From Caldisericia bacterium (GTDB taxonomy: Bacteria > Caldisericota > Caldisericia > UBA6126): a stretch of 58,933 nucleotides of DNA. The stretch lies in NCBI GenBank assembly GCA_035363255.1, contig DAOSES010000015.1, positions 1-58,933 on the forward strand, given 5' to 3'. The first letter of the stretch is position 1; the number at the start of each line of letters is the position of its first letter. The translations under genes were made by a program, and so were the position numbers. Below are positions 1 to 58,933 of this stretch, one piece after another. Under the pieces are notes generated by a model. It worked only from the letters and a program-made list of their open reading frames with translations, had not been told where the DNA came from and did no database searches.

Positions 1-74
1 GGATGTCTGGCTCAACTTAATCGGAACGATGGCTCAAAGTGAGACGGATTATCCAGTTATTGAAAGGAGCATAC

Positions 75-1031
75 ATGCAAGTAATTATTATCATGGCCAT
101 CATTGGTATCATCATACTAATTGGATCGAGCATCAACGCTGACTTCAGCAAAAAAATCATGGGAAAATTTATCAAACCAATTTTCATTATCATCATTTTG
201 CTTGTGCTCGTTTTTTCAATGTTTTCACAAGTTCCTGCTGGACATATTGGTTTGTTGTATCAATTTGGTGCCATCCGTGGGGAACGTACAGATGGGCTTC
301 AGTTTAAAGCACCCTGGCAAACCGTAGTGGCTGTTAATATACAAACCCAACGAAAAACATACAAAGAGATCTATTGTTTTAGCAAAGAAACCCAAGAAGT
401 TCTTATCAATGGCACGGTCAACTTTTATATTGATAGTAAAAATATTCAAAAACTCTATCGAAACGTTGGTAAAGAGTATGTAGAGAAACTTATTGATCCT
501 CGTGTTCAACAAGCTATTAAAAATCAGACAGTGCAATTTTCAGCCATTGATATCGCACCAAATCGTGAAGCTATACGTAAGTCAGTCAAAGAATCACTAG
601 TGTCAGATCCTGAATTGAGTTTGAATTCCATTATCATAACCGATTTTTTACTTGAAAACATCGATTTTAACACCGATTTTAAAGCTGCGATCGAAGCAAA
701 ACAAGTTGCAACGCAAGAAGCCTTGAAAGCTGCAGAACAAATTAAAATTGAAAAAGCCAAAGCAGACCAAGCAATCGAAACCGCCAGAGGCTTTGCAGAA
801 TCAGAATTTACAAAAAAGAAAGCTGAAGGCGATTGGATTTTGTATATTGGACAAAAACAAGCAGAAGCCAACCAACTTCTCAATAAAACATTGACACCCG
901 AACTCGTTCAACTCAAGATGATTGAAAAACTAAGCGATAAGCTTCAAATAATGATTGTTCCATCTGGATCTATCAACTTTTTTGATCCAAAAGGAATGCT
1001 TAAACAGCTTACTGAAGCAACACCCCAATAA
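75..1031 (+). CDS. SPFH/band-7 (prohibitin/HflC-like) membrane protein
   Basis: N-terminal hydrophobic helix, SPFH-like motif PAGHIGLLYQFGAIRGERTDGLQFKAPW, and a charged/coiled-coil C-terminus. RBS AAAGGAG lies 6 nt before ATG 75. The ORF tool extends it to GTG 39. Confidence 0.75.
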   Translation: MQVIIIMAIIGIIILIGSSINADFSKKIMGKFIKPIFIIIILLVLVFSMFSQVPAGHIGLLYQFGAIRGERTDGLQFKAPWQTVVAVNIQTQRKTYKEIYCFSKETQEVLINGTVNFYIDSKNIQKLYRNVGKEYVEKLIDPRVQQAIKNQTVQFSAIDIAPNREAIRKSVKESLVSDPELSLNSIIITDFLLENIDFNTDFKAAIEAKQVATQEALKAAEQIKIEKAKADQAIETARGFAESEFTKKKAEGDWILYIGQKQAEANQLLNKTLTPELVQLKMIEKLSDKLQIMIVPSGSINFFDPKGMLKQLTEATPQ

Positions 1032-1104
1032 AAGGCAAATCGTAAATGTAGCATTGCATGTGTGTTTGAGTTGACTTTATCAACTCGGAGGGAGCAAAAA
1101 TGAT

Positions 1105-2617
1105 ATGAGTACTGAGATTGATTTATATTCCCTCGTTGAGTCACTAACTCTTGGAATAGTATGCCAAGATCAGGATTACAAAATCATTTACTGCAATAAA
1201 GCCGCAGAACACATTTTAGGCATTAATAAAGACCAAATTTATGGTTTAACTTCTTTCGATGTGCGTTGGAAAGCAATTCACGAAGATGGAACTGACTTTC
1301 CTGCAGAAACCCATCCCATTGTAGAAGCTTTAAGAAAAGGTATTTTTGTAAAAAATGTTACCATGGGGGTGTTTATTGAAAAAATCAACGATTATCGATG
1401 GATAAAAGTAAGTGGAATTCCTGTTTTTTAAAGATCAAAAAAAACCTCCTATTCAAGCTATAGCAGTTTTTGAAGATATTACTGACAAAATACGATTAGA
1501 AAATTCACTTCTTGATAGTGAAAAGATGATGAATAATCTCATTGATTTTGCTCCTTATGGTGCTCATCAATACTATCTAAATGAAGACCAAGAACTGATC
1601 TTTATGTATTTCAATAAATCTGCTAACAAAATTCTTGGAATAGATCAAAGTGTGCTTTTAGGAAAAACAATCGAATTTGCTTTTCCAGGCTTATCCACTA
1701 ACCTAATACAAATGTATAAAAATGTTGCATTAAGCGGAATCCCTGCGCATATTGAAGATGTTTACTATGAAGAAGGTAAGATCAAAGGAGTATTTGATGT
1801 ATATGCGTTGCAACCCTCATATGGAAACGTAGTTTCTTTTTTTCTTGACGTTTCTGAGCAAACTAAAGCTGCTGATGAATTAAAAAAACTCAATCAGGAG
1901 TTAGAGGAGCGAGTTAAGGAAAGGACACGAAAACTGGAGCTTGTTAATTCAGAGCTTGAAGCCTTTTGTTACTCTGTAGCGCATGATTTCAAAACTCCTT
2001 TGCGGACTATAAATGGGCAAGTTCACAAAATACAAGAAGATTTTAACCAAGAGATAAGTCAAGATTTAAATCTAATTCTTGAAACTATCAATGAATCAAG
2101 TCTCCAGCTCAACAAAATGCTTGATAGTGTTTTACTTTTAAAAAATATCTCACGAAAAAGCTTTCATATCAGCTCAGTAAACTTGAGTTCCCTTGCTTTA
2201 TCGATTATCGCTAACTTACAAGCTAGACCTGAAAGCAAGACTATTCATTTTAATTGCCAGGAAAACATGATCGTTCAAGGAGATTATGAGTTATTGGATA
2301 TTATGTTAAATCATCTCTTAAATAATGCGTGGAAATACTCTTTGTTGAAAGATGATGTTAGAATCTCATTTAAGAGCACAATTGTTGACAACCTTCCCTG
2401 CTTTTGCATAAAAGACCAGGGAATTGGATTTAACATGCAGTATTACAAGAAACTATTTCAACCTTTCCATCGTCTCCATTCAAGTTCTCAAGCTGAAGGA
2501 TTGGGAATAGGCTTATTAATTGCTCAGAGAATTGTTCAAAAACACAAAGGAGAAATATGGCTTGAAAGCCGAGAGAATGAAGGTACAAGTCTATTTTTTA
2601 CTATTAATACAGTATAA
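1105..2617 (+). pseudogene. Cytoplasmic PAS-PAS sensor histidine kinase (HisKA + HATPase_c) split into two overlapping ORFs (1105-1431 and 1412-2617) by a frame change at a T6 run
   Basis: ORF1 ends ...KVSGIPVF*. ORF2 continues the same PAS domain (KDQKKPPIQAIAVFEDITDKIRLENSL) in the +1 frame. The H-box AHDFKTPL and G1/G2 boxes are present downstream. Removing one T at 1424-1429 fuses the frames. Confidence 0.55.
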
Positions 2618-3742
2618 AACCCCATTTGCACAGGCAATAAATAGCTTATGGTCGTGTATTACTGAAGATGCAGCTATCAAATCAGGAAATTTATATTTCC
2701 AGAGCTCTTTCCCATTTGTTGCGTTGATGGCATAAAACCATCCATCTGCTGATCCAAGATATAATGTTTTTCCATCAAATGCTGGAGAAGAAATGATGAA
2801 GTCTGACAAGATGGTCTTCCAACGCACTTCTCCACTCAATGCTTCAAATGCATAAAAGCTTCGGTCAAAGCTTCCAACATAAATCATGTCGTTGAAGGCA
2901 ACAGGTGAGTTGTAAATCCAATCTGAGCTTTGGTGTTTCCATTTCCGGTAGCCAGTATTTGCATCAATAGAGTAAATATATCCATCGTCCGACCCCACAT
3001 AAACATAATCATTCATGATGGCCGGAGAAGAAGAAACTTTTCCCGAAGTTTTAAATTGCCAGCGTTCTTTTCCCGTTTTCCATTCAATTGCATAAACATT
3101 TTCATCAGCATTTCCTATGTAAAGCAAATCTTTGGAAACGGACGGAGAGGAATGAAAAATATCTTGTCCTTTAAATTTCCATACTTCTGATCCACTTTTT
3201 CTATCAAAAGAGTAAAGATATGTATCAGCACTCCCAACAAATACAAAGTCATCATAAACTAATGGAGAAGAATTGATGACATCGCCAGTGAAACCCTTCC
3301 AGACTACGGATCCGGTAAAAGCATCAAGGGCATATAAGTTGCCATCATCCGAGCCTATATACAACAAGCCCTCGTAAACAGATGGTGATGAGTATATACT
3401 TGTACCAATAAGTGTTTTCCATACTAAAGATCCATCTTTTGCATCAATGGCATAAACATATCCATCGTAACAACCAAAATATACAGTATTATTGGCAATA
3501 GCTGGAGATGATTCGATGCTACTATTTGTTTTAAATGTCCACTCAGGAGTGCTGTATTTACGTGGACCATCTGTTGGATAATAAGCAGTTTTTTGGTAAT
3601 CAGCTCTGAACATTGCTTTGTTTGGAGTCGAGTTAATATCCTGTTCTTGGGTCTTTTGTGAATCAGTACAAGAAAAAAGAGTAAGATTGATACAGATCAG
3701 AATAAGACCAATAAGATACAAACTTAGAATACGCTTCATCAT
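2591..3742 (-). CDS. PQQ-repeat beta-propeller lipoprotein (BamB-like)
   Basis: Signal peptide with lipobox LFSC. Repeated motifs of the form 'YVYAIDAKDGSLVWK' / 'LYALDAFTGSVVWK' are typical of PQQ enzyme repeats. Confidence 0.8.
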   Translation of the reverse strand: MMKRILSLYLIGLILICINLTLFSCTDSQKTQEQDINSTPNKAMFRADYQKTAYYPTDGPRKYSTPEWTFKTNSSIESSPAIANNTVYFGCYDGYVYAIDAKDGSLVWKTLIGTSIYSSPSVYEGLLYIGSDDGNLYALDAFTGSVVWKGFTGDVINSSPLVYDDFVFVGSADTYLYSFDRKSGSEVWKFKGQDIFHSSPSVSKDLLYIGNADENVYAIEWKTGKERWQFKTSGKVSSSPAIMNDYVYVGSDDGYIYSIDANTGYRKWKHQSSDWIYNSPVAFNDMIYVGSFDRSFYAFEALSGEVRWKTILSDFIISSPAFDGKTLYLGSADGWFYAINATNGKELWKYKFPDLIAASSVIHDHKLFIACANGVLYCINSKK

Positions 3743-3772
3743 TACTCCTTGGGTCTATTTAAAAAACAATAC

Positions 3773-3862
3773 TGGCGGAGAAGGGGGGATTCGAACCCCC
3801 GAAACACGTACGTGTTTATCTGCTTTCGAGGCAGACGCTTTCAACCACTCAGCCACCTCTCC
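3773..3862 (-). tRNA. tRNA-Ser (anticodon CGA), type II with long variable arm, CCA encoded
   Basis: The reverse complement reads GGAGAGGTGGCTGAGTGGTTGAAAGCG-TCTGC-CTCGAAA-GCAGA-(long variable arm)-GGGGGTTCGAATCCCCC-CTTCTCC-G-CCA. The acceptor stem has 7 bp with one G-U pair, and the anticodon loop is CU-CGA-AA. Confidence 0.85.
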
Positions 3863-4310
3863 TTAACTGAACAAAAAAATTCTTCATGATTTGTTCAATC
3901 TGGTTCTCTAATATACCATGAAAGATGAGAGTTTTAAGTGTTAAATTTTGATTAATTTTTTGGCTAGACCATGCACCATACTCAGCATTAGATATTCCAT
4001 AGTACACAGCTCGAATACGAGCTAAAATAATGGCTCCCAAACACATTAGACAGGGTTCTACGGTAACAAATAGATCACAAGAACTCAACCTCCAATTATG
4101 AATGTTTTTTGACGCAGCCTCGATTGCAATCATTTCTGCATGTGCTAAGGGATTTTGCTGTGAAAGAGTTTGATTGAAACCTTTTCCAATAACAACATGA
4201 TCTTTGACAATCACACATGCAATTGGCACTTCTTCCTTTTTTTGTGCCTCCCCGCATAATTGAATAGCTTCAGACATGTATTTTTCTGCATATGATATAT
4301 TTGCATTCAT
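3849..4310 (-). CDS. tadA: tRNA-specific adenosine deaminase TadA
   Basis: Cytidine/adenosine deaminase zinc motifs HAEMIAI and VEPCLMCLGAI are present. The last 4 codons plus the stop overlap the 5' end of tRNA-Ser. Confidence 0.85.
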   Translation of the reverse strand: MNANISYAEKYMSEAIQLCGEAQKKEEVPIACVIVKDHVVIGKGFNQTLSQQNPLAHAEMIAIEAASKNIHNWRLSSCDLFVTVEPCLMCLGAIILARIRAVYYGISNAEYGAWSSQKINQNLTLKTLIFHGILENQIEQIMKNFFVQLRRGG

Positions 4311-5059
4311 GATTTCATTGGGGTAATTAGACCATTTTTAGCAAAGCTATAATAATCCGACTCATTAGCGCCAATAATGATATGATCAAGAACTGATACA
4401 TGAACGAGTTGACATGCTTTAACAATGGTGTGAGTGGTATGCATATCATCCTTTGATGGCGTGGTTTCACCGCTTGGATGGTTATGCACAAGAATTATTG
4501 CAGAAGCTGACAACTTGGTGGCATGCATTATCACTTCGCGGGGATCAACCATACAGGTATCAATCGTACCCATGGTCAAGTGAACTGTTTTGATCGGCTT
4601 GTTTTTTACATTAAGCAGAATTAGAGAAAATATCTCTTTTTTAATGTCACGATGATAAATTCCAATTTCATCTGCAACATAGTGAACAACTTCTTCTGGA
4701 CTTTGAAGTTTAGGTAGTGTATTTGCTCTTTCCTGAATGAGTCGTTTTCCGAGTTCCAAAGAAGCCTTAACTTGGATTGCTTTGGCATTTCCTATGCCTT
4801 CAATGGTGCATAATTCTTCTATGCTGGCTTGATCTAAACCACGTAAGGTTTTAAAGTGATTCATTAGCTTTTTTGCTACATCTTCAGCGCTTGTTCCGTA
4901 GGTACCCGTTCGTAGGATAATAGCCAAAAGTTTCGAAGGCGAAAGGTTTTCAGCTCCCATTTTTTGAAGCATCTCTCTGGGGCGTTCGTCCTCGATCCAG
5001 TACTTGATCGCAAGATGTTTTTCCGGTGTTATATCCTTTTTTTTCATTGCTACTCCCAT
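4307..5059 (-). CDS. radC: RadC-like JAB/MPN domain protein (UPF0758)
   Basis: JAMM motif HNHPSGETTPSKDD with an N-terminal HhH region. Its start overlaps the rsgA stop. Confidence 0.85.
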   Translation of the reverse strand: MGVAMKKKDITPEKHLAIKYWIEDERPREMLQKMGAENLSPSKLLAIILRTGTYGTSAEDVAKKLMNHFKTLRGLDQASIEELCTIEGIGNAKAIQVKASLELGKRLIQERANTLPKLQSPEEVVHYVADEIGIYHRDIKKEIFSLILLNVKNKPIKTVHLTMGTIDTCMVDPREVIMHATKLSASAIILVHNHPSGETTPSKDDMHTTHTIVKACQLVHVSVLDHIIIGANESDYYSFAKNGLITPMKS

Positions 5060-5739
5060 GTTGCAATTTTCTCATTTCTCAGTTTTTGATAGCTAGCAAA
5101 GCGCTTTGGATGAATTTGACCCAGTCGTAAAGCTTCTTTCACTGCACAGTTTGGCTCATTAGCGTGGGTGCAATTTGAAAACTTACAAAAAGGAATTTTC
5201 TCAATAATCTCCGGAAAAAAAGACTCAACGGAATCCAAGCGAATAAATCCTAATTCTTTTATTCCTGGAACATCAGCTATGAAAGTTTTTTCGTTTAACT
5301 CGTATAACTTTGATCCTGAGGTAGTATGTCGACCTGATTTTCCTATGATATTGAGTTGATTGATTTTTAAATCCAATCCAGTTAAGGCTTTTATTAAAGA
5401 GCTTTTTCCAACACCAGAGAGTCCGAGAAAAATGGTCTTTCGACCTTCGAGGATAGTTTTCAATGATTCCAATCCATCTGAAGTCTTTGCACTGACGTAA
5501 ACTACTGAAACTCCTAAGCTAGTATAGATTTGTTGTATTTCAGGATGCAAATCTTCTTCTTCGTCGCTCTTATTGATAATCAAGAAGGGTGTTACTTTGC
5601 CTGAAAGACATGCAATCAACATTCGATCAATCATTCCAATAGGAGTTATTGGGTAGTTTTTGGCAATAACTAAAAAAGCTTGATCCAAATTGCATGCAAT
5701 TACTTGGTTTTGCCTGGATTTGTGAGTAGACTGCCTCAT
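5050..5739 (-). CDS. rsgA: Ribosome small-subunit biogenesis GTPase RsgA. This is the annotated ATG-initiated part; the conserved OB-fold coding region continues upstream to 5970 without a canonical start.
   Basis: P-loop GLSGVGKSSLIKALTG and C-terminal zinc finger CKFSNCTHANEPNC. The in-frame translation of 5740-5970 matches the RsgA N-terminal OB fold. Confidence 0.85.
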   Translation of the reverse strand: MRQSTHKSRQNQVIACNLDQAFLVIAKNYPITPIGMIDRMLIACLSGKVTPFLIINKSDEEEDLHPEIQQIYTSLGVSVVYVSAKTSDGLESLKTILEGRKTIFLGLSGVGKSSLIKALTGLDLKINQLNIIGKSGRHTTSGSKLYELNEKTFIADVPGIKELGFIRLDSVESFFPEIIEKIPFCKFSNCTHANEPNCAVKEALRLGQIHPKRFASYQKLRNEKIATWE

Positions 5740-5970
5740 GAGGATAGTGCGGGGTGGAAGAATACGATGAATTACTGCTAAACCATCATTTAAAGAAAAT
5801 TCAACTTCATCGCCAAGAGCAAGGGAGTTTGATTTATCAGCATGAGCTGATGTGTGGCTTTTTTTTAACCAAGCCTTATAGACACTACCTTGTGCGTCTC
5901 GAAGCGATATGAATCCCGATATCTCAACTATCTGACCCCGAAAAAAAGAATTGCTGATAAATCTATCCCT

Positions 5971-7785
5971 CTAAGATGGATAGTCTGGCAAAAAGGCAAT
6001 AGATATGGTGCCAGGTCCGGAATGAGAGCCAATTGTAGGGGAAATAGAGGTAACATAAATGCTTTTTACGGGATACATTTTTTCAATTTGTTCTTTATAC
6101 CAAAGAGCAGTAGATTCGTTATTACAATGACCTATTGCAAAATGTACTGATTTTAGCCCTGATATTCGCTTTGAGATCTCGTGAAGCATTTTTTTTCTGA
6201 GGCCATTGCTTCCAAAAGCTTTGGAAAAAGGTTTTAAAGCTCCTGTAGGATCGGTATGCATTAAGGGTTTTAGATTGAGCAAAGTAGCAATTTTACCTTT
6301 TGAAGCTTTGAGTCTTCCGCCACGAATAAGATACTTTAAATCTTCAACTGTAAACAATTGTTGGATGTGGTTGCATGACCACTCAACTCTATCGCAAACT
6401 TCTTTAAAACTAAGTTGTTCCTCGATGGCTTTACCTGCTTGGGCTACAATTAAACCAAGACCTACACATATACTTTTGCTATCATAAGCAAGAATGTTTT
6501 CAGAGATACTAGCTGCTATTTTTTTGGCACTGTCGATTGAAGCACTTAATGGCCTTGCTATATGGATAGCTAAAGTGTTTTTAAAATTACGATTAGTCCA
6601 TTCATAGGTCTGTTTTAAGTCCATGTTGCTGAGTTGGGAGGTTTTTGCAACATCAGTTGAGTTTTGCATTCGGGTATAAAACTCATGATCGTCAATGGTA
6701 ATGCGATCAATCAGATTTTCTTTTCCAAAAGTAATACGAAATGGAATACGATGTATGTTGTATTTTTCTATCAAGTCGAGGGGTATGTCACAGGAGGTAT
6801 CAGTCACTAGTGCAATATTATGATTTACTTCTCCGTAGATATCTTTTTCCTGCTGACGAATATCTTCAATCTTCTCCTGATCTGTTTGACCATACTTTTG
6901 CAGAATTTGAAAAATTTTACCGGGCTGGTCTGAATGAGCATGGATTTTCATTTTTGTTTTTGAACCAACCACTACAACTGAGTCTGCAAAGGGTTTAAGT
7001 TCATCTTGAATAGTTTTACTGGACAAATGGTCGCCAACTAAAATGCACTCGGTGCAATAGCGATAGATTGAATCGGATTCTGGTGTATTGTTCGGTAAGG
7101 TTTTTTTATTTTCATCGGATATCTTTTTCCATAATTCACGGCGCATACGGCCATGTTCCATGTAGTCAACAATACCCTCAATCATATACACAAATCCTTG
7201 TGCACCTGCGTCAACTACATTTGCTTTACGAAGCACTTCCATCTGTTGAGTTGTACGAGCTAGACTAGCCTTAGCGGTTTCGAGTGATTGATACATTAGC
7301 GATGAAAAATCAGCTTCATTTTTACATCGTTCTGAAAGATCCTGTGCCCATTCTCGAATAACAGTCAGTATAGTACCTTCTTTAGGATTTGAAACTGCTT
7401 CTACTGCTCTTTTAGAAGCCAAGCTTGACGCTTCAGCCAAGTCTTTAGTATTAATTTTTCTGAATTTTTCAAAGCCTTCAGCTAGACCTTGGAAAAATTG
7501 AGCTAATATGGCGCCTGAATTTCCTCTGGCATTCATAAGGATGCTGTCGGCTATTAATTTGCTGGATTCTGAAATTGAGGAAGAATTGACGCTTTCAGGA
7601 TCCAATGCAATCGAACGTAGGGTTCCGCCCATGTTAGTACCCGTATCACTATCAGGAACAGGAAAGACATTAATATCATCGAGTTGTTTTTCTCTTTCAA
7701 TCAGCCATTTACTCGCTGCAACAATAGCACGATTAAACCTATTGCCATCTAAAAACTGAATACGATAATCATTTTTTTCTACCAT
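5971..7785 (-). CDS. yloV: DAK2 domain fusion protein YloV (DAK2 + DegV-like domain)
   Basis: N-terminal DAK2-like sequence (PVPDSDTGTNMGGTL) and C-terminal DegV-like sequence (IALVTDTSCDIPLDLIEKYNI...). Confidence 0.85.
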   Translation of the reverse strand: MVEKNDYRIQFLDGNRFNRAIVAASKWLIEREKQLDDINVFPVPDSDTGTNMGGTLRSIALDPESVNSSSISESSKLIADSILMNARGNSGAILAQFFQGLAEGFEKFRKINTKDLAEASSLASKRAVEAVSNPKEGTILTVIREWAQDLSERCKNEADFSSLMYQSLETAKASLARTTQQMEVLRKANVVDAGAQGFVYMIEGIVDYMEHGRMRRELWKKISDENKKTLPNNTPESDSIYRYCTECILVGDHLSSKTIQDELKPFADSVVVVGSKTKMKIHAHSDQPGKIFQILQKYGQTDQEKIEDIRQQEKDIYGEVNHNIALVTDTSCDIPLDLIEKYNIHRIPFRITFGKENLIDRITIDDHEFYTRMQNSTDVAKTSQLSNMDLKQTYEWTNRNFKNTLAIHIARPLSASIDSAKKIAASISENILAYDSKSICVGLGLIVAQAGKAIEEQLSFKEVCDRVEWSCNHIQQLFTVEDLKYLIRGGRLKASKGKIATLLNLKPLMHTDPTGALKPFSKAFGSNGLRKKMLHEISKRISGLKSVHFAIGHCNNESTALWYKEQIEKMYPVKSIYVTSISPTIGSHSGPGTISIAFLPDYPS

Positions 7786-7869
7786 TTAATCCACCTTTAG
7801 ATATGTCATCTTACCCACATCAATCATAAAACAGGAATAACGCTTTTTCAATGAGAGAAACGAGAGAAA

Positions 7870-9183
7870 TTACTGGGTGTTACCAGCAACACTGACTCCA
7901 CGTAGCTTTATTGAACATGGCCCGTAATATTGCTTCAATAGCCTACGTTCCTTTGAAAGAATCAAGTTGTTATGTATTTTTTTTAGGTTTCCAGAAATGG
8001 ATCCACCAAATACAGGAGTAACTTTGTTTCCATCATAAAAATAAGCCAAACGTATTTCACCGCCAAAATCACTTGTTATTTGATCCATTTGAAAATCAGA
8101 GAAGGCTGTAATCTCTAAAAATGCTTCACTTTTCATTTGTTGGAGTGTCTGGCTCCCACTATCAACAGAGATGTTGCAAAACTGCCCTGTTGGCGGAGTA
8201 TGTATATAGTGACTATATTGGATATCCCCCCAATACCTTTCGACTATGCCTTCTTGTATAAGTCGCATTTTGTGAAGTGGAAATCCATCTGAATCAAAGG
8301 GTCTTGAGTGGTAGGATCCTGGAAGCTGAGGATCTAAGTAGAGTGAAATTTTATCACCTTCGATTTCATCTCCTTGAATGTTTTCACCAATATCTGTATC
8401 AGAAATATTTTCATAGATATTTCTGGCTGATAGACGAAACAGATAGTATTGCAATAATTCACTTACTGCGTCACCAGTAAGGATTACGGGTATTTCACAA
8501 AGATTTGGCAGGGGTATTGCTCTTGCCCGATCTGAAGTAGCGTGTAACAACTGCATAATCTTGCTCTTAAGCACACCTTCTTTGAGATCGGACAAAAGAA
8601 TAGCTTCATACAATTCAATTTCTTCGCTTATACCGGGGGCTTGGGTAATACATTCAACATAAAGGCTGGGTTTAACAAAATCGATGGAAAGACCTTTGGA
8701 GTTAGTGATAAATTCTTGCTTAAGAGATAAAAACAATTCACTCGAATTTATTCTAACCTTATCTAAAGACGAATTGGATGAATATATTTCTTGGACTAGT
8801 TGAGGAAGATTTTCGCTTAAATCCTGAACACTAGGGACATTATTGCTTGGATAGTTGACGCATACTACATGATTTACTATCGGAAAGCGTTCGTTTTTAA
8901 CAAAACTTGAAGCATAAACTGCTTTTCGAATAGTTTCTTCCATCTCCTCATCTGACATGGTAGGATGTATAGTAGTGGTTGCTGAGCCCCGATATGACTT
9001 TAAATTAAATTTAAAGTCACGATACACGGTCAATTTTATATCTTCAATCTGTTTTGCTCGAATCATATCTACTGAATCACCAATAAAAAAGAGTTCTCTG
9101 CCTTCATTTTTAATCGATACAATTTTCCAATCGGAGATTTCGTCGCTAAAGAGGCTTAGACATTTTTTGATTCTGTCAATCAT
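7870..9183 (-). CDS. pmbA: PmbA/TldE-family metalloprotease modulator
   Basis: Matches the TldD/PmbA family in length and lacks HExxxH. It sits immediately downstream of tldD. Confidence 0.7.
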   Translation of the reverse strand: MIDRIKKCLSLFSDEISDWKIVSIKNEGRELFFIGDSVDMIRAKQIEDIKLTVYRDFKFNLKSYRGSATTTIHPTMSDEEMEETIRKAVYASSFVKNERFPIVNHVVCVNYPSNNVPSVQDLSENLPQLVQEIYSSNSSLDKVRINSSELFLSLKQEFITNSKGLSIDFVKPSLYVECITQAPGISEEIELYEAILLSDLKEGVLKSKIMQLLHATSDRARAIPLPNLCEIPVILTGDAVSELLQYYLFRLSARNIYENISDTDIGENIQGDEIEGDKISLYLDPQLPGSYHSRPFDSDGFPLHKMRLIQEGIVERYWGDIQYSHYIHTPPTGQFCNISVDSGSQTLQQMKSEAFLEITAFSDFQMDQITSDFGGEIRLAYFYDGNKVTPVFGGSISGNLKKIHNNLILSKERRLLKQYYGPCSIKLRGVSVAGNTQ

Positions 9184-9184
9184 T

Positions 9185-10642
9185 TTACACCAACCTTGCT
9201 TTGGCTTTGATGTAGGGACCGCCTGTAGATACTTTTACCATCTCTTTGTATCCTTTTCCGCAAGCTCCTGTGCCAAACAGCTCAAAATCATTGGAGACCA
9301 TGGAAATTGACTTAAGCAAATCAGGTACATAACCTGTCATAATGATAGGAGAAAAAATCTTGCCTGTTAATTTCCCATTTCTTATTTCTTTTGCATATGC
9401 AACTACGCATTGTATACCCCAATTTTTGGGATCTTCCATACCACTTTGACTGCTTTCCAGCAACATGCCGTAGTCAATGCTTTGTATCATCTCGTCAAGA
9501 CTATGATGACCTGGTACAAAAAAAGTATTGGTCATTCGAGTATAGGCTTTATGAGCATAGGATTGGCGTTTACCATTGCCAGTAGGATAAACATCCAATC
9601 TTATGGAAGACAAATGGTCGCAAATACCATTGATAAGTCTGCCATTTTGTATTATGACAGTATCTCTTCCAGGATTTCCTTCATCATCGAACCAATAAGA
9701 TGATACATGCTCTGCGGATTTTGCTCCATCATGCATATTTACCAACTCGGAAGCAATCATTTTTTCCATGAATTCAAAAGCTTTTGCTCTCTTTTTTACA
9801 AACATATCCATTTCAACCCCATGACCAAAAGCTTCATGAGCTATAAGGCCAGAAACATCAGGAGAGCATATTACATCATATTCTCCAGGAATAATAGGTT
9901 CGGCATCTAACAGCAATAAAGCTTCATTGATGCAATCTTCAAGTTGATCTTCCATCTCATTGATAATTTCAAAGCCTTTCAAACCTGAAAAACCTCTATA
10001 AAGCGATTTTGATATCTTGTCTCGTTTAACTATTGGGACAAGATAACCCTCAGTATGTATCCAGGACTGTTCGAGATCTTTTTGTTGTGAAAGATAAAGT
10101 TTTGAGGTTTTAACTTCTTGATAAACAGCACTAAAATTTGCCAGATAAGGACTTAGTTGGTGGGCTTTATCTTTAATGTTACATAAGCGTTCTATTTTCT
10201 CAGAGGAGTCTATTTGCATGGGATCTACAGTAATTTGACCTTCATTATGCTGGTAAATTTGTTCTTCGATGGGTAATGGATATTCATGAAAAGGGACGGA
10301 GGCTTTTTTTATAAGCTGGAAGCTGTTGTTTAGGTCGTATCGAATGAGTTGTAAGGTAGATAAAAAAGTGCTTTCATTAAGAACGTTGAGTGAGAATTCA
10401 GCATAATGCATGCCATTATGCACACGCACCACAAAACCTCTTTGCCCCCAGGGGGTATCGTTTATGCTGATACTTTGTGACCGTACAGCATAAGAAGAGC
10501 CTATAACATCAGTACCAAGAATGGATACATAGGGATAATCCAAAGAAAGGACATCGATCATTTTTTTGAGCAAAGGTTTTTTTTCGGTTAAAAAACTAGA
10601 AAATTCAACCTGCATAAGTTTCACTCCTTTAGAGGCAATCAC
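9185..10642 (-). CDS. tldD: TldD metalloprotease
   Basis: HEAFGHGVEMD (HExxxH) and the family-typical C-terminal GxC motifs. Confidence 0.85.
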   Translation of the reverse strand: MIASKGVKLMQVEFSSFLTEKKPLLKKMIDVLSLDYPYVSILGTDVIGSSYAVRSQSISINDTPWGQRGFVVRVHNGMHYAEFSLNVLNESTFLSTLQLIRYDLNNSFQLIKKASVPFHEYPLPIEEQIYQHNEGQITVDPMQIDSSEKIERLCNIKDKAHQLSPYLANFSAVYQEVKTSKLYLSQQKDLEQSWIHTEGYLVPIVKRDKISKSLYRGFSGLKGFEIINEMEDQLEDCINEALLLLDAEPIIPGEYDVICSPDVSGLIAHEAFGHGVEMDMFVKKRAKAFEFMEKMIASELVNMHDGAKSAEHVSSYWFDDEGNPGRDTVIIQNGRLINGICDHLSSIRLDVYPTGNGKRQSYAHKAYTRMTNTFFVPGHHSLDEMIQSIDYGMLLESSQSGMEDPKNWGIQCVVAYAKEIRNGKLTGKIFSPIIMTGYVPDLLKSISMVSNDFELFGTGACGKGYKEMVKVSTGGPYIKAKARLV

Positions 10643-10764
10643 AAAGCATCTATTGCCTTATCCAAAACTCACATCACGATAAGATTTTAGTCTTGCAATT
10701 GCATTAAATCAAGTAAAAGGCGAAGATCAGTAGATGCAATAAAATTCTATAAAAGAATATTAAC

Positions 10765-12276
10765 TTAGGTTGTTTTGGTTTCTATGATAGCGTGAAGCCT
10801 TTGAAAGCTCTGGAACATATGGGAATAAAGATCTTTGTACATAGGATACAATTCAGCATATAATCTGGCATTTGAACTTGGAAAAACGTATTCATCAGGA
10901 GTTCTTTTGCGATTTAGGATGGAATCATGTGAAAAACAATTAGTGCCTAAACCAGCGATCAGGGCAGCACCAAAAGCTGGTTCTTCAACTTCCTGATTTA
11001 GACAGATGGTATCGTTGATGATATCGCTCATGATTTGAAGCCATAGTTTACTTTTTCCTGCTCCTCCAAAGATTTTAATACGCTTGATGTCAATTCCGCT
11101 TGACTTGATAAGCTCAACTGAATCGAGAATACCAAAACTAATTCCCTCCATTAAAGAACGAATAAAATGAGCTTGTTGGTGACGCATGGAAAAACCAAAA
11201 AAAACTCCCTTAGCATAGGGGTCTGAATGGGGGGTACGTTCTCCGTTCAAATACGGAAGAAATAGTAAACCTTCTGAACCTGCAGGTGCTTGAGATGCAA
11301 TTTTGGACATATCTTGATATGAAAGTTGAGGAGTAAATTGTGTTTTGTACCATCGAAGAGCTGAGCCAGCTGAAAGCATGACTCCCATGAGATGCCATTT
11401 GTTGGCCCAAGCATTACAAAAGCAATGGATCCTTCCATCAGAATCAGCGAAAAATTGGTTGATGGGAGCAAAAGCAACTCCGGATGAGCTAATAGAAATG
11501 CTAAGATCGCCCTCAGAACAAATCCCTGCAGCAAGAGACTGAGCAACATGGCTGGATGCGCCTGCAATGATTGGAGTTCCAGGAAAGATCCCAGTTACAC
11601 GAGCGGCTTCTGGGCTTACAACAGAACTTGAAGCAAGAGATTCACTCATGTCGGGGAGCAAAGCTGGTGATATATGTAATGCTATGAGCATATCTTTTGA
11701 CCATTTTCGACGTAAAACATTGAATAAAGATGTTCCGGATGCATCCGTGACTTCGCTCATGTATGCGCCAGATAAACGATAGCGTATATAATCTTTTGGA
11801 AGTAGAATTTTTGCGGTTCGACGGTAAAGATCAGGTTCATTTTCTTGGACCCAAACAACTTTGGGAGCTGTAAAACCTGGGTAAACTCTATTTCCTGTAT
11901 ATTGTATAATCTCCTTTTCGCCAATATGTTGATTCATAGTTTCACATTGGAGAATACTTCGCTGATCATTCCATAAGATACAGGGTCGAATCACTGATCC
12001 AGAACCATCAAGTAAGACCAAACCATGCATTTGACCGGTTAAACTAATTCCTTGGATTTGGTTGGGTAGTATATTTTTGGCTTCAAAAATTTTTCGTATT
12101 GAAGCAATAGTGCCTATCCACCAATCTTCTGGATCTTGCTCTACCCACAATGGATGGGGCGTATAAGTTGGGTGTTCTGTCCATGCACTTGCTACAATCT
12201 GGTAGGTATCATCGATTAGAATAGCTTTAACACCAGGGGTGCTAATTTCGATACCAAGGAAATATGTTTTATTCAT
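10765..12276 (-). CDS. FGGY-family carbohydrate kinase, xylulokinase-like
   Basis: N-terminus YFLGIEISTPGVKAILID...PLWVEQDPEDWW resembles XylB/FGGY kinases. Confidence 0.75.
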   Translation of the reverse strand: MNKTYFLGIEISTPGVKAILIDDTYQIVASAWTEHPTYTPHPLWVEQDPEDWWIGTIASIRKIFEAKNILPNQIQGISLTGQMHGLVLLDGSGSVIRPCILWNDQRSILQCETMNQHIGEKEIIQYTGNRVYPGFTAPKVVWVQENEPDLYRRTAKILLPKDYIRYRLSGAYMSEVTDASGTSLFNVLRRKWSKDMLIALHISPALLPDMSESLASSSVVSPEAARVTGIFPGTPIIAGASSHVAQSLAAGICSEGDLSISISSSGVAFAPINQFFADSDGRIHCFCNAWANKWHLMGVMLSAGSALRWYKTQFTPQLSYQDMSKIASQAPAGSEGLLFLPYLNGERTPHSDPYAKGVFFGFSMRHQQAHFIRSLMEGISFGILDSVELIKSSGIDIKRIKIFGGAGKSKLWLQIMSDIINDTICLNQEVEEPAFGAALIAGLGTNCFSHDSILNRKRTPDEYVFPSSNARLYAELYPMYKDLYSHMFQSFQRLHAIIETKTT

Positions 12277-12325
12277 GAACTTTCACCTAATATATCGTGC
12301 TTGTTCGTTTTATATCATAAAAAAA

Positions 12326-12399
<74 letters not shown>

Positions 12400-12426
12400 T
12401 TACAACATTTAATATTCTACACATTT

Positions 12427-13431
12427 TTACAATTTTGCAAAATATCGAATTATTCCTGCTTCTATACTTTCAGCTAAATCGTCTAGAAATTTATGGTTTT
12501 TAAATCTATTTCTATCAATTTCACTTGAAAAAAAAGCACACTCAATAAGCAGTCCGTATTTTGCCTGAACAGATTTTAAGGTTAATAAAGGATCGTTTAG
12601 TATGTGATTTAATTTTAAACCAGTTCCTTTTTCAAGAGATAAGAATATCATTTTTGCTAAAGGAAGTGAGGAAACGTGCTCATAGTACATAAAAACCCCA
12701 TTCGAATACGCATAATCGGAATCGTTTTGGTGAATAGACAAAAACAGGATGGGATTAAAACTATTTACAAAATCAAAGCGTTGCTGTAAACGAAGATTTT
12801 CTTTTGAAAACTCGTCCTCTCTTGTGAGAATAACTTTCGCACCTCTTTTTTCAAGACGTTTTTTTAGAATAATTGAGAGTTCCAGATTAATCTTGCTTTC
12901 AATCAGATCGCCTCTAATTACGCCAGGATCATAAATAGTCATGGTTTCTTCATCAAAAGCTCCATGACCAGGATCGATGATTATGGTTTGATTAAAAAGT
13001 ACTCTCTGAGGGATTTTGCTTAATACTAGTCTATGTGAGCGATAATCGGTAGACGACTCAAAACAAGGATAGGGATAATCCTCTAGGGCAAAAGCACAAA
13101 ACAAACTATTAACGGTAGGATCGTAATAATGACAGAAAACAGATTCAAGGAACGATTCAGCTAAAAACTTTTGGTTCTCAAGGATACAAATATTCTTAAA
13201 TTCAATAACAATGCTTGATGTTTCAATTTTGTTTTCACAAAAAAGCATGGAATCAGATAAAAAGATGAAAACCAATTCGTCATTTTCTGTGTCTCTCGTA
13301 AACTCAATTTGTAGCTTATTTAAGCAAGCAGATTCTTGAATTGGACTATAAATCAAAACGCTAACTATAATTAAACTAATTAAACAAAAAAACAAAAGGG
13401 TTTTTAGAGTGACATGCTTATTTGCTATCAA
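12427..13431 (-). CDS. N-acetylmuramoyl-L-alanine amidase (Amidase_3) with N-terminal AMIN-like domain
   Basis: IIIDPGHGAFD...INLELSIILKKRLEKRGAKVILTRED. Confidence 0.8.
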   Translation of the reverse strand: MIANKHVTLKTLLFFCLISLIIVSVLIYSPIQESACLNKLQIEFTRDTENDELVFIFLSDSMLFCENKIETSSIVIEFKNICILENQKFLAESFLESVFCHYYDPTVNSLFCAFALEDYPYPCFESSTDYRSHRLVLSKIPQRVLFNQTIIIDPGHGAFDEETMTIYDPGVIRGDLIESKINLELSIILKKRLEKRGAKVILTREDEFSKENLRLQQRFDFVNSFNPILFLSIHQNDSDYAYSNGVFMYYEHVSSLPLAKMIFLSLEKGTGLKLNHILNDPLLTLKSVQAKYGLLIECAFFSSEIDRNRFKNHKFLDDLAESIEAGIIRYFAKL

Positions 13432-16400
13432 ACCAGGCCTTTATACCTGTAAAAATCCCTTCAGCGATTAAATTTAAAAAAGTATCACTTTGCAACATTT
13501 TTTCTTCTTCTGGGTTGGATAGGAAAGCGCATTCAATGAGTAAAGATGGCATAGTAGTAACATTTTTAGTCACTGCAAAACCTCGTTGTTTTGCTCCTCT
13601 ATTTGCCAAACCAGTACTACTGATCATTGAGTTTAAAATCCATTCTGATAGCTGTTTATCTTCATCTTTGAAATAGAATATTTCACTTCCTTTGGCTTCG
13701 GAGCTAAGAGATGCATTGTTGTGAATACTGAGATACAAATCTGCTCCTGATTTGTTTGCCATATCAATACGCTCTTCGAGTTTTAATGAGGATTTATTTT
13801 GCTCCTGATCACGAGTTAGAATTACTTTGGCTCCAGCTTTTTCCAACAAATCTTTTAAAAATAAAGTAATTTTGAGATTAACTACACTTTCAAGAAGTCC
13901 CGTAGGTCCTATAGCTCCAACATCATAGTATCCATCCTCCGAAAAAGCTCCATGTCCAGGATCTAATATGATGGTTTTGCCAGCAATACCTTTACCAGTT
14001 TTTGGTTTTAATGTAAACACAAATTGATGCCCTTCTTCTAGCATGGCAGTTTCAAAAGAAGCATACTGAATCAAGTTAAATATGATATCAGTTTTGGATG
14101 ATTGAGTGTCCCCCCGAGGCTGAGAACTAATCTTTTCCAAATCAGGATTGTCAGGAATTTTAATAAAGTTAGCAAGGGTGGTGTTGTAAAAGCTTAGAGT
14201 AACCATCTTTTGATTCACTGTTGGAACGCATTTTGCTGGTAACGCAAAATTAAAGACATAAACTAACGATTGGTTTTGTTTAGAAAAAGACAAATCAATA
14301 AGAGTGTTGTCAAGGTAGTAGGTATTAGCATCTTTGGTGAGTGTTGTCTGAAAAATTTTTGGAAAATCACTTAGAGCAAGGTGCATGATTTGATCAATGG
14401 AAGCGATGTTATGGTCGAGTTCAATACGTGCTTGGTTTTCGATAGTTTTGACAAAAACATATTTTGTATCTTGTTTAAAACGATATTCTTTTTTGTTTAG
14501 GAGTAACACTGCTTCCTTCTTTTCAGAATCCCAGGATAGAACACTATTGCTCATATTGGCGAAAAGAAACAAAGGAAGATAAAGTTGATTTTGATGATTA
14601 CGTAGCAAAAGGTGGTTTTCGAGTTCTACTCCATTAATAAGAAGCTTTGGTCCATCATAATTGTTGTAATCAGAAAAATCAAAGATTAAAGCTTTATTGT
14701 CAAGCTTTGATAAAAATTTCAACTCTTTCTCCATTTCAACAACAATTCTTACGATATTGGGATTGATAGAGAATTGGGAAGCCCTAATGCTAATTATACC
14801 GTTCTCGTTAACTTGTTCCTTGAATTCGTTTTGAAATAGTAAAGTATCTGATAAGTCAAAAACATAGCGAGGAGGATTTTGAAGTCTAATAGTATCGAAG
14901 GTATATGATGCATCTTCGTTAAATGAAAGAGTTAGCGTTGTATTTTGCTTGCTTTTTGACCAGGTAACAGCGCTAATCTTTTTTTGAGTACTCTGGGGAT
15001 TTTTTGGAGTTTGCTGTATATTTTTAAGTTGAACCCATCCACGTATATTTGATGAGTTTTTTACTTGAGCCCAAGCTTCATTTTGAAGATTGTTTGACAT
15101 TCCAATAATAAAAATAGAACCTGTTTTTGAGTTAATTGAGGTGGGAGAAGGAAAACTTAGGTCTGGACCTTGATAAATTTTAAGTTCTGTGTTGGTATTA
15201 ATAGAAAAACTTGTACCAATTAGCTTTGTGTCCAACTGGATAGGATTCTTGCTAATAGTAAGAAGAGAACCTAAGATCCAACCTTTTTTTTCAGCCATAC
15301 TCACATAGAACCAGGATTCTTTGCTGTCGGTATAAGCAGAGCCCTCGATCTGAATAGGGGTAAGAGCAGATGTCTCGCCAATTTTCTCAAAATCAGTGCC
15401 TGGTCCTTTTCGAATATTTACTGCTTCTTTGGTTTCATTTCTAACTTCATTTGATTTGACTACTACTACCCAAGAAGCAACCCAACCTTTCACTGAGTTT
15501 TCGAGTTGTAATTCATACCATAGTTTTCCATTGATGTCATTTCCCTGGTTTAAAATGGGGTATTCAGATTTAATCTGAATTGTTCGAACAATTTTGGCTT
15601 GGATAGATGGACCCTCTCTAAGATTAACTATGGGTTCGATGACTGCAAATCGATTACTCACTGGAGTTTTTGTGTCTGAATACTTTTTTACCTCAACTAC
15701 CCAGGAAGCAACCCATCCTTCGACATTGTTGGGCAAACGGACCATGTACCAGGTATCTTGATTGTCATCTTGTGCTTCATAGATTCCTCTTAACTCCATA
15801 TAGCTTGTAATGGTTGTTACTGTGTCGAATTGGGTGCCTGGTCCTTTTCGAATATTAACGTTTTCATCGATGATGATTAACTTATCGGCAGCCGATTTTT
15901 TGTCTTCTTTCACGGTTTTAACAGTAACTACCCAAGAAGCTACCCAAGCTTCACTTCCATCATTCATAGGAATTTTATACCAACTACGATTTTCGTTGTC
16001 TTTAATTTCAGATATGACTTTTTTTTCAACAGTTTGCTGGATGACAACATTAATTTTTGAGCTCAATGAAGGAGCTACACGCACACGAACTCCTGCTTCT
16101 ATGATAATAGTTTTATCAGATACGGGAACTTCTTTTTCAAGAGATTTTATAGAATCTATAACCCATGAAGCAATAAAACCTTCCAGAGTATTGTTAATTT
16201 TTAGTTTGTACCACAATTTGTTTTCTTGATCATTAACTTCGGATACGATAAGAAATTCACTTTCTTCATTAACTACATGGACAATATCTGAATTTAGAGA
16301 TGGAGCCATACGAATGTTGGCAACGGGAGATATTACAACATAACGAAGAGTTTGAGCTCGACTAATCGAGGATAGTGTAAAACTACTAAGCAATGCTATG

Positions 16401-16432
16401 GTTATGAACAAACTTAGAATTTTGTTAATCAT
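13418..16432 (-). CDS. Large secreted N-acetylmuramoyl-L-alanine amidase with 5 tandem SH3b-like repeats, AMIN domain and C-terminal Amidase_3
   Basis: Signal peptide. Five repeats of about 65 aa end in W[YF]...EGW(V/I)ASWVV. The C-terminus reads TIILDPGHGAFSEDG...KAGAKVILTRD. Confidence 0.8.
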   Translation of the reverse strand: MINKILSLFITIALLSSFTLSSISRAQTLRYVVISPVANIRMAPSLNSDIVHVVNEESEFLIVSEVNDQENKLWYKLKINNTLEGFIASWVIDSIKSLEKEVPVSDKTIIIEAGVRVRVAPSLSSKINVVIQQTVEKKVISEIKDNENRSWYKIPMNDGSEAWVASWVVTVKTVKEDKKSAADKLIIIDENVNIRKGPGTQFDTVTTITSYMELRGIYEAQDDNQDTWYMVRLPNNVEGWVASWVVEVKKYSDTKTPVSNRFAVIEPIVNLREGPSIQAKIVRTIQIKSEYPILNQGNDINGKLWYELQLENSVKGWVASWVVVVKSNEVRNETKEAVNIRKGPGTDFEKIGETSALTPIQIEGSAYTDSKESWFYVSMAEKKGWILGSLLTISKNPIQLDTKLIGTSFSINTNTELKIYQGPDLSFPSPTSINSKTGSIFIIGMSNNLQNEAWAQVKNSSNIRGWVQLKNIQQTPKNPQSTQKKISAVTWSKSKQNTTLTLSFNEDASYTFDTIRLQNPPRYVFDLSDTLLFQNEFKEQVNENGIISIRASQFSINPNIVRIVVEMEKELKFLSKLDNKALIFDFSDYNNYDGPKLLINGVELENHLLLRNHQNQLYLPLFLFANMSNSVLSWDSEKKEAVLLLNKKEYRFKQDTKYVFVKTIENQARIELDHNIASIDQIMHLALSDFPKIFQTTLTKDANTYYLDNTLIDLSFSKQNQSLVYVFNFALPAKCVPTVNQKMVTLSFYNTTLANFIKIPDNPDLEKISSQPRGDTQSSKTDIIFNLIQYASFETAMLEEGHQFVFTLKPKTGKGIAGKTIILDPGHGAFSEDGYYDVGAIGPTGLLESVVNLKITLFLKDLLEKAGAKVILTRDQEQNKSSLKLEERIDMANKSGADLYLSIHNNASLSSEAKGSEIFYFKDEDKQLSEWILNSMISSTGLANRGAKQRGFAVTKNVTTMPSLLIECAFLSNPEEEKMLQSDTFLNLIAEGIFTGIKAWFDSK
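15247..16351 (-). repeat. In-frame tandem coding repeats (5 SH3b-like modules) inside the amidase gene
   Basis: A recurring peptide module is seen in the translation. The antisense shadow ORFs 15396-15578 and 15810-16229 are artefacts of these repeats. Confidence 0.6.
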
Positions 16433-16462
16433 ATCACGCTCCTTGCAAGAATAAGGTAAATA

Positions 16463-16915
16463 TTACCATACATCATTTCGTAGGTTTCGATTAATATCTT
16501 TTTCTTTGATAGTTTTACGTTTGTCGAAAAGAGTTTTTCCTTTAGCGCTTCCTATTTCAAGTTTAACATGGTTGTTTTTGAAGTAGATACTTAATGGAAT
16601 AATAGTAAGGCCTTTTTCCTGAGCTTTAGATGATATTTTTCGAATTTCACTTTTGTGTAGTAGTAATTTTCTTTTTTTGTCAGGATAAGCGGTTCCATAG
16701 GATTTTGTATAAGATATGTGAAAGCCGTGTAGCCATGATTCATCCTTTTCAAATATCACATAACTATCTTTGAAATTTATATTTCCGTGACGAATAGCTT
16801 TGACTTCATCACCAATGAGTACTATACCTGCTTCCCATCGATCAATTACATGATACTGAAAATAAGCTTTTTTGTTTTCAGCTATTTTTTTTATTTGGTT
16901 TTTTTCTAATGCCAT
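16463..16915 (-). CDS. smpB: SsrA-binding protein SmpB
   Basis: NKKAYFQYHVIDRWEAGIVLIGDEVKAIR is typical of SmpB. Confidence 0.9.
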   Translation of the reverse strand: MALEKNQIKKIAENKKAYFQYHVIDRWEAGIVLIGDEVKAIRHGNINFKDSYVIFEKDESWLHGFHISYTKSYGTAYPDKKRKLLLHKSEIRKISSKAQEKGLTIIPLSIYFKNNHVKLEIGSAKGKTLFDKRKTIKEKDINRNLRNDVW

Positions 16916-16978
16916 TTGATATAGATTATAATTGGCTTTGATGAGAGTTCAACGATTAAAAGAGCTTTTTGAGTAAAA

Positions 16979-17878
16979 CTAAGCTTCTGATGAGATAAAA
17001 TCATGAAATTCTTGAGGCCATGGTGCCTCAAAAGTCATGACTTGCTTCATTTTATATGGCATAAAGGAGAGTTTCCACGCATGGAGCATTAATCTTTGGC
17101 ATATGGTATCTCTAAGTCCATATATCGTATCTCCACATACTGGATAACCAAGATATGCAAGATGAACTCTTATCTGGTGGGTCCTTCCAGTATGAATCAA
17201 GACAGATAATAGAGAATGTTTTTTTAACTGATTCAATAATTCTACGTCAGTAATTGCAGGTTTACCCCTGGAAGATACTTTCATGCAAGATTTTTCAGGA
17301 AATTTTTCAATTGGATAAGATATTCTTGCGTGTTGGTCGGGAAAATGACCCTCACAAATAGCTATATAGTTTTTTGTAATTTTTCGTTGTTGGAATAAGT
17401 CTGCCATATACTGATGAGCTGGATTGTTTTTTGCAACAACAATCAAGCCAGAGGTGTCTTTATCAAGCCGATGGACAATTCCCAAACGCTCTTTTCCATT
17501 TAAATCAGACAATGATTTGCTATATGCCATGAGAGCATTAACCAAAGTACCTGTATTTTGGTGAACAGAAGGATGGGTTACCATGCCACAGGGCTTGTTT
17601 ATAATTAAGATATGTTCATCTTCATAGGTGATTTGTAAAGGTATGCTTTCAGAGAGGATATCTTTTTGAGAGATTGGAAGCATGTCTGGATAAGTGATTA
17701 GATCACCTTGGCGCACTGAACATGAAGCTTTAGCTATTTTGTTGTTTAATAAAACGAGTCCTTTTTTAATGCTGGGTAAAATCTGGCTTCGTGATATGGA
17801 TAGTAGAATTGAAAGATAGGAATCAATTCGATCAAAATCTTGCTCAACCTTATGTTGCATTTTGGTGCTTTTTTTCAA
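16979..17878 (-). CDS. rluD: RluA-family 23S rRNA pseudouridine synthase (RluD-like) with S4 domain
   Basis: Catalytic motif HRLDKDTSGLIVVAKN. Confidence 0.8.
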   Translation of the reverse strand: MKKSTKMQHKVEQDFDRIDSYLSILLSISRSQILPSIKKGLVLLNNKIAKASCSVRQGDLITYPDMLPISQKDILSESIPLQITYEDEHILIINKPCGMVTHPSVHQNTGTLVNALMAYSKSLSDLNGKERLGIVHRLDKDTSGLIVVAKNNPAHQYMADLFQQRKITKNYIAICEGHFPDQHARISYPIEKFPEKSCMKVSSRGKPAITDVELLNQLKKHSLLSVLIHTGRTHQIRVHLAYLGYPVCGDTIYGLRDTICQRLMLHAWKLSFMPYKMKQVMTFEAPWPQEFHDFISSEA

Positions 17879-18305
17879 AAAGAAGCATTAGTGCTAATAA
17901 AAGTGAACCAATAGTAATTGATGCATCCGCTATATTAAAAACATAAAATGATCCGATTTTTACGAAATCAACAACATACCCATAGAGTATTCTGTCTAAG
18001 ATGTTTCCAATTGCCCCTGAAGAAATAAGAATGAATGGAAAAACTGGAAACACTGGCATATAAAAATGAAATATTATGAATAACAAGAGAAGAGAAAATA
18101 GGGAAATAAAGAGAAAATTAATATTTGAATCAGAAAACAAACCGAAGGCAATGCCCCGATTTTGAACAAATACAAAATCTACATAAGGGAGGATTGATAT
18201 GCTATGGTTTTTTGGCCATGAAAGCACCCAATATTTAGTCCACCTGTCAATGCCAAGGAGAAATACAAAAAAAGAAAATAGATAGAAAAACTTTTTAATC
18301 TTCAA
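17850..18305 (-). CDS. lspA: Lipoprotein signal peptidase II
   Basis: Four TM segments and the IGNILDRILYGYVVDF motif. Confidence 0.85.
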   Translation of the reverse strand: MKIKKFFYLFSFFVFLLGIDRWTKYWVLSWPKNHSISILPYVDFVFVQNRGIAFGLFSDSNINFLFISLFSLLLLFIIFHFYMPVFPVFPFILISSGAIGNILDRILYGYVVDFVKIGSFYVFNIADASITIGSLLLALMLLFEKKHQNAT

Positions 18306-18826
18306 TCTTTGCTTGAATCTGAAACTTCTGAATTGAAGTAATTTGAGTTATCCTTGGTGCTTCCATACAAATTACTTTCTACTTTTGATGCATCCATATC
18401 TAGTTTTTTGAGTAGTTTGTTAAATGTTTCAAGATAAGATGCAAACTCTGAACTAAATTGTCGATACATCTCAGAAAGTTGTTTCATTTTATCTTCTGCA
18501 GCTTGATGGATTTGTTGTGCTCGAATGTTTGACTGCATGATAGTTAAATCAGCTTGTCTCTCAGCGGATAGCTTGATTTCATCTGCAGTTTTTTGGGCTA
18601 CTGTTAATGCTTTTTGGAGTTGATCCCCTGTCGATGAATATCTTTCAAACTCTGCATTTAAGCGTGAATTCTTTTCTTTAAGATCAAGAACATCACGGTA
18701 AAGGATTTCATAATCTTCCTTTACCTCACGTAGAAAATCATCGACTTCCTTACGGTTGTAGCCACCAGTCATCACAGTTTTAAATGTTTTTTTTGAAATC
18801 TCAATAGGAGTCAACATTTGGTACAT
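18302..18826 (-). CDS. DivIVA-domain cell-division protein
   Basis: N-terminal LTPIEISKKTFKTVMTGGYNRKEVDDFL followed by coiled coil. Confidence 0.8.
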   Translation of the reverse strand: MYQMLTPIEISKKTFKTVMTGGYNRKEVDDFLREVKEDYEILYRDVLDLKEKNSRLNAEFERYSSTGDQLQKALTVAQKTADEIKLSAERQADLTIMQSNIRAQQIHQAAEDKMKQLSEMYRQFSSEFASYLETFNKLLKKLDMDASKVESNLYGSTKDNSNYFNSEVSDSSKD

Positions 18827-18856
18827 TCTCCTTGCTTGGTTGTCCTAAACTATTTT

Positions 18857-20125
18857 TTATATTTGACCTATTCTAAAGCAGGCTGCAAAATGATCAGGTT
18901 CGTATTCTTTGAGTTCAGGGATTTCAAGTGCACATTGTTCGATAGCATAGGGGCATCTCGTTCTGAAACGACAACCACTTGGAGGATTGATAGGAGATGG
19001 AATGTCACCAACGATAGTTTTTCGGTCACGGTTGATTTCTGGATTTGGAACAGGAACTGCACTCAACAAGGCTTTGGTATATGGATGAAGAGGGGAAGCA
19101 AAAAGTTTTGCATTTGGAGCTACTTCCATCAGCTTGCCTACGTACAATACACCGATAGTATCAGACATATGACGAACCACTGCCAAATCATGGGCAATGA
19201 ATAAATATGTAAGTTGAAATTTGCTTTGTAAATCCTGGAGCAAGTTGATGATTTGGGATTGAATAGATACATCAAGAGCTGAGACAGCTTCGTCGCAAAC
19301 AACAAATTCTGGATTTAGTACTAATGCCCTTGCGATTCCGATACGTTGGCGCTGACCACCAGAAAATTCATGTTGATAACGTTTAAGGTATTCTGGTCTG
19401 AGGCCGACGACTTCCATTAAATACTGAACACGTTCACGAATAAGTTTTTTATTTCTTTCGCCATGAACAACGAGGGGTTCACTGATAATATCACCTACTG
19501 GAATTCGAGGGTTGAGAGATCCGCTTGGATCTTGAAATACAATTTGCATATGTTTTCTTAAGTATCGAAGTTTCTCCCCATGAAGATGGGTGATATTGGT
19601 GAGGCCAAGATTGTGGACTGATCCAAGAATAGAGTTTTTCCAATTATTGCTAGATAGTTTTAAATCAGCCTCTTTGCTCAAAACTATTTCTTTGGCATTG
19701 ATAGTTTTGGTGATAGTGTTTACTTCACCGTGAACAACAATAGGATCATTTTCGTTGAGTTGGTTAAAATCGATGTTTTTGGAGTTTTTGAGGATAGCAG
19801 TATTTGGATTTAGATTGATCTGAAAGCTTTGTAGTTCTTTCTCATTTTCAGGATTTTGCGAAAGAACTTCCATGTGTTTTTTGTTGAGGTTGAAATAGAT
19901 TGAACCTGAGGTTGGTTCGTATAAACGAATGGCGGTTTTTGCAGCAGTAGTTTTTCCTGCTCCTGATTCTCCGACCAAACTATATGTTTCACCTTTTTTT
20001 ACACTGAAAGTTACGTCATCAACGGATTTTACATCCGCAATTTTCCTGCCAATAAAACCTCCAGTAATAGGGAAATATTTCTTTAAATGCTCTGCCTTAA
20101 TGATAATCTGTTTTTTATCTGACAT
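18857..20125 (-). CDS. oppF: Oligopeptide ABC transporter ATP-binding protein OppF, with a low-complexity insertion of about 100 aa
   Basis: Walker A GESGAGKTT, signature FSGGQRQR, and a C-terminal oligopeptide-ABC Cys motif. Confidence 0.8.
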   Translation of the reverse strand: MSDKKQIIIKAEHLKKYFPITGGFIGRKIADVKSVDDVTFSVKKGETYSLVGESGAGKTTAAKTAIRLYEPTSGSIYFNLNKKHMEVLSQNPENEKELQSFQINLNPNTAILKNSKNIDFNQLNENDPIVVHGEVNTITKTINAKEIVLSKEADLKLSSNNWKNSILGSVHNLGLTNITHLHGEKLRYLRKHMQIVFQDPSGSLNPRIPVGDIISEPLVVHGERNKKLIRERVQYLMEVVGLRPEYLKRYQHEFSGGQRQRIGIARALVLNPEFVVCDEAVSALDVSIQSQIINLLQDLQSKFQLTYLFIAHDLAVVRHMSDTIGVLYVGKLMEVAPNAKLFASPLHPYTKALLSAVPVPNPEINRDRKTIVGDIPSPINPPSGCRFRTRCPYAIEQCALEIPELKEYEPDHFAACFRIGQI

Positions 20126-20144
20126 ATCTTATCTCCTTCAATGC

Positions 20145-21122
20145 TTATTTGCTTTTGATTGGGTACCAACAGCGAACAAAATGACCTTTTTCAATTTCTT
20201 CGTAGGCAGGCTCTTCCATTTTGCATTTATCCTTGACATAGGGGCAACGAGGATGAAATTTGCATCCAGGAGGTGCTTTGTAGGGATTGGGTACAACGCC
20301 TGGGATTGCTTGTAGAGGTTCTTGGGTACGAGCTTTATCGACGCGTGGAATTGAATTCAAAAGACCAGAAGTATAGGGATGCATGGGGTGGCGATATATA
20401 TCATTAATATTGGAATATTCGACTATTCGACCATAATACATCACAGCAATATTATCGGCCATTTCAGCAACTACTGCCAGGTTGTGGGTGATAAGTATGA
20501 TGGACATATTGGTTTTTTTCTTGATATCTTTCATAAGTTCAAGTATCTGAGCTTGAATTGTTACATCAAGCGCTGTGGTTGGCTCATCAGCAATAAGAAT
20601 ATCTGGATCACAAGCAAGAGCCATGGCTATCATTACTCTTTGACGCATACCACCGCTCATTTGGTGGGGGAAATTGTTAAATCTTCGCTCAGGATCAGGT
20701 ATGCCAACTGAAGAAAAGACATCGATTACTCGTTTTTTTGCTTCAGACTCGGACATATTTTTGTGGTTGATTAGCACTTCAGAAACTTGCTCACCAACTT
20801 TGAATACTGGATTTAATGAGGTCATGGGTTCTTGGAAAATCATGGAAATTTTGTTGCCACGTATTTTCATCATTTCATTGTTGGAGAGTTTAAGCAAATC
20901 GATGCCATTGTATATAATTTCGCCGCGTTCTATTTTTGCAGGAGGAATAGCTAAAAGTTGCATAATAGAAAGGGAAGTAACAGATTTTCCACAACCAGAT
21001 TCTCCGACAAGACCAAGGGTTTCACCTTTGCTAAGATTGATGCTCACGCCTTCTACTGAATGGGTAACACCGTCCATGGTATAGAAATAGGTGTGCAGGT
21101 CTTTAACTTCGAGTAATGACAT
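20145..21122 (-). CDS. oppD: Oligopeptide ABC transporter ATP-binding protein OppD
   Basis: GESGCGKS and MSGGMRQR with an OppD-type C-terminal domain. Confidence 0.85.
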   Translation of the reverse strand: MSLLEVKDLHTYFYTMDGVTHSVEGVSINLSKGETLGLVGESGCGKSVTSLSIMQLLAIPPAKIERGEIIYNGIDLLKLSNNEMMKIRGNKISMIFQEPMTSLNPVFKVGEQVSEVLINHKNMSESEAKKRVIDVFSSVGIPDPERRFNNFPHQMSGGMRQRVMIAMALACDPDILIADEPTTALDVTIQAQILELMKDIKKKTNMSIILITHNLAVVAEMADNIAVMYYGRIVEYSNINDIYRHPMHPYTSGLLNSIPRVDKARTQEPLQAIPGVVPNPYKAPPGCKFHPRCPYVKDKCKMEEPAYEEIEKGHFVRCWYPIKSK

Positions 21123-21322
21123 AACAACAATACCCCTCTTTCATTTCTAAGCCTTTAAAACATATCTGAGCATTTTTACTAAAATATAAGTCATATCTTC
21201 ACAAAGTCAAACCATTTCATCTAAGTGAATAGGTTTGTTTCGGTTTCATCTAATTTTACTAAATAAAGGATTTAAGCTATGCTATGATGGAAAATAAAAT
21301 TTTATAAGCAAGGGAGAAAAAG

Positions 21323-22696
21323 ATGAGCATTAATCCCCAAATGTTTAGAGAATATGATATACGCGGTATCGTTGACCAGGATCTAACTGAAAAATCTGTA
21401 TCCTTGCTTGCTCAAGCCTTAGCGAGTTATTTTCTTAATAATAAACAACTAACGGTTTTGCTTGCAGAGGATAATCGTCCATCCTCCATTCCATTTGCTC
21501 AGATCATGAGTTCTGTTTTTTGTGATAGCGGAATATCAGTAATTGATCTTGGAATCGTTACTACTCCTATGTTTTATTTTGCTTCGCGCTTAAAAAAAAT
21601 CAACGCTGGTGTTATGATTACTGCGAGTCATAACCCAAAAGAATACAACGGTTTTAAAGTATTACTTGGTCCCTCTACTATATACGGCCAAGAAATACAA
21701 CAAATCCTGCATCTCTGCGAAACAAATACATGGAAACCTTCACTAAATAAAGGAGTTCTTGAGACAAGTAATGTCTTTCCAATTTATTTGCAACATCTGC
21801 AACAGATCTTTCAATTTGGACCTCGTCCATTAAAAGTTTTGCTAGATTGTGGTAATGGAACGGCATCCTTATCCAGCCCTGAGATATTAAAACAATTCCC
21901 TATCCTTCTGGAAGGTATGTATTGCGACTCCGATCCTTCATTTCCAAACCATTTTCCCGATCCAGTCAAAGCGAGTAATATGAGAGATGCTGCCGAGTTT
22001 GTAAAAAAACATCACTTTGATCTTGCAATTGGTCTCGACGGTGATGGCGATCGTTTAGGTGTAGTTGATGAACTCGGTAATATGCTCTGGGGCGACATGT
22101 TAATGATTCTTTATGTAAGAGAAATTCTTGCCAAACATCCTGGCGAAACCATTCTTGTCGAAGTTAAGTGCTCGCAACTACTCATTGATGAAATCGAACG
22201 TCTTGGGGGGAAAGCAGTGATATACAAAACTGGTCATTCTCTAATAAAGGCCAAAATGAGAGAAATTAACGCAATCATGGCTGGTGAGATGTCAGGGCAC
22301 TTATTTTTTAATGATGAATATTTTGGCTTTGATGATGCCACCTATGCTGCACTCAGATTGCTTCGTATCCTTTCCAACTCACAACAACCATTATCAAGAT
22401 TATTAGAAGATCTTCCTCGTTTGTATTCTACTCCAGAGATTCGAGTCCATGTACCCGAAGAAGAAAAAGCTAATTATGTGAAAAAAGCGCATACATATTT
22501 ATCGTCAAGATATGAATACATTGATATTGACGGTATCCGAGCGAAGATGCATGGAGGTTGGGGTTTGGTCAGAGCTTCCAACACAGGCCCCGAACTAATC
22601 ATCCGAGCTGAGGGACCAAATTTGGAAAAACTTGAAGAAATAAAAAATGAACTGAATCGTGCTCTTGAACCGCTCAATCTCGACTGGGTTGGTTAA
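21323..22696 (+). CDS. Phosphomannomutase/phosphoglucomutase
   Basis: Active-site TASHNPKEYNGFK and the Mg loop GLDGDGDR. RBS GGGAG upstream. Confidence 0.85.
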   Translation: MSINPQMFREYDIRGIVDQDLTEKSVSLLAQALASYFLNNKQLTVLLAEDNRPSSIPFAQIMSSVFCDSGISVIDLGIVTTPMFYFASRLKKINAGVMITASHNPKEYNGFKVLLGPSTIYGQEIQQILHLCETNTWKPSLNKGVLETSNVFPIYLQHLQQIFQFGPRPLKVLLDCGNGTASLSSPEILKQFPILLEGMYCDSDPSFPNHFPDPVKASNMRDAAEFVKKHHFDLAIGLDGDGDRLGVVDELGNMLWGDMLMILYVREILAKHPGETILVEVKCSQLLIDEIERLGGKAVIYKTGHSLIKAKMREINAIMAGEMSGHLFFNDEYFGFDDATYAALRLLRILSNSQQPLSRLLEDLPRLYSTPEIRVHVPEEEKANYVKKAHTYLSSRYEYIDIDGIRAKMHGGWGLVRASNTGPELIIRAEGPNLEKLEEIKNELNRALEPLNLDWVG

Positions 22697-23763
22697 ATAA
22701 TGATTAACTCGTCTTTTTCAAGATGAGTTAGATTGAGATAACCTTTTTCCAGAACAATAACAGAGTCTTCGATTCGTACGCCAAATCGTTCATCAAGATA
22801 GATTCCTGGCTCAATAGTGATCAACATACCCTTTGCTAAGGGTATCTTATTATCGGAAGATATTCGAGGTAACTCGTGAATTTCAAGACCTACACCATGA
22901 CCAGTGCTATGCTTAAAATATACACCATATCCCTGCTGTGTGATATATTCACGAGCAAGCATATCTATATCACTGCACAAAACACCTTCACTAATGCTAT
23001 CGATGGCTTTTTTTTGAGCTTCGAGAACAATTTTGTATACCTTTTCTGCCTCGGGATCCTGAGGTTTTCCAAAAGCAATAGTACGTGTTGTATCAGAAGC
23101 ATAGCCCTGATAAAAAACTCCAAAATCAAAAGTAATAATATCGCCATGCTCAATTTTCTTTTCGCTAGCTACCCCATGGGGCATTGCGCTTCGTCTACCT
23201 GAGGCAACAATGGTATCAAAGGATACTTTTTGCCCACCTCTTTTTTTCATCTCATATTCAAGAATTGCACTCAATTCTGCTTCTGTAATACCTGCTTTGA
23301 TATGATTCAGCATAGCCAAATACGATTGATTAGCAATATTGGCGGCTTCTTGTAAGATGCTAATTTCATTTTCTTCTTTTTTCATTCTTATCAATTCGAA
23401 GAAATCTGGGGTATTTTTCCAAGATTTTTCTGGAAATTTATCAAACAATCTAAGATATAGACTTAGATGAGTTTCACCTTCAAGTCCAATGAACTGAGCG
23501 TTCTGAATATATTCTGAAATCATATCCCATAACTGCTTGGGTTGATATTCATAGACTTCAACATTCGAAAAAGCTTGAGTTTTTGCTTGGTAGGTATATC
23601 TACCATCCACCAAAAGGATAATTCGACCGGTGGAAAAAACGATTACAATACCTTCGCCACCAGTAAAACCACTCGAATAGAGTATATTTGAAGCTTTGAT
23701 GCTTAAAAAAGCATCAAGATCGTGTTCTCGAAGATGATTTGTTATGAGGTCATTTCGATTCAT
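22693..23763 (-). CDS. M24-family Xaa-Pro aminopeptidase
   Basis: Metal-binding motifs HGVGLEIHE and ITIEPGIY. Confidence 0.85.
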   Translation of the reverse strand: MNRNDLITNHLREHDLDAFLSIKASNILYSSGFTGGEGIVIVFSTGRIILLVDGRYTYQAKTQAFSNVEVYEYQPKQLWDMISEYIQNAQFIGLEGETHLSLYLRLFDKFPEKSWKNTPDFFELIRMKKEENEISILQEAANIANQSYLAMLNHIKAGITEAELSAILEYEMKKRGGQKVSFDTIVASGRRSAMPHGVASEKKIEHGDIITFDFGVFYQGYASDTTRTIAFGKPQDPEAEKVYKIVLEAQKKAIDSISEGVLCSDIDMLAREYITQQGYGVYFKHSTGHGVGLEIHELPRISSDNKIPLAKGMLITIEPGIYLDERFGVRIEDSVIVLEKGYLNLTHLEKDELIII

Positions 23764-25531
23764 TATCGGACTCCTTACTTAAAATGAGATGTAAATCATT
23801 CAGTTGTTGAGATGATACCATAGATGGTTCGCCAGTTAATGGAGATGCTCCACGGGTATTTTTAGGGAAGGCAATTACTTCTCTTAGAGAGGTTTTGTTT
23901 GCTAATAACATGACTAATCGATCTAATCCTATCGCAAATCCACCTTCTGGAGGAGCACCATACGACATAGCTTCCATTAAAAAACCAAATTGTTCTTGTA
24001 TCAAAGATTCGGGTAAACCCATGAATCTTAAAATCTCATGCTGTAAATCAGCTTGATATATTCGCAAGCCTCCAGAGCCCAATTCAAAACCATTTAGGAC
24101 CAAGTCAAAGGAAGCAGATCTGATTTTTTCAGGTTCAGTTTTGATCCATCGGTGATAGTCTTCCATGTGAGGCAAGGTAAAAAGATGATGTGCGGATTGA
24201 TAACGTTGATCTTCTTCATTCCATTCAAAAAGTGGAAAGTCAGTGATCCAGGCAAAACGATACTTTTCTGAGGAATCAATGAGATGACAGGTTTGCCCAA
24301 GCTCTTGCCTGATTTTTCCCATAAGGGAGGTGATCTTGTTTTTTGGTCCTAACAACGCAACAATGGTATCCTGGACTTTGCTTGATAAAAAGTGCTCCAA
24401 TTCAGTTCGATCAGCTTCTTGGAGAAGATTGATTGATAAGCCATTTTCTTTATGTTTGAAAAAATAAACGTTGATTCCTTCGCTTTTATATGTTTCGATA
24501 AAATCGTCGCTTTGCTTTCTCGATAAGGAAACTTTATCACCTGGAAGCCTTATAGCAAGAAAGCTATCACCAAGCTGAATTCGTTCAAAAAAAGGCGAAT
24601 AAGATTCCTTGTTAAAATAGGGAGTGATATTTTTGATGACAAGGGGATTGCGAAGATCTGGTTTATCGCTTCCATAGCTATCCATAGCATCCTGGTATGT
24701 TATTTCTTGAAAAGGAGTTTTTAATTCTTTTCCTAATACCTGTAAAAATATTGTCTTAACAAGTTCTTCAATGAGTCTTTTAAGTTCATCGTTAGTGGTA
24801 AAGGCGCATTCAAAATCGATTTGGGAAAACTCAGGCTGACGATCGAGGCGAAAATCCTCATCTCTAAAGCATCGACAAATCTGGAAGTATTTATCGATTC
24901 CACCCATCATAAGAAGTTGTTTAAAAATTTGGGGTGATTGGGTGAGAGCATAAAAATGTCCCGAGTGAATTCGGGAGGGGACAAGAAAATCTCTTGCTCC
25001 CTCGGGAGTGCTTTTGGCAAGATAAGGGGTATCGACTTCCCAGAAACCCTGCTCAGTAAAAAATTTTCGGGTTGATTGCATGATTTCGTGTCGCATTTTG
25101 AAGGAGTTCATGACTTCCAAGTTGCGTAAATCAATAAAGCGGTATTTCATGCGCAAATTTTCATCAACATTTTGTGAATTAAGGACATTAAATGGAAGCT
25201 GATTGGCTGAAGAAAGAATCTCAATTTTATCTACAATAATTTCGATTTGCCCAGTTTTCATCTGGGGATTAATATCCTTTTCAGCGCGTGGGGATACTAA
25301 ACCTTCAATACATATTACATCTTCGTGATGCAATTTTGTTGAGGCTTCATGCAATGCAGGATGCTTGGAAGCATCAACAACTAATTGTATGACTCCACTT
25401 CGATCTCTCAGAAGAATAAAGCTTAAACCACCTCCAACTTCACGAATGCGATCTATCCAACCTGAGAGAGTTTGTTTGGTGTTTTGATCGTTAATGGACA
25501 ATTCCCCGCAATACTTACTTCGGTACTTCAT
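23750..25531 (-). CDS. aspS: Aspartyl-tRNA synthetase
   Basis: Class II AspRS anticodon-binding OB fold and catalytic motifs (FRDEDFRLDRQPEF, GLDRLVMLL). Confidence 0.9.
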   Translation of the reverse strand: MKYRSKYCGELSINDQNTKQTLSGWIDRIREVGGGLSFILLRDRSGVIQLVVDASKHPALHEASTKLHHEDVICIEGLVSPRAEKDINPQMKTGQIEIIVDKIEILSSANQLPFNVLNSQNVDENLRMKYRFIDLRNLEVMNSFKMRHEIMQSTRKFFTEQGFWEVDTPYLAKSTPEGARDFLVPSRIHSGHFYALTQSPQIFKQLLMMGGIDKYFQICRCFRDEDFRLDRQPEFSQIDFECAFTTNDELKRLIEELVKTIFLQVLGKELKTPFQEITYQDAMDSYGSDKPDLRNPLVIKNITPYFNKESYSPFFERIQLGDSFLAIRLPGDKVSLSRKQSDDFIETYKSEGINVYFFKHKENGLSINLLQEADRTELEHFLSSKVQDTIVALLGPKNKITSLMGKIRQELGQTCHLIDSSEKYRFAWITDFPLFEWNEEDQRYQSAHHLFTLPHMEDYHRWIKTEPEKIRSASFDLVLNGFELGSGGLRIYQADLQHEILRFMGLPESLIQEQFGFLMEAMSYGAPPEGGFAIGLDRLVMLLANKTSLREVIAFPKNTRGASPLTGEPSMVSSQQLNDLHLILSKESDNESK

Positions 25532-26826
25532 TTGTTATCCTCCAGGAGCTCTTTAATGACAAAGATGAGTTGTGGTCGAGAACACTGAGTTTGGGAACGA
25601 TCCTTCAATTTTTTAATGCTTATGGTGCCTTGCTCGATCTCATCTTTTCCGAGAATGAGTGCGATTTTAGCTTGTTTTTTGATCGCAAGCTCCAAACCTT
25701 TTTTGATACCTTTACCTTCCAAATCAAGGTCAGTAGAAATATTATGTAATCGTAGCTCAGAGGCAAGAACCATTGCTTGAGGAGTTGTATCCTTTCCTTC
25801 ATGAGCGATAAAGCACAAAGGGGCCAAGCTTGGGCTAGACAATGAGGAGGGAAATTGTTGTAATAACATTATTAAACGCTCTAAACCCATCGCAAAACCA
25901 ATTGCAGGGGTGGGTGGTCCACCCATCAATTCAACTAATTCATCGTATCTTCCGCCCCCCAGCAAAGCACTTTGGGATCCAAGGTCGGAAGAAACAACTT
26001 CAAAAACAGTACGTTGGTAATAATCCAAGCCTCTGACCAACATTGGATTTTTTCGATAAGGAATAGAAAGTTGATCAAGAATATTTTGGAGAGAGACATA
26101 ATGGTGTTGGCAAGCTTCACAAAGATTTTCATCAATAGCAGGAGCTCCAAGAACTGCTTTTTGACAAACTGGATTTTTGCAATCCAAAACTCGAAGAGGA
26201 TTTTTTTCGATTCGTTTTTGACAGTCTTCGCAAAGCTCATTTACCCTATTTTTTAAAAAGTTTACTAGTTTTTCACGAAATGAAGGTCGACAGGCTTTGC
26301 ATCCTATAGAGTTCAGGTCTAATATCAGATTTTGGAAGCCTAATTTCTTAAGTATAAAGAAGCATAAGTGGATGACCTCAGCATCTGAAGAAGGCTCATT
26401 GCTACCAAACAACTCAACACCGTATTGATGAAATTCTCGATATCTACCCTTTTGGGGTCTTTCATATCGATGAAACGTATCAATATAATACAGTTTGACA
26501 GGCTTTGGACTTACGTGGAAATGATTTTCAATGTAAGCCCTGACTATACTGGCAGTGCCTTCGGGCTTGAGTACTAATTGCCGGTCGCTTTTATCTTTAA
26601 ACAGATACATTTCTTTGGTAACAATATCGGAAGTGTCACCCACCGAATGAATAAAAACTTCTGCATTTTCGAAAGCAGGTGTGCGTATTTCGCCATACGA
26701 AAATAAAGTCGATGCCTCTCTGAGAATCTGGGTTGCGTGCTCCCAAAGTATAGATTCTTCCGGAAGAATATCTCGAGTTCCAATACTTTTTGTGTATTTC
26801 ATAGTTTGTATTTTAGGTTCTAGCAA
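25528..26826 (-). CDS. hisS: Histidyl-tRNA synthetase, with a Cys-rich insertion domain
   Basis: HisRS motifs (LKPEGTASIVRAY, RGLDYYQRTVFE, GGGRYD). Confidence 0.9.
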   Translation of the reverse strand: MLEPKIQTMKYTKSIGTRDILPEESILWEHATQILREASTLFSYGEIRTPAFENAEVFIHSVGDTSDIVTKEMYLFKDKSDRQLVLKPEGTASIVRAYIENHFHVSPKPVKLYYIDTFHRYERPQKGRYREFHQYGVELFGSNEPSSDAEVIHLCFFILKKLGFQNLILDLNSIGCKACRPSFREKLVNFLKNRVNELCEDCQKRIEKNPLRVLDCKNPVCQKAVLGAPAIDENLCEACQHHYVSLQNILDQLSIPYRKNPMLVRGLDYYQRTVFEVVSSDLGSQSALLGGGRYDELVELMGGPPTPAIGFAMGLERLIMLLQQFPSSLSSPSLAPLCFIAHEGKDTTPQAMVLASELRLHNISTDLDLEGKGIKKGLELAIKKQAKIALILGKDEIEQGTISIKKLKDRSQTQCSRPQLIFVIKELLEDNK

Positions 26827-26844
26827 GATTCTGTCAAGATAAGG

Positions 26845-27783
26845 CTAATCAATAGGCGTTTCGGACCTAAGTTCGATTGAATAGGGTTCTACGTGAACAA
26901 CTACGTCTTCAATAAATTCAATCTCATTCTTTAGTTGTTTTTCGATCTCGTCACAAACTTGATGCGAAACATCAACTGACATCGTAGGAGAAACAAGGAC
27001 ATGTAAATCGACAAAGAGTAGGCTTCCATGGTATCTTGAACGAACATCATGAACATCCATTACCCCTTTGATTGAGGAGCTTATATGCTTTATCTTTGCC
27101 AGGAGCTTTTCATCAGCACCTGCATCCAAGAGAACAGCGCCATTATGACAAATTATTGTATAAGAAGTTTTTATGATGAACACCGCAACTGCAATTGTCA
27201 TAAGAGGATCAAGAATCATAAATGACTTACCACCCCAAATGGCCAAACTCACTCCAAGGAATGTACAAATCGAAGAAAAAGCATCACTTCGATGATGCCA
27301 GGCATTTGCTATGATTGACTCATTTCGTAAATTTTTTCCTACTTTGACTGTTGCATGGAAAATCCATTCCTTAAACACTACGGTGAGAAAAGCTCCTGGA
27401 AGAACTAAAGGATTGATTTCGCTATACTGATTTTGCTGTAAAAATAGATTGATTTTAGACAATCCGGAATAAACGAAGGTGAAACCAACTAAAGCAAGGA
27501 TTAAACCGAGTAAAAAAGCCGTTAACGATTCTACTTTTCGATGTCCATAGGGATGATATTTGTCGGGAGGATGTTGCGATAGACGGAGAGTGGCTAAGAT
27601 TCCAAAATCAGTGAGTAAGTCAGAGGCAGAATGAAATCCATCTGCCATGATAGCGCTACTATGCCCAAAATATCCACTGAGTATTTTGAGTAAGGACAGC
27701 AATACATTTATAGCTACGCTCCAATAAGTAATCCCTTCACCGATTCGAATATAATTTTTAGCAGTGTACTCATTTTTTTGCAT
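26845..27783 (-). CDS. Cation diffusion facilitator family transporter
   Basis: Six TM segments, metal-site HxxxD motifs, and a C-terminal cytoplasmic domain. Confidence 0.8.
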   Translation of the reverse strand: MQKNEYTAKNYIRIGEGITYWSVAINVLLSLLKILSGYFGHSSAIMADGFHSASDLLTDFGILATLRLSQHPPDKYHPYGHRKVESLTAFLLGLILALVGFTFVYSGLSKINLFLQQNQYSEINPLVLPGAFLTVVFKEWIFHATVKVGKNLRNESIIANAWHHRSDAFSSICTFLGVSLAIWGGKSFMILDPLMTIAVAVFIIKTSYTIICHNGAVLLDAGADEKLLAKIKHISSSIKGVMDVHDVRSRYHGSLLFVDLHVLVSPTMSVDVSHQVCDEIEKQLKNEIEFIEDVVVHVEPYSIELRSETPID

Positions 27784-27831
27784 TCGTATGAGTTTAAGCC
27801 ATACTTCCCTGCTGTCAAATTTTTTAAAAAG

Positions 27832-30018
27832 CTAAGGTGTAAAACGGATTAATATCTGGTTTTTGCTTGCATCCCATTCCACCTTAGCACCAAAGCCTTC
27901 ACTGATAAATCGAATGGGTACAAAGGTTCTGCTATTTTTAATTTCTGGGGGAACAGGTAAAACACAGGCAACATCATTGATGAAAGCAAGTTTTTCGCCA
28001 ATATCTAAGCGAATTTTGTTAGTTTTCAATTGTATGTAAATTCGACCCTTTCCAATGTTTTCCCATTTAATTTCAGCCTTAAAAGCTTCACTAATAAAAC
28101 GAAGTGGAACCATGGAACTCCCTTTGCTGATATAGGGAGGAGCATCCAATACAATTTCTTTGTCGTCAATGTAAGCATACGAGATGCCTATGAAAAGTTT
28201 TATGACAATTTCTGGTAAAGGGATAACTGAAACAATTATTGGTATTTCAAGTTTTCCAGAATTGGTGTTAACAATCAAAACTTCACGGTAATCTTTTAAT
28301 TCTTGATTTTTGGAATCGAATACAATTTTAAAATCATGGGTCTGCCCTTTTCTCAAGAAAAACTTCGGATTAAAAAGACGATGAGGAGTATTTTTACTTT
28401 TTAAGTCGGCACTTCCCTCAAGAATACCACCACCCGAATTTTGGATCTTAATAAATTCCTCAATCTTCTCTCCTGCAAAAACAGATATTCGAATATCGCG
28501 ATTCTGTCCTTCCTTTTTTATCCATTCTGCTTTTGGTGGTACAGCAATGATAGCTAAGCTAACTGGGATCTGAAATGTTTCATTTTTGGTGGAGATGGTT
28601 ACCTGAGTTTTGTAGTGTTTGGAAGTATTTTCAAGTTGTTTTCTGTTTACATAAAATTCCACTTTATCTCGATGATCTTTTGAAAGAGTTAGCGAAGAAC
28701 TTGACGCTTCAAGCCATGGATCTGCAACAACAATTTTCAACTCTTGAGTATCAGGCGAAAGATTTTCAATTTCAAGGTAAGCCATAGGAAAAACTTCTGT
28801 TTCGTCTAAATCGAATTCACCAAAATCAATATTTTCCTGATCCAGACTTAAGGCTGATTTAACCTCAACTGATACCTCAAAGGAATGAGAGCCTCCATCA
28901 GAAGTGATACTAATGCGACCATTATGGGTACCAGGAGGCATCAGCTTGGTATTTACCGTCAGATTGATTTCCTCCTCAGTGGAATCAAAGCTAGTTTTAC
29001 TCAGAGTCATCCAGCGCTGATTTGCACTTACTTTACCCTTGATTTTCCCTCGTACACTATTGCTGATAAAAAATTTCTCTGAGGGTCGATCGCCAATGAA
29101 ATTGCTTCCAAAGTCGATCATCTTGGTTTCACAATGTAAAACAGGGGTAGGCAAAATATCCATTTTAACCACAACGGATGCCGTACCCCCATTCGAGTCA
29201 ATCGTAATAGTTTCCTCGCTGTATCCATCTTTTTTACTCGATTTGTCAAGGCTAATAGCTACTTCAGTGATACCATACTCGGAAAGATGAACTTCTTCAG
29301 GATAAAATCCTAATGAATTCGAGGAAGATTTGATGCGCGCTTGTAGATCTCCTCCACCTTCGTTTATGATATTTAAGTTCCGTGTAGGAGAAGCATCGTG
29401 TTCAACTGTGCCAAAATCGATAAACTTTGGCTCAACCGAGAGTTTTGGATTTTTTGAGCTAGGACCTGCTTTGTATTTGCTAAGCATATCCCCTTCAGGC
29501 GATTCATCGATAAACACATCATAGGTATGAGACAACACAGCAAATTTGAACGAGAACTTATCATCGTCCTCATAAATATCATGCTTAGAGATTTGTATGA
29601 TACCAGTGCAATTATCTTTTTGAAAAAAAACTGGAGAATAATCACCTACTAAATATAAAGCAGAATCAAACACTCCAACGCTATATGATCCTTCAAACTC
29701 AATGATTAAAATCAAATAGTCTGTTTCTCTTACCGCATGACCAGCTCCTGTGCTAAAAAAGATTCCAATGGAACAGTCATTATTATTGAGATTCCAGTTG
29801 CCCCAGCTATCCAATCTAAAATAGATGTTGTCATCATCTGTTCTCGCATAAATGGATTTAATATCAATCTCGATATTACGATAAGCATCTTTTGGGTCTG
29901 ATATCTGAAGCATAAAGTCATTGCCCTCTACTACTGGCAAATTAGAACTAAAACTAAGCACAAACACAAAAAGTGCACATACGATTGCTAGAACAGACTT
30001 TCTCATCACACACCTCAC
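27832..30018 (-). CDS. Large secreted/surface protein with two C-terminal copper-amine-oxidase-N-terminal-like domains
   Basis: Signal peptide and a beta-rich body. The C-terminus carries a duplicated module VPLRFISEAFKAEIKWE / VPIRFISEGFGAKVEWD. Confidence 0.6.
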   Translation of the reverse strand: MRCVMRKSVLAIVCALFVFVLSFSSNLPVVEGNDFMLQISDPKDAYRNIEIDIKSIYARTDDDNIYFRLDSWGNWNLNNNDCSIGIFFSTGAGHAVRETDYLILIIEFEGSYSVGVFDSALYLVGDYSPVFFQKDNCTGIIQISKHDIYEDDDKFSFKFAVLSHTYDVFIDESPEGDMLSKYKAGPSSKNPKLSVEPKFIDFGTVEHDASPTRNLNIINEGGGDLQARIKSSSNSLGFYPEEVHLSEYGITEVAISLDKSSKKDGYSEETITIDSNGGTASVVVKMDILPTPVLHCETKMIDFGSNFIGDRPSEKFFISNSVRGKIKGKVSANQRWMTLSKTSFDSTEEEINLTVNTKLMPPGTHNGRISITSDGGSHSFEVSVEVKSALSLDQENIDFGEFDLDETEVFPMAYLEIENLSPDTQELKIVVADPWLEASSSSLTLSKDHRDKVEFYVNRKQLENTSKHYKTQVTISTKNETFQIPVSLAIIAVPPKAEWIKKEGQNRDIRISVFAGEKIEEFIKIQNSGGGILEGSADLKSKNTPHRLFNPKFFLRKGQTHDFKIVFDSKNQELKDYREVLIVNTNSGKLEIPIIVSVIPLPEIVIKLFIGISYAYIDDKEIVLDAPPYISKGSSMVPLRFISEAFKAEIKWENIGKGRIYIQLKTNKIRLDIGEKLAFINDVACVLPVPPEIKNSRTFVPIRFISEGFGAKVEWDASKNQILIRFTP

Positions 30019-30141
30019 GTAGTTTTGGGATAAGTCATTGCTGGCGAAAAGCTAAAGCTTAAGTATTCAACTTATCCACCATATTAGCGAAATCATGTAT
30101 GGTAGTATATTCAAACGCCTAAAAAATTTCAAGTGATTTTT

Positions 30142-31416
30142 TCAACAAGTAGCAAGTTCCTCCCAGGAAGTGGTAAAGCGATCTGAGAGATGTTTGCGAC
30201 GCATATCCCAGGCCTTTTCCTTTTGCACGCAGGCAGGACGAACTGTATGCTGACCCCAGCGCTGATTGATCTTTTCCATGGCTAAAAGCAGAGACTCGGG
30301 GGCTTGGGAAGTCAGGGTCTGATCTGACAAATCAAAAAGGGAGGGGGTAAGATATTCGCTGGATGAAATATCAAGCAGAATCACCCCGCTCTTGGTATAG
30401 TGGATGCCTGCACGGAAAATTTTGCTCAGTGCCTGAAAAGCCATGCGAATAAAAAGAAAGGGGTCTCTGGAAGGAATCGTATTTAAAACTGAAAAGTAGT
30501 TGGCGTAAGAATGGTGGGTGTCAAAGCGATTGCTTGTGATAAATACTCCTACTCCTCGCGCCGAAGCATTTTGGGATCTAAGCTTTTGAACAGCTTGAAG
30601 CACATGCTGACTGACTGCTTCTTTGAGCTCTTGTATTGTTTGCACAGGACGTCCAAAAGAAAGGGAACAGCATATTTCCTTGCAATTGAGCCTTTCATTG
30701 CCAAAAGAAAAACAGGAAAAACCTCGCAATTCCCAAGCAGTAGCAAGGCCCTTACTCGTCATTTTTTTGCGTATCCAAGTGTCATTAGCTCTGACAAGAT
30801 CAAGTGCTGTAACGATACCATGAAGCTGGAGCTGTTTGGAATATTGTCTGCCGATGCCCCATATGTTTTCGACTTGAGTTCCCGCCAGAGCTTTTTGAAT
30901 TTCGTTACTTTGCATGAGGCAGGAGACTCCATTTAGCTCAAGGTTTTTTTTGGCAATACGATTGGCTAATTTTGCCAGAGTTTTACTTGCAGAAATTCCT
31001 ACGGAAACAGGTATGCCTGTGTTTTTCCTAACTTCGGCACGCACACGATGTGCAAAGTTTTCAGTATCTGAAAGGTTTTGCGAAGGAAATCGCAAAAAGG
31101 CTTCATCAATGGAATATATTTCAAGCTCGTCAGAAAACTTGGATAAAACGTTCATAACTCGATCCGACAAGTCTCCGTATAAGGTATAATTGGAAGAACA
31201 TAGCTGAACTCCTTGACGAAGGATTTCGTGTTTATGCTTGAAGATAGGATCTCCCACCTTGATACCAAGAGCTTTCGCTTCTCTGGAGCAGGAGATAGCA
31301 CAACCATCATTATTGGAAAGCACTACTACTGGCTTGCCTTCGAGCGCAGGATTGAATACTCTCTCGCAAGAAACATAAAAATTGTTACAGTCAACCAAAG
31401 CGATAGAGCGTTTCAT
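30142..31416 (-). CDS. umuC: Y-family translesion DNA polymerase UmuC-like
   Basis: [18 protein letters not shown]...[10 protein letters not shown]. The ATG at 31416 overlaps the umuD stop as ATGA. The ORF tool extends it to 31458. Confidence 0.85.
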
Positions 31417-31736
31417 GGAAATCTCTTGAGGTGAATAACACAGGTAACTGTGCCCCAAATTTCAGTCGCAGTATCACTGCCTTGAAGCATGAGGGGTCGC
31501 TTGTATCTCATCAAACTGCGACGACCATCCACAATGGCAAGCACAAGATCGTAGTCTCTTGGGGTACAACTGCGGTCAATAATCAAGACATCATCTTTGT
31601 AAACTTCAAACTCTTCGTAAGAAGATCCTTTGACGCGCATGAAAAAGGTGGATTCAGGATGAGGAACCAGATACTCATTAAGATTCATATTTTTTTCTCG
31701 ATAGTACTGGGCTGGCGATGGAAACCCTGTAGTCAT
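31413..31736 (-). CDS. umuD: UmuD-prime-like S24 peptidase-fold protein lacking the N-terminal arm
   Basis: It starts [12 protein letters not shown], matching E. coli UmuD from Gly25 onward (CG|FPSPA). A Ser (VKGSS) and a Lys (RYK) are retained. Confidence 0.7.
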
Positions 31737-31901
31737 GGTAGCACCTCCGTTGCATGATAGAAATTTATATTTACCTTCATGTTACTATTCATAGCAATTT
31801 ATTCATACATGTCAAGTATTCTTATATGAATTTCATTATTGCAATAAAATCATATTGCATTATACTGCTTACCGTAAACAAAAAAAACAAAGGAGATAAA
31901 A

Positions 31902-32549
31902 ATGATTTTTGCAAACTGGTTACAAGAGAAACTAGATGCCAAAAAACTTACGCAAATTGAGCTGGCAATGATGAGCGGTATCTCCCAATCTACTATATCG
32001 CGGTGGATACATGGAGAGCGTGAGCCTGATATCAACAAACTAAAAAAAATAGCTCAGGCGCTGGACCTTAGCGAAAAAGAAGTATTGGTGGCCTGCGGTA
32101 TCATCGCCCAGGATTTCTTTTCAGTAGAAGAAAACATGGCCACCATACCCATTCTTGCAGCATCGATTCCTTGTGGTGTTCCGTCATCTGAACTATCTTC
32201 CTATGTGACTGGCTACGAAAAGCTCAGTCATTCCTTCTTTTATTCTTGCGCTAAAGGCATTCAAAGCGACAATCTGCGTCTTTTTATTGTCAGAGCGAAA
32301 GGTGACTCCATGATAGGCAAAGGAATCATTGAAGGCAATATGGTTATCTTTTCCCCTGATCTGGAAGTTAAAAACGGTGATATCGCTGTAGTAGAGCTCC
32401 CAGAGCATGGCATGTGCATAAAAGAAGTGCTCTTTCAGGATCAAGCCACCATCCTCAAATCTGCCAATCCTGCTTATGATCCCATTGTAATCATTGCACA
32501 GCCTGTACGCATTGTAGGCAAGGTTTTGATGCATATCGGATATTTATAG
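31902..32549 (+). CDS. LexA/CI-like repressor: XRE-type HTH + S24 autopeptidase
   Basis: HTH LTQIELAMMSGISQSTISRWIHGE, a putative cleavage site VACG, Ser in AKGDSM and Lys in CIKEV. It is divergent from umuDC. Confidence 0.8.
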   Translation: MIFANWLQEKLDAKKLTQIELAMMSGISQSTISRWIHGEREPDINKLKKIAQALDLSEKEVLVACGIIAQDFFSVEENMATIPILAASIPCGVPSSELSSYVTGYEKLSHSFFYSCAKGIQSDNLRLFIVRAKGDSMIGKGIIEGNMVIFSPDLEVKNGDIAVVELPEHGMCIKEVLFQDQATILKSANPAYDPIVIIAQPVRIVGKVLMHIGYL

Positions 32550-32558
32550 GAGGAAGCC

Positions 32559-33641
32559 ATGCAAACCATCTCACAGGCAAAAATCACTGAAGTGCAATGG
32601 CTTGACGATCAACAGCTCGTAGCTATCGATCATCCTGACCTATATCCTGGTGGAGGAGGCCAGCTTCCCGACAAAGCTACGATCACAACTTCCATAGGAA
32701 GCTTTCCCATTCACGAGACCATTTTTGTAGGCGAAAAGCACTTTTGGAAAATAGCCTCTCCCGTTAAACTGGGCCTTGAAGATATTACCATCCATATCGA
32801 TCCTCTATGGCGTCTTGAGTTGAGTCAACAGCATACTGCTCAGCATATTCTTTCTGCTCATGCCAAAAAACTCTATGATTGGGAAAGCACTGGTTTTACT
32901 ATCTTTGCAGAAAACTCTAAAATAGAGTTTTTGACAGAAGTTGACCCTGTGGATGCTTGCGAAAAGCTTGAAAATGCTGTTCTTGATAGCATCACTCACG
33001 ACTTACCTGTCTCCATCCACCAGGCTGAATCCACCCAGGGCCTTCGTAAAGGTCAGGATTATGAACATTTACGTGTTGTTGAAATTGAAGGTCTTGATCG
33101 TTGTGGTTGTGGCGGAACTCATGTTTCCAAAAGTTCGCATATTGGAGCTTTTTCTATCTTAAAGTGGGAACGTAAAAATAAGGCTTCGATTCGTATTACT
33201 TTTGCTGCAGGCTTACGCCTGGGAAAGCTTGCCAAAAAATATACTACCTGGGAATACGAGCTTCGCAAAAAACTAACAGGAGAAGTAGAGGAGCGAATCG
33301 ATGACCTTCTTACTCAAACTCAACAACAAAGTAAAAACGAAAAAAAGTGGCTTCATATTCTGTCCGAACATCTTCCCATCACTTCCCACTGGACAGTGAT
33401 GAGAGATCTTCCTGTTCAAATGGATGCTATACGCTATTTGGCAAACGTGATTCACCAGGGACGGGGAAACGCTCTTTTGATTTCCGAGGACAAACAATTT
33501 ATCATTGCTGGTCCAAACGCTGAAAAGTTAATGCAAGTCTTGCGCTCCCACGGTGCTAAAGGAGGTGGGAAAAACCTCATCAATGGCACCATGGACTCCA
33601 CTCTATCCCAACAGGTAGAAAAACTTATCGAAAAGCTTTAA
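32559..33641 (+). CDS. AlaX-L type alanyl-tRNA editing protein (tRNA_SAD + DHHA1-like)
   Basis: Zinc motifs HTAQHILSAH and CGCGGTHV, with a Gly-rich C-terminal module (AKGGGKNLINGTM). Confidence 0.75.
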   Translation: MQTISQAKITEVQWLDDQQLVAIDHPDLYPGGGGQLPDKATITTSIGSFPIHETIFVGEKHFWKIASPVKLGLEDITIHIDPLWRLELSQQHTAQHILSAHAKKLYDWESTGFTIFAENSKIEFLTEVDPVDACEKLENAVLDSITHDLPVSIHQAESTQGLRKGQDYEHLRVVEIEGLDRCGCGGTHVSKSSHIGAFSILKWERKNKASIRITFAAGLRLGKLAKKYTTWEYELRKKLTGEVEERIDDLLTQTQQQSKNEKKWLHILSEHLPITSHWTVMRDLPVQMDAIRYLANVIHQGRGNALLISEDKQFIIAGPNAEKLMQVLRSHGAKGGGKNLINGTMDSTLSQQVEKLIEKL

Positions 33642-36567
33642 CAATTGAGCCGAACAACTCCCCATGATCCTTAAGTTTTTTTTCATTTCCCAGCACACAA
33701 TAGCAATTCATCGAAGTGCAAGCCGTGATATACTCGCTTAAGGTGTGAATATCCTTTAAAGAGACTCTCAGTATCTCGTCTCGCTCTTGCTGGATCTCTT
33801 CTTGAGTTACTCCACTGAGATATTGAATATCAGATTTTTGACCTATCATCGATGGGGTAAGAGGGGCATCGAGTTGACTCATGGTGCCGATTAAATATTT
33901 GCGCAATTCTCTTTCGCTCAAATCAATTTTGGATAGGTAAGCGCCTAGGTGGTCATAGCTTGCCAAAGTTTCTTTGAGTTTGGGATCACGATATGACCCA
34001 AGAACAACTCTGCCATTGCGTGATATTTTTATGAACGCTCCGTACGCTCCACCCATAATACGAATTCGGTTCCAGAGATAATCAAGACTGGCAAGAGACT
34101 CTAATACTTGCAAGGCTCCATGGTAGGGAAATCGTAGTTTTTTGTAGTTATACCCTTTCAGAACGTACTGAACTTTACTGGAAGTGCTAATACCCTCATT
34201 TCTTATTTCTTCGCAAAAAGGATAAACAATGCTTTCAAGAGCTGAGTTGCGTGGAATATGGTGCATCAAGGTGGAAACAAGAGTTTTGGCTTTTTCAAGA
34301 TCCTCCCTGGGACCAGTTATGCTATAGGTCATTTCCCTGGGGCTGAAGATTTTTCCACATACTTCTTTCAGGGAAGCTATAAACACTTCTGGAGCTTGAT
34401 TCCATAAGTGTTCCTGGTCTAACAAAAAGTGGTAAAAACTAAGTCCGTTCATTTCTTCGTTCCAGCTTCCGGAGGGAGAAAAGTAGGAGTTTAGTCTTTT
34501 TGCAGCTAATACGTGACCTTGGTGGTGAATGCTCGATTCATATCCTGATTTCATCTCACACATCAGCTCTTTGATGCGTTTTGAATCTTCGAGAAGAGTG
34601 TGAAATAGTATCTGCTCCAAGAGTTCAAGTAGCTTGGGAAAAGAAGGAGTGAGTGATTTTGCCTGCACGCACATAAATCGATCGAATTGGGCTATGTCAT
34701 GATAGTTATTGATAGCCATAGTGTTGATGCTTAAACCACCAGTATAAAGAAAAAGTTGATTGGAAAGATCGCTATATGAATATTGAACTGTGCTCATTTT
34801 GCTAAGTAAATTTGATAAGATGGTGGCATACGGAAGCTCTTTTTGAGAAAGGGTGGAAAGGTCAAAATACAGATTCAAGTATAGTATGTTCTGTGTGGAG
34901 ATTGGATGGAGCAGTAAAGTATCTTCCTTAACTTTTTCTATCTCGAGGGGCAAAACTTCACTTTGAGCAAGAATGTCTTCTCTTTTCAAGAGAGGTATAC
35001 TGTTTAATCCTTCAATAGTATCCGGGGTCTCTTGCATCATTTTCAGCTTTTTGGTCTCTTCGATCCATGCTTCAATTTCATTTTCATTTGCTTCATTCTT
35101 TATCTTTTGTAATTTTTCCTTCAGTTTTGCTTCGTTCATTTCCTCCAGACCTTTTTCAGGTACTATCATTACATCAGCAGAATGGGGATTTGTTAGAAGT
35201 AAATCTTTAATCATTTTTTCAAACAAAGCTTCCTTGGATTCCTTGCGAATAAGCTCAAGAGTTTTGTTAAAAGCTAGGTGTGTGCAGGGTTCACCATCAT
35301 AAAGCCAACTATCCATGATGCTTAAGCCATAAAACAAGCCTTTGGGGTATCCATGATAATCAGCTTCTCTGAGTTGAAACTCATGAATGTTGATGGAAGC
35401 CTGGACTAAATCCTGGTCAATACCATTTTCTACTAAATCTTGAAGTGTAGCTTGAATAACAGATATGAAAATCTCACGTTTCTCTGGTGAAGCATTTTTT
35501 GCAAGTACTCCCAAGACTGCTTGCTGAATGTTCAAATCTATAAAACCATCTATTTCTTCTGCAATATCAGCTTCAATAAGTGCTTTTTTTAATGGAGATG
35601 CTGGCGTGCCCAGTAGGATGTGTTCAAGGATATCAAGGCTCATATACTGAATTGGATCTGTGGTTCTTCCGCAAACAAAACTCAAGCTAAAATAAGCTTT
35701 TTGATCGCATTGCTCTTCTTGCCCAGCAGAGTAGGAGGCATTAGCACTGAGTCTTTTTTGAAAAGCACTTTGGAGAGGAATATTTTGAAAATCAGTTCTC
35801 TTAGAAAAAGCAGATAAGTACTCTTTATCGAGATAATCGAGCCACTCATGTATATCCACGTCTCCATAAAGATAAATAAAAGAATTACTGGGGTGATAGT
35901 ACTTTCGGTGTTCATTTAAAAAATGCTCATAACTAAGATGCGGGATATCATCAGGCTTTCCTCCCGACTCAAACCGATAAATGGTGTCGGGGAAGAGAGT
36001 CTGAGTGATCTTGTCAAAAAGAATGCTGTCGGGAGTGGAGTATGCTCCCTTCATTTCGTTGTAAACAATGCCCTGAATAGCTAAATCATCTTTAAGAGAA
36101 GAAATATCATAGTGCCAACCCTCCTGATGAAAAATGGAGGGATTAGTGTAAATATTGGGATACAAAACAGCGTCCAGATAAACATCAACCAGGTTTTTAA
36201 AATCTATCTTATTTTTACTTGCAACGGGATATATAGTTTTGTCTGGATAGGTCAATGCATTGAGAAAAGTATTTAACGAGCCTTTGGCAAGCTCTATGAA
36301 AGGCTCTTTAACAGGATACTTTCTTGAGCCACAAAGAACTGAATGTTCAAGGATATGAAAAACTCCACTATGATCGGTAGGAAGCGTTTTGAATGCAATG
36401 TAAAAAACTTTGTTATCGTCCTGATTTTTTAAAAAGATGCATTTTGCACCGCTGATTTTGTGTTCAAAGACACTTACATCGGAAGAAATTTCTTCAAGGT
36501 AGTGCTGATCTATTTTCTTGTAGGCTGCATTACAATTTTGATTTTCTTGATTCATAATTACTCCCAT
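33625..36567 (-). CDS. M16C-family (PreP/insulinase-like) zinc metallopeptidase
   Basis: Inverted zinc motif HILEHSVLCGSRKYP...E, and about 980 aa as in PreP-like proteins. Confidence 0.85.
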   Translation of the reverse strand: MGVIMNQENQNCNAAYKKIDQHYLEEISSDVSVFEHKISGAKCIFLKNQDDNKVFYIAFKTLPTDHSGVFHILEHSVLCGSRKYPVKEPFIELAKGSLNTFLNALTYPDKTIYPVASKNKIDFKNLVDVYLDAVLYPNIYTNPSIFHQEGWHYDISSLKDDLAIQGIVYNEMKGAYSTPDSILFDKITQTLFPDTIYRFESGGKPDDIPHLSYEHFLNEHRKYYHPSNSFIYLYGDVDIHEWLDYLDKEYLSAFSKRTDFQNIPLQSAFQKRLSANASYSAGQEEQCDQKAYFSLSFVCGRTTDPIQYMSLDILEHILLGTPASPLKKALIEADIAEEIDGFIDLNIQQAVLGVLAKNASPEKREIFISVIQATLQDLVENGIDQDLVQASINIHEFQLREADYHGYPKGLFYGLSIMDSWLYDGEPCTHLAFNKTLELIRKESKEALFEKMIKDLLLTNPHSADVMIVPEKGLEEMNEAKLKEKLQKIKNEANENEIEAWIEETKKLKMMQETPDTIEGLNSIPLLKREDILAQSEVLPLEIEKVKEDTLLLHPISTQNILYLNLYFDLSTLSQKELPYATILSNLLSKMSTVQYSYSDLSNQLFLYTGGLSINTMAINNYHDIAQFDRFMCVQAKSLTPSFPKLLELLEQILFHTLLEDSKRIKELMCEMKSGYESSIHHQGHVLAAKRLNSYFSPSGSWNEEMNGLSFYHFLLDQEHLWNQAPEVFIASLKEVCGKIFSPREMTYSITGPREDLEKAKTLVSTLMHHIPRNSALESIVYPFCEEIRNEGISTSSKVQYVLKGYNYKKLRFPYHGALQVLESLASLDYLWNRIRIMGGAYGAFIKISRNGRVVLGSYRDPKLKETLASYDHLGAYLSKIDLSERELRKYLIGTMSQLDAPLTPSMIGQKSDIQYLSGVTQEEIQQERDEILRVSLKDIHTLSEYITACTSMNCYCVLGNEKKLKDHGELFGSIVKAFR

Positions 36568-36602
36568 CCTTATTTTTCTTATGTTCAGTATAAGCTAATT
36601 TT

Positions 36603-36631
36603 TGCATGCGACAACAAGTTAATGTAGAATA
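36603..36631 (+). promoter_or_regulatory. Sigma70-type promoter for mobB-moaA (TTGCAT-17-TAGAAT)
   Basis: Near-consensus -35 and -10 hexamers with a 17-nt spacer, about 35 nt upstream of ATG 36668. RBS GAGGA. Confidence 0.45.
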
Positions 36632-36667
36632 TAAGCCTGATTTAAGGGAAAGCTGAGGATAGTAGCT

Positions 36668-37348
36668 ATGCCAAGGGTTGTTATCATACAAGGAGCATCC
36701 GGATCTGGTAAAACCACACTCATAAAGCACTTGCTTTCATTTGCAGCGATGGAAGCCAAAAATATCGGTATCATTAAAAGTTGTGGTCATGAAATCAGCA
36801 TTGATGATGATGCTAAAAAAGATTCTTTCATATTTCAGCAGGCAGGTGCTGATAAAATCCTTTTATACCAGGGTCAACAACATACTCTTTTTAGTTATTC
36901 GGAGGATGTTTCCCTTCATGATTTAATCGATTCCTATTTTTCCGATTTTGATTTTGTATTTGTCGAAGGATTTGCTGCTTCTACTGCTTTTCCACGAATT
37001 GTGGTGATGCGTAGCACAACTACTCCAAAAACTCTCACTGACAAACACAATCTGATAGCTGTTGCCTCAGATGTCCCTTGTATATCCCCCTTTAGTGATG
37101 TTCCAGTGTTAGATCTGAATAATCCTTTAAGTATCTACAATTTCATTTGTGCCAATCCCTTTTCTTCCGCTCAGACTACCCTCAAAATTAACGGTCAGGT
37201 AGTACCTATGAATCATTTCGTAGAAAACATGCTCATCAATACCATTCTTGGTTTAGTCAAAAGCATCAAAAAAGATGACAATGAAGATACCCGTTCTCTA
37301 CAAATCAGTATTCATCTATCTCCCAACTCAAAAAAGGCCAATTCATGA
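36668..37348 (+). CDS. mobB: MobB (molybdopterin-guanine dinucleotide biosynthesis adapter, P-loop) with a C-terminal extension of about 60 aa
   Basis: N-terminus VVIIQGASGSGKTTLIKHLL. Confidence 0.75.
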   Translation: MPRVVIIQGASGSGKTTLIKHLLSFAAMEAKNIGIIKSCGHEISIDDDAKKDSFIFQQAGADKILLYQGQQHTLFSYSEDVSLHDLIDSYFSDFDFVFVEGFAASTAFPRIVVMRSTTTPKTLTDKHNLIAVASDVPCISPFSDVPVLDLNNPLSIYNFICANPFSSAQTTLKINGQVVPMNHFVENMLINTILGLVKSIKKDDNEDTRSLQISIHLSPNSKKANS

Positions 37349-38184
37349 ACTCCATCAACCACCTTCGCATATCTGTCACCCAGCGATGCAATATTAAGTG
37401 TTTTTACTGTCATCATGAAGGTCAGGAACAGATTTCCAGAGAAATGACTCCTGATGAAATCTATGTTCGTGTAAAAGATATGGCTCAGTTGGGTATAGAA
37501 TATGTCAAAATCACCGGAGGAGAACCTTTGCTTCGGGTAGATATTATGGACATCATCGCTAAAATTCGATCTCTTCCTGAAATCAAAGAAATCAGCATGA
37601 CTACCAATGGTTTTTTACTAAAAGAGTTGGCTTGCAATCTTAAAAAAGCAGGCCTGGATCGCATCAACGTAGGTTGTGATGCTCTTTATTCCAATGAATT
37701 ACCAAAAAGTATGGATATCATTCTCCCAGGAATTCAACAAGCACTTTTAGCAGGTCTTCGACCCATTAAAGTTAATATGGTCGTACTAAAAGGGCTCAAT
37801 GACCATGAAATCCCCACCATGATCCAACATGCCTCCCAAGTAGGTTTTATTCTCCAGCTTATTGAATTGATACCCAATGGCAACCCTTCTTTTGATCAAT
37901 ACCATTTGTCTTTGGACAATATCGAAAAGGACTTGGAAAAACGAGCTGATAAAGTCATGGTGCGAAGTTTACAAGGAAGAAAACAATTCCATTTGGGAAA
38001 CGCTATAATTGAAATTGTGGGACCTACCCAATCAGGTTTTTGTGAGGCTTGCAAAAAAATCCGTATCACCTCGGACGGCATGATCAAACCTTGCCTCATG
38101 CGTTCTGACAATCTGATACCTTATACTGGGATAGAGTCTATCAAAAAAGCGTTGAAACTTAAATCTCCCTATCATCCTGCATAA
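37345..38184 (+). CDS. moaA: GTP 3',8-cyclase MoaA (short, archaeal-type radical SAM)
   Basis: CNIKCFYCHHEG radical-SAM cluster and the second-cluster Cys CEACKK...C. Confidence 0.85.
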   Translation: MNSINHLRISVTQRCNIKCFYCHHEGQEQISREMTPDEIYVRVKDMAQLGIEYVKITGGEPLLRVDIMDIIAKIRSLPEIKEISMTTNGFLLKELACNLKKAGLDRINVGCDALYSNELPKSMDIILPGIQQALLAGLRPIKVNMVVLKGLNDHEIPTMIQHASQVGFILQLIELIPNGNPSFDQYHLSLDNIEKDLEKRADKVMVRSLQGRKQFHLGNAIIEIVGPTQSGFCEACKKIRITSDGMIKPCLMRSDNLIPYTGIESIKKALKLKSPYHPA

Positions 38185-38245
38185 AATTGCCTGAGATTCA
38201 AGCTCTTTGATTCGTTGAGGTTTTTTGATATAGTTATAAGCAATT

Positions 38246-39520
38246 ATGGATGCATGGATAGCTAATGGCATGCTTTTTGATACTGAGTCTCAATCTTTTT
38301 CCAGAAAGTGCATCCATTTTAGGCATGAGTTGATTGCAGAAATATCCGATCGAGTTCCAGAGGATGCATTTGAAGTCATCGATGCTCGCGATTCCTATAT
38401 CGTGCCGGGTTTTATTGATATTCACACCCACCTGCGTGAGCCTGGACAAGAAATAAAGGAAACCATACAAAGCGCCACCAAGGCTGCTGCAAAGGGTGGT
38501 TATACTACCCTCACTGCTATGGCAAATACTTCCCCTCCCATTCATGATGAAGCTATGTGGATACAGGTCCAAAAAATTATTCAAAACAATGCACTGATAA
38601 AAGTTATCCAATGTGGCACCATCAGCAAAGAACTCAAGGGTATGGAGCTATCTGATCTTCTTCAAAGAGGTCTTTGCTCTGTCTATTCAGATGACGGAAA
38701 AGGACTATCCGATTCCAAATTGCTTTCTGACGCCATAAAGCTAGCAAAACAACATCAATCTCTTTTGATCATGCACGAAGAAGATTCCCTTCTCTCAGAA
38801 AAAGGTGTAGCTGCTCAGGGCCTACTCTCAGAACAATTCCATCTCCCTGGTATACCCGCATCATCCGAATCTTCCATGCTTGCAAGAGATCTTTTTATTT
38901 CCCATGACTTGGATTATCCGCTCCACTTTACCCATCTTTCCTCTTCACAGAGCGTCCATTTACTAAACTGCGCGATGGAGCATTCCTATAAATTCAGTAG
39001 CGACACAACTCCGCATCATCTCTTTTTTTCCGATGCTAATGTGGATACCCAGAATTCAGATTTCAAAGTAAACCCTCCCATTCGAAGCGAGTATGATAGA
39101 CAAACTCTCATTAAGGCGCTTAAGAAGGGAATTATCACCTGTATCGGCACAGATCATGCTCCTCACACCTCTGAAGAAAAAGCTCAGGATTTTATGCATG
39201 CACCCTTTGGCATCAGTGGTATCGAAACTGCCTTTCCAGCCTTATACACTTCTCTCGTACTTCCAGGTCATCTATCCATGGAAGATTTGCTCCTCTACCT
39301 TACTCATCGTCCAGCAACCTTGCTGAAACTTGAAAAATTGGGAGCACTGAAACCTGGATATCGCTCAGACATTACGATCCTTTCGCTTCTACAAAAGAAA
39401 GTTTCAAAGAATGAGCTGGTTTCTCAAGGAAAAAACACTCCCTTTGCAGGTCACACCCTTACTGGATGGCCTATTTTAACTATTTATGGAGGCGAGATTG
39501 TCTATCAGCAAACTTTTTAA
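38246..39520 (+). CDS. pyrC: Dihydroorotase
   Basis: DIHTHLREPG, and the metal-binding His/Asp pattern DHAPH. Confidence 0.85.
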   Translation: MDAWIANGMLFDTESQSFSRKCIHFRHELIAEISDRVPEDAFEVIDARDSYIVPGFIDIHTHLREPGQEIKETIQSATKAAAKGGYTTLTAMANTSPPIHDEAMWIQVQKIIQNNALIKVIQCGTISKELKGMELSDLLQRGLCSVYSDDGKGLSDSKLLSDAIKLAKQHQSLLIMHEEDSLLSEKGVAAQGLLSEQFHLPGIPASSESSMLARDLFISHDLDYPLHFTHLSSSQSVHLLNCAMEHSYKFSSDTTPHHLFFSDANVDTQNSDFKVNPPIRSEYDRQTLIKALKKGIITCIGTDHAPHTSEEKAQDFMHAPFGISGIETAFPALYTSLVLPGHLSMEDLLLYLTHRPATLLKLEKLGALKPGYRSDITILSLLQKKVSKNELVSQGKNTPFAGHTLTGWPILTIYGGEIVYQQTF

Positions 39521-40286
39521 AGCAAAGATATCGGAAAATCTAGCGTTAAGCTCGGATATTTATCGCCTGACCCTTTCTATACCTTCTGAAGAAAGCTTGG
39601 CCCTTGGCCCAGGTCAGTTTGTGATGTTGTCCTGCCCCGGACCAGAGTCTGTATTTCTCAAACGTCCTTTTAGTGTAGCCAACTATTCCAATAGAGAGCT
39701 TCATATTCTTTATCGTATCCTGGGAAAAGGCACTCAAAATCTTCAACAAATAAGACCAGGTCAAACAATCGACATGATTGCTCCTTGCGGAAACTCCTTT
39801 TCACTGCCCCCCCAGGGGAAGTTGCTTCTTATGGCGGGTGGTATGGGAGTAGCTCCGCTAAGTTTCCTTTGTCAGAGAGCACTTCAAAGTCAGCTTTTTT
39901 CTGAGATTTATTTTTTTTACGGAACAAGTCAAAATCTTGACCGGATTTCATTTCATTTTTCGGAAGACAATCGAGTACATTTTTTTCATCATTCTGACTA
40001 TGAGAAAAATCTATACCAAGGACACATCATGAATTTCTTTGAACAAACCAAAACTACGAATGATTTTGTTCAAGCCTATTCTTGCGGTCCAACCACAATG
40101 ATGCAAAGTTTTTCCCAGTGGTGCACTACTCATCATATCCCGCTTCAAGTATCTCTGGAAAAGCATATGGCTTGCGGGATGGGTTCTTGTTATGGGTGCA
40201 GTATTCAAACCCGTCAAGGTATGCAGAGCATTTGTCATGACGGACCTGTTTTTGATCACTTAGAAATCTTATGGGACAAAGTATGA
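39486..40286 (+). CDS. pyrK: Dihydroorotate dehydrogenase electron-transfer subunit PyrK
   Basis: FAD/NAD-binding fold and a C-terminal [2Fe-2S] motif CGMGSCYGCSIQ...C. Confidence 0.85.
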   Translation: MEARLSISKLFKAKISENLALSSDIYRLTLSIPSEESLALGPGQFVMLSCPGPESVFLKRPFSVANYSNRELHILYRILGKGTQNLQQIRPGQTIDMIAPCGNSFSLPPQGKLLLMAGGMGVAPLSFLCQRALQSQLFSEIYFFYGTSQNLDRISFHFSEDNRVHFFHHSDYEKNLYQGHIMNFFEQTKTTNDFVQAYSCGPTTMMQSFSQWCTTHHIPLQVSLEKHMACGMGSCYGCSIQTRQGMQSICHDGPVFDHLEILWDKV

Positions 40287-41197
40287 ACCTACTTCAAACT
40301 TCTCTTGCTTCGTTGAAATTAAAAAATCCCTTAATACCAGCTTCAGGTACTTTTTTTTCTTTAAACCGTCTTCCTGAAAATTTCCCGCTGGAAAGACTTG
40401 GAGTTTATTTATGTAAAACCATCACACGAGAAGCTCGTTTTGGAAACGAACAACCGCGAATAAAAGAATGCTCAAGTGGTATGATGAATTCCATCGGACT
40501 TGAAAACAAAGGTTGGGATGACTTTGAAAAAAATACTCTCCCTCAAATACTGCAAATTCAAAACTCCAAATGGATCAGTATTGCAGGGTCAAGCGTTGAA
40601 GATTATGTGTTCCTGGCTCAAAAACTTTCGTCTTATCCCATTGATGCGATAGAAATAAACGTTTCCTGCCCCAATATTCATCAGGGAGGTATTCAGTTTT
40701 GCCAACACCAAGCCTCCTTAAAAGAAGTCATACGACAGGTAAGAGCAGTATCTCCTCATTTTTTAGTCACCAAAATTGCTATTGAGACTTATCCCCTCAA
40801 AGAGGCCTTAAAAATTATTGAAGACGAAGGTTCAGATGCAGTTTGCATAGGTAACACCTTGCGAGGTCTTTCCATCGAAATATCAACAGGAAAGCCTACT
40901 TTCAAAAAGATCTTTGCAGGATATTCCGGTCCTGCTATCAAACCAATTGCTCTTAGAGCAGTTTACGAAGCTCGTCAGTGGATGGGAGCCTATCCTATCA
41001 TTGGATGTGGAGGGATAAGCACCCACGAAGATGTATTGGAGTTTATCATGGCTGGAGCAAATGCTGTTGAAATTGGAACTGCGAATTTTCTCAATCCACT
41101 GGCGATGATTGACATACTAGATAAACTCCAGGCTCATTGTCAAGAAAAAGCTTTTCCCTTGAATCATTTTTTGAATCAAGCTCATCAGGAGGTTTAG
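40283..41197 (+). CDS. pyrD: Dihydroorotate dehydrogenase (class 1B) catalytic subunit
   Basis: LKNPLIPASGT...NVSCPN...IGCGGIS. ATGA overlap with the pyrK stop. Confidence 0.9.
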   Translation: MNLLQTSLASLKLKNPLIPASGTFFSLNRLPENFPLERLGVYLCKTITREARFGNEQPRIKECSSGMMNSIGLENKGWDDFEKNTLPQILQIQNSKWISIAGSSVEDYVFLAQKLSSYPIDAIEINVSCPNIHQGGIQFCQHQASLKEVIRQVRAVSPHFLVTKIAIETYPLKEALKIIEDEGSDAVCIGNTLRGLSIEISTGKPTFKKIFAGYSGPAIKPIALRAVYEARQWMGAYPIIGCGGISTHEDVLEFIMAGANAVEIGTANFLNPLAMIDILDKLQAHCQEKAFPLNHFLNQAHQEV

Positions 41198-41917
41198 ATG
41201 AAATTAAGTGCTAAAGAACGTTTGATACTTAGCCTGGACTTTGAAGATAAAGACTCTGCTCTTTATTTGCTTGAAAGTTTAAAAAATGAGTTGGTATATT
41301 GCAAAGTAGGTTTACAGCTCTTTACTAAATACGGGATCGCTCTCCTTCATGAAATCAAAAAGATGGGTTTTCGGATTTTTCTTGATTTAAAGTTTCATGA
41401 TATACCCAACACTGTAGCATCTGCCATTAAATCACTTGATAGCATCGAAGTTGATTTGCTTAACATCCACGCAACATGCGGATTTGATGGTCTAAAGCTT
41501 GCCAAAGAAACACTACAAAACCTTCATCCTGCATCAAAGCTGATTGCCGTGACTGTTCTCACCTCTCTAAACGATGACGCTCTTCAACAGATGGGTATCC
41601 CTGTAAAAAGTGAAGCATTAGTGCTTCAATTGTGCAAAGTATCTCAGAATGCGGGTTTGGATGGTGTTGTTTGCTCTGCTCAGGAAGTTCAAAACATCAA
41701 GAATACGCTGGGAAAAGATTTTCTTGCAGTATGTCCTGGAATCCGACGCGCCACCGACGATATTAATGATCAAAAACGTATTGTAAGCCCAATGCAGGCC
41801 ATTAAAAATGGAGCAGATTGGATTGTAGTTGGACGACCTATAATCAAAGCTTCTTCTCCAGCTGAAGAAGTCGGTTTAATCATCAATGAAATTGAGAAAG
41901 GAATGCAAGATGACTGA
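41198..41917 (+). CDS. pyrF: Orotidine-5'-phosphate decarboxylase
   Basis: LILSLDF..., DLKFHDIPNT, VGRPI. Confidence 0.85.
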   Translation: MKLSAKERLILSLDFEDKDSALYLLESLKNELVYCKVGLQLFTKYGIALLHEIKKMGFRIFLDLKFHDIPNTVASAIKSLDSIEVDLLNIHATCGFDGLKLAKETLQNLHPASKLIAVTVLTSLNDDALQQMGIPVKSEALVLQLCKVSQNAGLDGVVCSAQEVQNIKNTLGKDFLAVCPGIRRATDDINDQKRIVSPMQAIKNGADWIVVGRPIIKASSPAEEVGLIINEIEKGMQDD

Positions 41918-42497
41918 TTTGGAAATGTTGGAGCTATTTCAATCGATAGGAGTTATTAAAAAAGGTCATTTTCGTTTATCTTCAGGAAAACACTCGGATA
42001 CCTATCTTCAATGCGCCATATTACAGCAATATCCTGAGCATCATGCCAAAGCTCTGGTCTCTATCACAGATAAAATTCTTAGCTATCAACCTAATGTGAT
42101 TGTAGGAGCAGCTGTTGGTGGTATTATCTCAGCTTATGAGTTGGCAAGACTTAGTCATGCAAGATGTATTTTTGCTGAAAGAGTCGATGGGATTCTTAAG
42201 TTTCGCCGTGGATATGAATTGTATCCCGAGGATCGAATAGTTTTGATTGAAGATGTGGTTACTACAGCCAAAACCACTCTTGAACTTATCGAGCTTGTTA
42301 AGAGCCATGGTCTCGAGCCTCTTGCAATCACTGCATTAGTTGATCGTCAAAAGAATGATTCTACTCCTATCCCTTATCCTTTCTTTTCTCTGCTTAAAGT
42401 TGAGGCTGTTCTTTTTGATGAAACAGAGTGTCCTTTATGCAATGAAAACATACCTTTGACCGATCCAGGATCACGAAGACTACATTCCAAATCATGA
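41910..42497 (+). CDS. pyrE: Orotate phosphoribosyltransferase
   Basis: PRPP motif VLIEDVVTTAKT. Start chosen at the ATG overlapping the pyrF end. Confidence 0.85.
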   Translation: MTDLEMLELFQSIGVIKKGHFRLSSGKHSDTYLQCAILQQYPEHHAKALVSITDKILSYQPNVIVGAAVGGIISAYELARLSHARCIFAERVDGILKFRRGYELYPEDRIVLIEDVVTTAKTTLELIELVKSHGLEPLAITALVDRQKNDSTPIPYPFFSLLKVEAVLFDETECPLCNENIPLTDPGSRRLHSKS

Positions 42498-43171
42498 AAG
42501 TTGAGCTAATTGCCAACACTCCTGATCCCCTATCACTCTTTGCGCAATCTGCCCGAATTACCCGATCCAAAGATGAACAGTGGAAGTCCAATGAGTATTA
42601 TTTTAAAATCTTGTATCTCTCTGGTCATCACAGTGTCTTTGAGCATGCTTCCTTTTCGTTTCTGATACAGGACATATCTCGAGCTTGCTCTCATCAACTA
42701 GTTCGATTTCGTGTCGGGGTAAGCTTTACCCAGCGCAGTCAACGCTATACAGAAGAATCATCTTTTCCTTATACTTGTCCTCCGAGTATTCAAAATTCAA
42801 CTGAAGCTCATCTCCTTTTCGAAGATTTCATGGAGAAAGCAAGAAAAACTTATGAGCAACTCGTGGATCTTGGAATACCCAAAGAGGATTCCCGTTTTGT
42901 TCTTCCCAATGCCACCCATACTTCCATCATTATGACCATGAATTATAGGGAGTTGATCCATTCATGCGGTTTGAGACTCTGCGATAAATCACAGTGGGAG
43001 ATTCGGGCCCTTTTCTGGCGAATCAGATCTTTAGTACAAAAAAAAGAGCCCATTCTTGCCCAATGTCTTTACCCAAGGTGCTTTCACGATAGATTATGCA
43101 AAGAATCAAAACCTTGTCGTTTAAAAGACTATTACATTAACAAATCTCTCCATTGGGGCAAGGAATTTTAA
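42494..43171 (+). CDS. thyX: Flavin-dependent thymidylate synthase ThyX
   Basis: The ThyX signature is present with a substitution: R(F)RVGVSFTQRSQRY versus the canonical RHRx7S. Confidence 0.8.
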   Translation: MKVELIANTPDPLSLFAQSARITRSKDEQWKSNEYYFKILYLSGHHSVFEHASFSFLIQDISRACSHQLVRFRVGVSFTQRSQRYTEESSFPYTCPPSIQNSTEAHLLFEDFMEKARKTYEQLVDLGIPKEDSRFVLPNATHTSIIMTMNYRELIHSCGLRLCDKSQWEIRALFWRIRSLVQKKEPILAQCLYPRCFHDRLCKESKPCRLKDYYINKSLHWGKEF

Positions 43172-43179
43172 TTAGCGTG

Positions 43180-43207
43180 TTGTTAATAGCACTAAATACG
43201 TTAGAAT
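43180..43207 (+). promoter_or_regulatory. Candidate promoter TTGTTA-16-TAGAAT upstream of the hydrogenase regulatory/structural gene block
   Basis: Hexamers seen by eye. It is followed by a leader of about 60 nt containing a T8 run. Confidence 0.3.
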
Positions 43208-43270
43208 TATAAGAGAGCAGTTTTGCTGTACGTAGTTGCATGTTTTTTTTAAGGGGAAGAAAAAAACTAG

Positions 43271-43636
43271 ATGACAGTTGACGAAATTATTGAAGCTGTA
43301 GGGGCTGAAATCCTTCAAGGTAAAGGAAGAACAGACCTAAACATTAATTACGCTTTTGCAGCAGATTTAATGAGTGATACTCTGTTTATTGTTGCTAGAG
43401 ACGATGAACCCATCTTGCTTATTACTGGTGTCACTAATCCATCGGTCGTTCGTACTGCAACAATTTTAGATATCCCCCTGGTGCTTATTGTTCGTGGTAA
43501 AAAGATCCCCCCTGAAACAATTCAGCTAGCTATTGACAACGAAATTATATTGCTTCTTACTTCAAAGATTATGTTCGATTCTTGTGGTTTACTATACGAA
43601 AGAGGCATGAAAGGTTGTCCATGGAGACTGAAGTGA
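43271..43636 (+). CDS. DRTGG-domain protein
   Basis: The pattern ...LMSDTLFIVARDDEPILLITGVTNPSVVRTA...IVRG resembles the DRTGG domain. Confidence 0.65.
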   Translation: MTVDEIIEAVGAEILQGKGRTDLNINYAFAADLMSDTLFIVARDDEPILLITGVTNPSVVRTATILDIPLVLIVRGKKIPPETIQLAIDNEIILLLTSKIMFDSCGLLYERGMKGCPWRLK

Positions 43637-44070
43637 TCAATAAACTTGATTTTTCTGTTGGAGCCTCAGATTACCCCAGCATTGGCTCAAGGGCTCTTGA
43701 AGTAAAAAAAAAGTTAAAAGATTTTTTTCCCACGGGCGATTATCTCAGACGCTTGGGGGTATGCATTTTTGAAGTTGAAGCTAACTTAGCCATACATACC
43801 AGCCAGGGTGGAACTCTTGAAATTATTGTTTTTAAAGATCGTGTTCGCATTATTGCATCCGATTCAGGTCCTGGTATAAAAGATCTTTCAAAGGCTCTCA
43901 CACCAGGTTTTTCCACTGCACCAGAGTCTGCCAGGCAACTTGGTTTTGGCGGAGGGGTTGGGATCAACAATGTGAAACGATTCGCTGATTACTTCTTCCT
44001 TACAAGCTCTAAGCAAGGTACAATTCTTTTATTTGAGGTGTGGAATGATGACGATAAAGCAGCTAACTGA
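43621..44070 (+). CDS. HATPase_c-family protein (anti-sigma-factor/Ser-Thr kinase-like, RsbW/SpoIIAB-type)
   Basis: N-box EANLAIHTSQGG and G-box DSGPGIKD...GFGGGVGI. Confidence 0.7.
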   Translation: METEVINKLDFSVGASDYPSIGSRALEVKKKLKDFFPTGDYLRRLGVCIFEVEANLAIHTSQGGTLEIIVFKDRVRIIASDSGPGIKDLSKALTPGFSTAPESARQLGFGGGVGINNVKRFADYFFLTSSKQGTILLFEVWNDDDKAAN

Positions 44071-44383
44071 ATCTTTACCCCTTAAAGTTCTCACTCCGAA
44101 TCTCAATCTTGAACAAACATTTGAGATGGTTTATTCTTCAGATTTATTGAGTCAGGTTCTTGCGAAAGCTACCTACCGTGATCTTTGGATCACTGTACAA
44201 ACCCATGCTACCATCCTCGGAATAGCTTCAATCAAACAAATTCCTTGCATCATTTTTTCTGAAGGACTTCTTCCTCAGCCAGAAGTAATCATGAAAGCAC
44301 AGGATGAAAATATAGTTTTGTTGTCAAGCCAACAAACAACTTTTGAATTAGCAGGTAAAATTTTTGTTTTATTAAATATATAG
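44045..44383 (+). CDS. Second DRTGG-like domain protein
   Basis: Similar size and pattern to 43271-43636. It overlaps the HATPase gene end. Confidence 0.55.
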   Translation: MMTIKQLTESLPLKVLTPNLNLEQTFEMVYSSDLLSQVLAKATYRDLWITVQTHATILGIASIKQIPCIIFSEGLLPQPEVIMKAQDENIVLLSSQQTTFELAGKIFVLLNI

Positions 44384-44394
44384 GTGGTGTTGAT

Positions 44395-44859
44395 ATGAGT
44401 GAGATTAATTATTCCCAAATTGACTTTGTGATCAAGCGCGAAGGATCTCAAGAGTCCTCTCTTATTCAGGTGCTAAATGGGACACAGGAAATTTTAGGAT
44501 TTCTCCCCAAAGAGGCTTTAGTTTATATTTCAGAAAAATTAAAAGTTCCCTTATCCCGAACTTATGGGATTGTCACTTTTTATAATTTTTTCAAAACTGA
44601 AAAAGATGCTGATCATGTCATAAGTATTTGCATGGGAACAGCCTGTTATGTCAAGGGTGCAAATGTTATTTTAAAAAAACTGGAAACTGAGTTAAATATT
44701 AAAAGTGGTCAAATCACTCCAGACAAGAAATTTTCAATTCGCGAAGTCCGATGCATTGGAGCATGCGGTATGGGTCCACTTATTTCAGTAGATGGAGTCG
44801 ATCTATATGGTCGAGTTCAAGTGGATATGATTCCCGAAATCCTGAACAAATACAGATGA
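44395..44859 (+). CDS. hydC: NuoE-like [2Fe-2S] hydrogenase subunit (HydC/HndA type)
   Basis: Thioredoxin-like 2Fe-2S motifs CMGTACYVKG and CIGACGMGP. Confidence 0.85.
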   Translation: MSEINYSQIDFVIKREGSQESSLIQVLNGTQEILGFLPKEALVYISEKLKVPLSRTYGIVTFYNFFKTEKDADHVISICMGTACYVKGANVILKKLETELNIKSGQITPDKKFSIREVRCIGACGMGPLISVDGVDLYGRVQVDMIPEILNKYR

Positions 44860-45404
44860 AAGAACTCTCCATGAACATTTTGGATATCTTGCACAATTCG
44901 GTGCATGCAAATCCAAAAAACATCTATCTCACAATCCTTGAAGATAGCTCAAAAGATCTACTTCAATTCACAGTCAAAGATGATGGTAAAGGTATGAGTC
45001 AGGAATATGCCTCCAAAGTTTTTGATCCTTTTACTACAAGCAGTTCTACCAAAAACGTAGGACTCGGATTGCCTTTTCTTAAGATTCAATGCGAAATGTG
45101 TAATGGATCTGCCCATTTGACAAGCAAAGAAGGCCTTGGTACAGAAGTTGAGTTCAGCTTTCAACTTTCTCATGTTGATCGCCCTCCCATGGGAGATTTG
45201 GCAGGTACTTTGACGATCATGTTCACTATGCACCATTACATTTCATTTCATTTCAAATATTGCAAAGACCATCAGTGTTTTGAGCTTAGTACTGATGAAC
45301 TTAAAAGTTTAATGCAAGATGTTCCTTTGCAACATCCAAAAGTTGCAAAAGGCATAGAAGACTATATTAATACAAATTTAACAGAATTACAGGGAGGTTA
45401 TTAA
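44856..45404 (+). CDS. HATPase_c-domain protein embedded in the hydrogenase operon
   Basis: NILDILHNSVHA...DDGKGM...GLGLPFLK. ATGA start/stop overlap with hydC. Confidence 0.7.
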   Translation: MKELSMNILDILHNSVHANPKNIYLTILEDSSKDLLQFTVKDDGKGMSQEYASKVFDPFTTSSSTKNVGLGLPFLKIQCEMCNGSAHLTSKEGLGTEVEFSFQLSHVDRPPMGDLAGTLTIMFTMHHYISFHFKYCKDHQCFELSTDELKSLMQDVPLQHPKVAKGIEDYINTNLTELQGGY

Positions 45405-45778
45405 TGGCAAAGATTAACTCATTGGAAGAACTCAGAAAACTTCGTGATCAGGCAAAAGAAACCATGACCGCACGAAGCGGAAGTGCAAAAGTTAAAATTT
45501 TTGCAAGCATGGGAACTGTTGGGATAGCAGGGGGAGCTCGTGAAGCTCTGAAAGCCATGATTGATGAGTTGGAAAAAAGAGACTTCCACGATGTTGAAAT
45601 TATTGAAAGCGGTTCCATGGGTTTGGATCGCGAAGAACCAGTCATTTCAGTCGAACGTGATGGATACATGACTACCTACGGTAGAGTTTCTCCCGATATG
45701 GCTCGTCAAATCGTTGCCCAGCACGTTATCAATGGACAAATTGTTAGCGAATGGGTGATTGCGAGGAACAAGAAATAA
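45404..45778 (+). CDS. Small HydD/HndB-like protein: thioredoxin-like ferredoxin fold with no cysteines
   Basis: It aligns to the N-terminal [2Fe-2S] domain of the following NuoF-like protein, with all four Cys positions replaced (ASMGTVGIAGGA, GSMGLDREEP). Confidence 0.6.
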   Translation: MAKINSLEELRKLRDQAKETMTARSGSAKVKIFASMGTVGIAGGAREALKAMIDELEKRDFHDVEIIESGSMGLDREEPVISVERDGYMTTYGRVSPDMARQIVAQHVINGQIVSEWVIARNKK

Positions 45779-47436
45779 TGAAAATATATCGGATTCATGC
45801 TCTAATATGCGCTGGTGGTCAATGCATCACTGCTGGCGGAGATAGTTTTGAGGAAGCATTAAAGCATGCTATTAAAGAAAAAGGGCTGGAAGACGAGATA
45901 CAAGTAGTGGAAACGGGCTGTATGGGAGCTTGTGAAAAGGGTCCCATGATGGTGGTATATCCTGAAGGAGTACTTTACATCCATCTTAAAGCGAGTGATG
46001 CGGAAGAAATTGTAAACGAGCATTTCTTAAAAGGACGTCCAATTCAGCGATTGATGTGGAAAGAAGCAGATGGAAACTTCCCCACTCTCGATCAGGTTCC
46101 ATTTTTTACTCACCAAACCAAAATTGTATTACGTAATTGCGGTCTAATTGATTCTGAAAGCATCGAAGAATATATTGCACAAGATGGTTATAGCGCTCTT
46201 GCAAAAGCTTTGTCCTCTATGACTCCTGCTGAAGTTGTCGATGAAATAAAAAAATCAGGTTTACGTGGTCGTGGAGGAGCTGGTTTTCCAACTGGAATCA
46301 AATGGGAATTAGCCTACAAACAAGATGATCCAGAAAAATATATCGTTACCAACGCTGATGAAGGTGACCCTGGAGCATATATGGATCGTTCATTGCTTGA
46401 AGGAGATCCGCATACTGTAATTGAAGGTATGGCTATTGCCGCTTATGCTATCGGAGCTTCTAAAGGATTTATTTATTGTCGCGCAGAATATCCAATTGCT
46501 ATTAAACGTCTTCAAATTGCCATTAAAAAGGCAAAACAGGCTGGTTTGTTAGGAAAAAATATCCTTGCATCTGATTTTTCCTTTGATCTTGAAATTCGAA
46601 TGGGTGCAGGAGCTTTTGTTTGTGGTGAAGAAACTGCTCTTCTCAATTCAATCGAAGGCAAGCGGGGAGAACCACGGAAAAAACCCCCTTATCCCGCCCA
46701 AAAAGGCTTATTTGGCAAACCTACTGTGATTAATAACGTTGAGACTTTTGCCAATGTCCCATTTATTATTTTGGAAGGGGCTGAGAAATTTCGCAGAATC
46801 GGTACTGAAACCAATCCTGGCACCAAAGTGTTTTCTCTTGCAGGAAAGGTTATCACTACTGGTTTGATAGAAGTACCCCTTGGGATTAGTCTTCGTAAAA
46901 TTATCTATGACATCGGTGGCGGCATCCCTGATGGCAAAAAATTCAAAGGTGCCCTTATGGGTGGACCCTCTGGTGGAGTTATACCTGCATCAAAATTGGA
47001 CACTCCCATCGATTATGAATCTTTAAATGAAATCGGCTCAATGATGGGTTCTGGTGGCTTGATTGTCATGGATGAAGACAGCTGTATGGTGGATATAGCC
47101 AAATTTTTCCTCAAATTTACCGTTGATGAAAGCTGTGGTAAATGCACTCCATGTCGCGAAGGTACACGTCAAATGCTCGAACTACTTGAGCAAATATCCT
47201 CAGGTAACGGAAAGATGTCCGATTTAGACAAACTTGAACGTCTTGCTGAGACCATTCGTATGACCTCGCTTTGTGGATTGGGTCAAAGCGCTCCTAATCC
47301 AGTTTTATCTACTATCCGATGGTTTAGAGATGAATACGAGGATCATATTAGAAATCATAAATGTACAGCCGATGTATGCAAAATGAAACCACACGATTTG
47401 GAGGTAAAGAAACGTGTCAAAAAAATCACTCATTGA
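45778..47436 (+). CDS. hydB: NuoF-like NADH-binding hydrogenase subunit HydB, with an N-terminal thioredoxin-like [2Fe-2S] domain
   Basis: CAGGQC...CMGAC, FMN/NADH motifs GLRGRGGAGFPTGIKW, N3 cluster ESCGKCTPCREG...C. There is no C-terminal 2x[4Fe-4S] domain. Confidence 0.85.
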   Translation: MKIYRIHALICAGGQCITAGGDSFEEALKHAIKEKGLEDEIQVVETGCMGACEKGPMMVVYPEGVLYIHLKASDAEEIVNEHFLKGRPIQRLMWKEADGNFPTLDQVPFFTHQTKIVLRNCGLIDSESIEEYIAQDGYSALAKALSSMTPAEVVDEIKKSGLRGRGGAGFPTGIKWELAYKQDDPEKYIVTNADEGDPGAYMDRSLLEGDPHTVIEGMAIAAYAIGASKGFIYCRAEYPIAIKRLQIAIKKAKQAGLLGKNILASDFSFDLEIRMGAGAFVCGEETALLNSIEGKRGEPRKKPPYPAQKGLFGKPTVINNVETFANVPFIILEGAEKFRRIGTETNPGTKVFSLAGKVITTGLIEVPLGISLRKIIYDIGGGIPDGKKFKGALMGGPSGGVIPASKLDTPIDYESLNEIGSMMGSGGLIVMDEDSCMVDIAKFFLKFTVDESCGKCTPCREGTRQMLELLEQISSGNGKMSDLDKLERLAETIRMTSLCGLGQSAPNPVLSTIRWFRDEYEDHIRNHKCTADVCKMKPHDLEVKKRVKKITH

Positions 47437-47842
47437 AAAGCTGCTTGACCTTCAGGATTCTCAAAAAAATACGAATCATCTCCCAAAAAAACAATTAGTT
47501 GAAATATCGAAAGAATGTCAAACTCCTCTTGCTGAAACTTATGGCGTTGCTACTTTTTATACCATGTTTTCAGTCGAACCCCGAGGAAGACATATCATTC
47601 GTATTTGCGAAAATCAGTCATGTCATATGGCTGAAGCACTTAGTGTAGTTGAATCACTTAAAAATCATCTCAATATTGAATTTGGAGAAACTACTGCCGA
47701 TGGCCTGTTTACCCTCGAGCATAGCAGTTGCCTTGGTATGTGTTCGATAGCTCCATGTATGATGATCGATGATCATCCCTACGGGAACCTTACACCCTCC
47801 AAAATTGTTGACATCATCAACAAAATTAAGGCAGGTGAATAA
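47414..47842 (+). CDS. Second NuoE-like [2Fe-2S] subunit
   Basis: CENQSCHMAE...CLGMCSIAPC. GTG start with GGAGG RBS. Confidence 0.8.
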   Translation: MSKKSLIEKLLDLQDSQKNTNHLPKKQLVEISKECQTPLAETYGVATFYTMFSVEPRGRHIIRICENQSCHMAEALSVVESLKNHLNIEFGETTADGLFTLEHSSCLGMCSIAPCMMIDDHPYGNLTPSKIVDIINKIKAGE

Positions 47843-47845
47843 TTT

Positions 47846-49516
47846 ATGAAGTTTTATAGAACACATGTATTGATTGCCAGTGATGCAAAAAGCCTGGTAC
47901 TTGGAGCAAAAAGCATTCAGGATTTGTTAATTTCTGCCTTAAAAAAATACAAACTGGAAGACGAAGTTAAGGTTATTCCAACGGGTAGCCTTGGTTTTGA
48001 AGAAACTGGTGTAGCCATCATGGTATATCCTGAAGGCATCATTTATGCACCTGTAAATCATCAAAATATTGAAGAAATTGTAGTCGAACACTTCCTCAAA
48101 GGCAGAGTTGTCAATAGTCTGAAAAAGCTACCAAAAATTTCCAACATCTCTGCTGGTTCCCTTGAAAATCAAGCAATTTTAGATGTGCAACAAAGAGTAG
48201 TCTTGGAAAATGTCGGTATTATCGATCCTGAAAACATCATGGAATACATAGCCAGAGAAGGCTATTCTGCAATTGAAAAAGCAATATTTAGCCTAAAACC
48301 AGAAAATGTGATTGAAGAACTTAAAATTTCTGAACTTCGTGGAAGAGGTGGTGCTGGCTTTCCCACAGGCTTAAAATGGGACTTTACGCGTAAAGCTATT
48401 GGAGACAAAAAATACGTTATTTGCAATGCAGATGAAGGCGAGCCTGGTACATTCAAAGATCGTGAAATCATGGAAGGAGACCCCCACAAACTCATTGAAG
48501 GGATGATGCTTGCTGGATACGCCACGGGAGCAGACTACGGATATATCTATATCCGCGGAGAGTATGCTTTATCCATAAAAAGACTTGAAAAAGCTATCGC
48601 AGATGCAAGAGAATACGGGCTTCTCGGTAAAAATATCTTAAATAGCCAGTTTAGCTTTGACTTGGAAGTTTATAAAGGCGCTGGAGCCTATGTTTGCGGG
48701 GAAGAAACCGCACTAATCGAATCAATTGAAGGCAAACGTGGCGAACCACGAAAAAAACCCCCTTACCCCCCTACCTCAGGTTTATGGGGAAAGCCTACAG
48801 TAGTCAACAACGTGGAAACTCTTGCAAATATCCCTTCCATCATAAGGAATGGTGGATTCTGGTACAAAGGGATTGGAGTTGAAGGTTCCCGCGGGACTAA
48901 GCTTTTCAGTCTAATGGGAGATTTAAAATGGAAAGGAGTGGTTGAAATTCCTTTTGGCACCCACCTTTCCAACATTATTAGCAATCTTGGCTTGGGAATA
49001 AGCAACGGCAAATCACTCAAAGGAGTCATCCTTGGAGGATCATCGGGCTTTTTAATCAAACCCGACGAGCTTGAAACTCCAGTAGATTTTCACTCCCTTG
49101 CTCAAATAGAAGCTGGTCCAGGCTCTGGATCTATTGTAGCAATGGATGAACATCGTTGTATCGTGGATATGATAAAAAATATTGCTCAATTTTTTGAGCA
49201 TGAAAGCTGTGGAAAATGCACACCATGTCGAAATGGCACGAATCAGATAGTAGCAATACTTGAACGTATCTCCTCAGGTGATGGCAAACTTGAAGACCTG
49301 CGTAATCTTGAAACACTTGGAAACACGATGGCTCAGGCTTCCTTCTGTCCTCTGGGGCAAACTGCTCCAAACATCATGATTCAAGCTATAAAAAAATACC
49401 GTAGTGAGTTTGAAGCTCATATCATCGATAAAAAATGTCCAGCTAATGTTTGCCGTTTCTATGAAGACACTTTAATAAAACAAAACAACAATCCAAGGGA
49501 GGTTGAAAATGAATGA
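47846..49516 (+). CDS. Second NuoF-like subunit, whose N-terminal thioredoxin-like domain lacks the Cys ligands
   Basis: ELRGRGGAGFPTGLKW and CGKCTPCRNG are conserved. The N-terminus reads LIASDAKSLVLGA / TGSLGFEETG where the paralog has CAGGQC / CMGAC. Confidence 0.8.
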   Translation: MKFYRTHVLIASDAKSLVLGAKSIQDLLISALKKYKLEDEVKVIPTGSLGFEETGVAIMVYPEGIIYAPVNHQNIEEIVVEHFLKGRVVNSLKKLPKISNISAGSLENQAILDVQQRVVLENVGIIDPENIMEYIAREGYSAIEKAIFSLKPENVIEELKISELRGRGGAGFPTGLKWDFTRKAIGDKKYVICNADEGEPGTFKDREIMEGDPHKLIEGMMLAGYATGADYGYIYIRGEYALSIKRLEKAIADAREYGLLGKNILNSQFSFDLEVYKGAGAYVCGEETALIESIEGKRGEPRKKPPYPPTSGLWGKPTVVNNVETLANIPSIIRNGGFWYKGIGVEGSRGTKLFSLMGDLKWKGVVEIPFGTHLSNIISNLGLGISNGKSLKGVILGGSSGFLIKPDELETPVDFHSLAQIEAGPGSGSIVAMDEHRCIVDMIKNIAQFFEHESCGKCTPCRNGTNQIVAILERISSGDGKLEDLRNLETLGNTMAQASFCPLGQTAPNIMIQAIKKYRSEFEAHIIDKKCPANVCRFYEDTLIKQNNNPREVENE

Positions 49517-51335
49517 TCAAACTGTCAATATAACCATTAATGGGAAACCATTTAGCGTAGCTGCTCATAGCACCATTCTTGAAGCTTGTGAAAAAGCTCA
49601 TATCCATGTGCCCACTTTGTGCTACCTTAAAGAGATTTGCGAAGAGGGCTCATGTGGAATCTGTGTAGTCGAAGTTGCAAAAGCAAGAACATTGCAAAGA
49701 GCTTGTATTACTGAAGTTTTTGAAGGTATGGAAATTAAAACACATACTCCCCGAGTGCTTGAAGCAAGAAAAACGGTAGCTGAACTTATTCTTGCAAATC
49801 ATCCTAAAGACTGTCTTTCCTGCGATGCAAATGAATCTTGTGATTTACGTCAACTCACTTACGATTTAGGTATTTCCGAAGTACATTTTGAAAAAACTCG
49901 TGAAAATGATTTTGAACTCGATCTCACATCTCCTTCGTTTAAACGTGACATGAATAAATGCATCCTTTGCAAACGTTGTGTTGAAGTTTGCGAAAAAGTT
50001 CAGTCGGTATCAGTTATTGACACTGCCGGACGAGGCATGAAAAATCGAATAGCAACTTTTATGGATCGTGGTATTGGTGAATCCTATTGTATTAATTGCG
50101 GTCAATGCGTTTTGGTTTGCCCCACTGGCGCTCTTATTGAACAAAGTGAAGTTGATCTCGTTTGGAAGGCTTTGGCAGATCCCAAAAAGATTATCCTGGT
50201 TGAAACAGCTCCAGCAGTGCGCGTTGCTATTGGTGAAGAATTTGGTCTTCCTGCTGGATCCCTGGTTACCAAACAAATGGTTGCTGGTCTTCGTCGATTA
50301 GGTTTCACGAAAGTATTTGATACCAATTTCTCTGCCGATTTAACCATTATGGAAGAAGGTTATGAGCTTATAGGTCGCATTAAAAAGGCACTAGGTCAAG
50401 ACAAAGGTGAATACCACGGTCCCACCAATCTTCCAATGATCACCTCTTGCTCTCCTGGTTGGATCAAATTTGCTGAACACTTTTTCCCTGGAGTTTTAGA
50501 TCATCTATCAACTTGCAAGTCACCTCAACAAATGTTTGGTGCTGTAGCAAAAACATACTACGCTGAAAAGTTAAAAGTTGATCCCAGAGATATTGTAGTC
50601 GTTTCTATCATGCCTTGTGTTGCAAAAAAATATGAAGCAAAACGCCCTGAAATGAATAGTGCTTTCCATTATTGGAAAAACAAACTTCATCTTACTGATG
50701 ATCAATCTTTCCAGGATGTTGACCATGTACTTACCACTCGTGAAGCTGCCCGTATGATGAAACAAGCAGGTATTTTCCTTCCAGATCTACCTAATGAAGA
50801 GTTTGATCAGCCTCTAGGTTCATCTACCGGTGCTGCTGTGATATTCGGTTCATCGGGCGGAGTTATGGAAGCTGCAATCCGTACTGCTTATGAAGTTATC
50901 ACAGAGTCTCCTCTGCCTAAGCTTGATTTCGAAGAAGTCCGTGGCTTGCAGGGCATTAAAAGCGCTACTATCGATATTCAAGGGCTGGGACTTAAGATTG
51001 CTGTTGCCAATGGCCTTGGAAATGCTCGAGTTCTTCTTGAACAAGTTGCCAAAGGCGAATCACCCTATCATTTCATCGAAGTAATGGCATGTCCAGGTGG
51101 TTGTATCGGTGGAGGTGGACAACCCTATCCCACTAATACCGAAGTAAGAGAAAAACGTATGAAAGCAATCTATTGTGAAGATTGTAATTTACCCATACGT
51201 AAATCCCACGAAAATCCATCTATTACTGACATTTACAAAGATTTTCTTGGACAGCCCAATGGTGAAAAATCCCACCATCTATTACATACCTCCTACACTC
51301 AACGCGACATCTACGAGCAAGAAAAAGAAAGATAA
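49509..51335 (+). CDS. hydA: [FeFe] hydrogenase catalytic subunit HydA (M3-type: 2Fe-2S + His-ligated 4Fe-4S + 2x4Fe-4S + H-domain + C-terminal SSU-like tail)
   Basis: L2 motif MPCVAKKYEA, L3 motif EVMACPGGCIGGGGQP, L1 reads TSCSPGW. N-terminal cluster motifs CYLKEICEEGSCGIC, HPKDCLSCDANESC, CILCKRCVEVC, CINCGQCVLVCP. RBS GGGAGG lies 8 nt before the ATG. Confidence 0.9.
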   Translation: MNDQTVNITINGKPFSVAAHSTILEACEKAHIHVPTLCYLKEICEEGSCGICVVEVAKARTLQRACITEVFEGMEIKTHTPRVLEARKTVAELILANHPKDCLSCDANESCDLRQLTYDLGISEVHFEKTRENDFELDLTSPSFKRDMNKCILCKRCVEVCEKVQSVSVIDTAGRGMKNRIATFMDRGIGESYCINCGQCVLVCPTGALIEQSEVDLVWKALADPKKIILVETAPAVRVAIGEEFGLPAGSLVTKQMVAGLRRLGFTKVFDTNFSADLTIMEEGYELIGRIKKALGQDKGEYHGPTNLPMITSCSPGWIKFAEHFFPGVLDHLSTCKSPQQMFGAVAKTYYAEKLKVDPRDIVVVSIMPCVAKKYEAKRPEMNSAFHYWKNKLHLTDDQSFQDVDHVLTTREAARMMKQAGIFLPDLPNEEFDQPLGSSTGAAVIFGSSGGVMEAAIRTAYEVITESPLPKLDFEEVRGLQGIKSATIDIQGLGLKIAVANGLGNARVLLEQVAKGESPYHFIEVMACPGGCIGGGGQPYPTNTEVREKRMKAIYCEDCNLPIRKSHENPSITDIYKDFLGQPNGEKSHHLLHTSYTQRDIYEQEKER

Positions 51336-51348
51336 CACTCTCAAAAAA

Positions 51349-51381
51349 GAGGCAAGGGCTTTTGCCCTTGCCTCTTTTTTT
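51349..51381 (+). terminator. Rho-independent terminator after hydA
   Basis: GAGGCAAGGGC-tttt-GCCCTTGCCTC followed by T7. An A-run upstream makes bidirectional function possible. Confidence 0.8.
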
Positions 51382-51460
51382 ATTGAATTATTCTAGGCTT
51401 GTGATACCTTATATGATATCCAGTAAGTGATGAATATATGAGAATAATTAAGGATTAGCA

Positions 51461-52300
51461 ATGGAAGACAACTTTTTAAACGCTCAAGGGATTACCAAGT
51501 TTTTATCTGAAGAATCGGGCGTACAAAAAGCAAGGCTTGATTTAAAATCGCTCCTCATTCTTGGTTTTATGGCCGGAGCATTTATTTCTTTCGGAGGCAT
51601 GATCTCGGTAGTAGTTCTTACTGATAGCTCTTTTTTTATTGGTAAAGCCTTGAGTAAAATTCTAGCAGGAATGTTTTTCAGTATGGGCTTGTTGCTCGTT
51701 TTATTAAGCAATGCAGAACTTTTTACTGGTAACAGTCTTATGCTTATATCTTTATTCAACAAAAAAATTACTTTTATCAGACTCTTAAGAAATTGGTTCT
51801 TTGTCTATTTGGCAAATTTTCTTGGTTCAATGTGCCTTGCTATTTTATTGTTTTACTCAGGTATTTGGAAAAACGATCAATACCTCTATGCACAAACCAT
51901 CCATTCTATCGCACTAAAAAAAGTCAGTTTGCCTATTATTGAAGCTTTTTTTCGAGGTGTTTTATGTAATTGGCTGGTTTGTCTCGCGATATGGATGAGT
52001 TTTTCTTCCAAAGCCATTGTCAATAAATTTTTTGCTATTCTTTTACCCATAACAAGCTTTATTGCATTGAGTTTTGAGCATAGTGTGGCAAATATGTTTA
52101 TATTACCTTTTGCTTATTTGACTCAAACATCTCTTTCAACTATCTCAATTCCAACAACAACTATTCCAAGCATGATTGAGCTCAATTGGACAACTATTCT
52201 CAGTAACAATTTACTACCAGTTTCATTGGGAAACATTGTTGGCGGAGTTTTCTTTGTATCATTCATTTTTTGGCTTGCTTATTGCCATCAAAAGCTGTAA
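51461..52300 (+). CDS. focA: Formate/nitrite transporter family channel (FocA-like)
   Basis: FNT hallmark FSMGLLLVLLSNAELFTGN and six TM segments. Confidence 0.8.
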   Translation: MEDNFLNAQGITKFLSEESGVQKARLDLKSLLILGFMAGAFISFGGMISVVVLTDSSFFIGKALSKILAGMFFSMGLLLVLLSNAELFTGNSLMLISLFNKKITFIRLLRNWFFVYLANFLGSMCLAILLFYSGIWKNDQYLYAQTIHSIALKKVSLPIIEAFFRGVLCNWLVCLAIWMSFSSKAIVNKFFAILLPITSFIALSFEHSVANMFILPFAYLTQTSLSTISIPTTTIPSMIELNWTTILSNNLLPVSLGNIVGGVFFVSFIFWLAYCHQKL

Positions 52301-52320
52301 CATGAAAGAAAGAAGAATAT

Positions 52321-52758
52321 ATGCCAATTACCAACATTAGCCAAAAACATCCACAACTTCGTACCGCAATAGCTGAAGGAAGCATCCTACTTTCAGCCCA
52401 TACCATGCATCTCATCTTAGACAAGCAAATCCCCAAGGGTGATCCATTGCAAATCGCTGAAGCTGCAGCCCTATTAGCCATCAAACAAACACCCTATCTG
52501 ATTCCACATTGTCACCCCATTCCCATACATGGGGCGGAAGTTTTTTTTAGACTCTCCGATTCTACTCTTACATGCAGTGTTAAAGTTATTTCTTTTGGAG
52601 TCACAGGTATCGAAATCGAAGCCATCACAGGAGTAAGTATTGCACTTTGCACTATATGGGATTGTGTAAAATATCTTGAAAAAAATGAACATGGAGAGTA
52701 CCCAAACACTATGATTCAATCAATCAAAGTAATACAAAAAGAAAAAAAAGATGTCTAA
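52321..52758 (+). CDS. moaC: Cyclic pyranopterin monophosphate synthase MoaC
   Basis: HMHLILDKQIPKGDPLQIAEAAALLAIKQT...GVTGIEIEAITGVSIAL. Confidence 0.9.
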   Translation: MPITNISQKHPQLRTAIAEGSILLSAHTMHLILDKQIPKGDPLQIAEAAALLAIKQTPYLIPHCHPIPIHGAEVFFRLSDSTLTCSVKVISFGVTGIEIEAITGVSIALCTIWDCVKYLEKNEHGEYPNTMIQSIKVIQKEKKDV

Positions 52759-53974
52759 ATCAGGTTTTCATCAACTTCACTCTTTGAAAGAGGCTTTGGA
52801 AATACTCTATAGTATATCTACTCCAGTTCAAGAAACTGAGTTCAGTCTTGATCAAGCATTAAACAAAATCTGTAGCAGAGATATAAACGCTCCTATTGCT
52901 GTGCCTTCTTTTTCAAAATCAGCTATGGATGGTTATGCAGTTTTATCCTCTGACACTTACTATGCCAGTCCTACTAGACCAATCGCTCTTGAGCTGATTG
53001 GGGAGATACTTCCAGGCGAAGACACAAAGCAAGTGATTTCTACGGGACAATGCATTGAAATAGCTACTGGTGCCAAAGTTCCTGAAGGAGCAGATGGTAT
53101 TGTAATGGTTGAACATACTGAAAAAGAAGGCACTCAAGTGAAAGTTTTCAGTTCAACGGCCCCTGGTCACCATATTATCCAAGCTGGATCGGATATCTCA
53201 AAAAACCAGTTAGTAGTAAAAAAAGGTACCAGACTCACTGCAAGGCATACTTCTCTCTTGTCAGGGCTTGGCATGGAGAAAATTCATTGCTTCCAAGGCC
53301 TTGTTGTCGCTGTAGCCTCTACTGGCAACGAAATAGTACGACCTCCCAATCCGCTTGCTTCAGCTCAATCATATGATATTAATGCTAGAGCCCTAATTGA
53401 TTCTATTAGGGAATATGGCTGTGTCGCCAAAGATTTTGGTGTAATCGTGGATGAGGCTAAAGAAATTGAAAAAACCATTCTTGAGATGGTCAAACAAGCT
53501 GATATTGTAGTTATTAGCGGTGGGTCTTCGCTGGGTACAAAAGATTTAATACTCGAGCAGATTAACAAAATAGGACAAGTCTTAGTGCATGGAATTGCAG
53601 TTAAGCCAGGCAAACCAACTCTAATAGGTAAAATTCAAGATAAACTAATCTTAGGCCTCCCTGGTCATCCCGCTTCTGCATTGTCCAATTTTTTCATTCT
53701 GATAAAGCCATATCTGGATTTTTTGTTTCAAGTTCATACCTCGATTACTCCGTTTATAGATGCTCGATTAACTTGTAAAATTGCCTCTACTATTGGAAGG
53801 TTTGAATTTATCCCTGTACAAGTTCAAGAATGCGACTCTGAATTCTTGGCGCTTCCTCAACTAAAAGGTTCGAGTGCAATTTCTCCGATGATGAATAGTG
53901 ATGGTTATATCAAGATTAACGAAAACATAGAAGTTTTGGATAAAAATACCTTGGTTCGAGTTTTTTTGTTTTAA
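52751..53974 (+). CDS. moeA: Molybdopterin molybdenumtransferase MoeA
   Basis: FSKSAMDGYAV...ISGGSSLGTKD...GLPGHPASAL. Confidence 0.85.
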   Translation: MSKSGFHQLHSLKEALEILYSISTPVQETEFSLDQALNKICSRDINAPIAVPSFSKSAMDGYAVLSSDTYYASPTRPIALELIGEILPGEDTKQVISTGQCIEIATGAKVPEGADGIVMVEHTEKEGTQVKVFSSTAPGHHIIQAGSDISKNQLVVKKGTRLTARHTSLLSGLGMEKIHCFQGLVVAVASTGNEIVRPPNPLASAQSYDINARALIDSIREYGCVAKDFGVIVDEAKEIEKTILEMVKQADIVVISGGSSLGTKDLILEQINKIGQVLVHGIAVKPGKPTLIGKIQDKLILGLPGHPASALSNFFILIKPYLDFLFQVHTSITPFIDARLTCKIASTIGRFEFIPVQVQECDSEFLALPQLKGSSAISPMMNSDGYIKINENIEVLDKNTLVRVFLF

Positions 53975-54465
53975 TGAAGAAGTACTTGTTAGGCATTCTT
54001 GTTATATCAGACAGCTCTTTTAATAAAACTCGAATTAGCACTACTCAAGACCTTATCATTGATCATCTTCATGACTTGTTTGATATATCGGTTGTTAAAA
54101 TTATACCCGACCATCCACTTGAAATTGAAACTACCTTGTCTGAATGGGCTGACAATCTCCATCTCGATTTAATACTCAGCACAGGTGGAACTGGAGCAAG
54201 TCCAAGGGATTTTACGCCAGAAGCAAGCATGAAGATATTTGATAAAGAGATACCCGGTATTTCTGAGTACTTAAGAATAAAAACAATCGAAAAAACTCCC
54301 TACGCTTGTTTATCCAGAGGAAAATCAGGTAGTCGCAAGCAAACCTTGATTATAAATCTTCCGGGTAGCTCTAAAGCAGTGAAAGAGTATCTTGAACTTC
54401 TCCAACCCATCCTTGGTCATGCCATAGATATCATTCAAGGGAAAGTAAATCGTTGTGGAGGGTAA
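53974..54465 (+). CDS. mogA: Molybdopterin adenylyltransferase MogA/MoaB
   Basis: LILSTGGTGASPRDFTPEA. Confidence 0.8.
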   Translation: MKKYLLGILVISDSSFNKTRISTTQDLIIDHLHDLFDISVVKIIPDHPLEIETTLSEWADNLHLDLILSTGGTGASPRDFTPEASMKIFDKEIPGISEYLRIKTIEKTPYACLSRGKSGSRKQTLIINLPGSSKAVKEYLELLQPILGHAIDIIQGKVNRCGG

Positions 54466-54468
54466 GGT

Positions 54469-54717
54469 ATGAATAATATACATGTTCTTCTCTTTGCGGG
54501 TATTCGTGAAGGCATTGGTCTTGACAAGCTAATTTTGAGCTATCCTCAAGGTATTACTTTGGGTCAACTCATCCAGGATATGGAAACAACATATCCTCAT
54601 CTTTTGCGCTTGTTCAGATCTTGTCAATTCATTGTTAATTGTCAGGAAATCCAAGTGGATTATATCCTACAGGATAATGATGAGGTTGCAATTCTTCCTC
54701 CCTTGGGAGGGGGTTAA
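54469..54717 (+). CDS. moaD: Molybdopterin synthase sulfur-carrier subunit MoaD
   Basis: 82-aa ubiquitin-like protein ending in GG (…LPPLGGG). Confidence 0.7.
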   Translation: MNNIHVLLFAGIREGIGLDKLILSYPQGITLGQLIQDMETTYPHLLRLFRSCQFIVNCQEIQVDYILQDNDEVAILPPLGGG

Positions 54718-54723
54718 AGATTT

Positions 54724-55131
54724 ATGCTCAAGCTTCAAAAAGATCCTCTTGATCTTCAGGAATACTTTAAAAGCATCAATGCAAGCATTGGGGCTTGTTT
54801 ATTTTTTGCAGGCATCGTCAGAAATGCTCCGGAAGATCAACAAGTTCAAGGGATCGAATATCATGCTTATGACAAGTTATGCTTTCACAAAGAAAAGCAT
54901 TTTGAGCAGAATTTCAAGTCTCTTTTTCCTGACAAATCTTATCATATCGTTCACCGTTTGGGTTATGTGCCAGTCAAAGAAACTTCCTTAATAGTTACGC
55001 TATTCTCACCTCATCGCAAAAAGTCATTTTCTTCTCTTGAGTTTATCGTCGAATGGATCAAATCGGATCTTCCAGTGTGGAAAAAAATCATTCATTGTGA
55101 TGGCAGTAGTCATTGGAAAGCCAACTTTTAA
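54724..55131 (+). CDS. moaE: Molybdopterin synthase catalytic subunit MoaE
   Basis: Size and position after moaD, with a pattern resembling the MoaE family (GIVRN...HRLGYVPV). Confidence 0.8.
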   Translation: MLKLQKDPLDLQEYFKSINASIGACLFFAGIVRNAPEDQQVQGIEYHAYDKLCFHKEKHFEQNFKSLFPDKSYHIVHRLGYVPVKETSLIVTLFSPHRKKSFSSLEFIVEWIKSDLPVWKKIIHCDGSSHWKANF

Positions 55132-55132
55132 C

Positions 55133-55894
55133 ATGAATAACTCTGATCCTTTATTTCGATATGAACGCCAACTTTGGATGAAATCAATATCTCTCGAGGG
55201 TCAAAAAAAAATAGCTCAAACCTCAGTTTTAGTGGTTGGAGCTGGAGGTTTAGGTTCACCCATTTTATTCTATTTAGCTGCTGCTGGGATAGGTAAAATA
55301 GGAATTATGGATGACGACCAAATCACTTCAAGCAATCTAAATCGACAAATACTATACACTACCAAAGATCTAGGTTTAAAAAAAAGCTCAACTGCAAAAC
55401 AACGCATTCAAGATCTCAATCCCTCCATCCGCGTTGAAGACTATTCTGAACGTTTAGATCAGCATAATGCCCAAAACATCATTTCAAAATATTCTTTACT
55501 TATTGATGCTAGCGATAATTATCCCACCAGATATCTGATCAACGATACCAGTGTTTTATTGAGGATTCCACTCTTCTTTGCAGCGGTATCTGCTTGGTCA
55601 GGAATTTTCTTCGCACGAATACCCCATCGTAATCAAGCATGTTTTCGTTGTTGTTATCCTGTTCCTTTGCCAGAAGCAGAATCCCAGGATGAAAAACATG
55701 CTGGGATCATTGGTGCTACTGCTGGCTTTCTTGGTTCTTTGCTTTGCACTCAAATCATCCAGTATATTACTCAGGACACCTTTGCATATGAAGGTAAAAT
55801 GTTATGGGTTGACCTTGAAAAAGCCAGGTTTTTCACCTATCCTTGCACTCTTAAAGAAACTTGTTTGTGTCATTCACTTGAAAAAGCATCATGA
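55133..55894 (+). CDS. moeB: MoeB/ThiF-family adenylyltransferase (MoaD-activating E1-like)
   Basis: VLVVGAGGLGSPILFYLAAAGIGKIGIMDDD and a C-terminal CxxC...C motif. Start taken at the ATG 2 nt after the moaE stop. Confidence 0.8.
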   Translation: MNNSDPLFRYERQLWMKSISLEGQKKIAQTSVLVVGAGGLGSPILFYLAAAGIGKIGIMDDDQITSSNLNRQILYTTKDLGLKKSSTAKQRIQDLNPSIRVEDYSERLDQHNAQNIISKYSLLIDASDNYPTRYLINDTSVLLRIPLFFAAVSAWSGIFFARIPHRNQACFRCCYPVPLPEAESQDEKHAGIIGATAGFLGSLLCTQIIQYITQDTFAYEGKMLWVDLEKARFFTYPCTLKETCLCHSLEKAS

Positions 55895-55975
55895 AAGTAA
55901 TTGTTGAACTTTTCGCTAGTTTTCACATTGATTAAAACGTAGTGTTTTTTTATACACCATTTAAGGAGGAGTATT

Positions 55976-56488
55976 TTGAAGCAATTAGATAATTCTGCAA
56001 AGATTAAGTGGATAACTCGTACTGCAATTTTGCTTTCTCTTTTGCTCGCATTCCAAATTTTAGGGCTACCTCAACCTATCACAGGCCCTGTAGTCAATTT
56101 TATTTTACTTTTCACCGTAGTCCTGAATGGTTTTTATAGTTCCATGGTCATTGGCGCACTTAGTCCTCTTATTGCCTTTTCCAGGGGCATACTTCCCGCA
56201 CCTCTGGGCCCCATGATTCCCTTTATCATCCTTGGTAACTTGGTGTATATTGCGGTTTTTGCTATAGCCAGAAGAAAAAACAAGAAACCTCTTTACCAGT
56301 TGTTGGCTGTTGTCCTGGCTTCGGTGTTAAAGTATCTGGTTTTGTCAAGCGCAGTGAAGTTCTTTGTAGCTGTTCCAGCACCTATTGCCCAAGCGATGAG
56401 TTTTCCACAACTTATCACTGCATTGCTGGGAGGATTGATTTTAATACTCATGGAACCTGTCTGGAAAAACACTGCAAATAAAAGATAA
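55976..56488 (+). CDS. Small polytopic membrane protein, possibly an ECF-transporter S-component-like substrate-capture protein
   Basis: Five to six predicted TM helices in about 170 aa, with RBS AAGGAGG. The family assignment is uncertain. Confidence 0.4.
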   Translation: MKQLDNSAKIKWITRTAILLSLLLAFQILGLPQPITGPVVNFILLFTVVLNGFYSSMVIGALSPLIAFSRGILPAPLGPMIPFIILGNLVYIAVFAIARRKNKKPLYQLLAVVLASVLKYLVLSSAVKFFVAVPAPIAQAMSFPQLITALLGGLILILMEPVWKNTANKR

Positions 56489-56499
56489 AATAAAAAAAA

Positions 56500-56539
56500 G
56501 AGCATGAATTGAGCAAATCTCAATTCATGCTCTTTTTTT
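56500..56539. terminator. Bidirectional rho-independent terminator
   Basis: GAGCATGAATTGAG-caaat-CTCAATTCATGCTC flanked by an A8 run upstream and a T7 run downstream. It serves the convergent genes on both strands. Confidence 0.8.
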
Positions 56540-56544
56540 AACGA

Positions 56545-56793
56545 TTAAAGACTAATTAAAGCAGAGTGGAGACCTTGAATTGCGTTTAAGTCTGACTTAA
56601 GAAGATCAATTTCTGAGGGTTTGTCTAGTAGGGTGAGAATAATCACTCCACAATCAGAACATACATTTTCGTTGGCTTCATGAAAACCAATACGGTTTTG
56701 AATAATACAGCCATGCTTTGTCAGTACTTCTTGAACTTTAAGGGCATTATTGGTGCGTTTATCAAGTTTGATAGCCATTACATTACATTTCAT
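56545..56793 (-). CDS. Small ACT-like protein resembling the TM1266-type 'iron-only hydrogenase system regulator' family
   Basis: About 80 aa with the pattern AIKLDKR...KVQEVLTKHGCIIQNRIGFH...VIILTL...EIDLLKSDLNAIQGL. Assigned from recollection of the family pattern, not from a search. Confidence 0.45.
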   Translation of the reverse strand: MKCNVMAIKLDKRTNNALKVQEVLTKHGCIIQNRIGFHEANENVCSDCGVIILTLLDKPSEIDLLKSDLNAIQGLHSALISL

Positions 56794-56838
56794 AAGTGCC
56801 TCCTCGTTTTCTGGATATATGTAAGAGTATAAGGGATA

Positions 56839-58662
56839 TTACGTCATTTTTGAAGTACAAGACTGATTTATTTTATCATACATCTCCATGATGATGTTTG
56901 CGATATCTTCTTTACACTTTATTGTTGTGTTTAATAAATGAAAATCAGAACGTTGTCTCAACCAACTTAACTGACGCTTTGCATATCTACGTGTGTTTTG
57001 ATTCATCATCTCTATTGCTTCTTTTAATGGTACTTTTTCTTGCTTTGCATTAATCAACTCACGGTACCCATGAGCCTTAATTCTCTCGATAGAGGAAACA
57101 TAGTTGTGTTGAATCAACCAATCAATTTCGTTCAACAAACCTTTGCTTAGCATGCCTTCAGTGCGCAGATGTATGCGTTGATATAATTGTTCCAAGTTTT
57201 GTATCAAACCAATTTTGATGTAAAAATAGGGCAAAGCTGTGCTTTCTTTTTTTTGCAGGTCGCTCATTTTCTTTTTACTTAAAATAATTACCTCAAGAGC
57301 TCTTATGATCCTTTTTTCATCGTTTGGATGGATCTTCTGTGCGATTTCTGGATCCAAAAGAGCTAGCTCTTGATGGAGCTGCAGCAAACTTTCTTTTTTG
57401 ACTCTTTCTCTAAGTTGATTTCTTAGCAAAGGATCTGAAGTATTTTCTTGATCAAACAAACCATCAATGATTGAGCTTAAATATAGATTACTACCTCCAG
57501 CTAAAATGGGGAAACTACCACGATTCAAGATATCTTTTATGGCTTTTATTGCATCTTTACGAAATGACGCAACCGAGTACTCATCTTTTGGGTCAACGTA
57601 ATCCACAAGATGATACATGGGATAGCTTTTGCATTCAGGTTTAGCAGTACCTATGGTTAAATGCTGGTAGATTTGCATGGAATCAACATTGATAATCTCA
57701 GCATTTCTTGTTTGAGCAATTATCTCGGCTATGGAAGATTTACCAATCGAAGTAGGTCCATATATAACTAGCAATGGAAAAGAATCTGGAGTAGTTTTAT
57801 CTCTAACTTTCACTATTCTTCGTACCGTCTCATCGATTATATAGGTGGGTGATGAAGTTCCAGAAAGAATAGCGATGCTTTTCGCTTTTTCGAGTGCGCT
57901 TGATAATGCTTCACTAAAAGGATGCTTTTCGTCGCTTTGAATAAGGAAAGTATTGGAGTTACATGGTTTAGCAAGTTCAAACAAACTATAGGTGTTTGAG
58001 CTTTTTGCGTCACCAACCACAAAAACACAATCACTTATTTTTGCAAACTCAAGAGCATCATTCTGGCGTTTAATGACTGTGGGGCAAATAGTTTCATATA
58101 TGTTTAGTTGATCAAGATTTAGCGATTGAAGATAGTTTTTGATTTGATGGAACACTATACTGCTTGCGGTAGTCTGGGAAAGAAAGGCAATATTCCCCTT
58201 TGGAAGTTCGAAATGGTGAACTTGCTCTAAGTTTTCAACAATAGTCACTTTGGAAGAATCAATATAGCTTACTGCGCCAACGATTTCTGGATGGTTTTTT
58301 TTTCCCAGGAGCAGTATGCATTGGTGGTTTTTAGCAACATTCATAAGGAGTTTTCTAAGTTTTATGACTACAGGACAAGTACGATCAATAATATCAGAGG
58401 TTATTTTCTTCAGTTGTTCTTCTGATTCTTTTGTGATCCCGTGAGCAGGAATAATGACTCTTGTATCGCAAGAAATTTCTTCAAGTGAATACACTGTTCT
58501 GACGCCATTTAGTGCCAATTCGTTTTGAACACGTTCGTTGTGAATCAGTTTTCCAAAAATTACTACTTCTTTGCCTGGTTCGATGCTTGATACGGTAGAC
58601 CAAATTGCATTTCTAACCCCTTCGCACAAACCAATATGCTCATAACAAGTTATTTTATCCAT
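56839..58662 (-). CDS. ispH-miaA: Bifunctional fusion: 4-hydroxy-3-methylbut-2-enyl diphosphate reductase (IspH/LytB) N-terminal half + tRNA dimethylallyltransferase (MiaA) C-terminal half
   Basis: The IspH half carries the three cluster Cys (GLCEGV, TCPVV, ICPTV) plus HN, SQTT and GTSSP motifs over about residues 1-285. The MiaA half has the P-loop GPTSIGKSS and VDSMQIYQHLTIGTAKP over about residues 295-607. Confidence 0.85.
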   Translation of the reverse strand: MDKITCYEHIGLCEGVRNAIWSTVSSIEPGKEVVIFGKLIHNERVQNELALNGVRTVYSLEEISCDTRVIIPAHGITKESEEQLKKITSDIIDRTCPVVIKLRKLLMNVAKNHQCILLLGKKNHPEIVGAVSYIDSSKVTIVENLEQVHHFELPKGNIAFLSQTTASSIVFHQIKNYLQSLNLDQLNIYETICPTVIKRQNDALEFAKISDCVFVVGDAKSSNTYSLFELAKPCNSNTFLIQSDEKHPFSEALSSALEKAKSIAILSGTSSPTYIIDETVRRIVKVRDKTTPDSFPLLVIYGPTSIGKSSIAEIIAQTRNAEIINVDSMQIYQHLTIGTAKPECKSYPMYHLVDYVDPKDEYSVASFRKDAIKAIKDILNRGSFPILAGGSNLYLSSIIDGLFDQENTSDPLLRNQLRERVKKESLLQLHQELALLDPEIAQKIHPNDEKRIIRALEVIILSKKKMSDLQKKESTALPYFYIKIGLIQNLEQLYQRIHLRTEGMLSKGLLNEIDWLIQHNYVSSIERIKAHGYRELINAKQEKVPLKEAIEMMNQNTRRYAKRQLSWLRQRSDFHLLNTTIKCKEDIANIIMEMYDKINQSCTSKMT

Positions 58663-58933
58663 GCCTCCTCTTTCATCCTATAATTATAGCGATTCATTCA
58701 GATTTAAACATGTAGAGTCACTGTTTAAAAAAAAGTTTAAAGGTGAGTTATCAATACCGCTGATCTGGAGTAATCAGCGGCCTATTCTTTGGAGGTTCGT
58801 TTGAACCTTGATAATTTATAAATTCAAATGTTAAAAAAGCAAGTATAGAAATTTAACAAAAAAACAAGCTTAAAATTGCGTGTTGCTTCATTTAAAAACC
58901 TATTCGAACGGTCTTCGATGATTCAGCTAAAAC

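Follow-up and report, generated by a model that had tools for sequence, protein, structure and literature searches.

The question raised by this locus is where translation of rsgA begins. The gene lies on the minus strand of a 58,933-nucleotide stretch of Caldisericia bacterium DNA (hereafter the window; contig DAOSES010000015.1 of assembly GCA_035363255.1), where its reading frame ran through 77 sense codons (5970..5740) with no ATG, GTG or TTG among them, directly after a TAG at 5973-5971. The in-frame translation behind this stop read RDRFISNSFFRGQIVEISGF...PPRTIL through position 5740, and the earliest canonical rsgA start was the ATG at 5739-5737, giving a 229-aa ORF that ended at TAG 5052-5050. 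At this base composition the probability of 77 codons remaining free of stops was ~0.005, and that of 77 coding codons lacking ATG, GTG and TTG was ~0.02. Among 64 long stop-to-stop ORFs of the window, rsgA was the only one with a start-less 5' end exceeding 31 codons. A first-pass annotation had held that the rsgA ORF begins inside the protein, with an open, start-less frame upstream that is in phase with the preceding gene and separated from it by the TAG; the coordinates and the phase were confirmed, and its reading of 5970-5740 as the RsgA OB domain proved right in clade alignment and structure prediction. The upstream neighbour with its in-frame TAG was also as described, but the name it had been given, yloV, did not hold. 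Pfam matches to Dak2 (7.6e-38), FakA-like_M (1.3e-19) and DegV (1.7e-65) showed the protein to be a FakA/DegV fusion, not a typical YloV, and the NCBI label of the protein (HOI25116.1) is 'DegV family protein'.

Assignment of the OB fold depends on clade alignment and structure prediction, because Pfam RsgA_N gave no match at threshold on the OB domain of the window rsgA or of its clade. The AF2 model of the 302-aa protein that would start at the ATC listed in Table 1 had a mean pLDDT of 84.4, with five β strands assigned by DSSP in the OB region (E6-14, E16-21, E26-36, E51-57 and E60-66; block pLDDT 73-94). Foldseek aligned ~300 columns of it to RsgA/YjeQ structures 7boi_W, 2rcn, 6h4d and 1u0l, and its top four matches had query TM-scores of 0.72-0.79. 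On a 306-residue translation, TIGR00157 matched from residue 53 (176.7 bits, above the curated equivalog cut-off of 100; 5.6e-52), sequence alignments with PDB RsgA chains began at residue 48-52, and the Pfam RsgA_GTPase match (3.7e-41) started at residue 72, 6 residues before the ATG. The circularly permuted GTPase order G4-G1-G3 was found in invariant columns (N129-K130-x-D132, G179-x-S-G-V-G-K185-S and D229-x-P-G232), as was the C-terminal Zn-finger (C-x4-C-x-H-x5-C), whose C258, C263, H265 and C271 were invariant in 38 sequences. The rsgA product is predicted to be a complete, three-domain RsgA (OB, GTPase and Zn-finger), with the architecture and motifs of canonical RsgA/YjeQ/YloQ from E. 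coli, T. maritima (1u0l) and B. subtilis (1t9h); its 302-aa length matches T. maritima/A. aeolicus-type RsgA, without a long N-terminal extension. Unlike these canonical proteins, it has a proposed AUC start, and the OB domain of its clade falls below the RsgA_N threshold. RsgA is anchored by its OB domain on 30S helix h44 (PMC5499641), which makes it unlikely that a product without this domain is the functional one.

The junction was identical, T7 run included, in 10 independent assemblies from NCBI, JGI and Logan, which came from differing samples and pipelines and were distinguished by SNPs elsewhere (several haplotypes); the sole variant inside the stretch was synonymous. A sequencing or assembly error that conceals a normal start or a frameshift might be sought in the homopolymers of the region (T7 and A8), and one assembly (L001) does carry an indel, but this lies ~70 nt upstream of the TAG, within the upstream gene. 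Given the 10 identical junctions, and the recurrence of the start-less state in another two species (with three independent assemblies in one case), we find such an error barely conceivable. The stretch is under purifying selection similar to that on the remaining gene: in the OB region pN was 0.18 against a pS of 0.56-0.75, compared with 0.14-0.19 and 0.64-0.76 in the rest of rsgA, and two start-less sister species differed in their OB regions by 11 synonymous and 4 non-synonymous changes. Selection and predicted fold together show that the start-less stretch is translated. The window lineage has faster evolution in rsgA (pN 0.15-0.19) than in the neighbouring genes (0.04-0.10 for fakA-degV), which could reflect relaxed constraint.

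Relatives of the window species were informative about the start itself. Two sister species (L014, and L015-17) likewise lacked a canonical rsgA start, and in all three start-less species GAGG was followed, after 9 nt, by an AUH codon: ATC in the window, ATA in L014 and ATA in L015-17. The window ATC is positionally homologous to the ATA of both sisters and to an ATT in L011, each standing 7 codons before a conserved GQIV; AUH conservation at the homologous position could be followed in the three species available. In both sisters the spacer is 13 nt, the upstream gene and rsgA are out of phase, and the rsgA frame contains an extra TAA, with only AGA-GTT/GCC between this TAA and the ATA. This in-frame TAA confines initiation in the sisters to within 7 codons of the first OB strand, an interval in which no near-cognate codon other than ATA occurs. 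GAGG was absent from the ATG-bearing relatives L011, L018, L019 and L020, and its occurrence only with AUH starts is consistent with a compensatory Shine-Dalgarno (SD) sequence. In a FakA-DegV tree the three start-less species formed one clade whose sister was the ATG-bearing L011. The contrast among sister species between ATG without SD and AUH with a GAGG SD amounts to a natural experiment, and resembles compensatory evolution of initiation signals. A genome scan for the clade yielded two loci, L023 (P0006 species) and L024, both with ATG starts and the latter sharing its exact junction with the P0007 loci, and a metagenome scan for clade members returned distant RsgA homologues and one known locus, with no new junctions. 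In all of 90 other RsgA loci, a control set that included the metagenome-scan homologues, the OB domain was preceded by a canonical start.

We consider it likely that rsgA is translated by SD-directed initiation at AUC (5958-5956), probably coupled to termination, yielding a 302-aa RsgA. The near-cognate AUC would be read as fMet by the initiator tRNA, with a predicted N-terminus of (M)SNSFFRGQIVEISGF..., and its weakness would be compensated by the GAGG(GA) SD 9 nt upstream. Because fakA/degV is co-transcribed and its TAG overlaps this SD, termination 12 nt upstream may also deliver ribosomes to the start by translational coupling, and the ATG at 5739 would encode an internal methionine rather than a start. 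The likely consequence would be low-level, IF3-sensitive expression, which would fit a sub-stoichiometric assembly factor. AUC as the codon used, the insertion of fMet and a contribution of coupling are what we infer from this arrangement, the ATC being assigned by SD spacing and positional homology. Leader codons 2-7 are not conserved, so that selection narrows the start only to the interval from codon 1 to approximately codon 8. Of 53 starts called crudely across the window, at least 15 had GGAG or GAGG ahead of them, compared with 6.8% of random 17-nt windows; an SD spacing of 9 nt was seen for two other window genes and is among the longest that the genome uses. An out-of-frame ATT (5962-5960), present in the window species only, stands 5 nt after GAGG, a more typical spacing, and could compete with the AUC. 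A promoter and terminator scan detected no promoter-like site between fakA-degV and rsgA, the sole such site being just upstream of fakA-degV (7851-7823, minus strand), and an Rfam scan of the window detected neither a leader nor a riboswitch near rsgA, its only matches being two tRNAs.

Table 1. Features of the rsgA 5' region and its upstream neighbour, in window coordinates.
Feature	Position	Strand	Remarks
Upstream fakA/degV-type gene	5971..7785	-	604 aa in the ORF list; ends with TAG 5973-5971
Shine-Dalgarno-like GAGGGA	5966..5971	-	GAGG core 5971-5968 overlaps the final TAG base, 9 nt before ATC
Proposed rsgA start codon, ATC (AUC)	5956..5958	-	Sole AUN in the interval from the in-frame stop to the first OB strand
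Proposed full-length rsgA CDS	5050..5958	-	302 aa plus TAG 5052-5050; TIGR00157, AF2, Foldseek
OB-fold domain (predicted)	5761..5943	-	Residues 6-66 of the 302-aa protein; wholly ahead of the earliest canonical start
First canonical ATG (Met74 of 302 aa)	5737..5739	-	Internal residue in the proposed model; start of the 229-aa ORF in most pipelines
ATA, NCBI annotated start (286 aa, MSLRDAQ...)	5908..5910	-	Probably an internal Ile of strand β2
T7 homopolymer, variable leader codons 4-6	5941..5947	-	Invariant in all assemblies

Initiation at the AUC has to be weighed against starts further downstream in the same frame. NCBI annotated HOI25115.1 (P0121) from the ATA at 5910-5908, giving 286 aa, and this codon, or the ATA codons at 5931 or 5922, would produce an RsgA with its OB domain clipped at the N-terminus. 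The same Ile codons are AUH in the sister species also, a conservation explained by the protein, because ATG-bearing relatives likewise have Ile there. These codons have no SD close enough to serve them (GAGG is 36-57 nt off), and the GQIVEISG codons upstream of 5910, which make up strand β1 of the predicted OB barrel (E6-14), showed 3 synonymous and 0 non-synonymous differences from L014, and likewise when compared with L011; a downstream AUH start is, in our judgement, unlikely. Less probable still is an OB region that goes untranslated, whether because the 229-aa protein from ATG 5739 is functional or because the gene is decaying after loss of its start. That ORF is the one most gene callers report (P0002, 32 contigs), and decay would suit the faster evolution of RsgA in the window lineage; against this, the 73 codons from ATC to ATG are open, and they are under purifying selection equal to that on the rest of the gene, with the three species saturated at synonymous sites. 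Met74 is replaced in most relatives, by Leu in P0001, L015, P0005 and P0007 and by Ile in P0006, the ATG at 5739 is not preceded by an SD and falls within the Pfam RsgA_GTPase match, and the shorter protein would lack the 30S anchor (PMC5499641).

Readthrough of the TAG at 5973-5971 would supply the OB domain within a FakA/DegV-RsgA fusion, since both ORFs are in phase and only the TAG stands between them. The two genes are in phase in L019/L023 too, though there rsgA has its own ATG; in L014 and L015-17, however, they are in differing frames and a second stop, TAA, closes the rsgA frame, which means that the conserved mechanism is not readthrough. There was no fusion-length RsgA homologue among the 120 best matches, no significant stimulatory RNA structure at the stop (fold of 5900-6020, z = +0.82 against shuffles), and no suppressor among the two tRNAs in the window. 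The OB domain inserts between h18 and h44 (PMC5499641), and a 600-aa N-terminal appendage on it would probably be incompatible with binding. We regard readthrough as very improbable, and equally so a model in which ribosomes initiate out of frame at ATT (5962-5960) and then slip by +1 on T7 (5947-5941) into the rsgA frame. In favour of such a slip are the more typical spacing of the ATT to the SD and the sequence TTT-TTT-T, which permits +1 re-pairing of tRNA-Phe ahead of a TCG that may be slow, but the sisters have neither the ATT nor the T run (GTT CTT AAA at that site) and yet share the start problem, together with GAGG-N9-ATA. Neither a stimulatory SD nor a structure adjoins the slip site, and two rare events would be needed where one suffices. 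A programmed ribosomal frameshift found no support, as no slippery site is conserved and T7 occurs only in the window species; reassignment of TAG was rejected, TAG being an ordinary stop with which 9 of the 54 window ORFs terminate, rsgA among them. The first-pass annotation had offered non-canonical initiation (for example at ATC 5958-5956), YloV-RsgA readthrough and sequence error as explanations, and had suggested a comparison of orthologous junctions. That comparison favours the first, with GAGG-N9-AUH common to three species; readthrough was not supported, given the out-of-frame sisters with their extra TAA and the want of RNA structure, and the agreement of 10 independent assemblies excludes sequence error.

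The AUC start proposed here is most likely uncommon but of a known kind. infC uses an ATT/ATA start, and the ATC start of Deinococcus dnaA was verified by N-terminomics (PMC2830850); in E. coli, AUA, AUC and AUU support ~1-2% of AUG initiation, with an N-terminal Met (bioRxiv 10.1101/063800). From its sequence, rsgA can be likened to infC (IF3) and pcnB, translation/RNA housekeeping genes in which an AUH start is kept across relatives, with an SD upstream and low, IF3-sensitive initiation (PMC2830850; bioRxiv 10.1101/063800). It is a different gene, for which a regulatory loop would be conjectural, and the distribution of its AUH start is much narrower, being confined to a three-species Caldisericia clade whose relatives have ATG. 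Deinococcus dnaA shares with rsgA the ATC, conserved N-terminal residues upstream of any canonical start, and inconsistent annotations. It was solved by aligning orthologous loci, and its N-terminal peptide was seen by mass spectrometry, whereas the rsgA start is one that we infer. Streptomyces sigR, whose GTC start is repressed by IF3, illustrates a non-canonical start as a translational control point (PMC5472188); codon class and gene differ from rsgA, and regulation was shown by experiment in sigR, whereas in rsgA it would be conjectural. As in other near-cognate AUH genes, rsgA has no canonical start upstream of its conserved, selected N-terminal residues, its AUH codon stands at a functional distance from an SD, and this codon is conserved at the homologous position in orthologues. 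A literature search found no earlier report of a non-canonical rsgA start.

Public RsgA models are of 229 aa (from ATG), 257 aa (from TTG, in the sister species) and 286 aa (NCBI, from ATA 5910). Measured against the predicted OB domain, all of these calls are too short, with part or all of the domain missing. The practical yield is a corrected gene model of 302 aa from AUC, based on comparative evidence, by which a ribosome-biogenesis GTPase would be added to the few bacterial genes in which an AUH start is conserved. Interest would be greater if the weak start provided IF3-sensitive control of 30S assembly capacity. IF3 discriminates against AUH codons, and its availability depends on the 30S subunit pool. 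The AUH start might serve as a regulatory device through which RsgA synthesis rises whenever IF3 runs short in relation to (immature) 30S particles, in an infC-like feedback loop; we hold this to be doubtful, and if true it would tie the output of a 30S maturation factor to the need for it. A direct feedback, in which loss of RsgA itself raises non-canonical initiation, was rejected on the strength of E. coli data, where ΔrsgA, unlike ΔrbfA and ΔksgA, brought no rise at CUG, AUA or AGG (PMC6868393). Between L014 and L015, nucleotide conservation of the junction and of the rsgA 5' end was unusually high, which could reflect regulatory constraint.

Re-reading of the minus strand bore out every coordinate of the first-pass annotation, and the 77 sense codons between the upstream TAG and the first ATG of the rsgA frame contained no ATG, GTG or TTG. 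This stretch directly follows the TAG, in the same reading frame as the upstream ORF; in DNA of this composition, 77 stop-free codons would occur by chance with a probability of ~0.005. Among 64 long stop-to-stop ORFs in the window, rsgA was the only one with a start-less 5' end of more than 31 codons.

Features of the rsgA region and of the orthologous junctions
Feature	Position	Strand	Description
Upstream ORF	7785..5971	minus	604 codons, ending with TAG 5973-5971
Start-less stretch	5970..5740	minus	77 sense codons, RDRFISNSFFRGQIVEISGF...ILPPRTIL, without ATG/GTG/TTG
First canonical start of rsgA frame	ATG 5739	minus	Frame runs on to TAG 5052-5050
Possible decoy ORF	from ATT 5962-5960	minus	ATT TAT CAG CAA TTC TTT TTT TCG GGG TCA GAT AGT TGA
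tRNA-Ser(CGA)	3773-3862	minus	RNA gene
tRNA-Arg(ACG)	12326-12399	minus	RNA gene
Junction, P0001 species (L011-13)			TAA-CTAAGTG-ATG; ATG start
Junction, P0005 (L018), P0007 (L020/21/24)			ATG overlaps upstream stop; ATG start
Junction, P0006 (L019/L023)			TAA-CCT-ATG; ATG start
Aligned junction, window			...cTTAGAGGgatagatttATC AGC AAT TCT TTT TTT CGG GGT CAG
Aligned junction, L014			...aTAAGAGGtaaagagttATA GAC ACC TGT GTT CTT AAA GGT CAG
Aligned junction, L015			...aTAAGAGGtaaagagccATA GAT ACC AGC GTT CTT AAA GGT CAG
Aligned junction, L011			...aTAActaagtgATGaacATT GAA ACA GAG ATT CAA AAA GGA CAG

Family matches, conservation, selection and predicted structure show that the stretch is translated as the OB domain of RsgA, as had been read from its sequence pattern; RsgA is anchored to the 30S subunit at h44 by this domain (PMC5499641). 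In the 306-residue translation from the TAG, the Pfam RsgA_GTPase match began at residue 72, 6 residues ahead of the ATG, the TIGR00157 match at residue 53 (176.7 bits; cut-off 100), and alignments to RsgA chains in the PDB at residue 48-52. Relatives at 60-77% identity conserved the whole OB region (AWLKKSH, DKSNSLALGDEVEF, LAVIHRILPP), with pN ~0.18 and pS 0.56-0.75, compared to 0.14-0.19 and 0.64-0.76 in the rest of rsgA; pS of neighbouring genes was similarly saturated. The 302-aa protein counted from ATC 5958-5956, modelled with AlphaFold2 (38-sequence alignment, mean pLDDT 84.4), had five beta strands in residues 6-66, and Foldseek aligned ~300 columns to the RsgA/YjeQ structures 7boi_W, 2rcn, 6h4d and 1u0l, with TM-scores on the query of 0.72-0.79. 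The GTPase motifs were in permuted order (G4, G1, G3) and the zinc site C-x4-C-x-H-x5-C was invariant.

A sequencing error hiding a start, one of the explanations originally offered, was excluded. At ten loci fetched from separate samples and pipelines (NCBI GCA_964576405.1, two JGI metagenomes and seven Logan assemblies) the junction was identical to that of the window, with the T7 and A8 runs unchanged. A few SNPs elsewhere set the loci apart, so they represent several haplotypes, and the sole variant within the start-less stretch was a synonymous GAA-to-GAG change. The 229-aa product of the ATG ORF (P0002) was recorded on many contigs. In GCA_964576405.1, the 3' end of the upstream gene had C5 instead of C4 (near window position 6042, ~303 nt ahead of the counterpart of ATG 5739), giving a frameshifted 607-aa product; as every other assembly matches the window here, the extra C is probably an artefact of assembly.

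The gene order PmbA/TldD - fakA/degV - rsgA - radC - tadA was kept in all relatives, and comparison of the orthologous junctions, as the first-pass annotation had advised, identified two further species likewise without a canonical start before the OB domain: P0003 (L014) and P0004 (three independent assemblies, L015-17), to which gene callers assign 257 aa, starting at an internal TTG. As a control, canonical starts upstream of the OB domain were absent from 14 of 104 fetched loci of RsgA homologues, all from the window species and these two, and from none of the other 90. All three shared GAGG followed, after exactly 9 nt, by an AUH codon (H = A, C or U) seven codons ahead of the GQIV motif that is conserved in strand beta1. 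The GAGGTAA of L014 and L015-17 contains an in-frame TAA that leaves room for just two codons ahead of ATA, so initiation must fall between this TAA and beta1, where ATA is the only near-cognate codon. The GAGG was not found at the junctions of ATG-bearing relatives, as one expects if a weak start codon is offset by a strong Shine-Dalgarno (SD) sequence. SDs of the GGAG/GAGG type are in use in this genome: of 53 crude start calls in the window, at least 15 followed such a motif, against 6.8% of random 17-nt windows, and the 9-nt spacing recurred in two other genes there. A FakA-DegV tree had the topology (((window, L014), L015), L011), with L018 and L019 outside, and the ATG was therefore most simply lost once, in the common ancestor of the three start-less species. 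Relative to its sisters, the window appears from the alignment to have lost one A (TAAGAGG to TAGAGG), which kept the stop and the SD spacing and incidentally brought the two genes in frame. Between the two ATA-start sisters (L014:1980-2385 and L015:2808-3213), nucleotide identity was 90-97% from the fakA/degV-rsgA junction through roughly the initial 350 nt of rsgA, compared to about 80% outside (rsgA pS 0.22 in the OB region, 0.69 in the remainder), which could reflect a recombination tract or nucleotide-level constraint on the initiation region.

The best-supported reading of these junctions is SD-directed initiation at AUC 5958-5956, the codon suggested by the first-pass annotation and now backed by the motif shared with sister species. 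The GAGG would direct the ribosome to this AUC, which initiator tRNA would decode as fMet, probably assisted by translational coupling to the upstream stop. The distance from stop to start was 12-13 nt in AUH species and ≤7 nt or overlapping in ATG species, and a scan between fakA/degV and rsgA found no promoter-like site. Deinococcus dnaA uses the same ATC codon as a proteomically verified start, and infC starts with AUU or AUA (PMC2830850). In E. coli, near-cognate AUH initiation is roughly 1-2% of that at AUG and yields N-terminal Met (bioRxiv 10.1101/063800); low output plausibly fits a catalytic assembly factor. By analogy with infC, it is an attractive idea that, through the AUH start, IF3 or the state of the 30S pool might also influence how much RsgA is made, though we consider this improbable. 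Deleting rsgA in E. coli does not raise initiation at CUG, AUA or AGG, while deleting rbfA or ksgA does (PMC6868393), which argues against the simplest direct feedback.

Translation might instead begin at a downstream AUH codon. NCBI's annotation of this same contig has a 286-aa protein from ATA 5910-5908 (HOI25115.1, MSLRDAQ...), which means that a non-canonical start is already in public use for this gene. This ATA has no SD, its use would delete strand beta1, and in the GQIVEISG segment that precedes it all codon differences from relatives are synonymous. Purifying selection on the OB region contradicts both a truncated 229-aa product and a pseudogene, as does the presence of Leu or Ile in place of Met74 (ATG 5739) in most relatives.

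Readthrough of the TAG into a FakA/DegV-RsgA fusion, also raised at first, was rejected: in L014 and L015-17 the upstream gene lies in a different frame from rsgA, and readthrough thus cannot be a shared solution. No RNA structure was predicted at the junction (z = +0.82), no fusion-length homologues were found among the 120 best RsgA hits, and TAG is a normal stop in the window, where the only RNA genes found were the two listed tRNAs, neither a suppressor nor an initiator. The sequence would also allow initiation at the out-of-frame ATT followed by a +1 slip on T7, an arrangement absent from the sister species. This ATT, 5 nt past GAGG and present in the window species only, opens a 12-codon ORF through the T7 tract (5941-5947, minus strand) and could be a decoy start lowering rsgA initiation.

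Conserved AUH starts with a compensating SD are of a kind already known, and the searched literature held no earlier report of one in rsgA; to a specialist the case is neat more than surprising, and it corrects the rsgA gene model of three species.

RsgA of the window lineage (5050-5958, minus strand) evolves faster than its neighbours: against L014, L015 and L011, pN was 0.15-0.19 for rsgA, 0.04-0.10 for fakA/degV and 0.07-0.09 for radC, and the window differed from L014 at 23% of RsgA residues compared to 7% in FakA-DegV. The name yloV for the upstream gene (5974-7785, minus strand) was only approximately right: alongside the Dak2 and FakA middle (FakA-like_M) domains Pfam identified a full-length, high-scoring DegV (FakB-like) domain, and the gene resembles a fusion of the fatty-acid kinase A/B type, not a standard YloV/FakA; NCBI labels it only 'DegV family protein'. 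In the P0007 species (L020:1186-3008, L021:416-2238) it was called as two overlapping ORFs of 299 aa (Dak2/FakA_M) and 322 aa (DegV), reflecting either a frameshift or a fusion that has truly been split. At the other end, the rsgA stop overlaps the start region of radC (5047-5059, minus strand), which gene callers begin at ATG 5059 (250 aa, 10-nt overlap) or ATG 5047 (246 aa), depending on the assembly.

Follow-up and report, generated by a model that had tools for sequence, protein, structure and literature searches.

A predicted SOS-type mutagenesis cassette with a natively short UmuD′ subunit in a Caldisericia bacterium

A divergent repressor and umuD′-umuC cassette

We found three genes in a Caldisericia bacterium that are likely to form a chromosomal, self-contained, SOS-type mutagenesis cassette, and the full explanation presented here, including its mechanism, is to be read at that strength. 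An umuD′-umuC operon on the reverse strand is divergent from a repressor gene on the forward strand, and 165 bp separate them. The cassette lies within what we call the window, i.e., the entire stretch of 58,933 nucleotides analysed. The umuC gene (30142–31416) encodes the catalytic subunit of a Y-family polymerase, with 424 amino acids from an ATG at 31416. The umuD′ gene (31413–31736) encodes a truncated, catalytically degenerate UmuD′-like accessory subunit of 107 amino acids. The product of the repressor gene (31902–32549) is a 215-amino-acid protein with an HTH domain of the XRE/CI type and an S24 domain, and is predicted to be autocleavable. To judge by these sequences, a self-cleaving, phage-type repressor probably controls the polymerase cassette. 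What was obtained directly is the structure of the genes, their homology at residue level, purifying selection, and the conservation of synteny, of promoter elements and of the residues at the cleavage site and dyad.

The umuD′ stop codon and the umuC start codon overlap in an ATGA (31413–31416), an arrangement common to all related cassettes. The span given in the initial annotation (31413–32549) omits umuC, which is the catalytic part of the cassette. UmuC has the palm, fingers and little finger of the Y family followed by a UmuC-type C-terminal tail, as seen in Pfam matches to IMS (8.1e-39), IMS_C (3.4e-13) and DUF4113 (5.3e-16), and polymerase activity is predicted. Its score against the NCBIfam UmuC model PRK03609 is 354.9 bits, below the 431-bit cut-off, with profile positions 2–419 of 422 aligned.

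The divergent arrangement occurs in at least 12 loci, in which the repressors are 38–94% identical, and in at least three different neighbourhoods. The cassette is conserved within Caldisericia, and it is under purifying selection (dN/dS ~0.1). In comparison to the orthologues in locus L023, dN/dS is 0.025 for the repressor gene and 0.076 for umuC; the value for umuD′ is given below.

An AlaX-like gene with a tRNA_SAD domain (32559–33641, forward strand) follows the repressor gene, and is not a core part of the cassette. It starts 9 nt past the repressor stop codon, which its Shine-Dalgarno sequence overlaps, and the gap contains no terminator-like site. The two genes are thus probably co-transcribed. 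Their order is kept in loci L009 and L016 and is absent in L018 and L022.

A predicted self-cleaving repressor

That the divergent gene encodes an XRE-HTH and S24 protein, as originally proposed, was borne out by Pfam matches to HTH_3 (1.1e-16) and Peptidase_S24 (4.3e-19). The cleavage site had been assigned to a VACG string. This string is present (residues 63–66), but it ends the HTH domain, and we rejected it because Cys65 is variable in an alignment of 20 sequences, in which C91-G92 is invariant. The predicted cleavage site is instead Cys91-Gly92 within IPCG (32172–32177), and the predicted catalytic dyad consists of Ser136 (32307–32309) and Lys174 (32421–32423). All four residues are invariant across 20 repressor homologues with 38–94% identity. 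Moreover, the repressor's IPCGVPS aligns with VQCGFPS in UmuD, such that C91-G92 corresponds to UmuD C24-G25. These similarities support the view that the neighbour of umuD′ is a LexA/CI-like repressor that would cleave itself.

The protein differs from canonical LexA in that its N-terminus is of the HTH_3/XRE type and contains no winged-HTH LexA domain. It scores 47.2 bits against the LexA model TIGR00498, contributed by the S24 part alone, compared with a cut-off of 110.95. Its multi-helical HTH, cleavage-site glycine and Ser/Lys dyad agree with a CI/XRE-HTH and S24 repressor, and it is divergent from a gene for a translesion synthesis (TLS) polymerase, as in the type represented by HdiR, FddR and the non-canonical LexA of Bacteroidetes. 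A recent duplication relating its S24 domain to the adjacent UmuD′ was ruled out, as BLASTP gave no alignment. The repressor's sequence family is limited, as far as we have seen, to Caldisericia, Atribacterota-like and related metagenome-assembled genomes.

A wider role for the HTH-S24 protein must be weighed. It could serve Caldisericota and related phyla as their master SOS repressor, analogous to LexA, with umuD′C merely adjacent. Homologues with 43–53% identity occur without adjacent umuDC, for example in Caldatribacterium (L020 and L021) and in L032–L035 and L041, and in the group formed by L027, L029 and L031 the homologue sits between glmM-like and lepB genes. Members of the family are annotated as “LexA family” or “repressor LexA” in the source records, Bacteroidetes provide a precedent for CI-like S24 proteins that run a full SOS regulon, and the best relative in viral contigs is only 32% identical. 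However, all Caldisericia copies of the gene are paired with umuD′C, and the genes move together between neighbourhoods. In addition, no other gene in the window is preceded by an operator-like site, and the sole classical SOS-type gene in it, radC (4307–5059), lies inside an operon. We regard the master-repressor role as possible but rather doubtful, and prefer a repressor that controls the polymerase cassette.

Promoters and candidate operators

As the initial annotation stated, the 165-bp intergenic region contains neither a Cheo box nor an E. coli SOS box; this holds with one mismatch allowed. Two back-to-back sigma-70 promoters are predicted to drive the repressor unit and the umuD′-umuC operon, whose genes are translationally coupled. 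The umuD′-umuC promoter (31787–31815, reverse strand) has the −35 element TTGACA (31815–31810) and the −10 element TATGAAT (31793–31787). Both elements are invariant in an alignment of the window with L009, L015 and L006, and are also kept in L023, where the spacer between them has diverged. The repressor promoter (31839–31866, forward strand), predicted by a promoter scan, has the −35 element TTGCAA, a 16-nt spacer and the −10 element TATACT. In the window, L016 and L009, its −10 and −35 elements lie at a constant 43–44 nt from the −35 element of the umuD′-umuC promoter.

The sequence from 31737 to 31866 is ~88% identical to its L023 orthologue; synonymous sites in flanking genes differ at 46–61%. 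TTGCA or TGCAA occurs four times in the 165 bp, where 0.66 occurrences are expected, a density in the top ~1.2% of windows. Two putative operators had been suggested here: the palindrome TATTGCAATA (31837–31846) and the related ATATTGCATTAT (31853–31864). Both are present and are kept in the closest relative, but TATTGCAATA contains the −35 element of the repressor promoter, TTGCAA, a hexamer that is self-complementary. The pattern that emerges across lineages is a different one: a 14-bp inverted repeat, built from two 5-nt arms around a 4-nt spacer, found at three conserved positions. Sister lineages have perfect 14-bp palindromes at the same three positions, and the copies in the window are degenerate. 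We refer to the three candidate operators as O1, O2 and O3.

O1 (31750–31763; TTGCA-TGAT-AGAAA) is located in the 5′ leader of umuD′ and adjoins the Shine-Dalgarno sequence. It is inside a 25-nt block that is identical in L023, and its right arm is degenerate, giving two arm mismatches. At an equal offset from the Shine-Dalgarno sequence, perfect palindromes occur with the form TTGCC-N4-GGCAA (L022, L037, L038 and L039) or TTACC-N4-GGTAA (L042), and L018 has ATACA-N4-TGCAT. TTGCC-N4-GGCAA was found in only 5 of 122 loci, and four of these five occurrences are the O1 site of a cassette.

O2 (31802–31815; TTCAT-ACAT-GTCAA) covers the −35 element of the umuD′-umuC promoter. Its positional equivalents are TTGCC-ATCT-GTCAA (L037) and TTCAC-N4-GTCAA (L018 and L026). 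With two arm mismatches in the window, O2 is a weak candidate and the least secure of the three.

O3 (31831–31844; TTTCA-TTAT-TGCAA) covers the −35 element of the repressor promoter, overlaps TATTGCAATA and has one arm mismatch. Its equivalents are ATTCA-ATAT-TGCAT (L016), ATTCA-TTCT-TGCAT (L018), ATGCA-CTCT-TGCAT (L026) and ATGCC-GTCT-GGCAT (L022). Because the right arm of O3 doubles as the −35 hexamer, promoter function may itself account for its conservation.

The palindrome TATTGCAATA was rejected as sole evidence of an operator, since on its own it does not exceed chance. A second exact copy is inside a gene at 8447, and the window has nine matches with at most one mismatch, where 4.5 are expected; 7 of 100 shuffles reach nine. 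The second TTGCA element, ATATTGCATTAT, lies in the spacer of the repressor promoter and adjoins its −10 element. It is identical in L023, where the 5–6 nt between it and 31847 have diverged, and it has no counterpart at that position in L016 or L009. This TTGCAT element does not match the 5-4-5 operator model, and is possibly a half-site or an auxiliary operator.

A search of the whole window for a regulon gave four TTGCA-N4-TGCAA sites, no more than chance would give (4.6 expected). A TTGCA-rich stretch at 45.2–45.4 kb was dismissed because it is coding sequence without palindromes.

Genomic context

The genes flanking the cassette in the window include hisS, aspS, a cation-efflux gene, the alaX-like gene, PreP, mobB, moaA and pyr genes. 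The only structured RNAs or repeats found for the locus are two distant tRNAs, and there are no tandem repeats. An anti-phage defence system was ruled out, as PADLOC matches are to generic HTH domains only.

The CI/XRE-type architecture of the repressor raises the idea that a prophage or integrative element carries the cassette as cargo, with a CI-type immunity repressor and with umuD′C as an accessory module like HumD or rumAB. The best-known example of a natively short UmuD′ is that of phage P1, phages often carry UmuD-like genes (63 phage records matched), the neighbourhood of the cassette differs between lineages, and GC content is slightly higher at 30–34 kb (0.415–0.432) than in the flanks (0.37–0.39). 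However, genes for an integrase, a recombinase, capsid or tail proteins, or conjugation are absent from the window; the cassette is not bounded by direct repeats, and at least 18 kb separate it from the tRNA genes. The synteny from hisS to PreP is identical in relatives with only 57–67% protein identity. Scans of viral contigs gave at most 32% identity for the repressor and 44% for the short UmuD′, and the generic PADLOC matches do not point to an element either. We consider mobile cargo improbable, and a chromosomal cassette the better explanation.

A short and catalytically degenerate UmuD′

The umuD homolog starts at the UmuD′ boundary, as the initial annotation claimed: in a gap-free alignment with E. 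coli UmuD, Gly4 corresponds to Gly25, and the mature N-terminus would have two extra residues (TT) ahead of GFPSP in comparison to E. coli UmuD′. An artefact of ORF calling is excluded by an in-frame stop at 31782–31784, 15 codons 5′ of the ATG, and none of the 15 codons between this stop and the ATG is ATG, GTG or TTG. Reading the sequence further, there is a Shine-Dalgarno sequence, GGAGGTG (31742–31748, reverse strand), 6 nt before the ATG, and GGAGG-type sequences occur at the equivalent place in L009, L018 and L022.

The protein belongs to the S24 fold (Pfam Peptidase_S24, PF00717, 4.7e-9) and is homologous to UmuD, GFPSPA included, and an N-terminal arm that would end in a Cys-Gly or Ala-Gly site is absent. 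In a phmmer search of PDB it matches 8gmt_B, 1umu and 1i4v (E ~1e-13). Its score for the NCBIfam UmuD model NF007621 is 92.4 bits, below the 110-bit cut-off. In an AlphaFold model with a pLDDT of 74.7, in which a loop at residues 83–87 is below 50, the predicted fold is closest to UmuD′, with 1ay9, 1umu and also 8gmt as the top Foldseek matches.

The description of the protein as an arm-less UmuD′ proved right for the arm and incomplete otherwise, since the catalytic lysine and a hairpin of ~14 residues are gone as well. Ser39 and Met76 are equivalent to Ser60 and Lys97 of E. coli UmuD. The serine is thus present and the lysine replaced, such that there is no catalytic dyad of the Ser60/Lys97 type. 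Aligned with full-length UmuDs, the protein has a deletion in place of the hairpin. In relatives, the Ser60 position is occupied by C, G, N or R and the Lys97 position by M, I, T or G; in five Caldisericia lineages the residues are S, S, C, G and N at the former and M, M, I, T and M at the latter. Because the catalytic lysine and the hairpin are lost, and in relatives the serine too, the sequence indicates that the short UmuD′ is a dead S24 fold, beyond the loss of the arm. The retained Ser39 may reflect a residual, non-proteolytic role of the serine site.

The truncated form is kept in every Caldisericia cassette examined, and the five lineages begin alike, with M-x(1-2)-[TS]-GFPSPA. Although the loss of arm, lysine and hairpin, the scores below curated family cut-offs and the moderately confident structural model might suggest a decaying remnant or pseudogene in progress, with UmuC acting alone or inactive, this is very improbable and was rejected on dN/dS (0.098 for umuD′ in comparison to L023). 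Furthermore, lineages whose synonymous sites are saturated all keep GFPSPA and the core strands unchanged, the strong Shine-Dalgarno sequence and ATGA coupling to umuC are kept across lineages, independent short forms occur immediately 5′ of umuC in more than 160 contigs of Treponema/Spirochaetia, and HumD of P1 shows that such proteins can function.

Proposed mechanism and implications

In the mechanism that we propose, a repressor dimer in undamaged cells would occupy inverted repeats of the TTGCA type, in which 4 nt separate two 5-nt arms. Their predicted positions cover the repressor's own −35 element (O3), that of umuD′C (O2) and the umuD′ leader by the ribosome-binding site (O1). Upon DNA damage, RecA-ssDNA filaments would stimulate self-cleavage of the repressor at Cys91/Gly92 via the Ser136/Lys174 dyad, which would derepress both promoters. 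The UmuD-like product, having no arm, no catalytic lysine and no hairpin of the kind that lines the S24 cleft, would be made straight in the UmuD′ form, and would therefore assemble with UmuC without RecA-dependent processing.

The restraints on Pol V in E. coli are LexA repression, the slow, RecA-dependent cleavage of UmuD, RecA/ATP activation, and the proteolytic removal of UmuD and of its heterodimers with UmuD′. The E. coli delay, the “checkpoint” state of UmuD2C and the layer of heterodimer degradation would all be missing from the Caldisericia cassette. Control would rest on transcription, in addition to any RecA/ATP activation of the polymerase. The suggestion in the initial annotation that DNA-damage control is placed at transcription is thus reasonable.

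The idea of a natively truncated UmuD′ is not new, since HumD of phage P1 is such a protein, is functional and is under LexA-controlled transcription. Because both of its parts have precedents, the cassette is not a new kind of system. Our literature searches revealed no account of a UmuD′ that is natively truncated and encoded in a chromosome, and none of how the SOS response is regulated in Caldisericota. A hard-wired UmuD′ was previously documented solely for the P1 orphan gene humD. Combined with a decayed protease site, it suggests that the cleavage layer is dispensable given a tight local repressor, as is predicted here. An uncultured phylum would also join the clades that have a CI-like S24 repressor, rather than a canonical LexA, beside a mutagenic polymerase.

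More speculatively, a “mini-UmuD′” might be a widespread, undescribed cellular class and, at the same time, the Cys-Gly HTH-S24 protein might be the LexA analogue of Caldisericota and Atribacterota; we doubt that both hold. If they did, mini-UmuD′ proteins would be Pol V accessory subunits of ~100–110 amino acids that start with GFPSPA, have lost dyad and hairpin, and span Caldisericota, gut Treponema/Spirochaetia and other lineages. They would be free of RecA-mediated processing, and Pol V would therefore be licensed purely by transcription. The Cys-Gly HTH-S24 protein would be another case in which a CI-like repressor has independently replaced LexA.

Annotation pipelines call the proteins of the cassette “autoproteolytic subunit”, “S24 family peptidase” or “repressor LexA”. 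The first two names are misleading for short UmuD′ proteins, because these are not proteases.

Comparison with known systems

HumD of phage P1 (and gp26 of N15) starts at the UmuD′ boundary (MGFPSPA...), as does the protein in the window. P1 HumD likewise has no canonical GDSM serine context, does not need RecA-mediated processing and is controlled at transcription, by an SOS (LexA) box common to a divergent gene. According to the P1 record, HumD complements E. coli UmuD′. By contrast, HumD is a phage-borne orphan that uses the host's UmuC under the control of the host's LexA, and its 129 amino acids still include an equivalent of Lys97 and the region of the hairpin. The 107-amino-acid protein in the window is chromosomal, is coupled to its own umuC, has neither lysine nor hairpin, and has a non-LexA repressor alongside. 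It is not a HumD orthologue, because it scores 60.1 bits against the NCBIfam HumD model NF051876 (profile positions 2–77 of 129 aligned), whose equivalog cut-off is 120 bits. Its truncation is probably independent of that in HumD.

The cassette resembles UmuD/UmuD′-UmuC (Pol V) of E. coli in its S24 fold, GFPSPA N-terminus and overlapping umuD and umuC genes in one operon, in a UmuC with IMS, IMS_C and a C-terminal DUF4113 tail, and in an operon under an SOS-type autocleavable repressor, which is predicted here. It differs in that UmuD′ has no 24-residue arm, Cys-Gly site, Lys97 or hairpin of ~14 residues, and a post-translational activation step is predicted to be absent. The repressor, unlike E. 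coli LexA, has an XRE/CI HTH rather than a winged HTH, and a CTGT-N8-ACAG box is absent.

HdiR in Streptococcaceae, FddR in Francisella and the non-canonical LexA of Bacteroidetes also join a CI/XRE-type HTH to an S24 domain that has a cleavage site and a Ser/Lys dyad. These proteins regulate themselves and TLS polymerase genes, often as a self-contained divergent unit with short palindromic operators. The repressor in the window belongs to a different sequence family and has a Cys-Gly site, as in UmuD, where the others have Ala-Gly. Its operon carries a native UmuD′, unlike those systems. Binding, cleavage and regulon were shown experimentally for HdiR, FddR and the Bacteroidetes LexA, while those of the present repressor are predicted.

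UmuDAb of Acinetobacter is similarly a non-LexA S24 protein that represses umuDC operons and cleaves itself after damage. However, UmuDAb is a UmuD that has gained a DNA-binding N-terminus, whereas in the window the repressor and UmuD′ are encoded by separate genes whose products have no pairwise similarity according to BLASTP.

The umuD'C-repressor cassette

We found that a short umuD'-like ORF, a polymerase gene and a divergent repressor ORF belong together as one group of genes. On the minus strand, the umuD'-like ORF (31413-31736, 107 aa; Pfam Peptidase_S24) precedes umuC, a Y-family polymerase gene (30142-31416, 424 aa; IMS, IMS_C and DUF4113), and the umuC start shares an ATGA overlap with the end of umuD'. 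The plus-strand repressor ORF (31902-32549, 215 aa; HTH_3 and Peptidase_S24) is separated from the short ORF by 165 bp. In NCBIfam, the best-matching models are UmuD and UmuC of Pol V, with scores below the curated cut-offs in both cases. Copies of the whole cassette, from near-identical to more distant, occur in Logan, NCBI, JGI and ENA assemblies, and the source names of proteins near-identical to the repressor assign this organism to Caldisericia.

The most likely reading is that the cassette would act as a RecA-sensed, repressor-gated Pol V module that leaves out the UmuD processing step. What the initial annotation observed largely holds, and its interpretation holds in part: the truncation of UmuD and the predicted control at the level of transcription stand, its cleavage site does not, and its operators are right only in part.

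A natively truncated UmuD'

In a phmmer search of PDB sequences, residues 24-100 of E. coli UmuD match residues 3-79 of the short protein without a gap (E = 1.8e-13). Given this gapless alignment, Gly4 is the counterpart of Gly25, with which UmuD' begins. The sequence GGAGGTG occurs 6 nt 5' of the umuD' ATG, in agreement with native truncation at the UmuD' boundary, as originally proposed. We looked upstream for an extension encoding the N-terminal arm that is removed from UmuD to give UmuD'. It is absent, since none of the 15 in-frame codons 5' of the ATG is ATG, GTG or TTG, and a stop at 31782-31784 bounds them.

The initial annotation placed the boundary correctly and did not see two further losses. 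Ser39 aligns with the catalytic Ser60 of E. coli UmuD, and Met76 occupies the position of the catalytic Lys97. In a multiple alignment, about 14 residues are also missing, namely the hairpin bearing the L-x-P-x-N-x-x-Y-x-P-I motif. The top structural match of the protein's AlphaFold model (pLDDT 74.7) is E. coli UmuD'. That umuD' is a decaying remnant is ruled out by its low dN/dS of 0.098 against the closest relative, L023; umuC and the repressor have values of 0.076 and 0.025.

The native start is shared by five lineages, where the short protein begins M-x(1-2)-[TS]-GFPSPA with a GGAGG-type ribosome site ahead. Their residues at the Ser60 position are S, S, C, G or N, and those at the Lys97 position M, M, I, T or M. 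An exhaustive HMMER search returned 4119 UmuD relatives, and start positions were counted in the best 150 of these. At least nine of the 150 start within five residues of GFPSP, and about twenty more have arms of at most 14 residues. The catalytic Ser/Lys dyad and the hairpin are absent from most of the short relatives that were read.

A 103-aa short form is frequent in gut Treponema/Spirochaetia, with umuC directly downstream and no adjacent repressor. This mini-UmuD' family (P0010, >160 contigs) is exemplified by locus L011, in which umuC lies downstream of the gene and no S24 repressor is adjacent. An inverted repeat 5' of it (L011, 4961-4986), ACTATACA-N10-TGTATAGT, overlaps TATAAT and is a candidate SOS box for this lineage; a 36-aa ORF also lies ahead of the gene. 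Other proteins among the best UmuD relatives (P0076-P0079, P0086, P0096 and others; 249-301 aa) contain two UmuD-like S24 stretches and have the appearance of double UmuD proteins, either tandem or fused.

The repressor

VACG, previously taken as the repressor's cleavage site, spans residues 63-66, where the HTH domain ends, and its Cys65 varies among 20 homologues. In the alignment of these homologues (38-94% identity), Cys91-Gly92 (IPCG), Ser136 and Lys174 are invariant, and HMMER pairs VQCGFPS of UmuD with IPCGVPS of the repressor. Based on these residues and this match, the repressor is a CI/XRE-type HTH fused to a predicted autocleavage module that is intact and, as in UmuD, of the Cys-Gly type. 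It does not belong to canonical LexA, as it lacks the winged HTH and scores 47 bits with TIGR00498 against a cut-off of 111. No similarity to the adjacent UmuD' is detectable. Because homologues without adjacent umuDC are known from Caldatribacterium-like and other contigs, it is possible that the family serves as a general LexA analogue.

A sister group of repressors (L027, L029, L030 and L031; 52-53% identity) has a phosphoglucosamine-mutase-like gene on one side and lepB on the other, and its promoters bear TGACA-N2-TGTCA-type repeats. In L030 (1247-3648), umuC is upstream, and the 67-aa ORF ahead of it (2533-2736) does not resemble UmuD'. We found no umuDC in the fetched flanks of L027 and L029 or in the 1.7-kb L031 fragment.

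Promoters and candidate operators

The intergenic region has no Cheo box, as the initial annotation stated, and no E. coli SOS box. It contains two conserved, back-to-back predicted promoters. P_umuD'C has a -35 TTGACA and a -10 TATGAAT, both invariant in four aligned loci with a diverging spacer, and P_rep is TTGCAA-N16-TATACT. The distance between their -35 elements is constant at 43-44 nt across lineages. In L018 (3941-3971), L025 and L026, the repressor ATG is only ~7 nt 3' of the conserved -10, TATACT, which suggests that the mRNA is leaderless. By contrast, the repressor in the window has a ~35-nt leader with GGAG.

The palindrome TATTGCAATA (31837-31846) and a related element (31853-31864) had been proposed as operators. 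Both are indeed unchanged relative to L023, with variation in the intervening bases. However, TATTGCAATA is not significant in the window and contains the P_rep -35, TTGCAA, whose self-complementarity leads one to expect a short palindrome. A second exact copy is intragenic (8447-8456, in a PmbA/TldD-family gene), which shows that this 10-mer arises by chance in an AT-rich genome. More broadly, 31737-31866 is ~88% identical to L023, although the genes on either side differ at 46-61% of their synonymous sites. TTGCA/TGCAA is enriched about six-fold in the intergenic regulatory region.

Sister lineages have inverted repeats of 14 bp, in which two 5-nt arms flank a 4-nt spacer: TTGCC-N4-GGCAA (L022, L037, L038, L039), TTACC-N4-GGTAA (L042), ATGCA-N4-TGCAT (L018, L026) and ATGAC-N4-GTCA[AT] (L030, L031). 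These repeats occur at three conserved places, i.e., beside the umuD' ribosome site, at the P_umuD'C -35 and at the P_rep -35. Exact TTGCC-N4-GGCAA is present in 5 of the 122 fetched loci, and is beside the umuD' ribosome site in four of the five. Going by CI/LexA-type dimers in general, an HTH dimer would be better suited by half-sites ~9 bp apart, centre to centre, as in the 5-4-5 repeat, than by the 5-bp half-site spacing of a 10-bp palindrome.

At the equivalent positions, the window has O1 (TTGCA-TGAT-AGAAA, 31750-31763) beside the ribosome site, O2 (TTCAT-ACAT-GTCAA, 31802-31815) over the P_umuD'C -35, and O3 (TTTCA-TTAT-TGCAA, 31831-31844) over the P_rep -35, overlapping TATTGCAATA. Since these sequences are degenerate, and since the 5-4-5 pattern is no more frequent across the window than chance predicts, they are hypothetical operators.

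Genomic context

The surrounding DNA is ordinary chromosome, with hisS, aspS, a cation-efflux gene, an alaX-like gene, PreP, mobB, moaA, pyr genes, thyX, a hydrogenase cluster, amidases, smpB, lspA and divIVA. Integrase genes, phage genes and conjugation genes are all absent from the 59-kb window, and scans of viral contigs gave no close relatives. The hisS...PreP synteny around the cassette is kept in relatives at 57-67% identity, and more distant lineages have the cassette in other neighbourhoods. GC content is 0.415-0.432 over the cassette and alaX-like gene (30001-34000) versus 0.37-0.39 in the flanks; apart from this, we found no sign of recent acquisition.

The AlaX-like (tRNA_SAD) gene (32559-33641, plus strand) starts 9 nt past the repressor stop codon, which its Shine-Dalgarno sequence overlaps, and no terminator-like site lies between the two genes. 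For these reasons, it is probably co-transcribed and autoregulated together with the repressor. This arrangement is present in L009 and L016, and absent in L018 and L022. Between umuC and the cation-efflux gene, a secreted-looking 728-aa protein (27832-30018, minus strand) has Ig-like (HYDIN/Cep192/BACON-type) and copper amine oxidase N-terminal domains. L009 and L016 do not have it at the equivalent position, and in L018 similar proteins lie on the flanks of the cassette.

Outside the cassette, the window's only classical SOS-associated gene is a radC homologue (4307-5059, minus strand), internal to an operon that also includes rsgA and a deaminase gene; no operator-like site was found upstream of it. 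The HydABC-like [FeFe]-hydrogenase cluster (44395-51335, plus strand) includes two NuoF-like paralogues (45751-47436 and 47846-49516), and there are small HATPase_c proteins (43582-44070 and 44751-45404). A 607-aa protein (56839-58662, minus strand) with LytB/IspH (residues 5-283) and IPP transferase/MiaA (330-570) domains appears to be an IspH-MiaA fusion.

Comparison with known systems

HumD of phage P1 is a documented natively truncated UmuD' that starts MGFPSPA and is annotated as complementing UmuD'. Its gene has a LexA box in common with a divergent gene. With 60 bits against the HumD cut-off of 120, the UmuD' in the window is not an orthologue of HumD, and it has gone further than HumD in losing the protease machinery. 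Among repressors, HdiR, FddR and the non-canonical LexA of Bacteroidetes are documented CI-like S24 proteins controlling TLS polymerases, often as divergent self-contained units.

The present locus, from an uncultured phylum, joins a native UmuD' and a CI-like S24 repressor around a umuD'C operon that is chromosomal and translationally coupled. In a literature search of incomplete coverage, we found no paper describing such a combined chromosomal locus. Each element has precedents, HumD for one and the HdiR, FddR and Bacteroidetes repressors for the other.

Follow-up and report, generated by a model that had tools for sequence, protein, structure and literature searches.

Syntrophomonas wolfei Hyd1ABC and Syntrophus aciditrophicus HydAB are non-bifurcating, NADH-dependent [FeFe] hydrogenases, in which HydA is combined with a NuoF-like β subunit that has no extra Fe-S domains (Losey et al., 2017, 2020; PMC7311640). 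The HydABC(D)/Bfu family (T. maritima, 7P5H; A. woodii, 7Q4V; T. kivui, 8A6T) is electron-bifurcating; it needs five clusters in BfuB, of which B2-B5 are missing from the non-bifurcating homologues (Schut et al., 2022). Clusters B3/B4 have been tied to the interaction with ferredoxin in a paper on Hydrogenedentota, and in the HydABC dimer two protomers are wired via the A4 cluster of HydA (Furlan, 2022). Acetomicrobium mobile NiFe-HydABCSL (7T2R) contains a NiFe module and a single, complete BfuBC core, and its bifurcation was shown experimentally; its operon carries hisK and hydD, which were absent from the purified holoenzyme (Schut et al., 2022). NuoEF-type diaphorases are also found in NAD-linked formate dehydrogenases, i.e., FdsABG (6TG9, 6VW7) and "FdhA associated with HydBC". 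DRTGG and kinase genes in Clostridial HydABC operons have already been noted in the literature, where Clostridial and Thermoanaerobacter hyd operons are described with a kinase gene and a putative sensory hydrogenase of group D (M2e) (Calusinska, 2010, cited in Carere, 2012, PMC3561251; TamHydS, PMC8163306).

Compared with the S. wolfei and S. aciditrophicus enzymes, the locus described here also contains a HydC/HydD/HydB set of the bifurcating clade, as well as four regulator-like genes. Unlike in the Bfu family, a second, non-Bfu flavoprotein pair sits before hydA, and both this dual arrangement and the regulator genes are foreign to FdsABG. No description of a dual-flavoprotein hydrogenase operon was found in the literature searched.

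A ten-gene operon in three parts

The window, i.e., the whole 58.9-kb stretch of DNA analysed, comes from an uncultured bacterium of the Caldisericota (Caldisericia). ORF and domain analysis of positions 43271-51335 revealed ten co-directional, mostly overlapping genes on the plus strand, in the order D1-K1-D2-E1-K2-T-F1-E2-F2-HydA. They form a single operon with three parts. D1 (DRTGG), K1 (SpoIIAB-like ATPase) and D2 (DRTGG) are a putative regulator trio. E1-K2-T-F1-E2-F2 constitutes a "double flavoprotein cassette", the first half being a bifurcating-clade HydC/HydD/HydB set into which a histidine-kinase-type ATPase gene is inserted, and the second half a NuoE/NuoF pair of the non-bifurcating type. 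The last part is an exchangeable NuoG-type catalytic gene, which is HydA here and the Mo/W formate dehydrogenase FdhA in sister genomes. An earlier note on this DNA had described an [FeFe] hydrogenase locus of the multisubunit, NADH-type kind in which the NuoE/NuoF-like pair occurs twice, and the ORFs and profile searches agree with that description, except that ten genes were counted rather than eleven.

As the earlier note also stated, ATGA and TAATG junctions are present: the overlaps read off the sequence are 16, 26, 4 (ATGA), 1 (TAATG), 1 (TAATG), 23 and 8 nt, with gaps of 11 and 3 nt. A tentative promoter-like site (TTGTTA-16-TAGAAT, positions 43180..43207, plus strand; 9/12 matches in a consensus scan) falls in the 99 nt that separate thyX from D1, and such sites were not enriched around the operon over shuffled sequences. 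The 3' end is marked by a strong intrinsic terminator (51349..51381) ahead of an FNT gene, consisting of a G+C-rich, 11-bp perfect hairpin (GAGGCAAGGGC-TTTT-GCCCTTGCCTC) with an A-run on one side and a T-run on the other; the scan gave it on the minus strand. L033, a diverged relative, has intact copies of all ten genes (62-93% amino-acid identity to the window), and dN is well below dS for every one of them, indicating purifying selection.

The catalytic gene (49509..51335) encodes a 608-residue group-A [FeFe] hydrogenase subunit (NCBIfam NF040763, FeFe_hydrog_A6, 864 bits against a cutoff of 765) with a NuoG-like N-terminus, the domains Fe_hyd_lg_C, Fe_hyd_SSU, Fer2_4 and NADH-G_4Fe-4S_3, and the motifs TSCSPGW, MPCVAKKYE and MACPGGCIGGGGQP. 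Its best PDB match is HydA1 (7Q4V_A, 626 bits). In a neighbour-joining tree, in which deep nodes lack resolution, it clusters with HydAs encoded beside bifurcating-type HydB and not with those that follow non-bifurcating HydB, so that its "own" partner module is ambiguous.

The two NuoE/NuoF pairs

The first pair is of the bifurcating clade. E1 (44395..44859; 2Fe-2S_thioredx, E 1e-42) is a HydC/HoxE/NuoE-like [2Fe-2S] subunit, the partner of F1, with four cysteines (79, 84, 120 and 124), and it occupies the E1 slot of Clostridial E1-K2-T-F1-A operons, whose common order E1-K2-T-F1 the window shares. F1 (45778..47436; 552 residues; Complex1_51K, NADH_4Fe-4S and an N-terminal [2Fe-2S] domain) has the bifurcating signature A..M / F / GGPSG by the residue criteria of Losey (2020), which we applied to both F proteins. 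It lies inside the clade of all bifurcating-signature HydB sequences (bootstrap 100), in a neighbour-joining tree that, again, lacks resolution at deep nodes. Its best PDB match is HydB (7Q4V_B, 771 bits), although the alignment stops at residue 540 of 599. As the earlier note had claimed, both F1 and F2 lack the C-terminal 2x[4Fe-4S] domain: only 18-20 residues follow the conserved CxxxxC, compared with a tail of 60 residues and 8 Cys in canonical HydB. The 18-residue tail of F1 contains no Cys. Among 179 HydB-like sequences, 146 had the bifurcating signature with a ferredoxin tail or a longer extension, and 24 were short with the non-bifurcating signature.

T (45404..45778; 124 residues) is a thioredoxin-like protein in the HydD/HndB position. 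In 40 of 42 homologues there are cysteines at positions 39, 71 and 75, which are replaced by V/S/D only in the window and L033, leaving T without any Cys; the orthologues of Caldisericum exile and L164 likewise have none. Of all the genes in the operon, T is the best conserved (93% identity to L033, dN 0.039; compare dN 0.11 for F1). Because F1 has lost its C-terminal domain and T its conserved cysteines, the six-cluster BfuBC core that defines the Bfu family is incomplete in the window.

The second pair consists of E2 (47414..47842; 2Fe-2S_thioredx, E 6e-44), a NuoE-like [2Fe-2S] subunit, and its partner F2 (47846..49516; 556 residues; Complex1_51K, NADH_4Fe-4S). E2 has a GTG start with GGAGG 8 nt upstream, and overlaps the F1 stop by 23 nt. 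F2 is a NuoF/HydB of the non-bifurcating type: its signature, T..K / Y / GGSSG, has all three of Losey's non-bifurcating patterns (T/S..K, Y, no GGPSG). Its best PDB match is the HydB of A. mobile NiFe-HydABCSL, and the F proteins of the window also match formate dehydrogenase β subunits. Unlike the S. wolfei and S. aciditrophicus subunits, F2 retains an N-terminal thioredoxin-like domain, which is degenerate, as noted earlier, with A/S/S/E in place of the four Cys ligands of F1. By alignment, its FMN, NADH and N3-cluster motifs are all intact; dN relative to L033 is 0.15 with dS saturated, and orthologues across Caldisericia are 64-89% identical. Identity is 51% between F1 and F2 and 34% between E1 and E2. 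Judged from these sequences, the two pairs are paralogues of old standing that belong to separate HydB clades (bifurcating and non-bifurcating), and not a tandem duplication as previously proposed.

Regulator-like genes and exchange of the catalytic gene

D1 (43271..43636; 121 residues) is a stand-alone DRTGG-fold protein and D2 (44045..44383; 112 residues) its paralogue (26% identity, E 9e-11), resembling DRTGG and HprK-N domains. Two DRTGG proteins had been claimed; both score under the Pfam gathering threshold for DRTGG (18.2 and 21.8 bits, respectively), and the fold was confirmed by structure prediction and Foldseek for D1 only (AlphaFold2 pLDDT 89; top match the DRTGG protein 2IOJ, TM 0.77). 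DRTGG was matched by 18 of 23 D1 family members (best E 6e-8), D1 is 72% identical to its L033 counterpart, and D2 exceeds the gathering score for Hpr_kinase_N (29.9 bits). Of two proposed RsbW-like ATPases, K1 (43621..44070; 149 residues) is indeed a SpoIIAB/RsbW-like GHKL ATPase (HATPase_c, 30.7 bits; HATPase_c_2; TIGR01925 spIIAB, 32 bits; anti-sigma F factor 1TID, E 3e-4) and a putative Ser kinase. Its N, G1 and G2 boxes are kept across 18 homologues, and Cryosericum and L094 have it as a fusion with a CBS pair. K2 (44856..45404; 182 residues) is instead a histidine-kinase-type CA (ATP-binding) domain (HATPase_c, E 8e-15; YycG CA domain 3SL2, E 2e-6) with no HisKA match in the domain search, i.e., without a DHp/HisKA domain. 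It carries four Cys that are not conserved in 31 homologues, and corresponds to the "hisK" of HydABC operons.

These genes are not peculiar to the locus: Clostridial HydABC operons often carry D1-K1-(HydS)-D2 and K2 (e.g., L034, L048, L058, L068, L070, L073, L077 and L082), with D1-K1-...-D2 upstream and K2 between hydC and hydD. They are a widespread companion of HydABC operons, the function of which is, as the earlier note held, uncharacterised. Unlike the Clostridial operons, the window operon lacks a group-D sensory hydrogenase (HydS-like) gene between K1 and D2 and, unlike Cryosericum, a PHP-domain gene.

The E1-K2-T-F1-E2-F2 cassette was also found in Caldisericia, Atribacteria and unassigned contigs. 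Loci with a dual cassette are L033, L031, L009/L010, L083, L094, L098, L163 of C. exile, L164, L165 of Atribacteria, and L167-L169. The order E1-(K2)-T-F1-E2-F2-X is common to Atribacteria, L031, L094 and L098; Cryosericum has another gene order, with the two pairs on opposite sides of hydA. In Caldisericia the F1/E2 junction is conserved and overlapping, and nine accessory genes are shared at one chromosomal site, while the last gene varies: the window, L033, L164 and L169 have HydA there, and cultured C. exile, L167 and L168 have FdhA. The sister-locus FdhA, with a NuoG-like N-terminus and a Mo-bisPGD domain, directly follows E2-F2. L167 is syntenic with the window (pyrD-pyrF-pyrE-thyX / nine genes / FdhA / FNT ... 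IspH-MiaA); the cassettes are 51-85% identical, but between the N-termini of FdhA and HydA identity is only 43%. The cassette stays whole where the catalytic gene is exchanged, and the locus is not hydrogenase-specific.

The presence of the D1/K1/D2 trio beside a formate dehydrogenase in C. exile means that it cannot be H2-specific. Since the FdhA version has these genes too, and the Clostridial-type sensory hydrogenase is missing here, D1, K1, D2 and K2 are probably not H2 sensors. They would most likely act post-translationally, responding to nucleotide or redox state and targeting the flavoproteins.

Proposed function and alternatives

We give an even chance to the leading reading, in which the locus encodes an NADH-linked hydrogenase that works without ferredoxin and whose redox cassette can serve either catalytic subunit. 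E2-F2-HydA would be a reversible hydrogenase like S. wolfei Hyd1ABC, with electrons passing from NADH via the F2 FMN, an N3-type [4Fe-4S] cluster and the HydA clusters to the H-cluster. The non-bifurcating pair does occur alone with a catalytic gene: L012 has HydA with a fused NuoE-NuoF (the form of S. aciditrophicus HydB), L045 and L053 have T-E2-F2-HydA, and L166 has E2-F2-FdhA. E1-T-F1 would be a second NADH-oxidising module; its docking site would be the NuoG-like N-terminus again, but on other HydA protomers. In Cryosericum, Atribacteria, L031, L083, L094 and L098 this module keeps all Bfu clusters, and would therefore add a ferredoxin-coupled (confurcating) route. If so, the cassette allows a single catalytic subunit to get rid of NADH whether or not ferredoxin takes part. 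In Caldisericia, where F1 lacks the two C-terminal [4Fe-4S] clusters and T the conserved Cys, bifurcation has probably been lost and both modules are probably NADH-only. Each of the known NuoG-like subunits binds a single NuoEF module; with translational coupling and 1:1 expression, half of the modules would lack HydA, unless HydA is in excess or the modules alternate. If a truncated F1 and a Cys-less T were simply redundant, the strong constraint on both would go unexplained.

That the operon represents a canonical electron-bifurcating HydABC(D) plus a recent, decaying tandem duplicate of hydC/hydB would fit the signature residues of F1 and the ligands missing from F2. This reading is most improbable, being already contradicted by the divergence of both pairs into different clades, the complete motifs and constrained evolution of F2, its conservation across Caldisericia, and the loss from F1 of the 8-Cys domain that defines bifurcating BfuB. 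The earlier note favoured stoichiometric co-assembly into one obligate hetero-complex. Both pairs, and possibly T, would then be bound to HydA, e.g., as a mixed HydA2(E1F1)(E2F2) with two FMN sites wired through the HydA A4 clusters. The start/stop overlaps all along the operon point that way, as does a cassette order that is strictly kept in distant lineages and with either kind of catalytic subunit, and T. maritima Hyd(ABC)2 joins its two FMN sites via A4 (Furlan, 2022). We consider such a complex unlikely: two NADH sites would bring no evident thermodynamic gain, the Cryosericum pairs flank hydA, and operon membership is no proof of subunit status, because purified NiFe-HydABCSL lacks hisK and hydD.

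Slightly likelier than such a complex, though well behind the leading reading, is two separate enzymes from one operon: E2-F2-HydA as a complete trimeric non-bifurcating hydrogenase, and E1-K2-T-F1 apart from HydA, either left over from an upstream tandem hyd operon that lost its hydA or with a different catalytic partner encoded elsewhere. Examples of complete tandem operons are known (F1-A-E-F-A in both L038 and L047; E2-F2-A ... T-F1-A-E1 in L159), and BfuBC cores without an adjoining BfuA have been described (Schut et al., 2022). In L083 the cassette adjoins no NuoG-type gene, so that a partner encoded elsewhere is possible there. Against two enzymes stand the conserved F1/E2 overlap in Caldisericia, the recurrence of E1-(K2)-T-F1-E2-F2-X in Atribacteria, L031, L094 and L098, the retention of the entire cassette across the catalytic-gene swap, and the lack of a second NuoG-like gene in the 58.9-kb window. 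The partner-elsewhere option corresponds to the BfuA-less "type 4" arrangement.

The ten-gene operon and its hydrogenase

We read ten co-directional ORFs on the + strand between positions 43271 and 51335 of the window, where an earlier note had counted eleven genes; the same gene calls were obtained on the identical public contigs ENA ERZ27257396 and JGI 3300009707. Searches against Pfam and NCBIfam gave, from 5' to 3': D1, with a weak DRTGG match; K1, a SpoIIAB-like HATPase_c protein; D2 (Hpr_kinase_N/DRTGG); E1, a NuoE/HoxE-like 2Fe-2S protein; K2, with HATPase_c only; T, a small thioredoxin-like protein in the HydD position, containing no Cys and having no Pfam match above the gathering score; F1, with a NuoF core and an N-terminal 2Fe-2S thioredoxin-like domain; E2, which is NuoE-like; F2, with a NuoF core; and HydA, which matched NF040763, i.e., "NADH-dependent [FeFe] hydrogenase, group A6."

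At their junctions the genes overlap by 16, 26, 4, 1, 1, 23, and 8 nt or are separated by gaps of 11 and 3 nt, and E2 has a GTG start codon with a GGAGG 8 nt before it. The gap before D1 spans 99 nt and contains a weak promoter-like site. At the other end, 14 nt past the hydA stop codon, there is an intrinsic terminator consisting of a perfect G+C-rich hairpin of 11 bp and a T-run, so that the ten genes look like a single transcription unit. Base composition is uniform throughout the window, the genomes nearest to it are Caldisericota MAGs, and in the comparison with L033, a Caldisericota locus, dN was far under saturated dS for all ten genes. No match to a Rex operator was found near the operon, and the two matches elsewhere are within chance. 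In a related operon the products of hisK and hydD lie outside the purified holoenzyme (Schut et al., 2022), which weakens any argument from operon overlaps to subunit status.

HydA scored as a group A [FeFe] hydrogenase, with 864 bits against NF040763 (cutoff 765) and 513 bits against TIGR02512 (cutoff 406), and all three H-cluster motifs are present, i.e., TSCSPGW, MPCVAKKYE, and MACPGGCIGGGGQP. In the first of these, the L1 motif (window 50442-50462, residues about 312-318), Ser occupies the second Cys position of the textbook sequence TSCCPxW. We rejected the idea that this represents a defect, because the solved structure of HydA1 (7Q4V_A) and 87 of the 95 related HydAs share the TSCSP variant, which is thus a trait of the clade or family. 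In a neighbor-joining tree, the method used for all trees here, HydA fell within a clade (bootstrap 100) together with HydAs that adjoin HydB proteins of the bifurcating type, from Cryosericum, Omnitrophota, and Bacteroidales.

The two NuoE/NuoF-like pairs

Losey et al. (2020) described residue criteria that tell bifurcating (BF) from non-bifurcating (non-BF) β subunits. The BF signature is A/E..M, F, and GGPSG, and the non-BF signature T/S at 232, K/S/A at 234, Y at 367, and no GGPSG; the non-BF type, i.e., that of S. wolfei Hyd1ABC, also requires a β subunit without extra Fe-S domains. F1 carries the BF signature (A..M at the NADH site, F at the FMN site, and GGPSG as the SLBB motif), whereas F2 lacks it, having T..K, Y, and GGSSG at the same places, and the locus therefore mixes both types. 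By every one of these features F2 is a non-BF β subunit: it contains NADEGEPGTFKDR, GAGAYVCGEE, and GGSSG, and has neither the N-terminal Cys ligands nor the C-terminal domain.

The earlier note had described one NuoE/NuoF pair duplicated in tandem. This does not agree with the sequence identities, which are 51% between F1 and F2 and 34% between E1 and E2, nor with the different residue signatures, nor with the neighbor-joining tree, where all HydB proteins with the BF signature, F1 included, form one clade (bootstrap 100), and those with a short tail and the non-BF signature, F2 included, fall outside it. The F2 proteins of loci with two pairs showed no supported monophyly (neighbor-joining support <40), and orthologs of F2 are labeled Caldisericum or Caldisericaceae in NCBI. 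We also considered whether one pair might belong to a formate dehydrogenase or other NuoG-type protein encoded elsewhere in the window, but there was none among the large ORFs.

The structural details given in the same note, i.e., NuoF-like tails without a ferredoxin domain, loss of ligands in F2, and a Cys-less T, were borne out by alignments and Cys positions. F1 aligned to HydB of 7Q4V (chain B) with 771 bits, stopping at residue 540 of 599, and F2 behaved alike against 7T2R_B. When 95 HydB-like proteins were aligned, the tail after CxxxxC comprised 18 residues in F1 and 20 in F2, with no Cys, whereas canonical HydB has either 60-61 residues containing 8 Cys or a longer extension (~480 residues). 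The N-domain ligands C11, C16, C48, and C52 of F1 are replaced by A, S, S, and E in F2. The FMN, NADH, and N3-cluster motifs are whole in both proteins, as is the CGEETAL motif, whose Glu would discriminate against NADPH; with this motif in both, NADPH specificity of one module was dropped as a candidate.

Among 179 HydB-like sequences, 97 combined the BF signature with a ferredoxin-type tail, 49 the BF signature with the long extension, and 24 the non-BF signature with a short tail; the BF signature without the ferredoxin-type tail was confined to F1 of the Caldisericia and two further proteins. The electron-bifurcating Bfu family requires five Fe-S clusters in its HydB (BfuB), including the C-terminal 2x[4Fe-4S] clusters B3 and B4 (Schut et al., 2022), and from the alignment of tails and Cys residues neither F1 nor F2 has this complement. 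B3 and B4 have been linked to interaction with ferredoxin (Hydrogenedentota paper; Furlan et al., 2022).

HydB proteins of about 1030-1060 residues with the ~480-residue C-terminal extension, forms mentioned in the Hydrogenedentota paper, were found at loci L004-L006, L017-L032, and L165. Their hosts include many Omnitrophota, Bacteroidales, Spirochaetes, and Atribacteria, and in L165 the extension is of the GltD/DPD type. At another locus (L146, 5052-9339), the gene after a NuoE/NuoF pair encodes a 686-residue protein containing Fer2_4, Fer4_20, and Pyr_redox_2 domains, resembling the Stn/Nfn-Bfu type; a separate HydABC set, whose HydB has 1044 residues, lies immediately downstream.

Three Cys residues, at the positions corresponding to 39, 71, and 75 of the window T protein, are kept in 40 of 42 T homologs, including those beside non-bifurcating HydB. 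Among these 42, only the window and L033 proteins have V, S, and D at the three positions; the T orthologs of Caldisericum exile and of L164, a locus from a MAG labeled Elusimicrobia, are likewise Cys-less. T is nevertheless the best-conserved gene between the window and L033 (93% identity, dN 0.039). None of the Caldisericia examined has a Cys in T (45404-45778), and it is also in this lineage that the C-terminal clusters of F1 were lost. By these losses, the E1-T-F1 set is degenerate here.

Related operons with HydA or FdhA

The locus is best described as the Caldisericia member of a recurrent operon family in which a double flavoprotein cassette is combined with an exchangeable NuoG-type catalytic subunit, here HydA. 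We compared it with 80 HydA-anchored genome loci and a metagenome scan, the closest relatives coming from protein searches and contig look-ups; counts of loci hold among the matches listed, and taxon labels are those on the MAGs. L033 has the same ten-gene order as the window, and L031, which is taxonomically unassigned, has the order D1, K1, A' (a small HydA-like gene), D2, E1, K2, T, F1, E2, F, HydA. Two Cryosericum loci (L009 and L010) contain the ten gene types of the window in the order E1, T, F1, HydA, E2, F2, D1, K1, D2, K2, with K1 fused to a CBS pair, and with PHP and Rex genes present. The nine accessory genes precede HydA in a Caldisericia locus, L169, and an Atribacteria locus (L165) reads E1, K2, T, F1 (1029 residues), E2, F2, HydA. 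The cassette E1-K2-T-F1-E2-F2 is found in metagenomes with HydA (L094), with a formate dehydrogenase, FdhA, of 916 residues (L098), and with no adjoining NuoG-type gene (L083). In the cultured Caldisericum exile (AP012051) it is followed by FdhA (904 residues), FNT, MobA, and FdhD, while D1 and a K1-D2 fusion lie upstream in divergent orientation, and a Caldisericaceae locus (L168) shares this arrangement. L164 comprises Rex, the nine accessory genes, an SDR-like gene, HydA, and maturases. In dual loci outside Caldisericia, the 8-Cys tail is kept in full by the first NuoF-like protein, and the second is non-BF in every case.

The SDR/epimerase-like gene of L164 (11590-12525) lies between F2 and hydA in the Elusimicrobia MAG ADurb.Bin231. 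Otherwise this locus is colinear with the window, most genes being 57-69% identical and D2 and K2 about 42-44%, so that the Elusimicrobia label may be a binning error. A Rex-type repressor gene lies 3' of the hydrogenase genes in a high-GC Caldisericota MAG (L012, 2689-10906) and in Cryosericum (L010, 17067-21671); at both, a xanthine-dehydrogenase-family molybdoenzyme with FAD, 2Fe-2S, and MoCoBD subunits is also encoded after the hydrogenase genes.

The non-BF pair also occurs alone with a catalytic gene, i.e., as HydA with a fused NuoE-NuoF, followed by Rex (L012), as T-E2-F2-HydA (L045 and L053), and as E2-F2-FdhA (L166, whose NuoF-like protein is 69% identical to the F2 core of the window). 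These arrangements support the view that E2 and F2, together with whichever catalytic subunit follows, could form a working unit.

The clearest comparison was with L167 (GCA_021372585), which is syntenic with the window, having the same flanks (pyrD-pyrF-pyrE-thyX upstream; FNT and an IspH-MiaA fusion downstream) and nine accessory proteins 51-85% identical to those of the window (T 85%, F1 75%, F2 71%). Its last gene is fdhA, and over the N-terminus its product is only 43% identical to the window HydA. Since the cassettes of FdhA loci are about as similar to the window as that of the HydA locus L169, the catalytic gene has been swapped in situ, with the cassette retained. We rejected an exchange of domains that spared the NuoG-like N-terminus: the FdhA N-termini are only 43-52% identical to the N-terminus of the window HydA, no closer than the HydAs of other phyla, and the whole gene was therefore replaced.

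The operon is flanked by a gene for an FNT-family (formate/nitrite) transporter and by a complete set of molybdenum-cofactor genes (51461-55894 and 36668-38184), with mobB and moaA upstream and moaC, moeA, mog/moaB, moaD, moaE, and a moeB-like gene downstream. There is no molybdoenzyme gene in the window, and in the syntenic L167 this place is taken by FdhA-FNT-MobA. The exchange of the catalytic gene explains why these genes stand beside a hydrogenase operon without a molybdoenzyme, and they look like leftovers of, or companions to, a formate dehydrogenase context. The window IspH/LytB-MiaA (IPP transferase) fusion (56839-58662, - strand) encodes 607 residues, with 45% identity to that on the same side of the operon in L167.

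Regulator-like genes and probable function

The DRTGG profile matched D1 with 18.2 bits, under the gathering score, although 18 of 23 family members match it (best E 6e-8). An AlphaFold2 model of D1 (pLDDT 89) retrieved 2IOJ (TM 0.77) and the CBS-DRTGG structures 3L2B and 3L31 in Foldseek, and by family matches and predicted structure D1 is a DRTGG-fold protein. D2, a paralog of D1, scored 21.8 bits for DRTGG and 29.9 bits for Hpr_kinase_N in profile searches.

The suggestion that both HATPase_c proteins are RsbW-like applies to K1, which has weak SpoIIAB-type matches (TIGR01925, 32 bits, cutoff 135; 1TID, E 3e-4), but not to K2 (182 residues), which resembles the CA domain of histidine kinases. 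As for partner switching, which the earlier note had suggested, Pfam and NCBIfam searches of the ten genes revealed neither a STAS nor a sigma-factor domain. A two-component sensor histidine kinase is not indicated either, K2 matching HATPase_c only, with no HisKA/DHp domain. A metal or redox site formed by the four Cys of K2 was ruled out, since they are not conserved in 31 homologs.

The order D1, K1, a small HydA-like gene, D2, E1, K2, T, F1, HydA is common in Clostridia among the 80 HydA-anchored genome loci listed. The small gene, present in L082 and others, encodes Fe_hyd_lg_C, two Fer4 domains, and PF04060, an architecture that fits the putative sensory hydrogenases of group D (M2e). 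Published work places these upstream of trimeric bifurcating hydrogenases, beside a kinase (Calusinska et al., 2010, cited in Carere et al., 2012, PMC3561251; TamHydS, PMC8163306). In the window there is no such gene (HydS) between K1 and D2, which overlap by 26 nt, and no PHP gene in the operon. In Cryosericum (L010, 14426-15406) and in L094 (5568-6728, - strand) K1 forms a fusion with a CBS pair, and in Caldisericum exile (L163, 4859-5692, - strand; 277 residues) one with D2, which ties this GHKL ATPase to nucleotide-binding and DRTGG modules. Because the D1/K1/D2 trio also accompanies FdhA in C. exile, and because of the K1-CBS fusions, we infer that the regulators would act on the flavoprotein side as sensors of nucleotide or redox state rather than of H2, and that the kinase/DRTGG genes found in hyd operons are part of the NADH side.

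The most likely function of the operon is a ferredoxin-independent, NADH-linked reversible hydrogenase. Domains, clades, and synteny were observed directly, whereas the electron path, the role of the regulators, and a HydA that would serve both modules are inferred. In T. maritima structures, two HydABC protomers are wired via the A4 cluster of HydA, joining two FMN sites (Furlan et al., 2022), and it is structurally conceivable that the two modules alternate on, or are mixed among, the HydA protomers. A more elaborate scheme, which we regard as improbable, is a mixed complex with BF-type and non-BF-type modules on adjoining, A4-wired protomers of one HydA (or FdhA) dimer, the DRTGG and GHKL-ATPase proteins (CBS-fused in some lineages) switching electron flow according to adenylate or redox state. 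If correct, it would be a single machine, indifferent to its catalytic subunit, able to make H2 or formate in either a ferredoxin-coupled or an NADH-only mode and to switch between the two.

Disposal of NADH as H2 or formate sets thermodynamic limits to fermentation and syntrophy in anaerobes, and whether an enzyme bifurcates is currently judged from one HydB. The present operon type, with a BF-clade and a non-BF pair before one catalytic gene, recurs in Caldisericota, Cryosericota, Atribacteria, and other lineages; we found no description of a hyd or fdh operon with two NuoEF pairs in the literature searched, many subscription journals lying outside it. These operons amount to a natural experiment, showing how modular NuoG-type enzymes are and bearing on the choice of H2 or formate as electron sink, with Caldisericia as a lineage where BF HydB shed its ferredoxin-side clusters. 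As Caldisericum exile has been cultured, the FdhA version is directly accessible to study.

Elsewhere in the window (33625-36567, - strand), a 980-residue M16C peptidase with M16C_assoc and PreP_C domains has a presequence-protease-like architecture in this bacterial genome.

Follow-up and report, generated by a model that had tools for sequence, protein, structure and literature searches.

The window, which is the whole stretch of DNA analyzed here (58,933 nucleotides; 58.9 kb), comes from a Caldisericota bacterium and carries a [FeFe]-hydrogenase operon of ten genes, of which the five at 43271-45404 form the head. All five were confirmed as open reading frames on the plus strand. The operon and the candidate promoter in front of it are laid out as follows:

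43180..43207, plus strand: sigma-70-like promoter candidate (TTGTTA-16-TAGAAT) upstream of the operon's first gene, predicted by a consensus scan
43271..43636, plus strand: DRTGG-a, a stand-alone DRTGG-fold protein of 121 aa
43621..44070, plus strand: HATP2, an RsbW/SpoIIAB-type GHKL ATPase of 149 aa and putative Ser/Thr kinase
44045..44383, plus strand: DRTGG-b, a 112-aa paralog of DRTGG-a
44395..44859, plus strand: HydC/NuoE-like thioredoxin-like [2Fe-2S] subunit (Pfam 2Fe-2S_thioredx, E 1e-42)
44856..45404, plus strand: HATP181, a stand-alone GHKL ATPase of 182 aa
45404..45778, plus strand: HydD-like small subunit of 124 aa, assigned by alignment
45751..47436, plus strand: HydB/NuoF-like flavoprotein, copy 1, with an N-terminal 4-Cys thioredoxin-like domain and no C-terminal 2x[4Fe-4S] domain
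47414..47842, plus strand: second NuoE-like subunit
47846..49516, plus strand: second NuoF-like flavoprotein, with an N-terminal domain without Cys
49503..51335, plus strand: HydA, the [FeFe]-hydrogenase catalytic subunit (Fer2_4, NADH-G_4Fe-4S_3, Fer4, H-domain, and small-subunit domain)

The reading frames of DRTGG-a and HATP2 overlap by 16 nt and those of HATP2 and DRTGG-b by 26 nt, while HATP181 is start/stop coupled on both sides, by an ATGA overlap with the NuoE gene and a TAATG overlap with the HydD gene. The true start of the first HydB/NuoF copy is probably the ATG at 45778. The domain calls, gene order, and translational coupling described in an earlier, sequence-only reading of this DNA were correct, as judged by the ORF coordinates, the Pfam matches, and the ATGA and TAATG overlaps. 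The five genes are under purifying selection relative to their Caldisericota orthologs, with pN of 0.11-0.28 at a saturated pS of 0.68-0.85 (pN and pS are given in place of dN/dS; synonymous sites are saturated in several pairs), and HydD retains 96% amino acid identity to locus L007 despite saturated synonymous sites. The accessory genes are also conserved across phyla, and the conservation and selection of the five genes are well beyond chance. Both hexamers (-35 and -10) of the promoter candidate are kept in the orthologous Caldisericota loci L007 and L008. A Rex operator was rejected at this site: the promoter region starts with TTGTTAA, and the second half-site is unlike the TTGTTAAnnnnTTAACAA type in the T. 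saccharolyticum table. An Rfam scan of 42000-52500 returned no riboswitch or leader, the single match being a far-sub-threshold sRNA at the hydA terminator, and a defense system was ruled out by zero PADLOC model matches.

HATP2 matched Pfam HATPase_c with 31 bits, above the gathering score, and HATPase_c_2 with 20 bits, and among proteins of solved structure (PDB), SpoIIAB, the anti-sigma F factor, came out closest (E 3e-4). All three ATP-binding boxes, N (ExExN..H), G1 (DxGPGI), and G2 (GFGxGxG), are intact, and they are conserved in 78 homologs. The best NCBIfam match was spIIAB, at 32 bits versus a cut-off of 135 and far below the equivalog level; the same search gave no curated family for DRTGG-a, DRTGG-b, HATP2, or HATP181, every match being far under its cut-off. 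DRTGG-a and DRTGG-b both have the DRTGG fold and are clear paralogs in a profile comparison (hhalign 99.7%, E 1e-25). Against Pfam DRTGG (PF07085), they scored 18.2 and 22.0 bits, below the gathering score of 25.2 bits, which is exceeded by homologs elsewhere (P0151, 37.3 bits; L018, 32.7 bits), and DRTGG-b also matched Hpr_kinase_N above gathering (30.1 bits). The DRTGG-a family conserves the motifs DLMSD, LLxTGxxN, RT, and VRGK, DRTGG-b carries the signature DLLS ... W[IV]TxQxH, and two residues, Ser in DL[ML]S and Thr in [LW][IL]T, are invariant in both paralogs.

The genomic tie between these proteins is close. Among the best-scoring 80 of at least 585 species-level genome matches, HATP2 directly follows DRTGG-a in 71 of 75 loci, and the kinase is naturally fused to DRTGG-a in P0151, in frame to DRTGG-b in Caldisericum (L090), and to a pair of CBS domains in L076, L077, and L088. 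The proposal that DRTGG proteins serve as the partners of HATP2 thus gained real support from the adjacency and from in-frame fusions on either side of the kinase. It had also been observed that the locus has no sigma factor or STAS partner, and this holds, together with the lack of a PP2C gene, for the operon proteins and the screened flanks; a search for a STAS antagonist gave no match among either set. We rejected the idea of a single known regulator split by annotation, as the fusions in other lineages match no described protein family. Nothing relevant on DRTGG in connection with hydrogenase, kinase, or anti-sigma factors was found in the searchable literature.

HATP181 had a stronger HATPase_c match (56 bits, Pfam). 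It combines a histidine kinase-type CA domain, in which the N, G1, F, and G2 boxes are all present and which gave a profile match to KinB (E 3.5e-16), with a conserved sub-domain at the C terminus that spans about 80 aa and bears an HxDRPPxGD motif. In its 182 aa we found no HisKA match and no DHp/His domain, and the operon contains no receiver gene; the structure model shows only a Bergerat fold and a small alpha/beta sub-domain. The fold is closer to MutL/GyrB-type clamps than to kinases and has the extended Bergerat ATPase domain of the GHL clamp ATPases (MutL/GyrB/Topo VI-B), with no transducer domain: HATP181 ends at residue 182, and the matched MutL N-terminal fragments have 303-344 residues. 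A clamp-like fold suits ATP-driven assembly as well as signaling. By position and domain type, HATP181 is the equivalent of HydE of A. woodii (Awo_c27000), a histidine-kinase-like ATP-binding protein that likewise lies between hydC and hydD (gene order hydC-hydE-hydD-hydB-hydA1) and likewise has no DHp domain. HydE was not a subunit of the purified active enzyme, and its authors offered "assembly or signalling" as its role (PMC3315566). Unlike the window, A. woodii apparently has no upstream DRTGG-kinase-DRTGG unit, judging by the genes named in that paper.

The remaining genes have the subunit composition typical of electron-bifurcating HydABC (Bfu) enzymes, i.e., a HydA with an H-domain together with NuoE-like and NuoF-like subunits. 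Neither NuoF copy showed a Fer4 match for the C-terminal 2x[4Fe-4S] ferredoxin-like domain, unlike the HydB proteins of L001, L003, L004, and L088, which have 596-600 aa and carry this domain. In the alignment of HydD, every Cys conserved in the Bacillota and Bacteroidota homologs is replaced. The name HydABCSL was dropped as a pointer to extra subunits, since it denotes a NiFe enzyme.

We surveyed homologous loci in the best-scoring 80 of at least 585 species-level genome matches, which are not a random sample. DRTGG-b was present in 49/69 loci, a PHP phosphoesterase in 44/66, HATP181 in 44/64, and NuoF in 39/56. The module genes are conserved together with hyd genes in at least seven phyla, so the refuting condition for the earlier reading, that the two are never co-conserved, does not hold. 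However, the association proposed with hydrogenase proved too narrow: in about a quarter of the resolved loci a molybdopterin FdhA stands in place of HydA, and the module thus goes with the same NuoE/NuoF enzyme in its formate-dehydrogenase versions too. Wherever an M2e HydS ORF adjoins the module, it lies directly after HATP2 in every such locus listed, and in Bacillota, Bacteroidota, Synergistota, and spirochaetes it separates the kinase from DRTGG-b. The kinase of Chloroflexota and Dictyoglomus instead carries a fused CBS pair. Each ATPase is part of its own sub-module, DRTGGa-HATP2-DRTGGb (sub-module 1) or PHP-HATP181, and the two sub-modules are separable. L089 has HATP181 without sub-module 1, L041 has a PHP-HATP181 fusion, and Syntrophorhabdus and spirochaetes have stand-alone DRTGGa-HATP2(-HydS) units far from hyd genes. 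These units count against the idea that sub-module 1 must serve a structural or assembly function; they fit a diffusible signaling role and are compatible with either post-translational or transcriptional output.

HATP2 is 40% identical to a Halanaerobiaceae ortholog that adjoins HydS(M2e), and it is the "kinase" flanking the putative sensory HydS in Bacillota and Bacteroidota. Its counterpart near group D M2e HydS has been called a "histidine-kinase-like ATPase" or "kinase" (PMC3561251, PMC8163306) and, in a published operon list, an "anti-sigma regulatory factor" (PMC4237134). The sequence-only reading had described the module as unassigned, which holds for the DRTGG genes, not discussed in the searchable literature, and not for the ATPases, which are already on record as HydE and as the kinase beside HydS.

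The accessory genes of the window are a stripped-down, Caldisericota-specific form of this widespread module. The window proteins are 33-49% identical to those of a full cluster in a Halanaerobiaceae genome (L001) with the same order, and orthologous loci elsewhere contain a HydS with the exact C-terminal Cys motif Cx2Cx4Cx16C. Searches with tblastn found no HydS(M2e), PHP, or PP2C (query from L004) in the whole 58.9-kb window, and HydS(M2e) and PHP are also missing from the matching loci of six related Caldisericota MAGs (L005-L010 for HydS). Among loci with at least 8.5 kb of downstream sequence, DRTGG-b, and hyd genes, PHP is missing only in three Caldisericota loci, and among the loci examined only the Caldisericota version has neither HydS nor PHP. 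Six other Caldisericota loci keep this reduced arrangement, which is under purifying selection there and is stable across lineages of only 58-72% identity. The near-constant adjacency of DRTGG-a and HATP2, the natural fusions, the formate-dehydrogenase association, and the Caldisericota loci lacking both HydS and PHP are the new observations made here.

Such a reduced locus could be a decaying remnant, with the DRTGG and ATPase genes as functionless leftovers of the loss of HydS and PHP, the usual companions that are missing from the window and from the six related MAGs. We disfavor this explanation and consider it very improbable: the family-invariant residues and ATP-binding motifs are all kept, every reading frame is intact, with translational coupling preserved, pN is low (0.11-0.28) against saturated synonymous divergence across Caldisericota, and lineages only 58-72% identical share a stable arrangement. 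A role in assembly or maturation deserves more weight. Under this explanation, the DRTGG proteins and the two GHKL ATPases, HATP181 in particular, would not be regulators but ATP-driven chaperones or scaffolds for the NuoE/NuoF/HydD/HydA (or FdhA) complex or for cofactor loading. The position of HATP181 among structural genes, with hydC before it and hydD behind it, and its coupling to both through ATGA and TAATG speak for such a role, as do its presence without sub-module 1 in L089 and the fact that the module goes with the NuoE/NuoF core regardless of the catalytic subunit. Many HydABC operons, however, have none of these accessory genes and their enzyme is still active (e.g., T. maritima HydABC), which counts against assembly. 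The A. woodii precedent, with HydE outside the purified enzyme and a choice of "assembly or signalling" (PMC3315566), again favors it, whereas the solitary DRTGGa-HATP2(-HydS) units, which lie at a distance from all hyd and NuoF genes, and the anti-sigma/Ser-kinase type of HATP2 do not. The CBS sensor domains fused to HATP2 and the inserted low-activity putative sensor hydrogenase (PMC8163306) point to signaling, and overall we regard assembly as unlikely.

A purely transcriptional circuit, in which HATP2 would sequester a sigma or transcription factor encoded elsewhere, with the DRTGG proteins as analogs of anti-anti-sigma factors, appears to us quite unlikely. SpoIIAB is the top solved relative of HATP2 and spIIAB its top NCBIfam match, the stand-alone units suggest a diffusible output, and a transcription factor lies near some loci (ArsR-type in L090; AraC-type beside TamHydS [PMC8163306]). 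However, the spIIAB score is far under its cut-off (32 versus 135 bits), no sigma-factor gene was found in the window operon, the screened flanking genes, or ten Pfam-annotated homologous contexts, and a second ATPase among the structural genes is left unexplained by such a circuit.

The reading that we prefer, and to which we give about an even chance, is a partner-switching-like signaling module for NuoE/NuoF H2/formate enzymes that is reduced in Caldisericota. The module stands at the head of NuoE/NuoF-containing (HydABC/Bfu-type) [FeFe]-hydrogenase and formate dehydrogenase operons. In sub-module 1, the paralogous DRTGG proteins bracketing the HATP2 kinase would replace STAS antagonists; HATP2 may bind the DRTGG-a/DRTGG-b pair in an ATP/ADP-dependent manner and probably phosphorylates it, with the invariant Ser (DL[ML]S) and Thr ([LW][IL]T) as candidate phosphoacceptors. 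Sensory input appears to be modular by lineage, through either an M2e HydS or a kinase-fused CBS pair. Since both inputs are missing in the window, the input there would come in trans or be intrinsic, the DRTGG/kinase core then responding to an adenylate or another small ligand. In sub-module 2, HATP181, normally paired with the PHP phosphoesterase that the Caldisericota lineage has presumably lost, could be an ATP-dependent switch or kinase at the NuoE/HydD end of the enzyme; its gene is coupled between hydC and hydD. With PHP missing and no PP2C in the operon, the phosphorylation cycle would have no reset enzyme unless one is encoded elsewhere. The presumed output sets how much of the reversible NADH/ferredoxin-linked H2/formate enzyme is present or how active it is. 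The genes, folds, intact ATP-binding motifs, co-occurrence, fusions, and lineage-specific losses are observations, whereas the complex, the phosphorylation, the signal sensed, and the target are inferred. A more specific version, in which DRTGG-a/kinase/DRTGG-b is a previously unrecognized partner-switching class with interchangeable inputs (M2e HydS, CBS, or intrinsic nucleotide sensing) that directly gates NuoE/NuoF-type H2/formate enzymes post-translationally via HATP181/HydD, is tentative and in our estimate unlikely.

If that more specific version is true, DRTGG-kinase-DRTGG would supply the missing signal-transduction route of the group D "sensory" hydrogenases, with the Caldisericota operon as its minimal core. 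M2e HydS is viewed as sensory, by a route unknown to the authors who described it (PMC8163306, PMC3561251). The present analysis names concrete partners: in the loci examined, the DRTGG-bracketed kinase is the unit most tightly linked to the group D sensor, and it persists without the sensor and is also used where the enzyme is a formate dehydrogenase. The DRTGG domain thereby gains a recurring genomic partner. HydABC-type enzymes set the H2/formate balance in fermenters, syntrophs, and acetogens, and the window, as the smallest natural version of the module, offers a good template for reconstitution.

Several known systems resemble parts of this module. In HPr kinase/phosphorylase and CBS-PPase, a DRTGG-type domain is combined with either a kinase or adenylate-sensing CBS domains, and the fused forms DRTGG-HATPase_c_2 and CBS-CBS-HATPase_c_2 mimic these architectures; however, the kinase of the module is GHKL and not P-loop, and there is no HPr or PPase context. 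DRTGG-DRTGG' dimer contacts occur in the CBS-PPase regulatory region, and the response to diadenosine polyphosphates is limited to DRTGG-containing CBS-PPases (bioRxiv 10.1101/2020.04.07.028951). Group C HydS/HfsB systems likewise place accessory signaling genes on fermentative [FeFe]-hydrogenase operons, and they co-occur with the DRTGG-type genes in L004 and L058, but they use a PAS sensory hydrogenase and PP2C, versus DRTGG, the RsbW-like ATPase, and PHP in the module. RsbW-RsbV and SpoIIAB-SpoIIAA share with the window a small single-domain GHKL ATPase of the Ser-kinase/anti-sigma type that has intact ATP-binding boxes and lies beside small alpha/beta proteins, which in the window have the DRTGG instead of the STAS fold, with no PP2C and no sigma factor in the locus.

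Another close comparison is with the group D (M2e) clusters upstream of A1 TR(M3)/A3 HydABC(D) operons, such as TTE0887-0894, Cthe_0335-0342, Csac_1857-1864, Halsa_1862-1871, and the flanks of TamHydS, whose bifurcating hydrogenase was already described as separated from the sensor by a kinase or "histidine kinase-like ATPase" (PMC8163306, PMC3561251). Unlike these clusters, the window and its Caldisericota relatives have no HydS(M2e), recognizable by 2x[4Fe-4S], an H-domain, a C-terminal Cx2Cx4Cx16C, and no PAS domain, and no PHP phosphoesterase gene, which in group D clusters lies between DRTGG-b and hydC/ATPase. In addition, NuoE/NuoF is duplicated in the window, HydB has no C-terminal ferredoxin-like domain, and HydD has no Cys. 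The rest of the cluster is shared, with orthologous DRTGG-a, RsbW-like ATPase, DRTGG-b, HydC, HATPase_c, HydD, HydB, and HydA in the same order.

Ten closely packed genes occupy 43271-51335 (+), beginning with DRTGG-a, one of two small paralogous DRTGG-fold proteins, and ending with HydA:

43180-43207, +, predicted sigma-70-like promoter, also conserved in 2 related loci
43271-43636, +, DRTGG-a
43621-44070, +, HATP2, an RsbW/SpoIIAB-like ATPase and putative kinase
44045-44383, +, DRTGG-b
44395-44859, +, HydC/NuoE
44856-45404, +, HATP181, a second stand-alone GHKL ATPase
45404-45778, +, HydD-like protein
between the HydD-like gene and HydA, +, NuoF, NuoE and a second NuoF, in that order
49503-51335, +, HydA, [FeFe]-hydrogenase

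Gene junctions in the operon overlap (16 nt, 26 nt, ATGA, TAATG), and the nearest homologs are in Caldisericota/Caldisericia MAGs with identical synteny, including the upstream pyrF-pyrE-thyX. Downstream of the putative promoter and ahead of the DRTGG-a start lies the motif ACGTAGTTGCATGT (43225-43240, +), a possible operator or leader element; its counterpart in the related locus L007 is ACGTAATTGCATGT, that in L008 is less close, and no Rfam family matched it. In the HydD-like protein, all of the Cys residues conserved in HydD of Bacillota/Bacteroidota are replaced (by V, S or D), yet no other operon protein is as well conserved: it shares 96% amino acid identity with its L007 counterpart although synonymous sites are saturated, against 92% for HydA. 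That a protein without a cluster is so strongly constrained points to a role in structure or regulation. Two copies of the NuoE/NuoF pair are present (45751-49516, +), with NuoF-NuoE-NuoF following HydC, a layout kept in Caldisericota and similar in L077 (Chloroflexota) and L035 (Thermotogaceae). The 2x[4Fe-4S] domain found at the C-terminus of canonical HydB is missing from both NuoF copies, and the second copy has an N-terminal thioredoxin-like domain without Cys.

Distant HATP2 homologs sit in a larger, strikingly conserved cluster, in the order DRTGG-a, HATP2, [FeFe]-hydrogenase-like protein, DRTGG-b, PHP (a phosphoesterase), (NuoE), HATP181, HydD, HydB and HydA. The hydrogenase-like protein (390 to 470 aa) has two [4Fe-4S] motifs, an H-domain and a C-terminal Cx2Cx4Cx16C but no PAS domain, and it corresponds to the published definition of group D, M2e "HydS" (PMC8163306). 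A pattern derived from DRTGG-a matched at least 585 species-representative genomes, and a profile search returned 1905 clusters (50% identity), of which 864 had E<=1e-10. The census covers the best 80 of the genome matches, scored with locus-built HMMs, with component counts restricted to loci having enough downstream sequence. These 80 loci span Caldisericota, Bacillota, Bacteroidota, Spirochaetota, Synergistota, Thermotogota, Chloroflexota, Dictyoglomota, and Syntrophales and other Desulfobacterota, and the co-conservation of the module with hyd genes, a check set by the sequence-only reading, was upheld. HATP2 was immediately 3' of DRTGG-a in 71/75 loci; DRTGG-b was found in 49/69, HydS(M2e) in 32/71, PHP in 44/66, HATP181 in 44/64 and NuoF in 39/56. 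Where HydS adjoined the module, its ORF was immediately 3' of HATP2 in all such loci listed. Of the 56 loci extending 8.5 kb or more downstream, 12 carried the full cluster and 6 partial versions of it, 21 had PHP without HydS (mostly Syntrophales, with a single locus each from Thermotogaceae and Chloroflexota), 7 had DRTGGa-HATP2 alone, and 6 had DRTGGa-HATP2 with HydS only and unrelated neighbours. The remaining architecture, with both HydS and PHP absent, occurred in 3 loci, all Caldisericota, and matches the window and L005-L007. In Syntrophales clusters (L015, L018-L020, L033, L039-L046, L053 and others) NuoF is ~1018-1025 aa, fused to a GltD-like module (Fer4_20 + Pyr_redox_2), and several have an additional upstream DRTGG-a paralog, giving three DRTGG proteins per kinase.

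Four natural fusions delimit two sub-modules, DRTGGa-HATP2-DRTGGb and PHP-HATP181. DRTGGa and HATP2 form a single 277-aa chain in P0151; in Caldisericum L090, HATP2 continues in frame into DRTGG-b (277 aa in total), with an internal Shine-Dalgarno sequence and ATG still present; a CBS pair is fused to the HATP2 N-terminus in Chloroflexota (L076, L077) and Dictyoglomus (L088); and PHP and HATP181 are joined (427 aa) in the Lentimicrobiaceae MAG L041. The sensor inputs of the first sub-module are interchangeable: HydS, CBS or none. The adjacency of DRTGG-a and HATP2, together with the P0151 and L090 fusions, supports the earlier proposal that DRTGG proteins are the kinase partners. HATP181 is present without DRTGGa-HATP2-DRTGGb in L089 and, apparently, in A. 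woodii.

The module is not confined to hydrogenases, and the catalytic subunit behind it varies. L090 has NuoE-HATP181-HydD-NuoF-NuoE-NuoF as in the window, followed by a 904-aa molybdopterin formate-dehydrogenase subunit and accompanied by FocA, MobA and FdhD; in this operon (L090:1-9473, - strand) FdhA stands in place of HydA. A tblastn survey found FdhA-type subunits following the module in L019, L020, L044, L046, L053, L063 and L077, both types in L031, and true H-domains in ~25 loci. Thus, the accessory genes track the NuoE/NuoF (Bfu-type) core and not HydA, and FdhA versus HydA looks like a catalytic-subunit swap on a conserved scaffold. A FocA-like formate/nitrite transporter and molybdenum-cofactor genes also surround the window operon, with MobB and MoaA upstream (36668-38184, +) and MoaC, MoeA, MoaB/Mog, MoaD-like and ThiF/MoeB genes downstream (51461-55894, +).

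The best-supported reading, which we give an even chance, is that the DRTGG/ATPase genes form a signalling module. In it, the RsbW-like kinase would work as a single machine with the two DRTGG paralogs, and DRTGG proteins would take the role held by STAS proteins in partner switching. DRTGG domains dimerise in the regulatory region of CBS-PPase, where their presence correlates with the Ap4A response. Both paralogs keep, without exception, the Ser of DL[ML]S, which in the structure model lies just ahead of a lower-confidence loop, and the Thr of [LW][IL]T; we infer that these two residues are candidate phospho-acceptors. What the module would control is a reversible H2/formate enzyme linked to NADH and ferredoxin, and HATP181 together with the highly conserved HydD could be the route. 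No HydS, PHP or PP2C homolog was found in the whole 58.9-kb window; since neither the sensor nor PHP, the presumed reset enzyme, is there, the window core would have to sense something itself or use factors encoded elsewhere, and adenylate status would be the obvious candidate signal.

The A. woodii ATPase "HydE", encoded between hydC and hydD, is outside the active enzyme, and its authors suggested possible involvement in "assembly or signalling" (PMC3315566); that the accessory genes encode assembly or chaperone factors instead of signalling proteins seems unlikely to us. Among solved structures SpoIIAB is the best relative of HATP2, which retains the N, G1 and G2 boxes; an anti-sigma circuit acting on transcription alone is nevertheless a doubtful account of the operon. 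Against Caldisericota orthologs the operon genes have low pN (0.11 to 0.28) beside saturated synonymous sites, so the genes described from sequence are real and under selection, and it is highly improbable that the accessory genes are a decaying remnant.

Elsewhere in the window, an 82-aa ORF (56545-56793, -), 5 kb 3' of hydA, has a sub-threshold Pfam match (E 3.7e-4, 20.8 bits versus a cut-off of 27) to TM1266-like, "Iron-only hydrogenase system regulator, putative". A 607-aa ORF (56839-58662, -) combines LytB/IspH (residues 5-283) with IPP transferase/MiaA (residues 330-570), apparently joining the enzyme that makes DMAPP to a tRNA-modification enzyme that consumes it. At 1105-2617 (+), a small ORF with only a PAS domain (108 aa) extends into the 5' end of the gene for a 401-aa histidine kinase (HisKA+HATPase_c), the two being either a split or a frameshifted sensor kinase. 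A LexA-like repressor (HTH_3 + Peptidase_S24; 31902-32549, +) adjoins a tRNA_SAD-domain protein and has no relation to the hydrogenase module.

The genes of the hydrogenase cluster are also named in a Halanaerobium operon list (PMC4237134), and both ATPases are therefore known though uncharacterised. What the sequence-only reading observed is confirmed and its interpretation is supported in part; the label "unassigned" holds for the function of the module but not for prior notice. Our literature search found no paper tying DRTGG proteins to HATP2/HATP181-type ATPases, and no curated family covers DRTGG-a, DRTGG-b, HATP2 or HATP181. The DRTGG domain gains a recurring genomic partner, and testable partners are named for signalling by group D sensory hydrogenases. 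Compared with the group D HydS clusters, the window carries a minimal variant of a known, uncharacterised accessory system.
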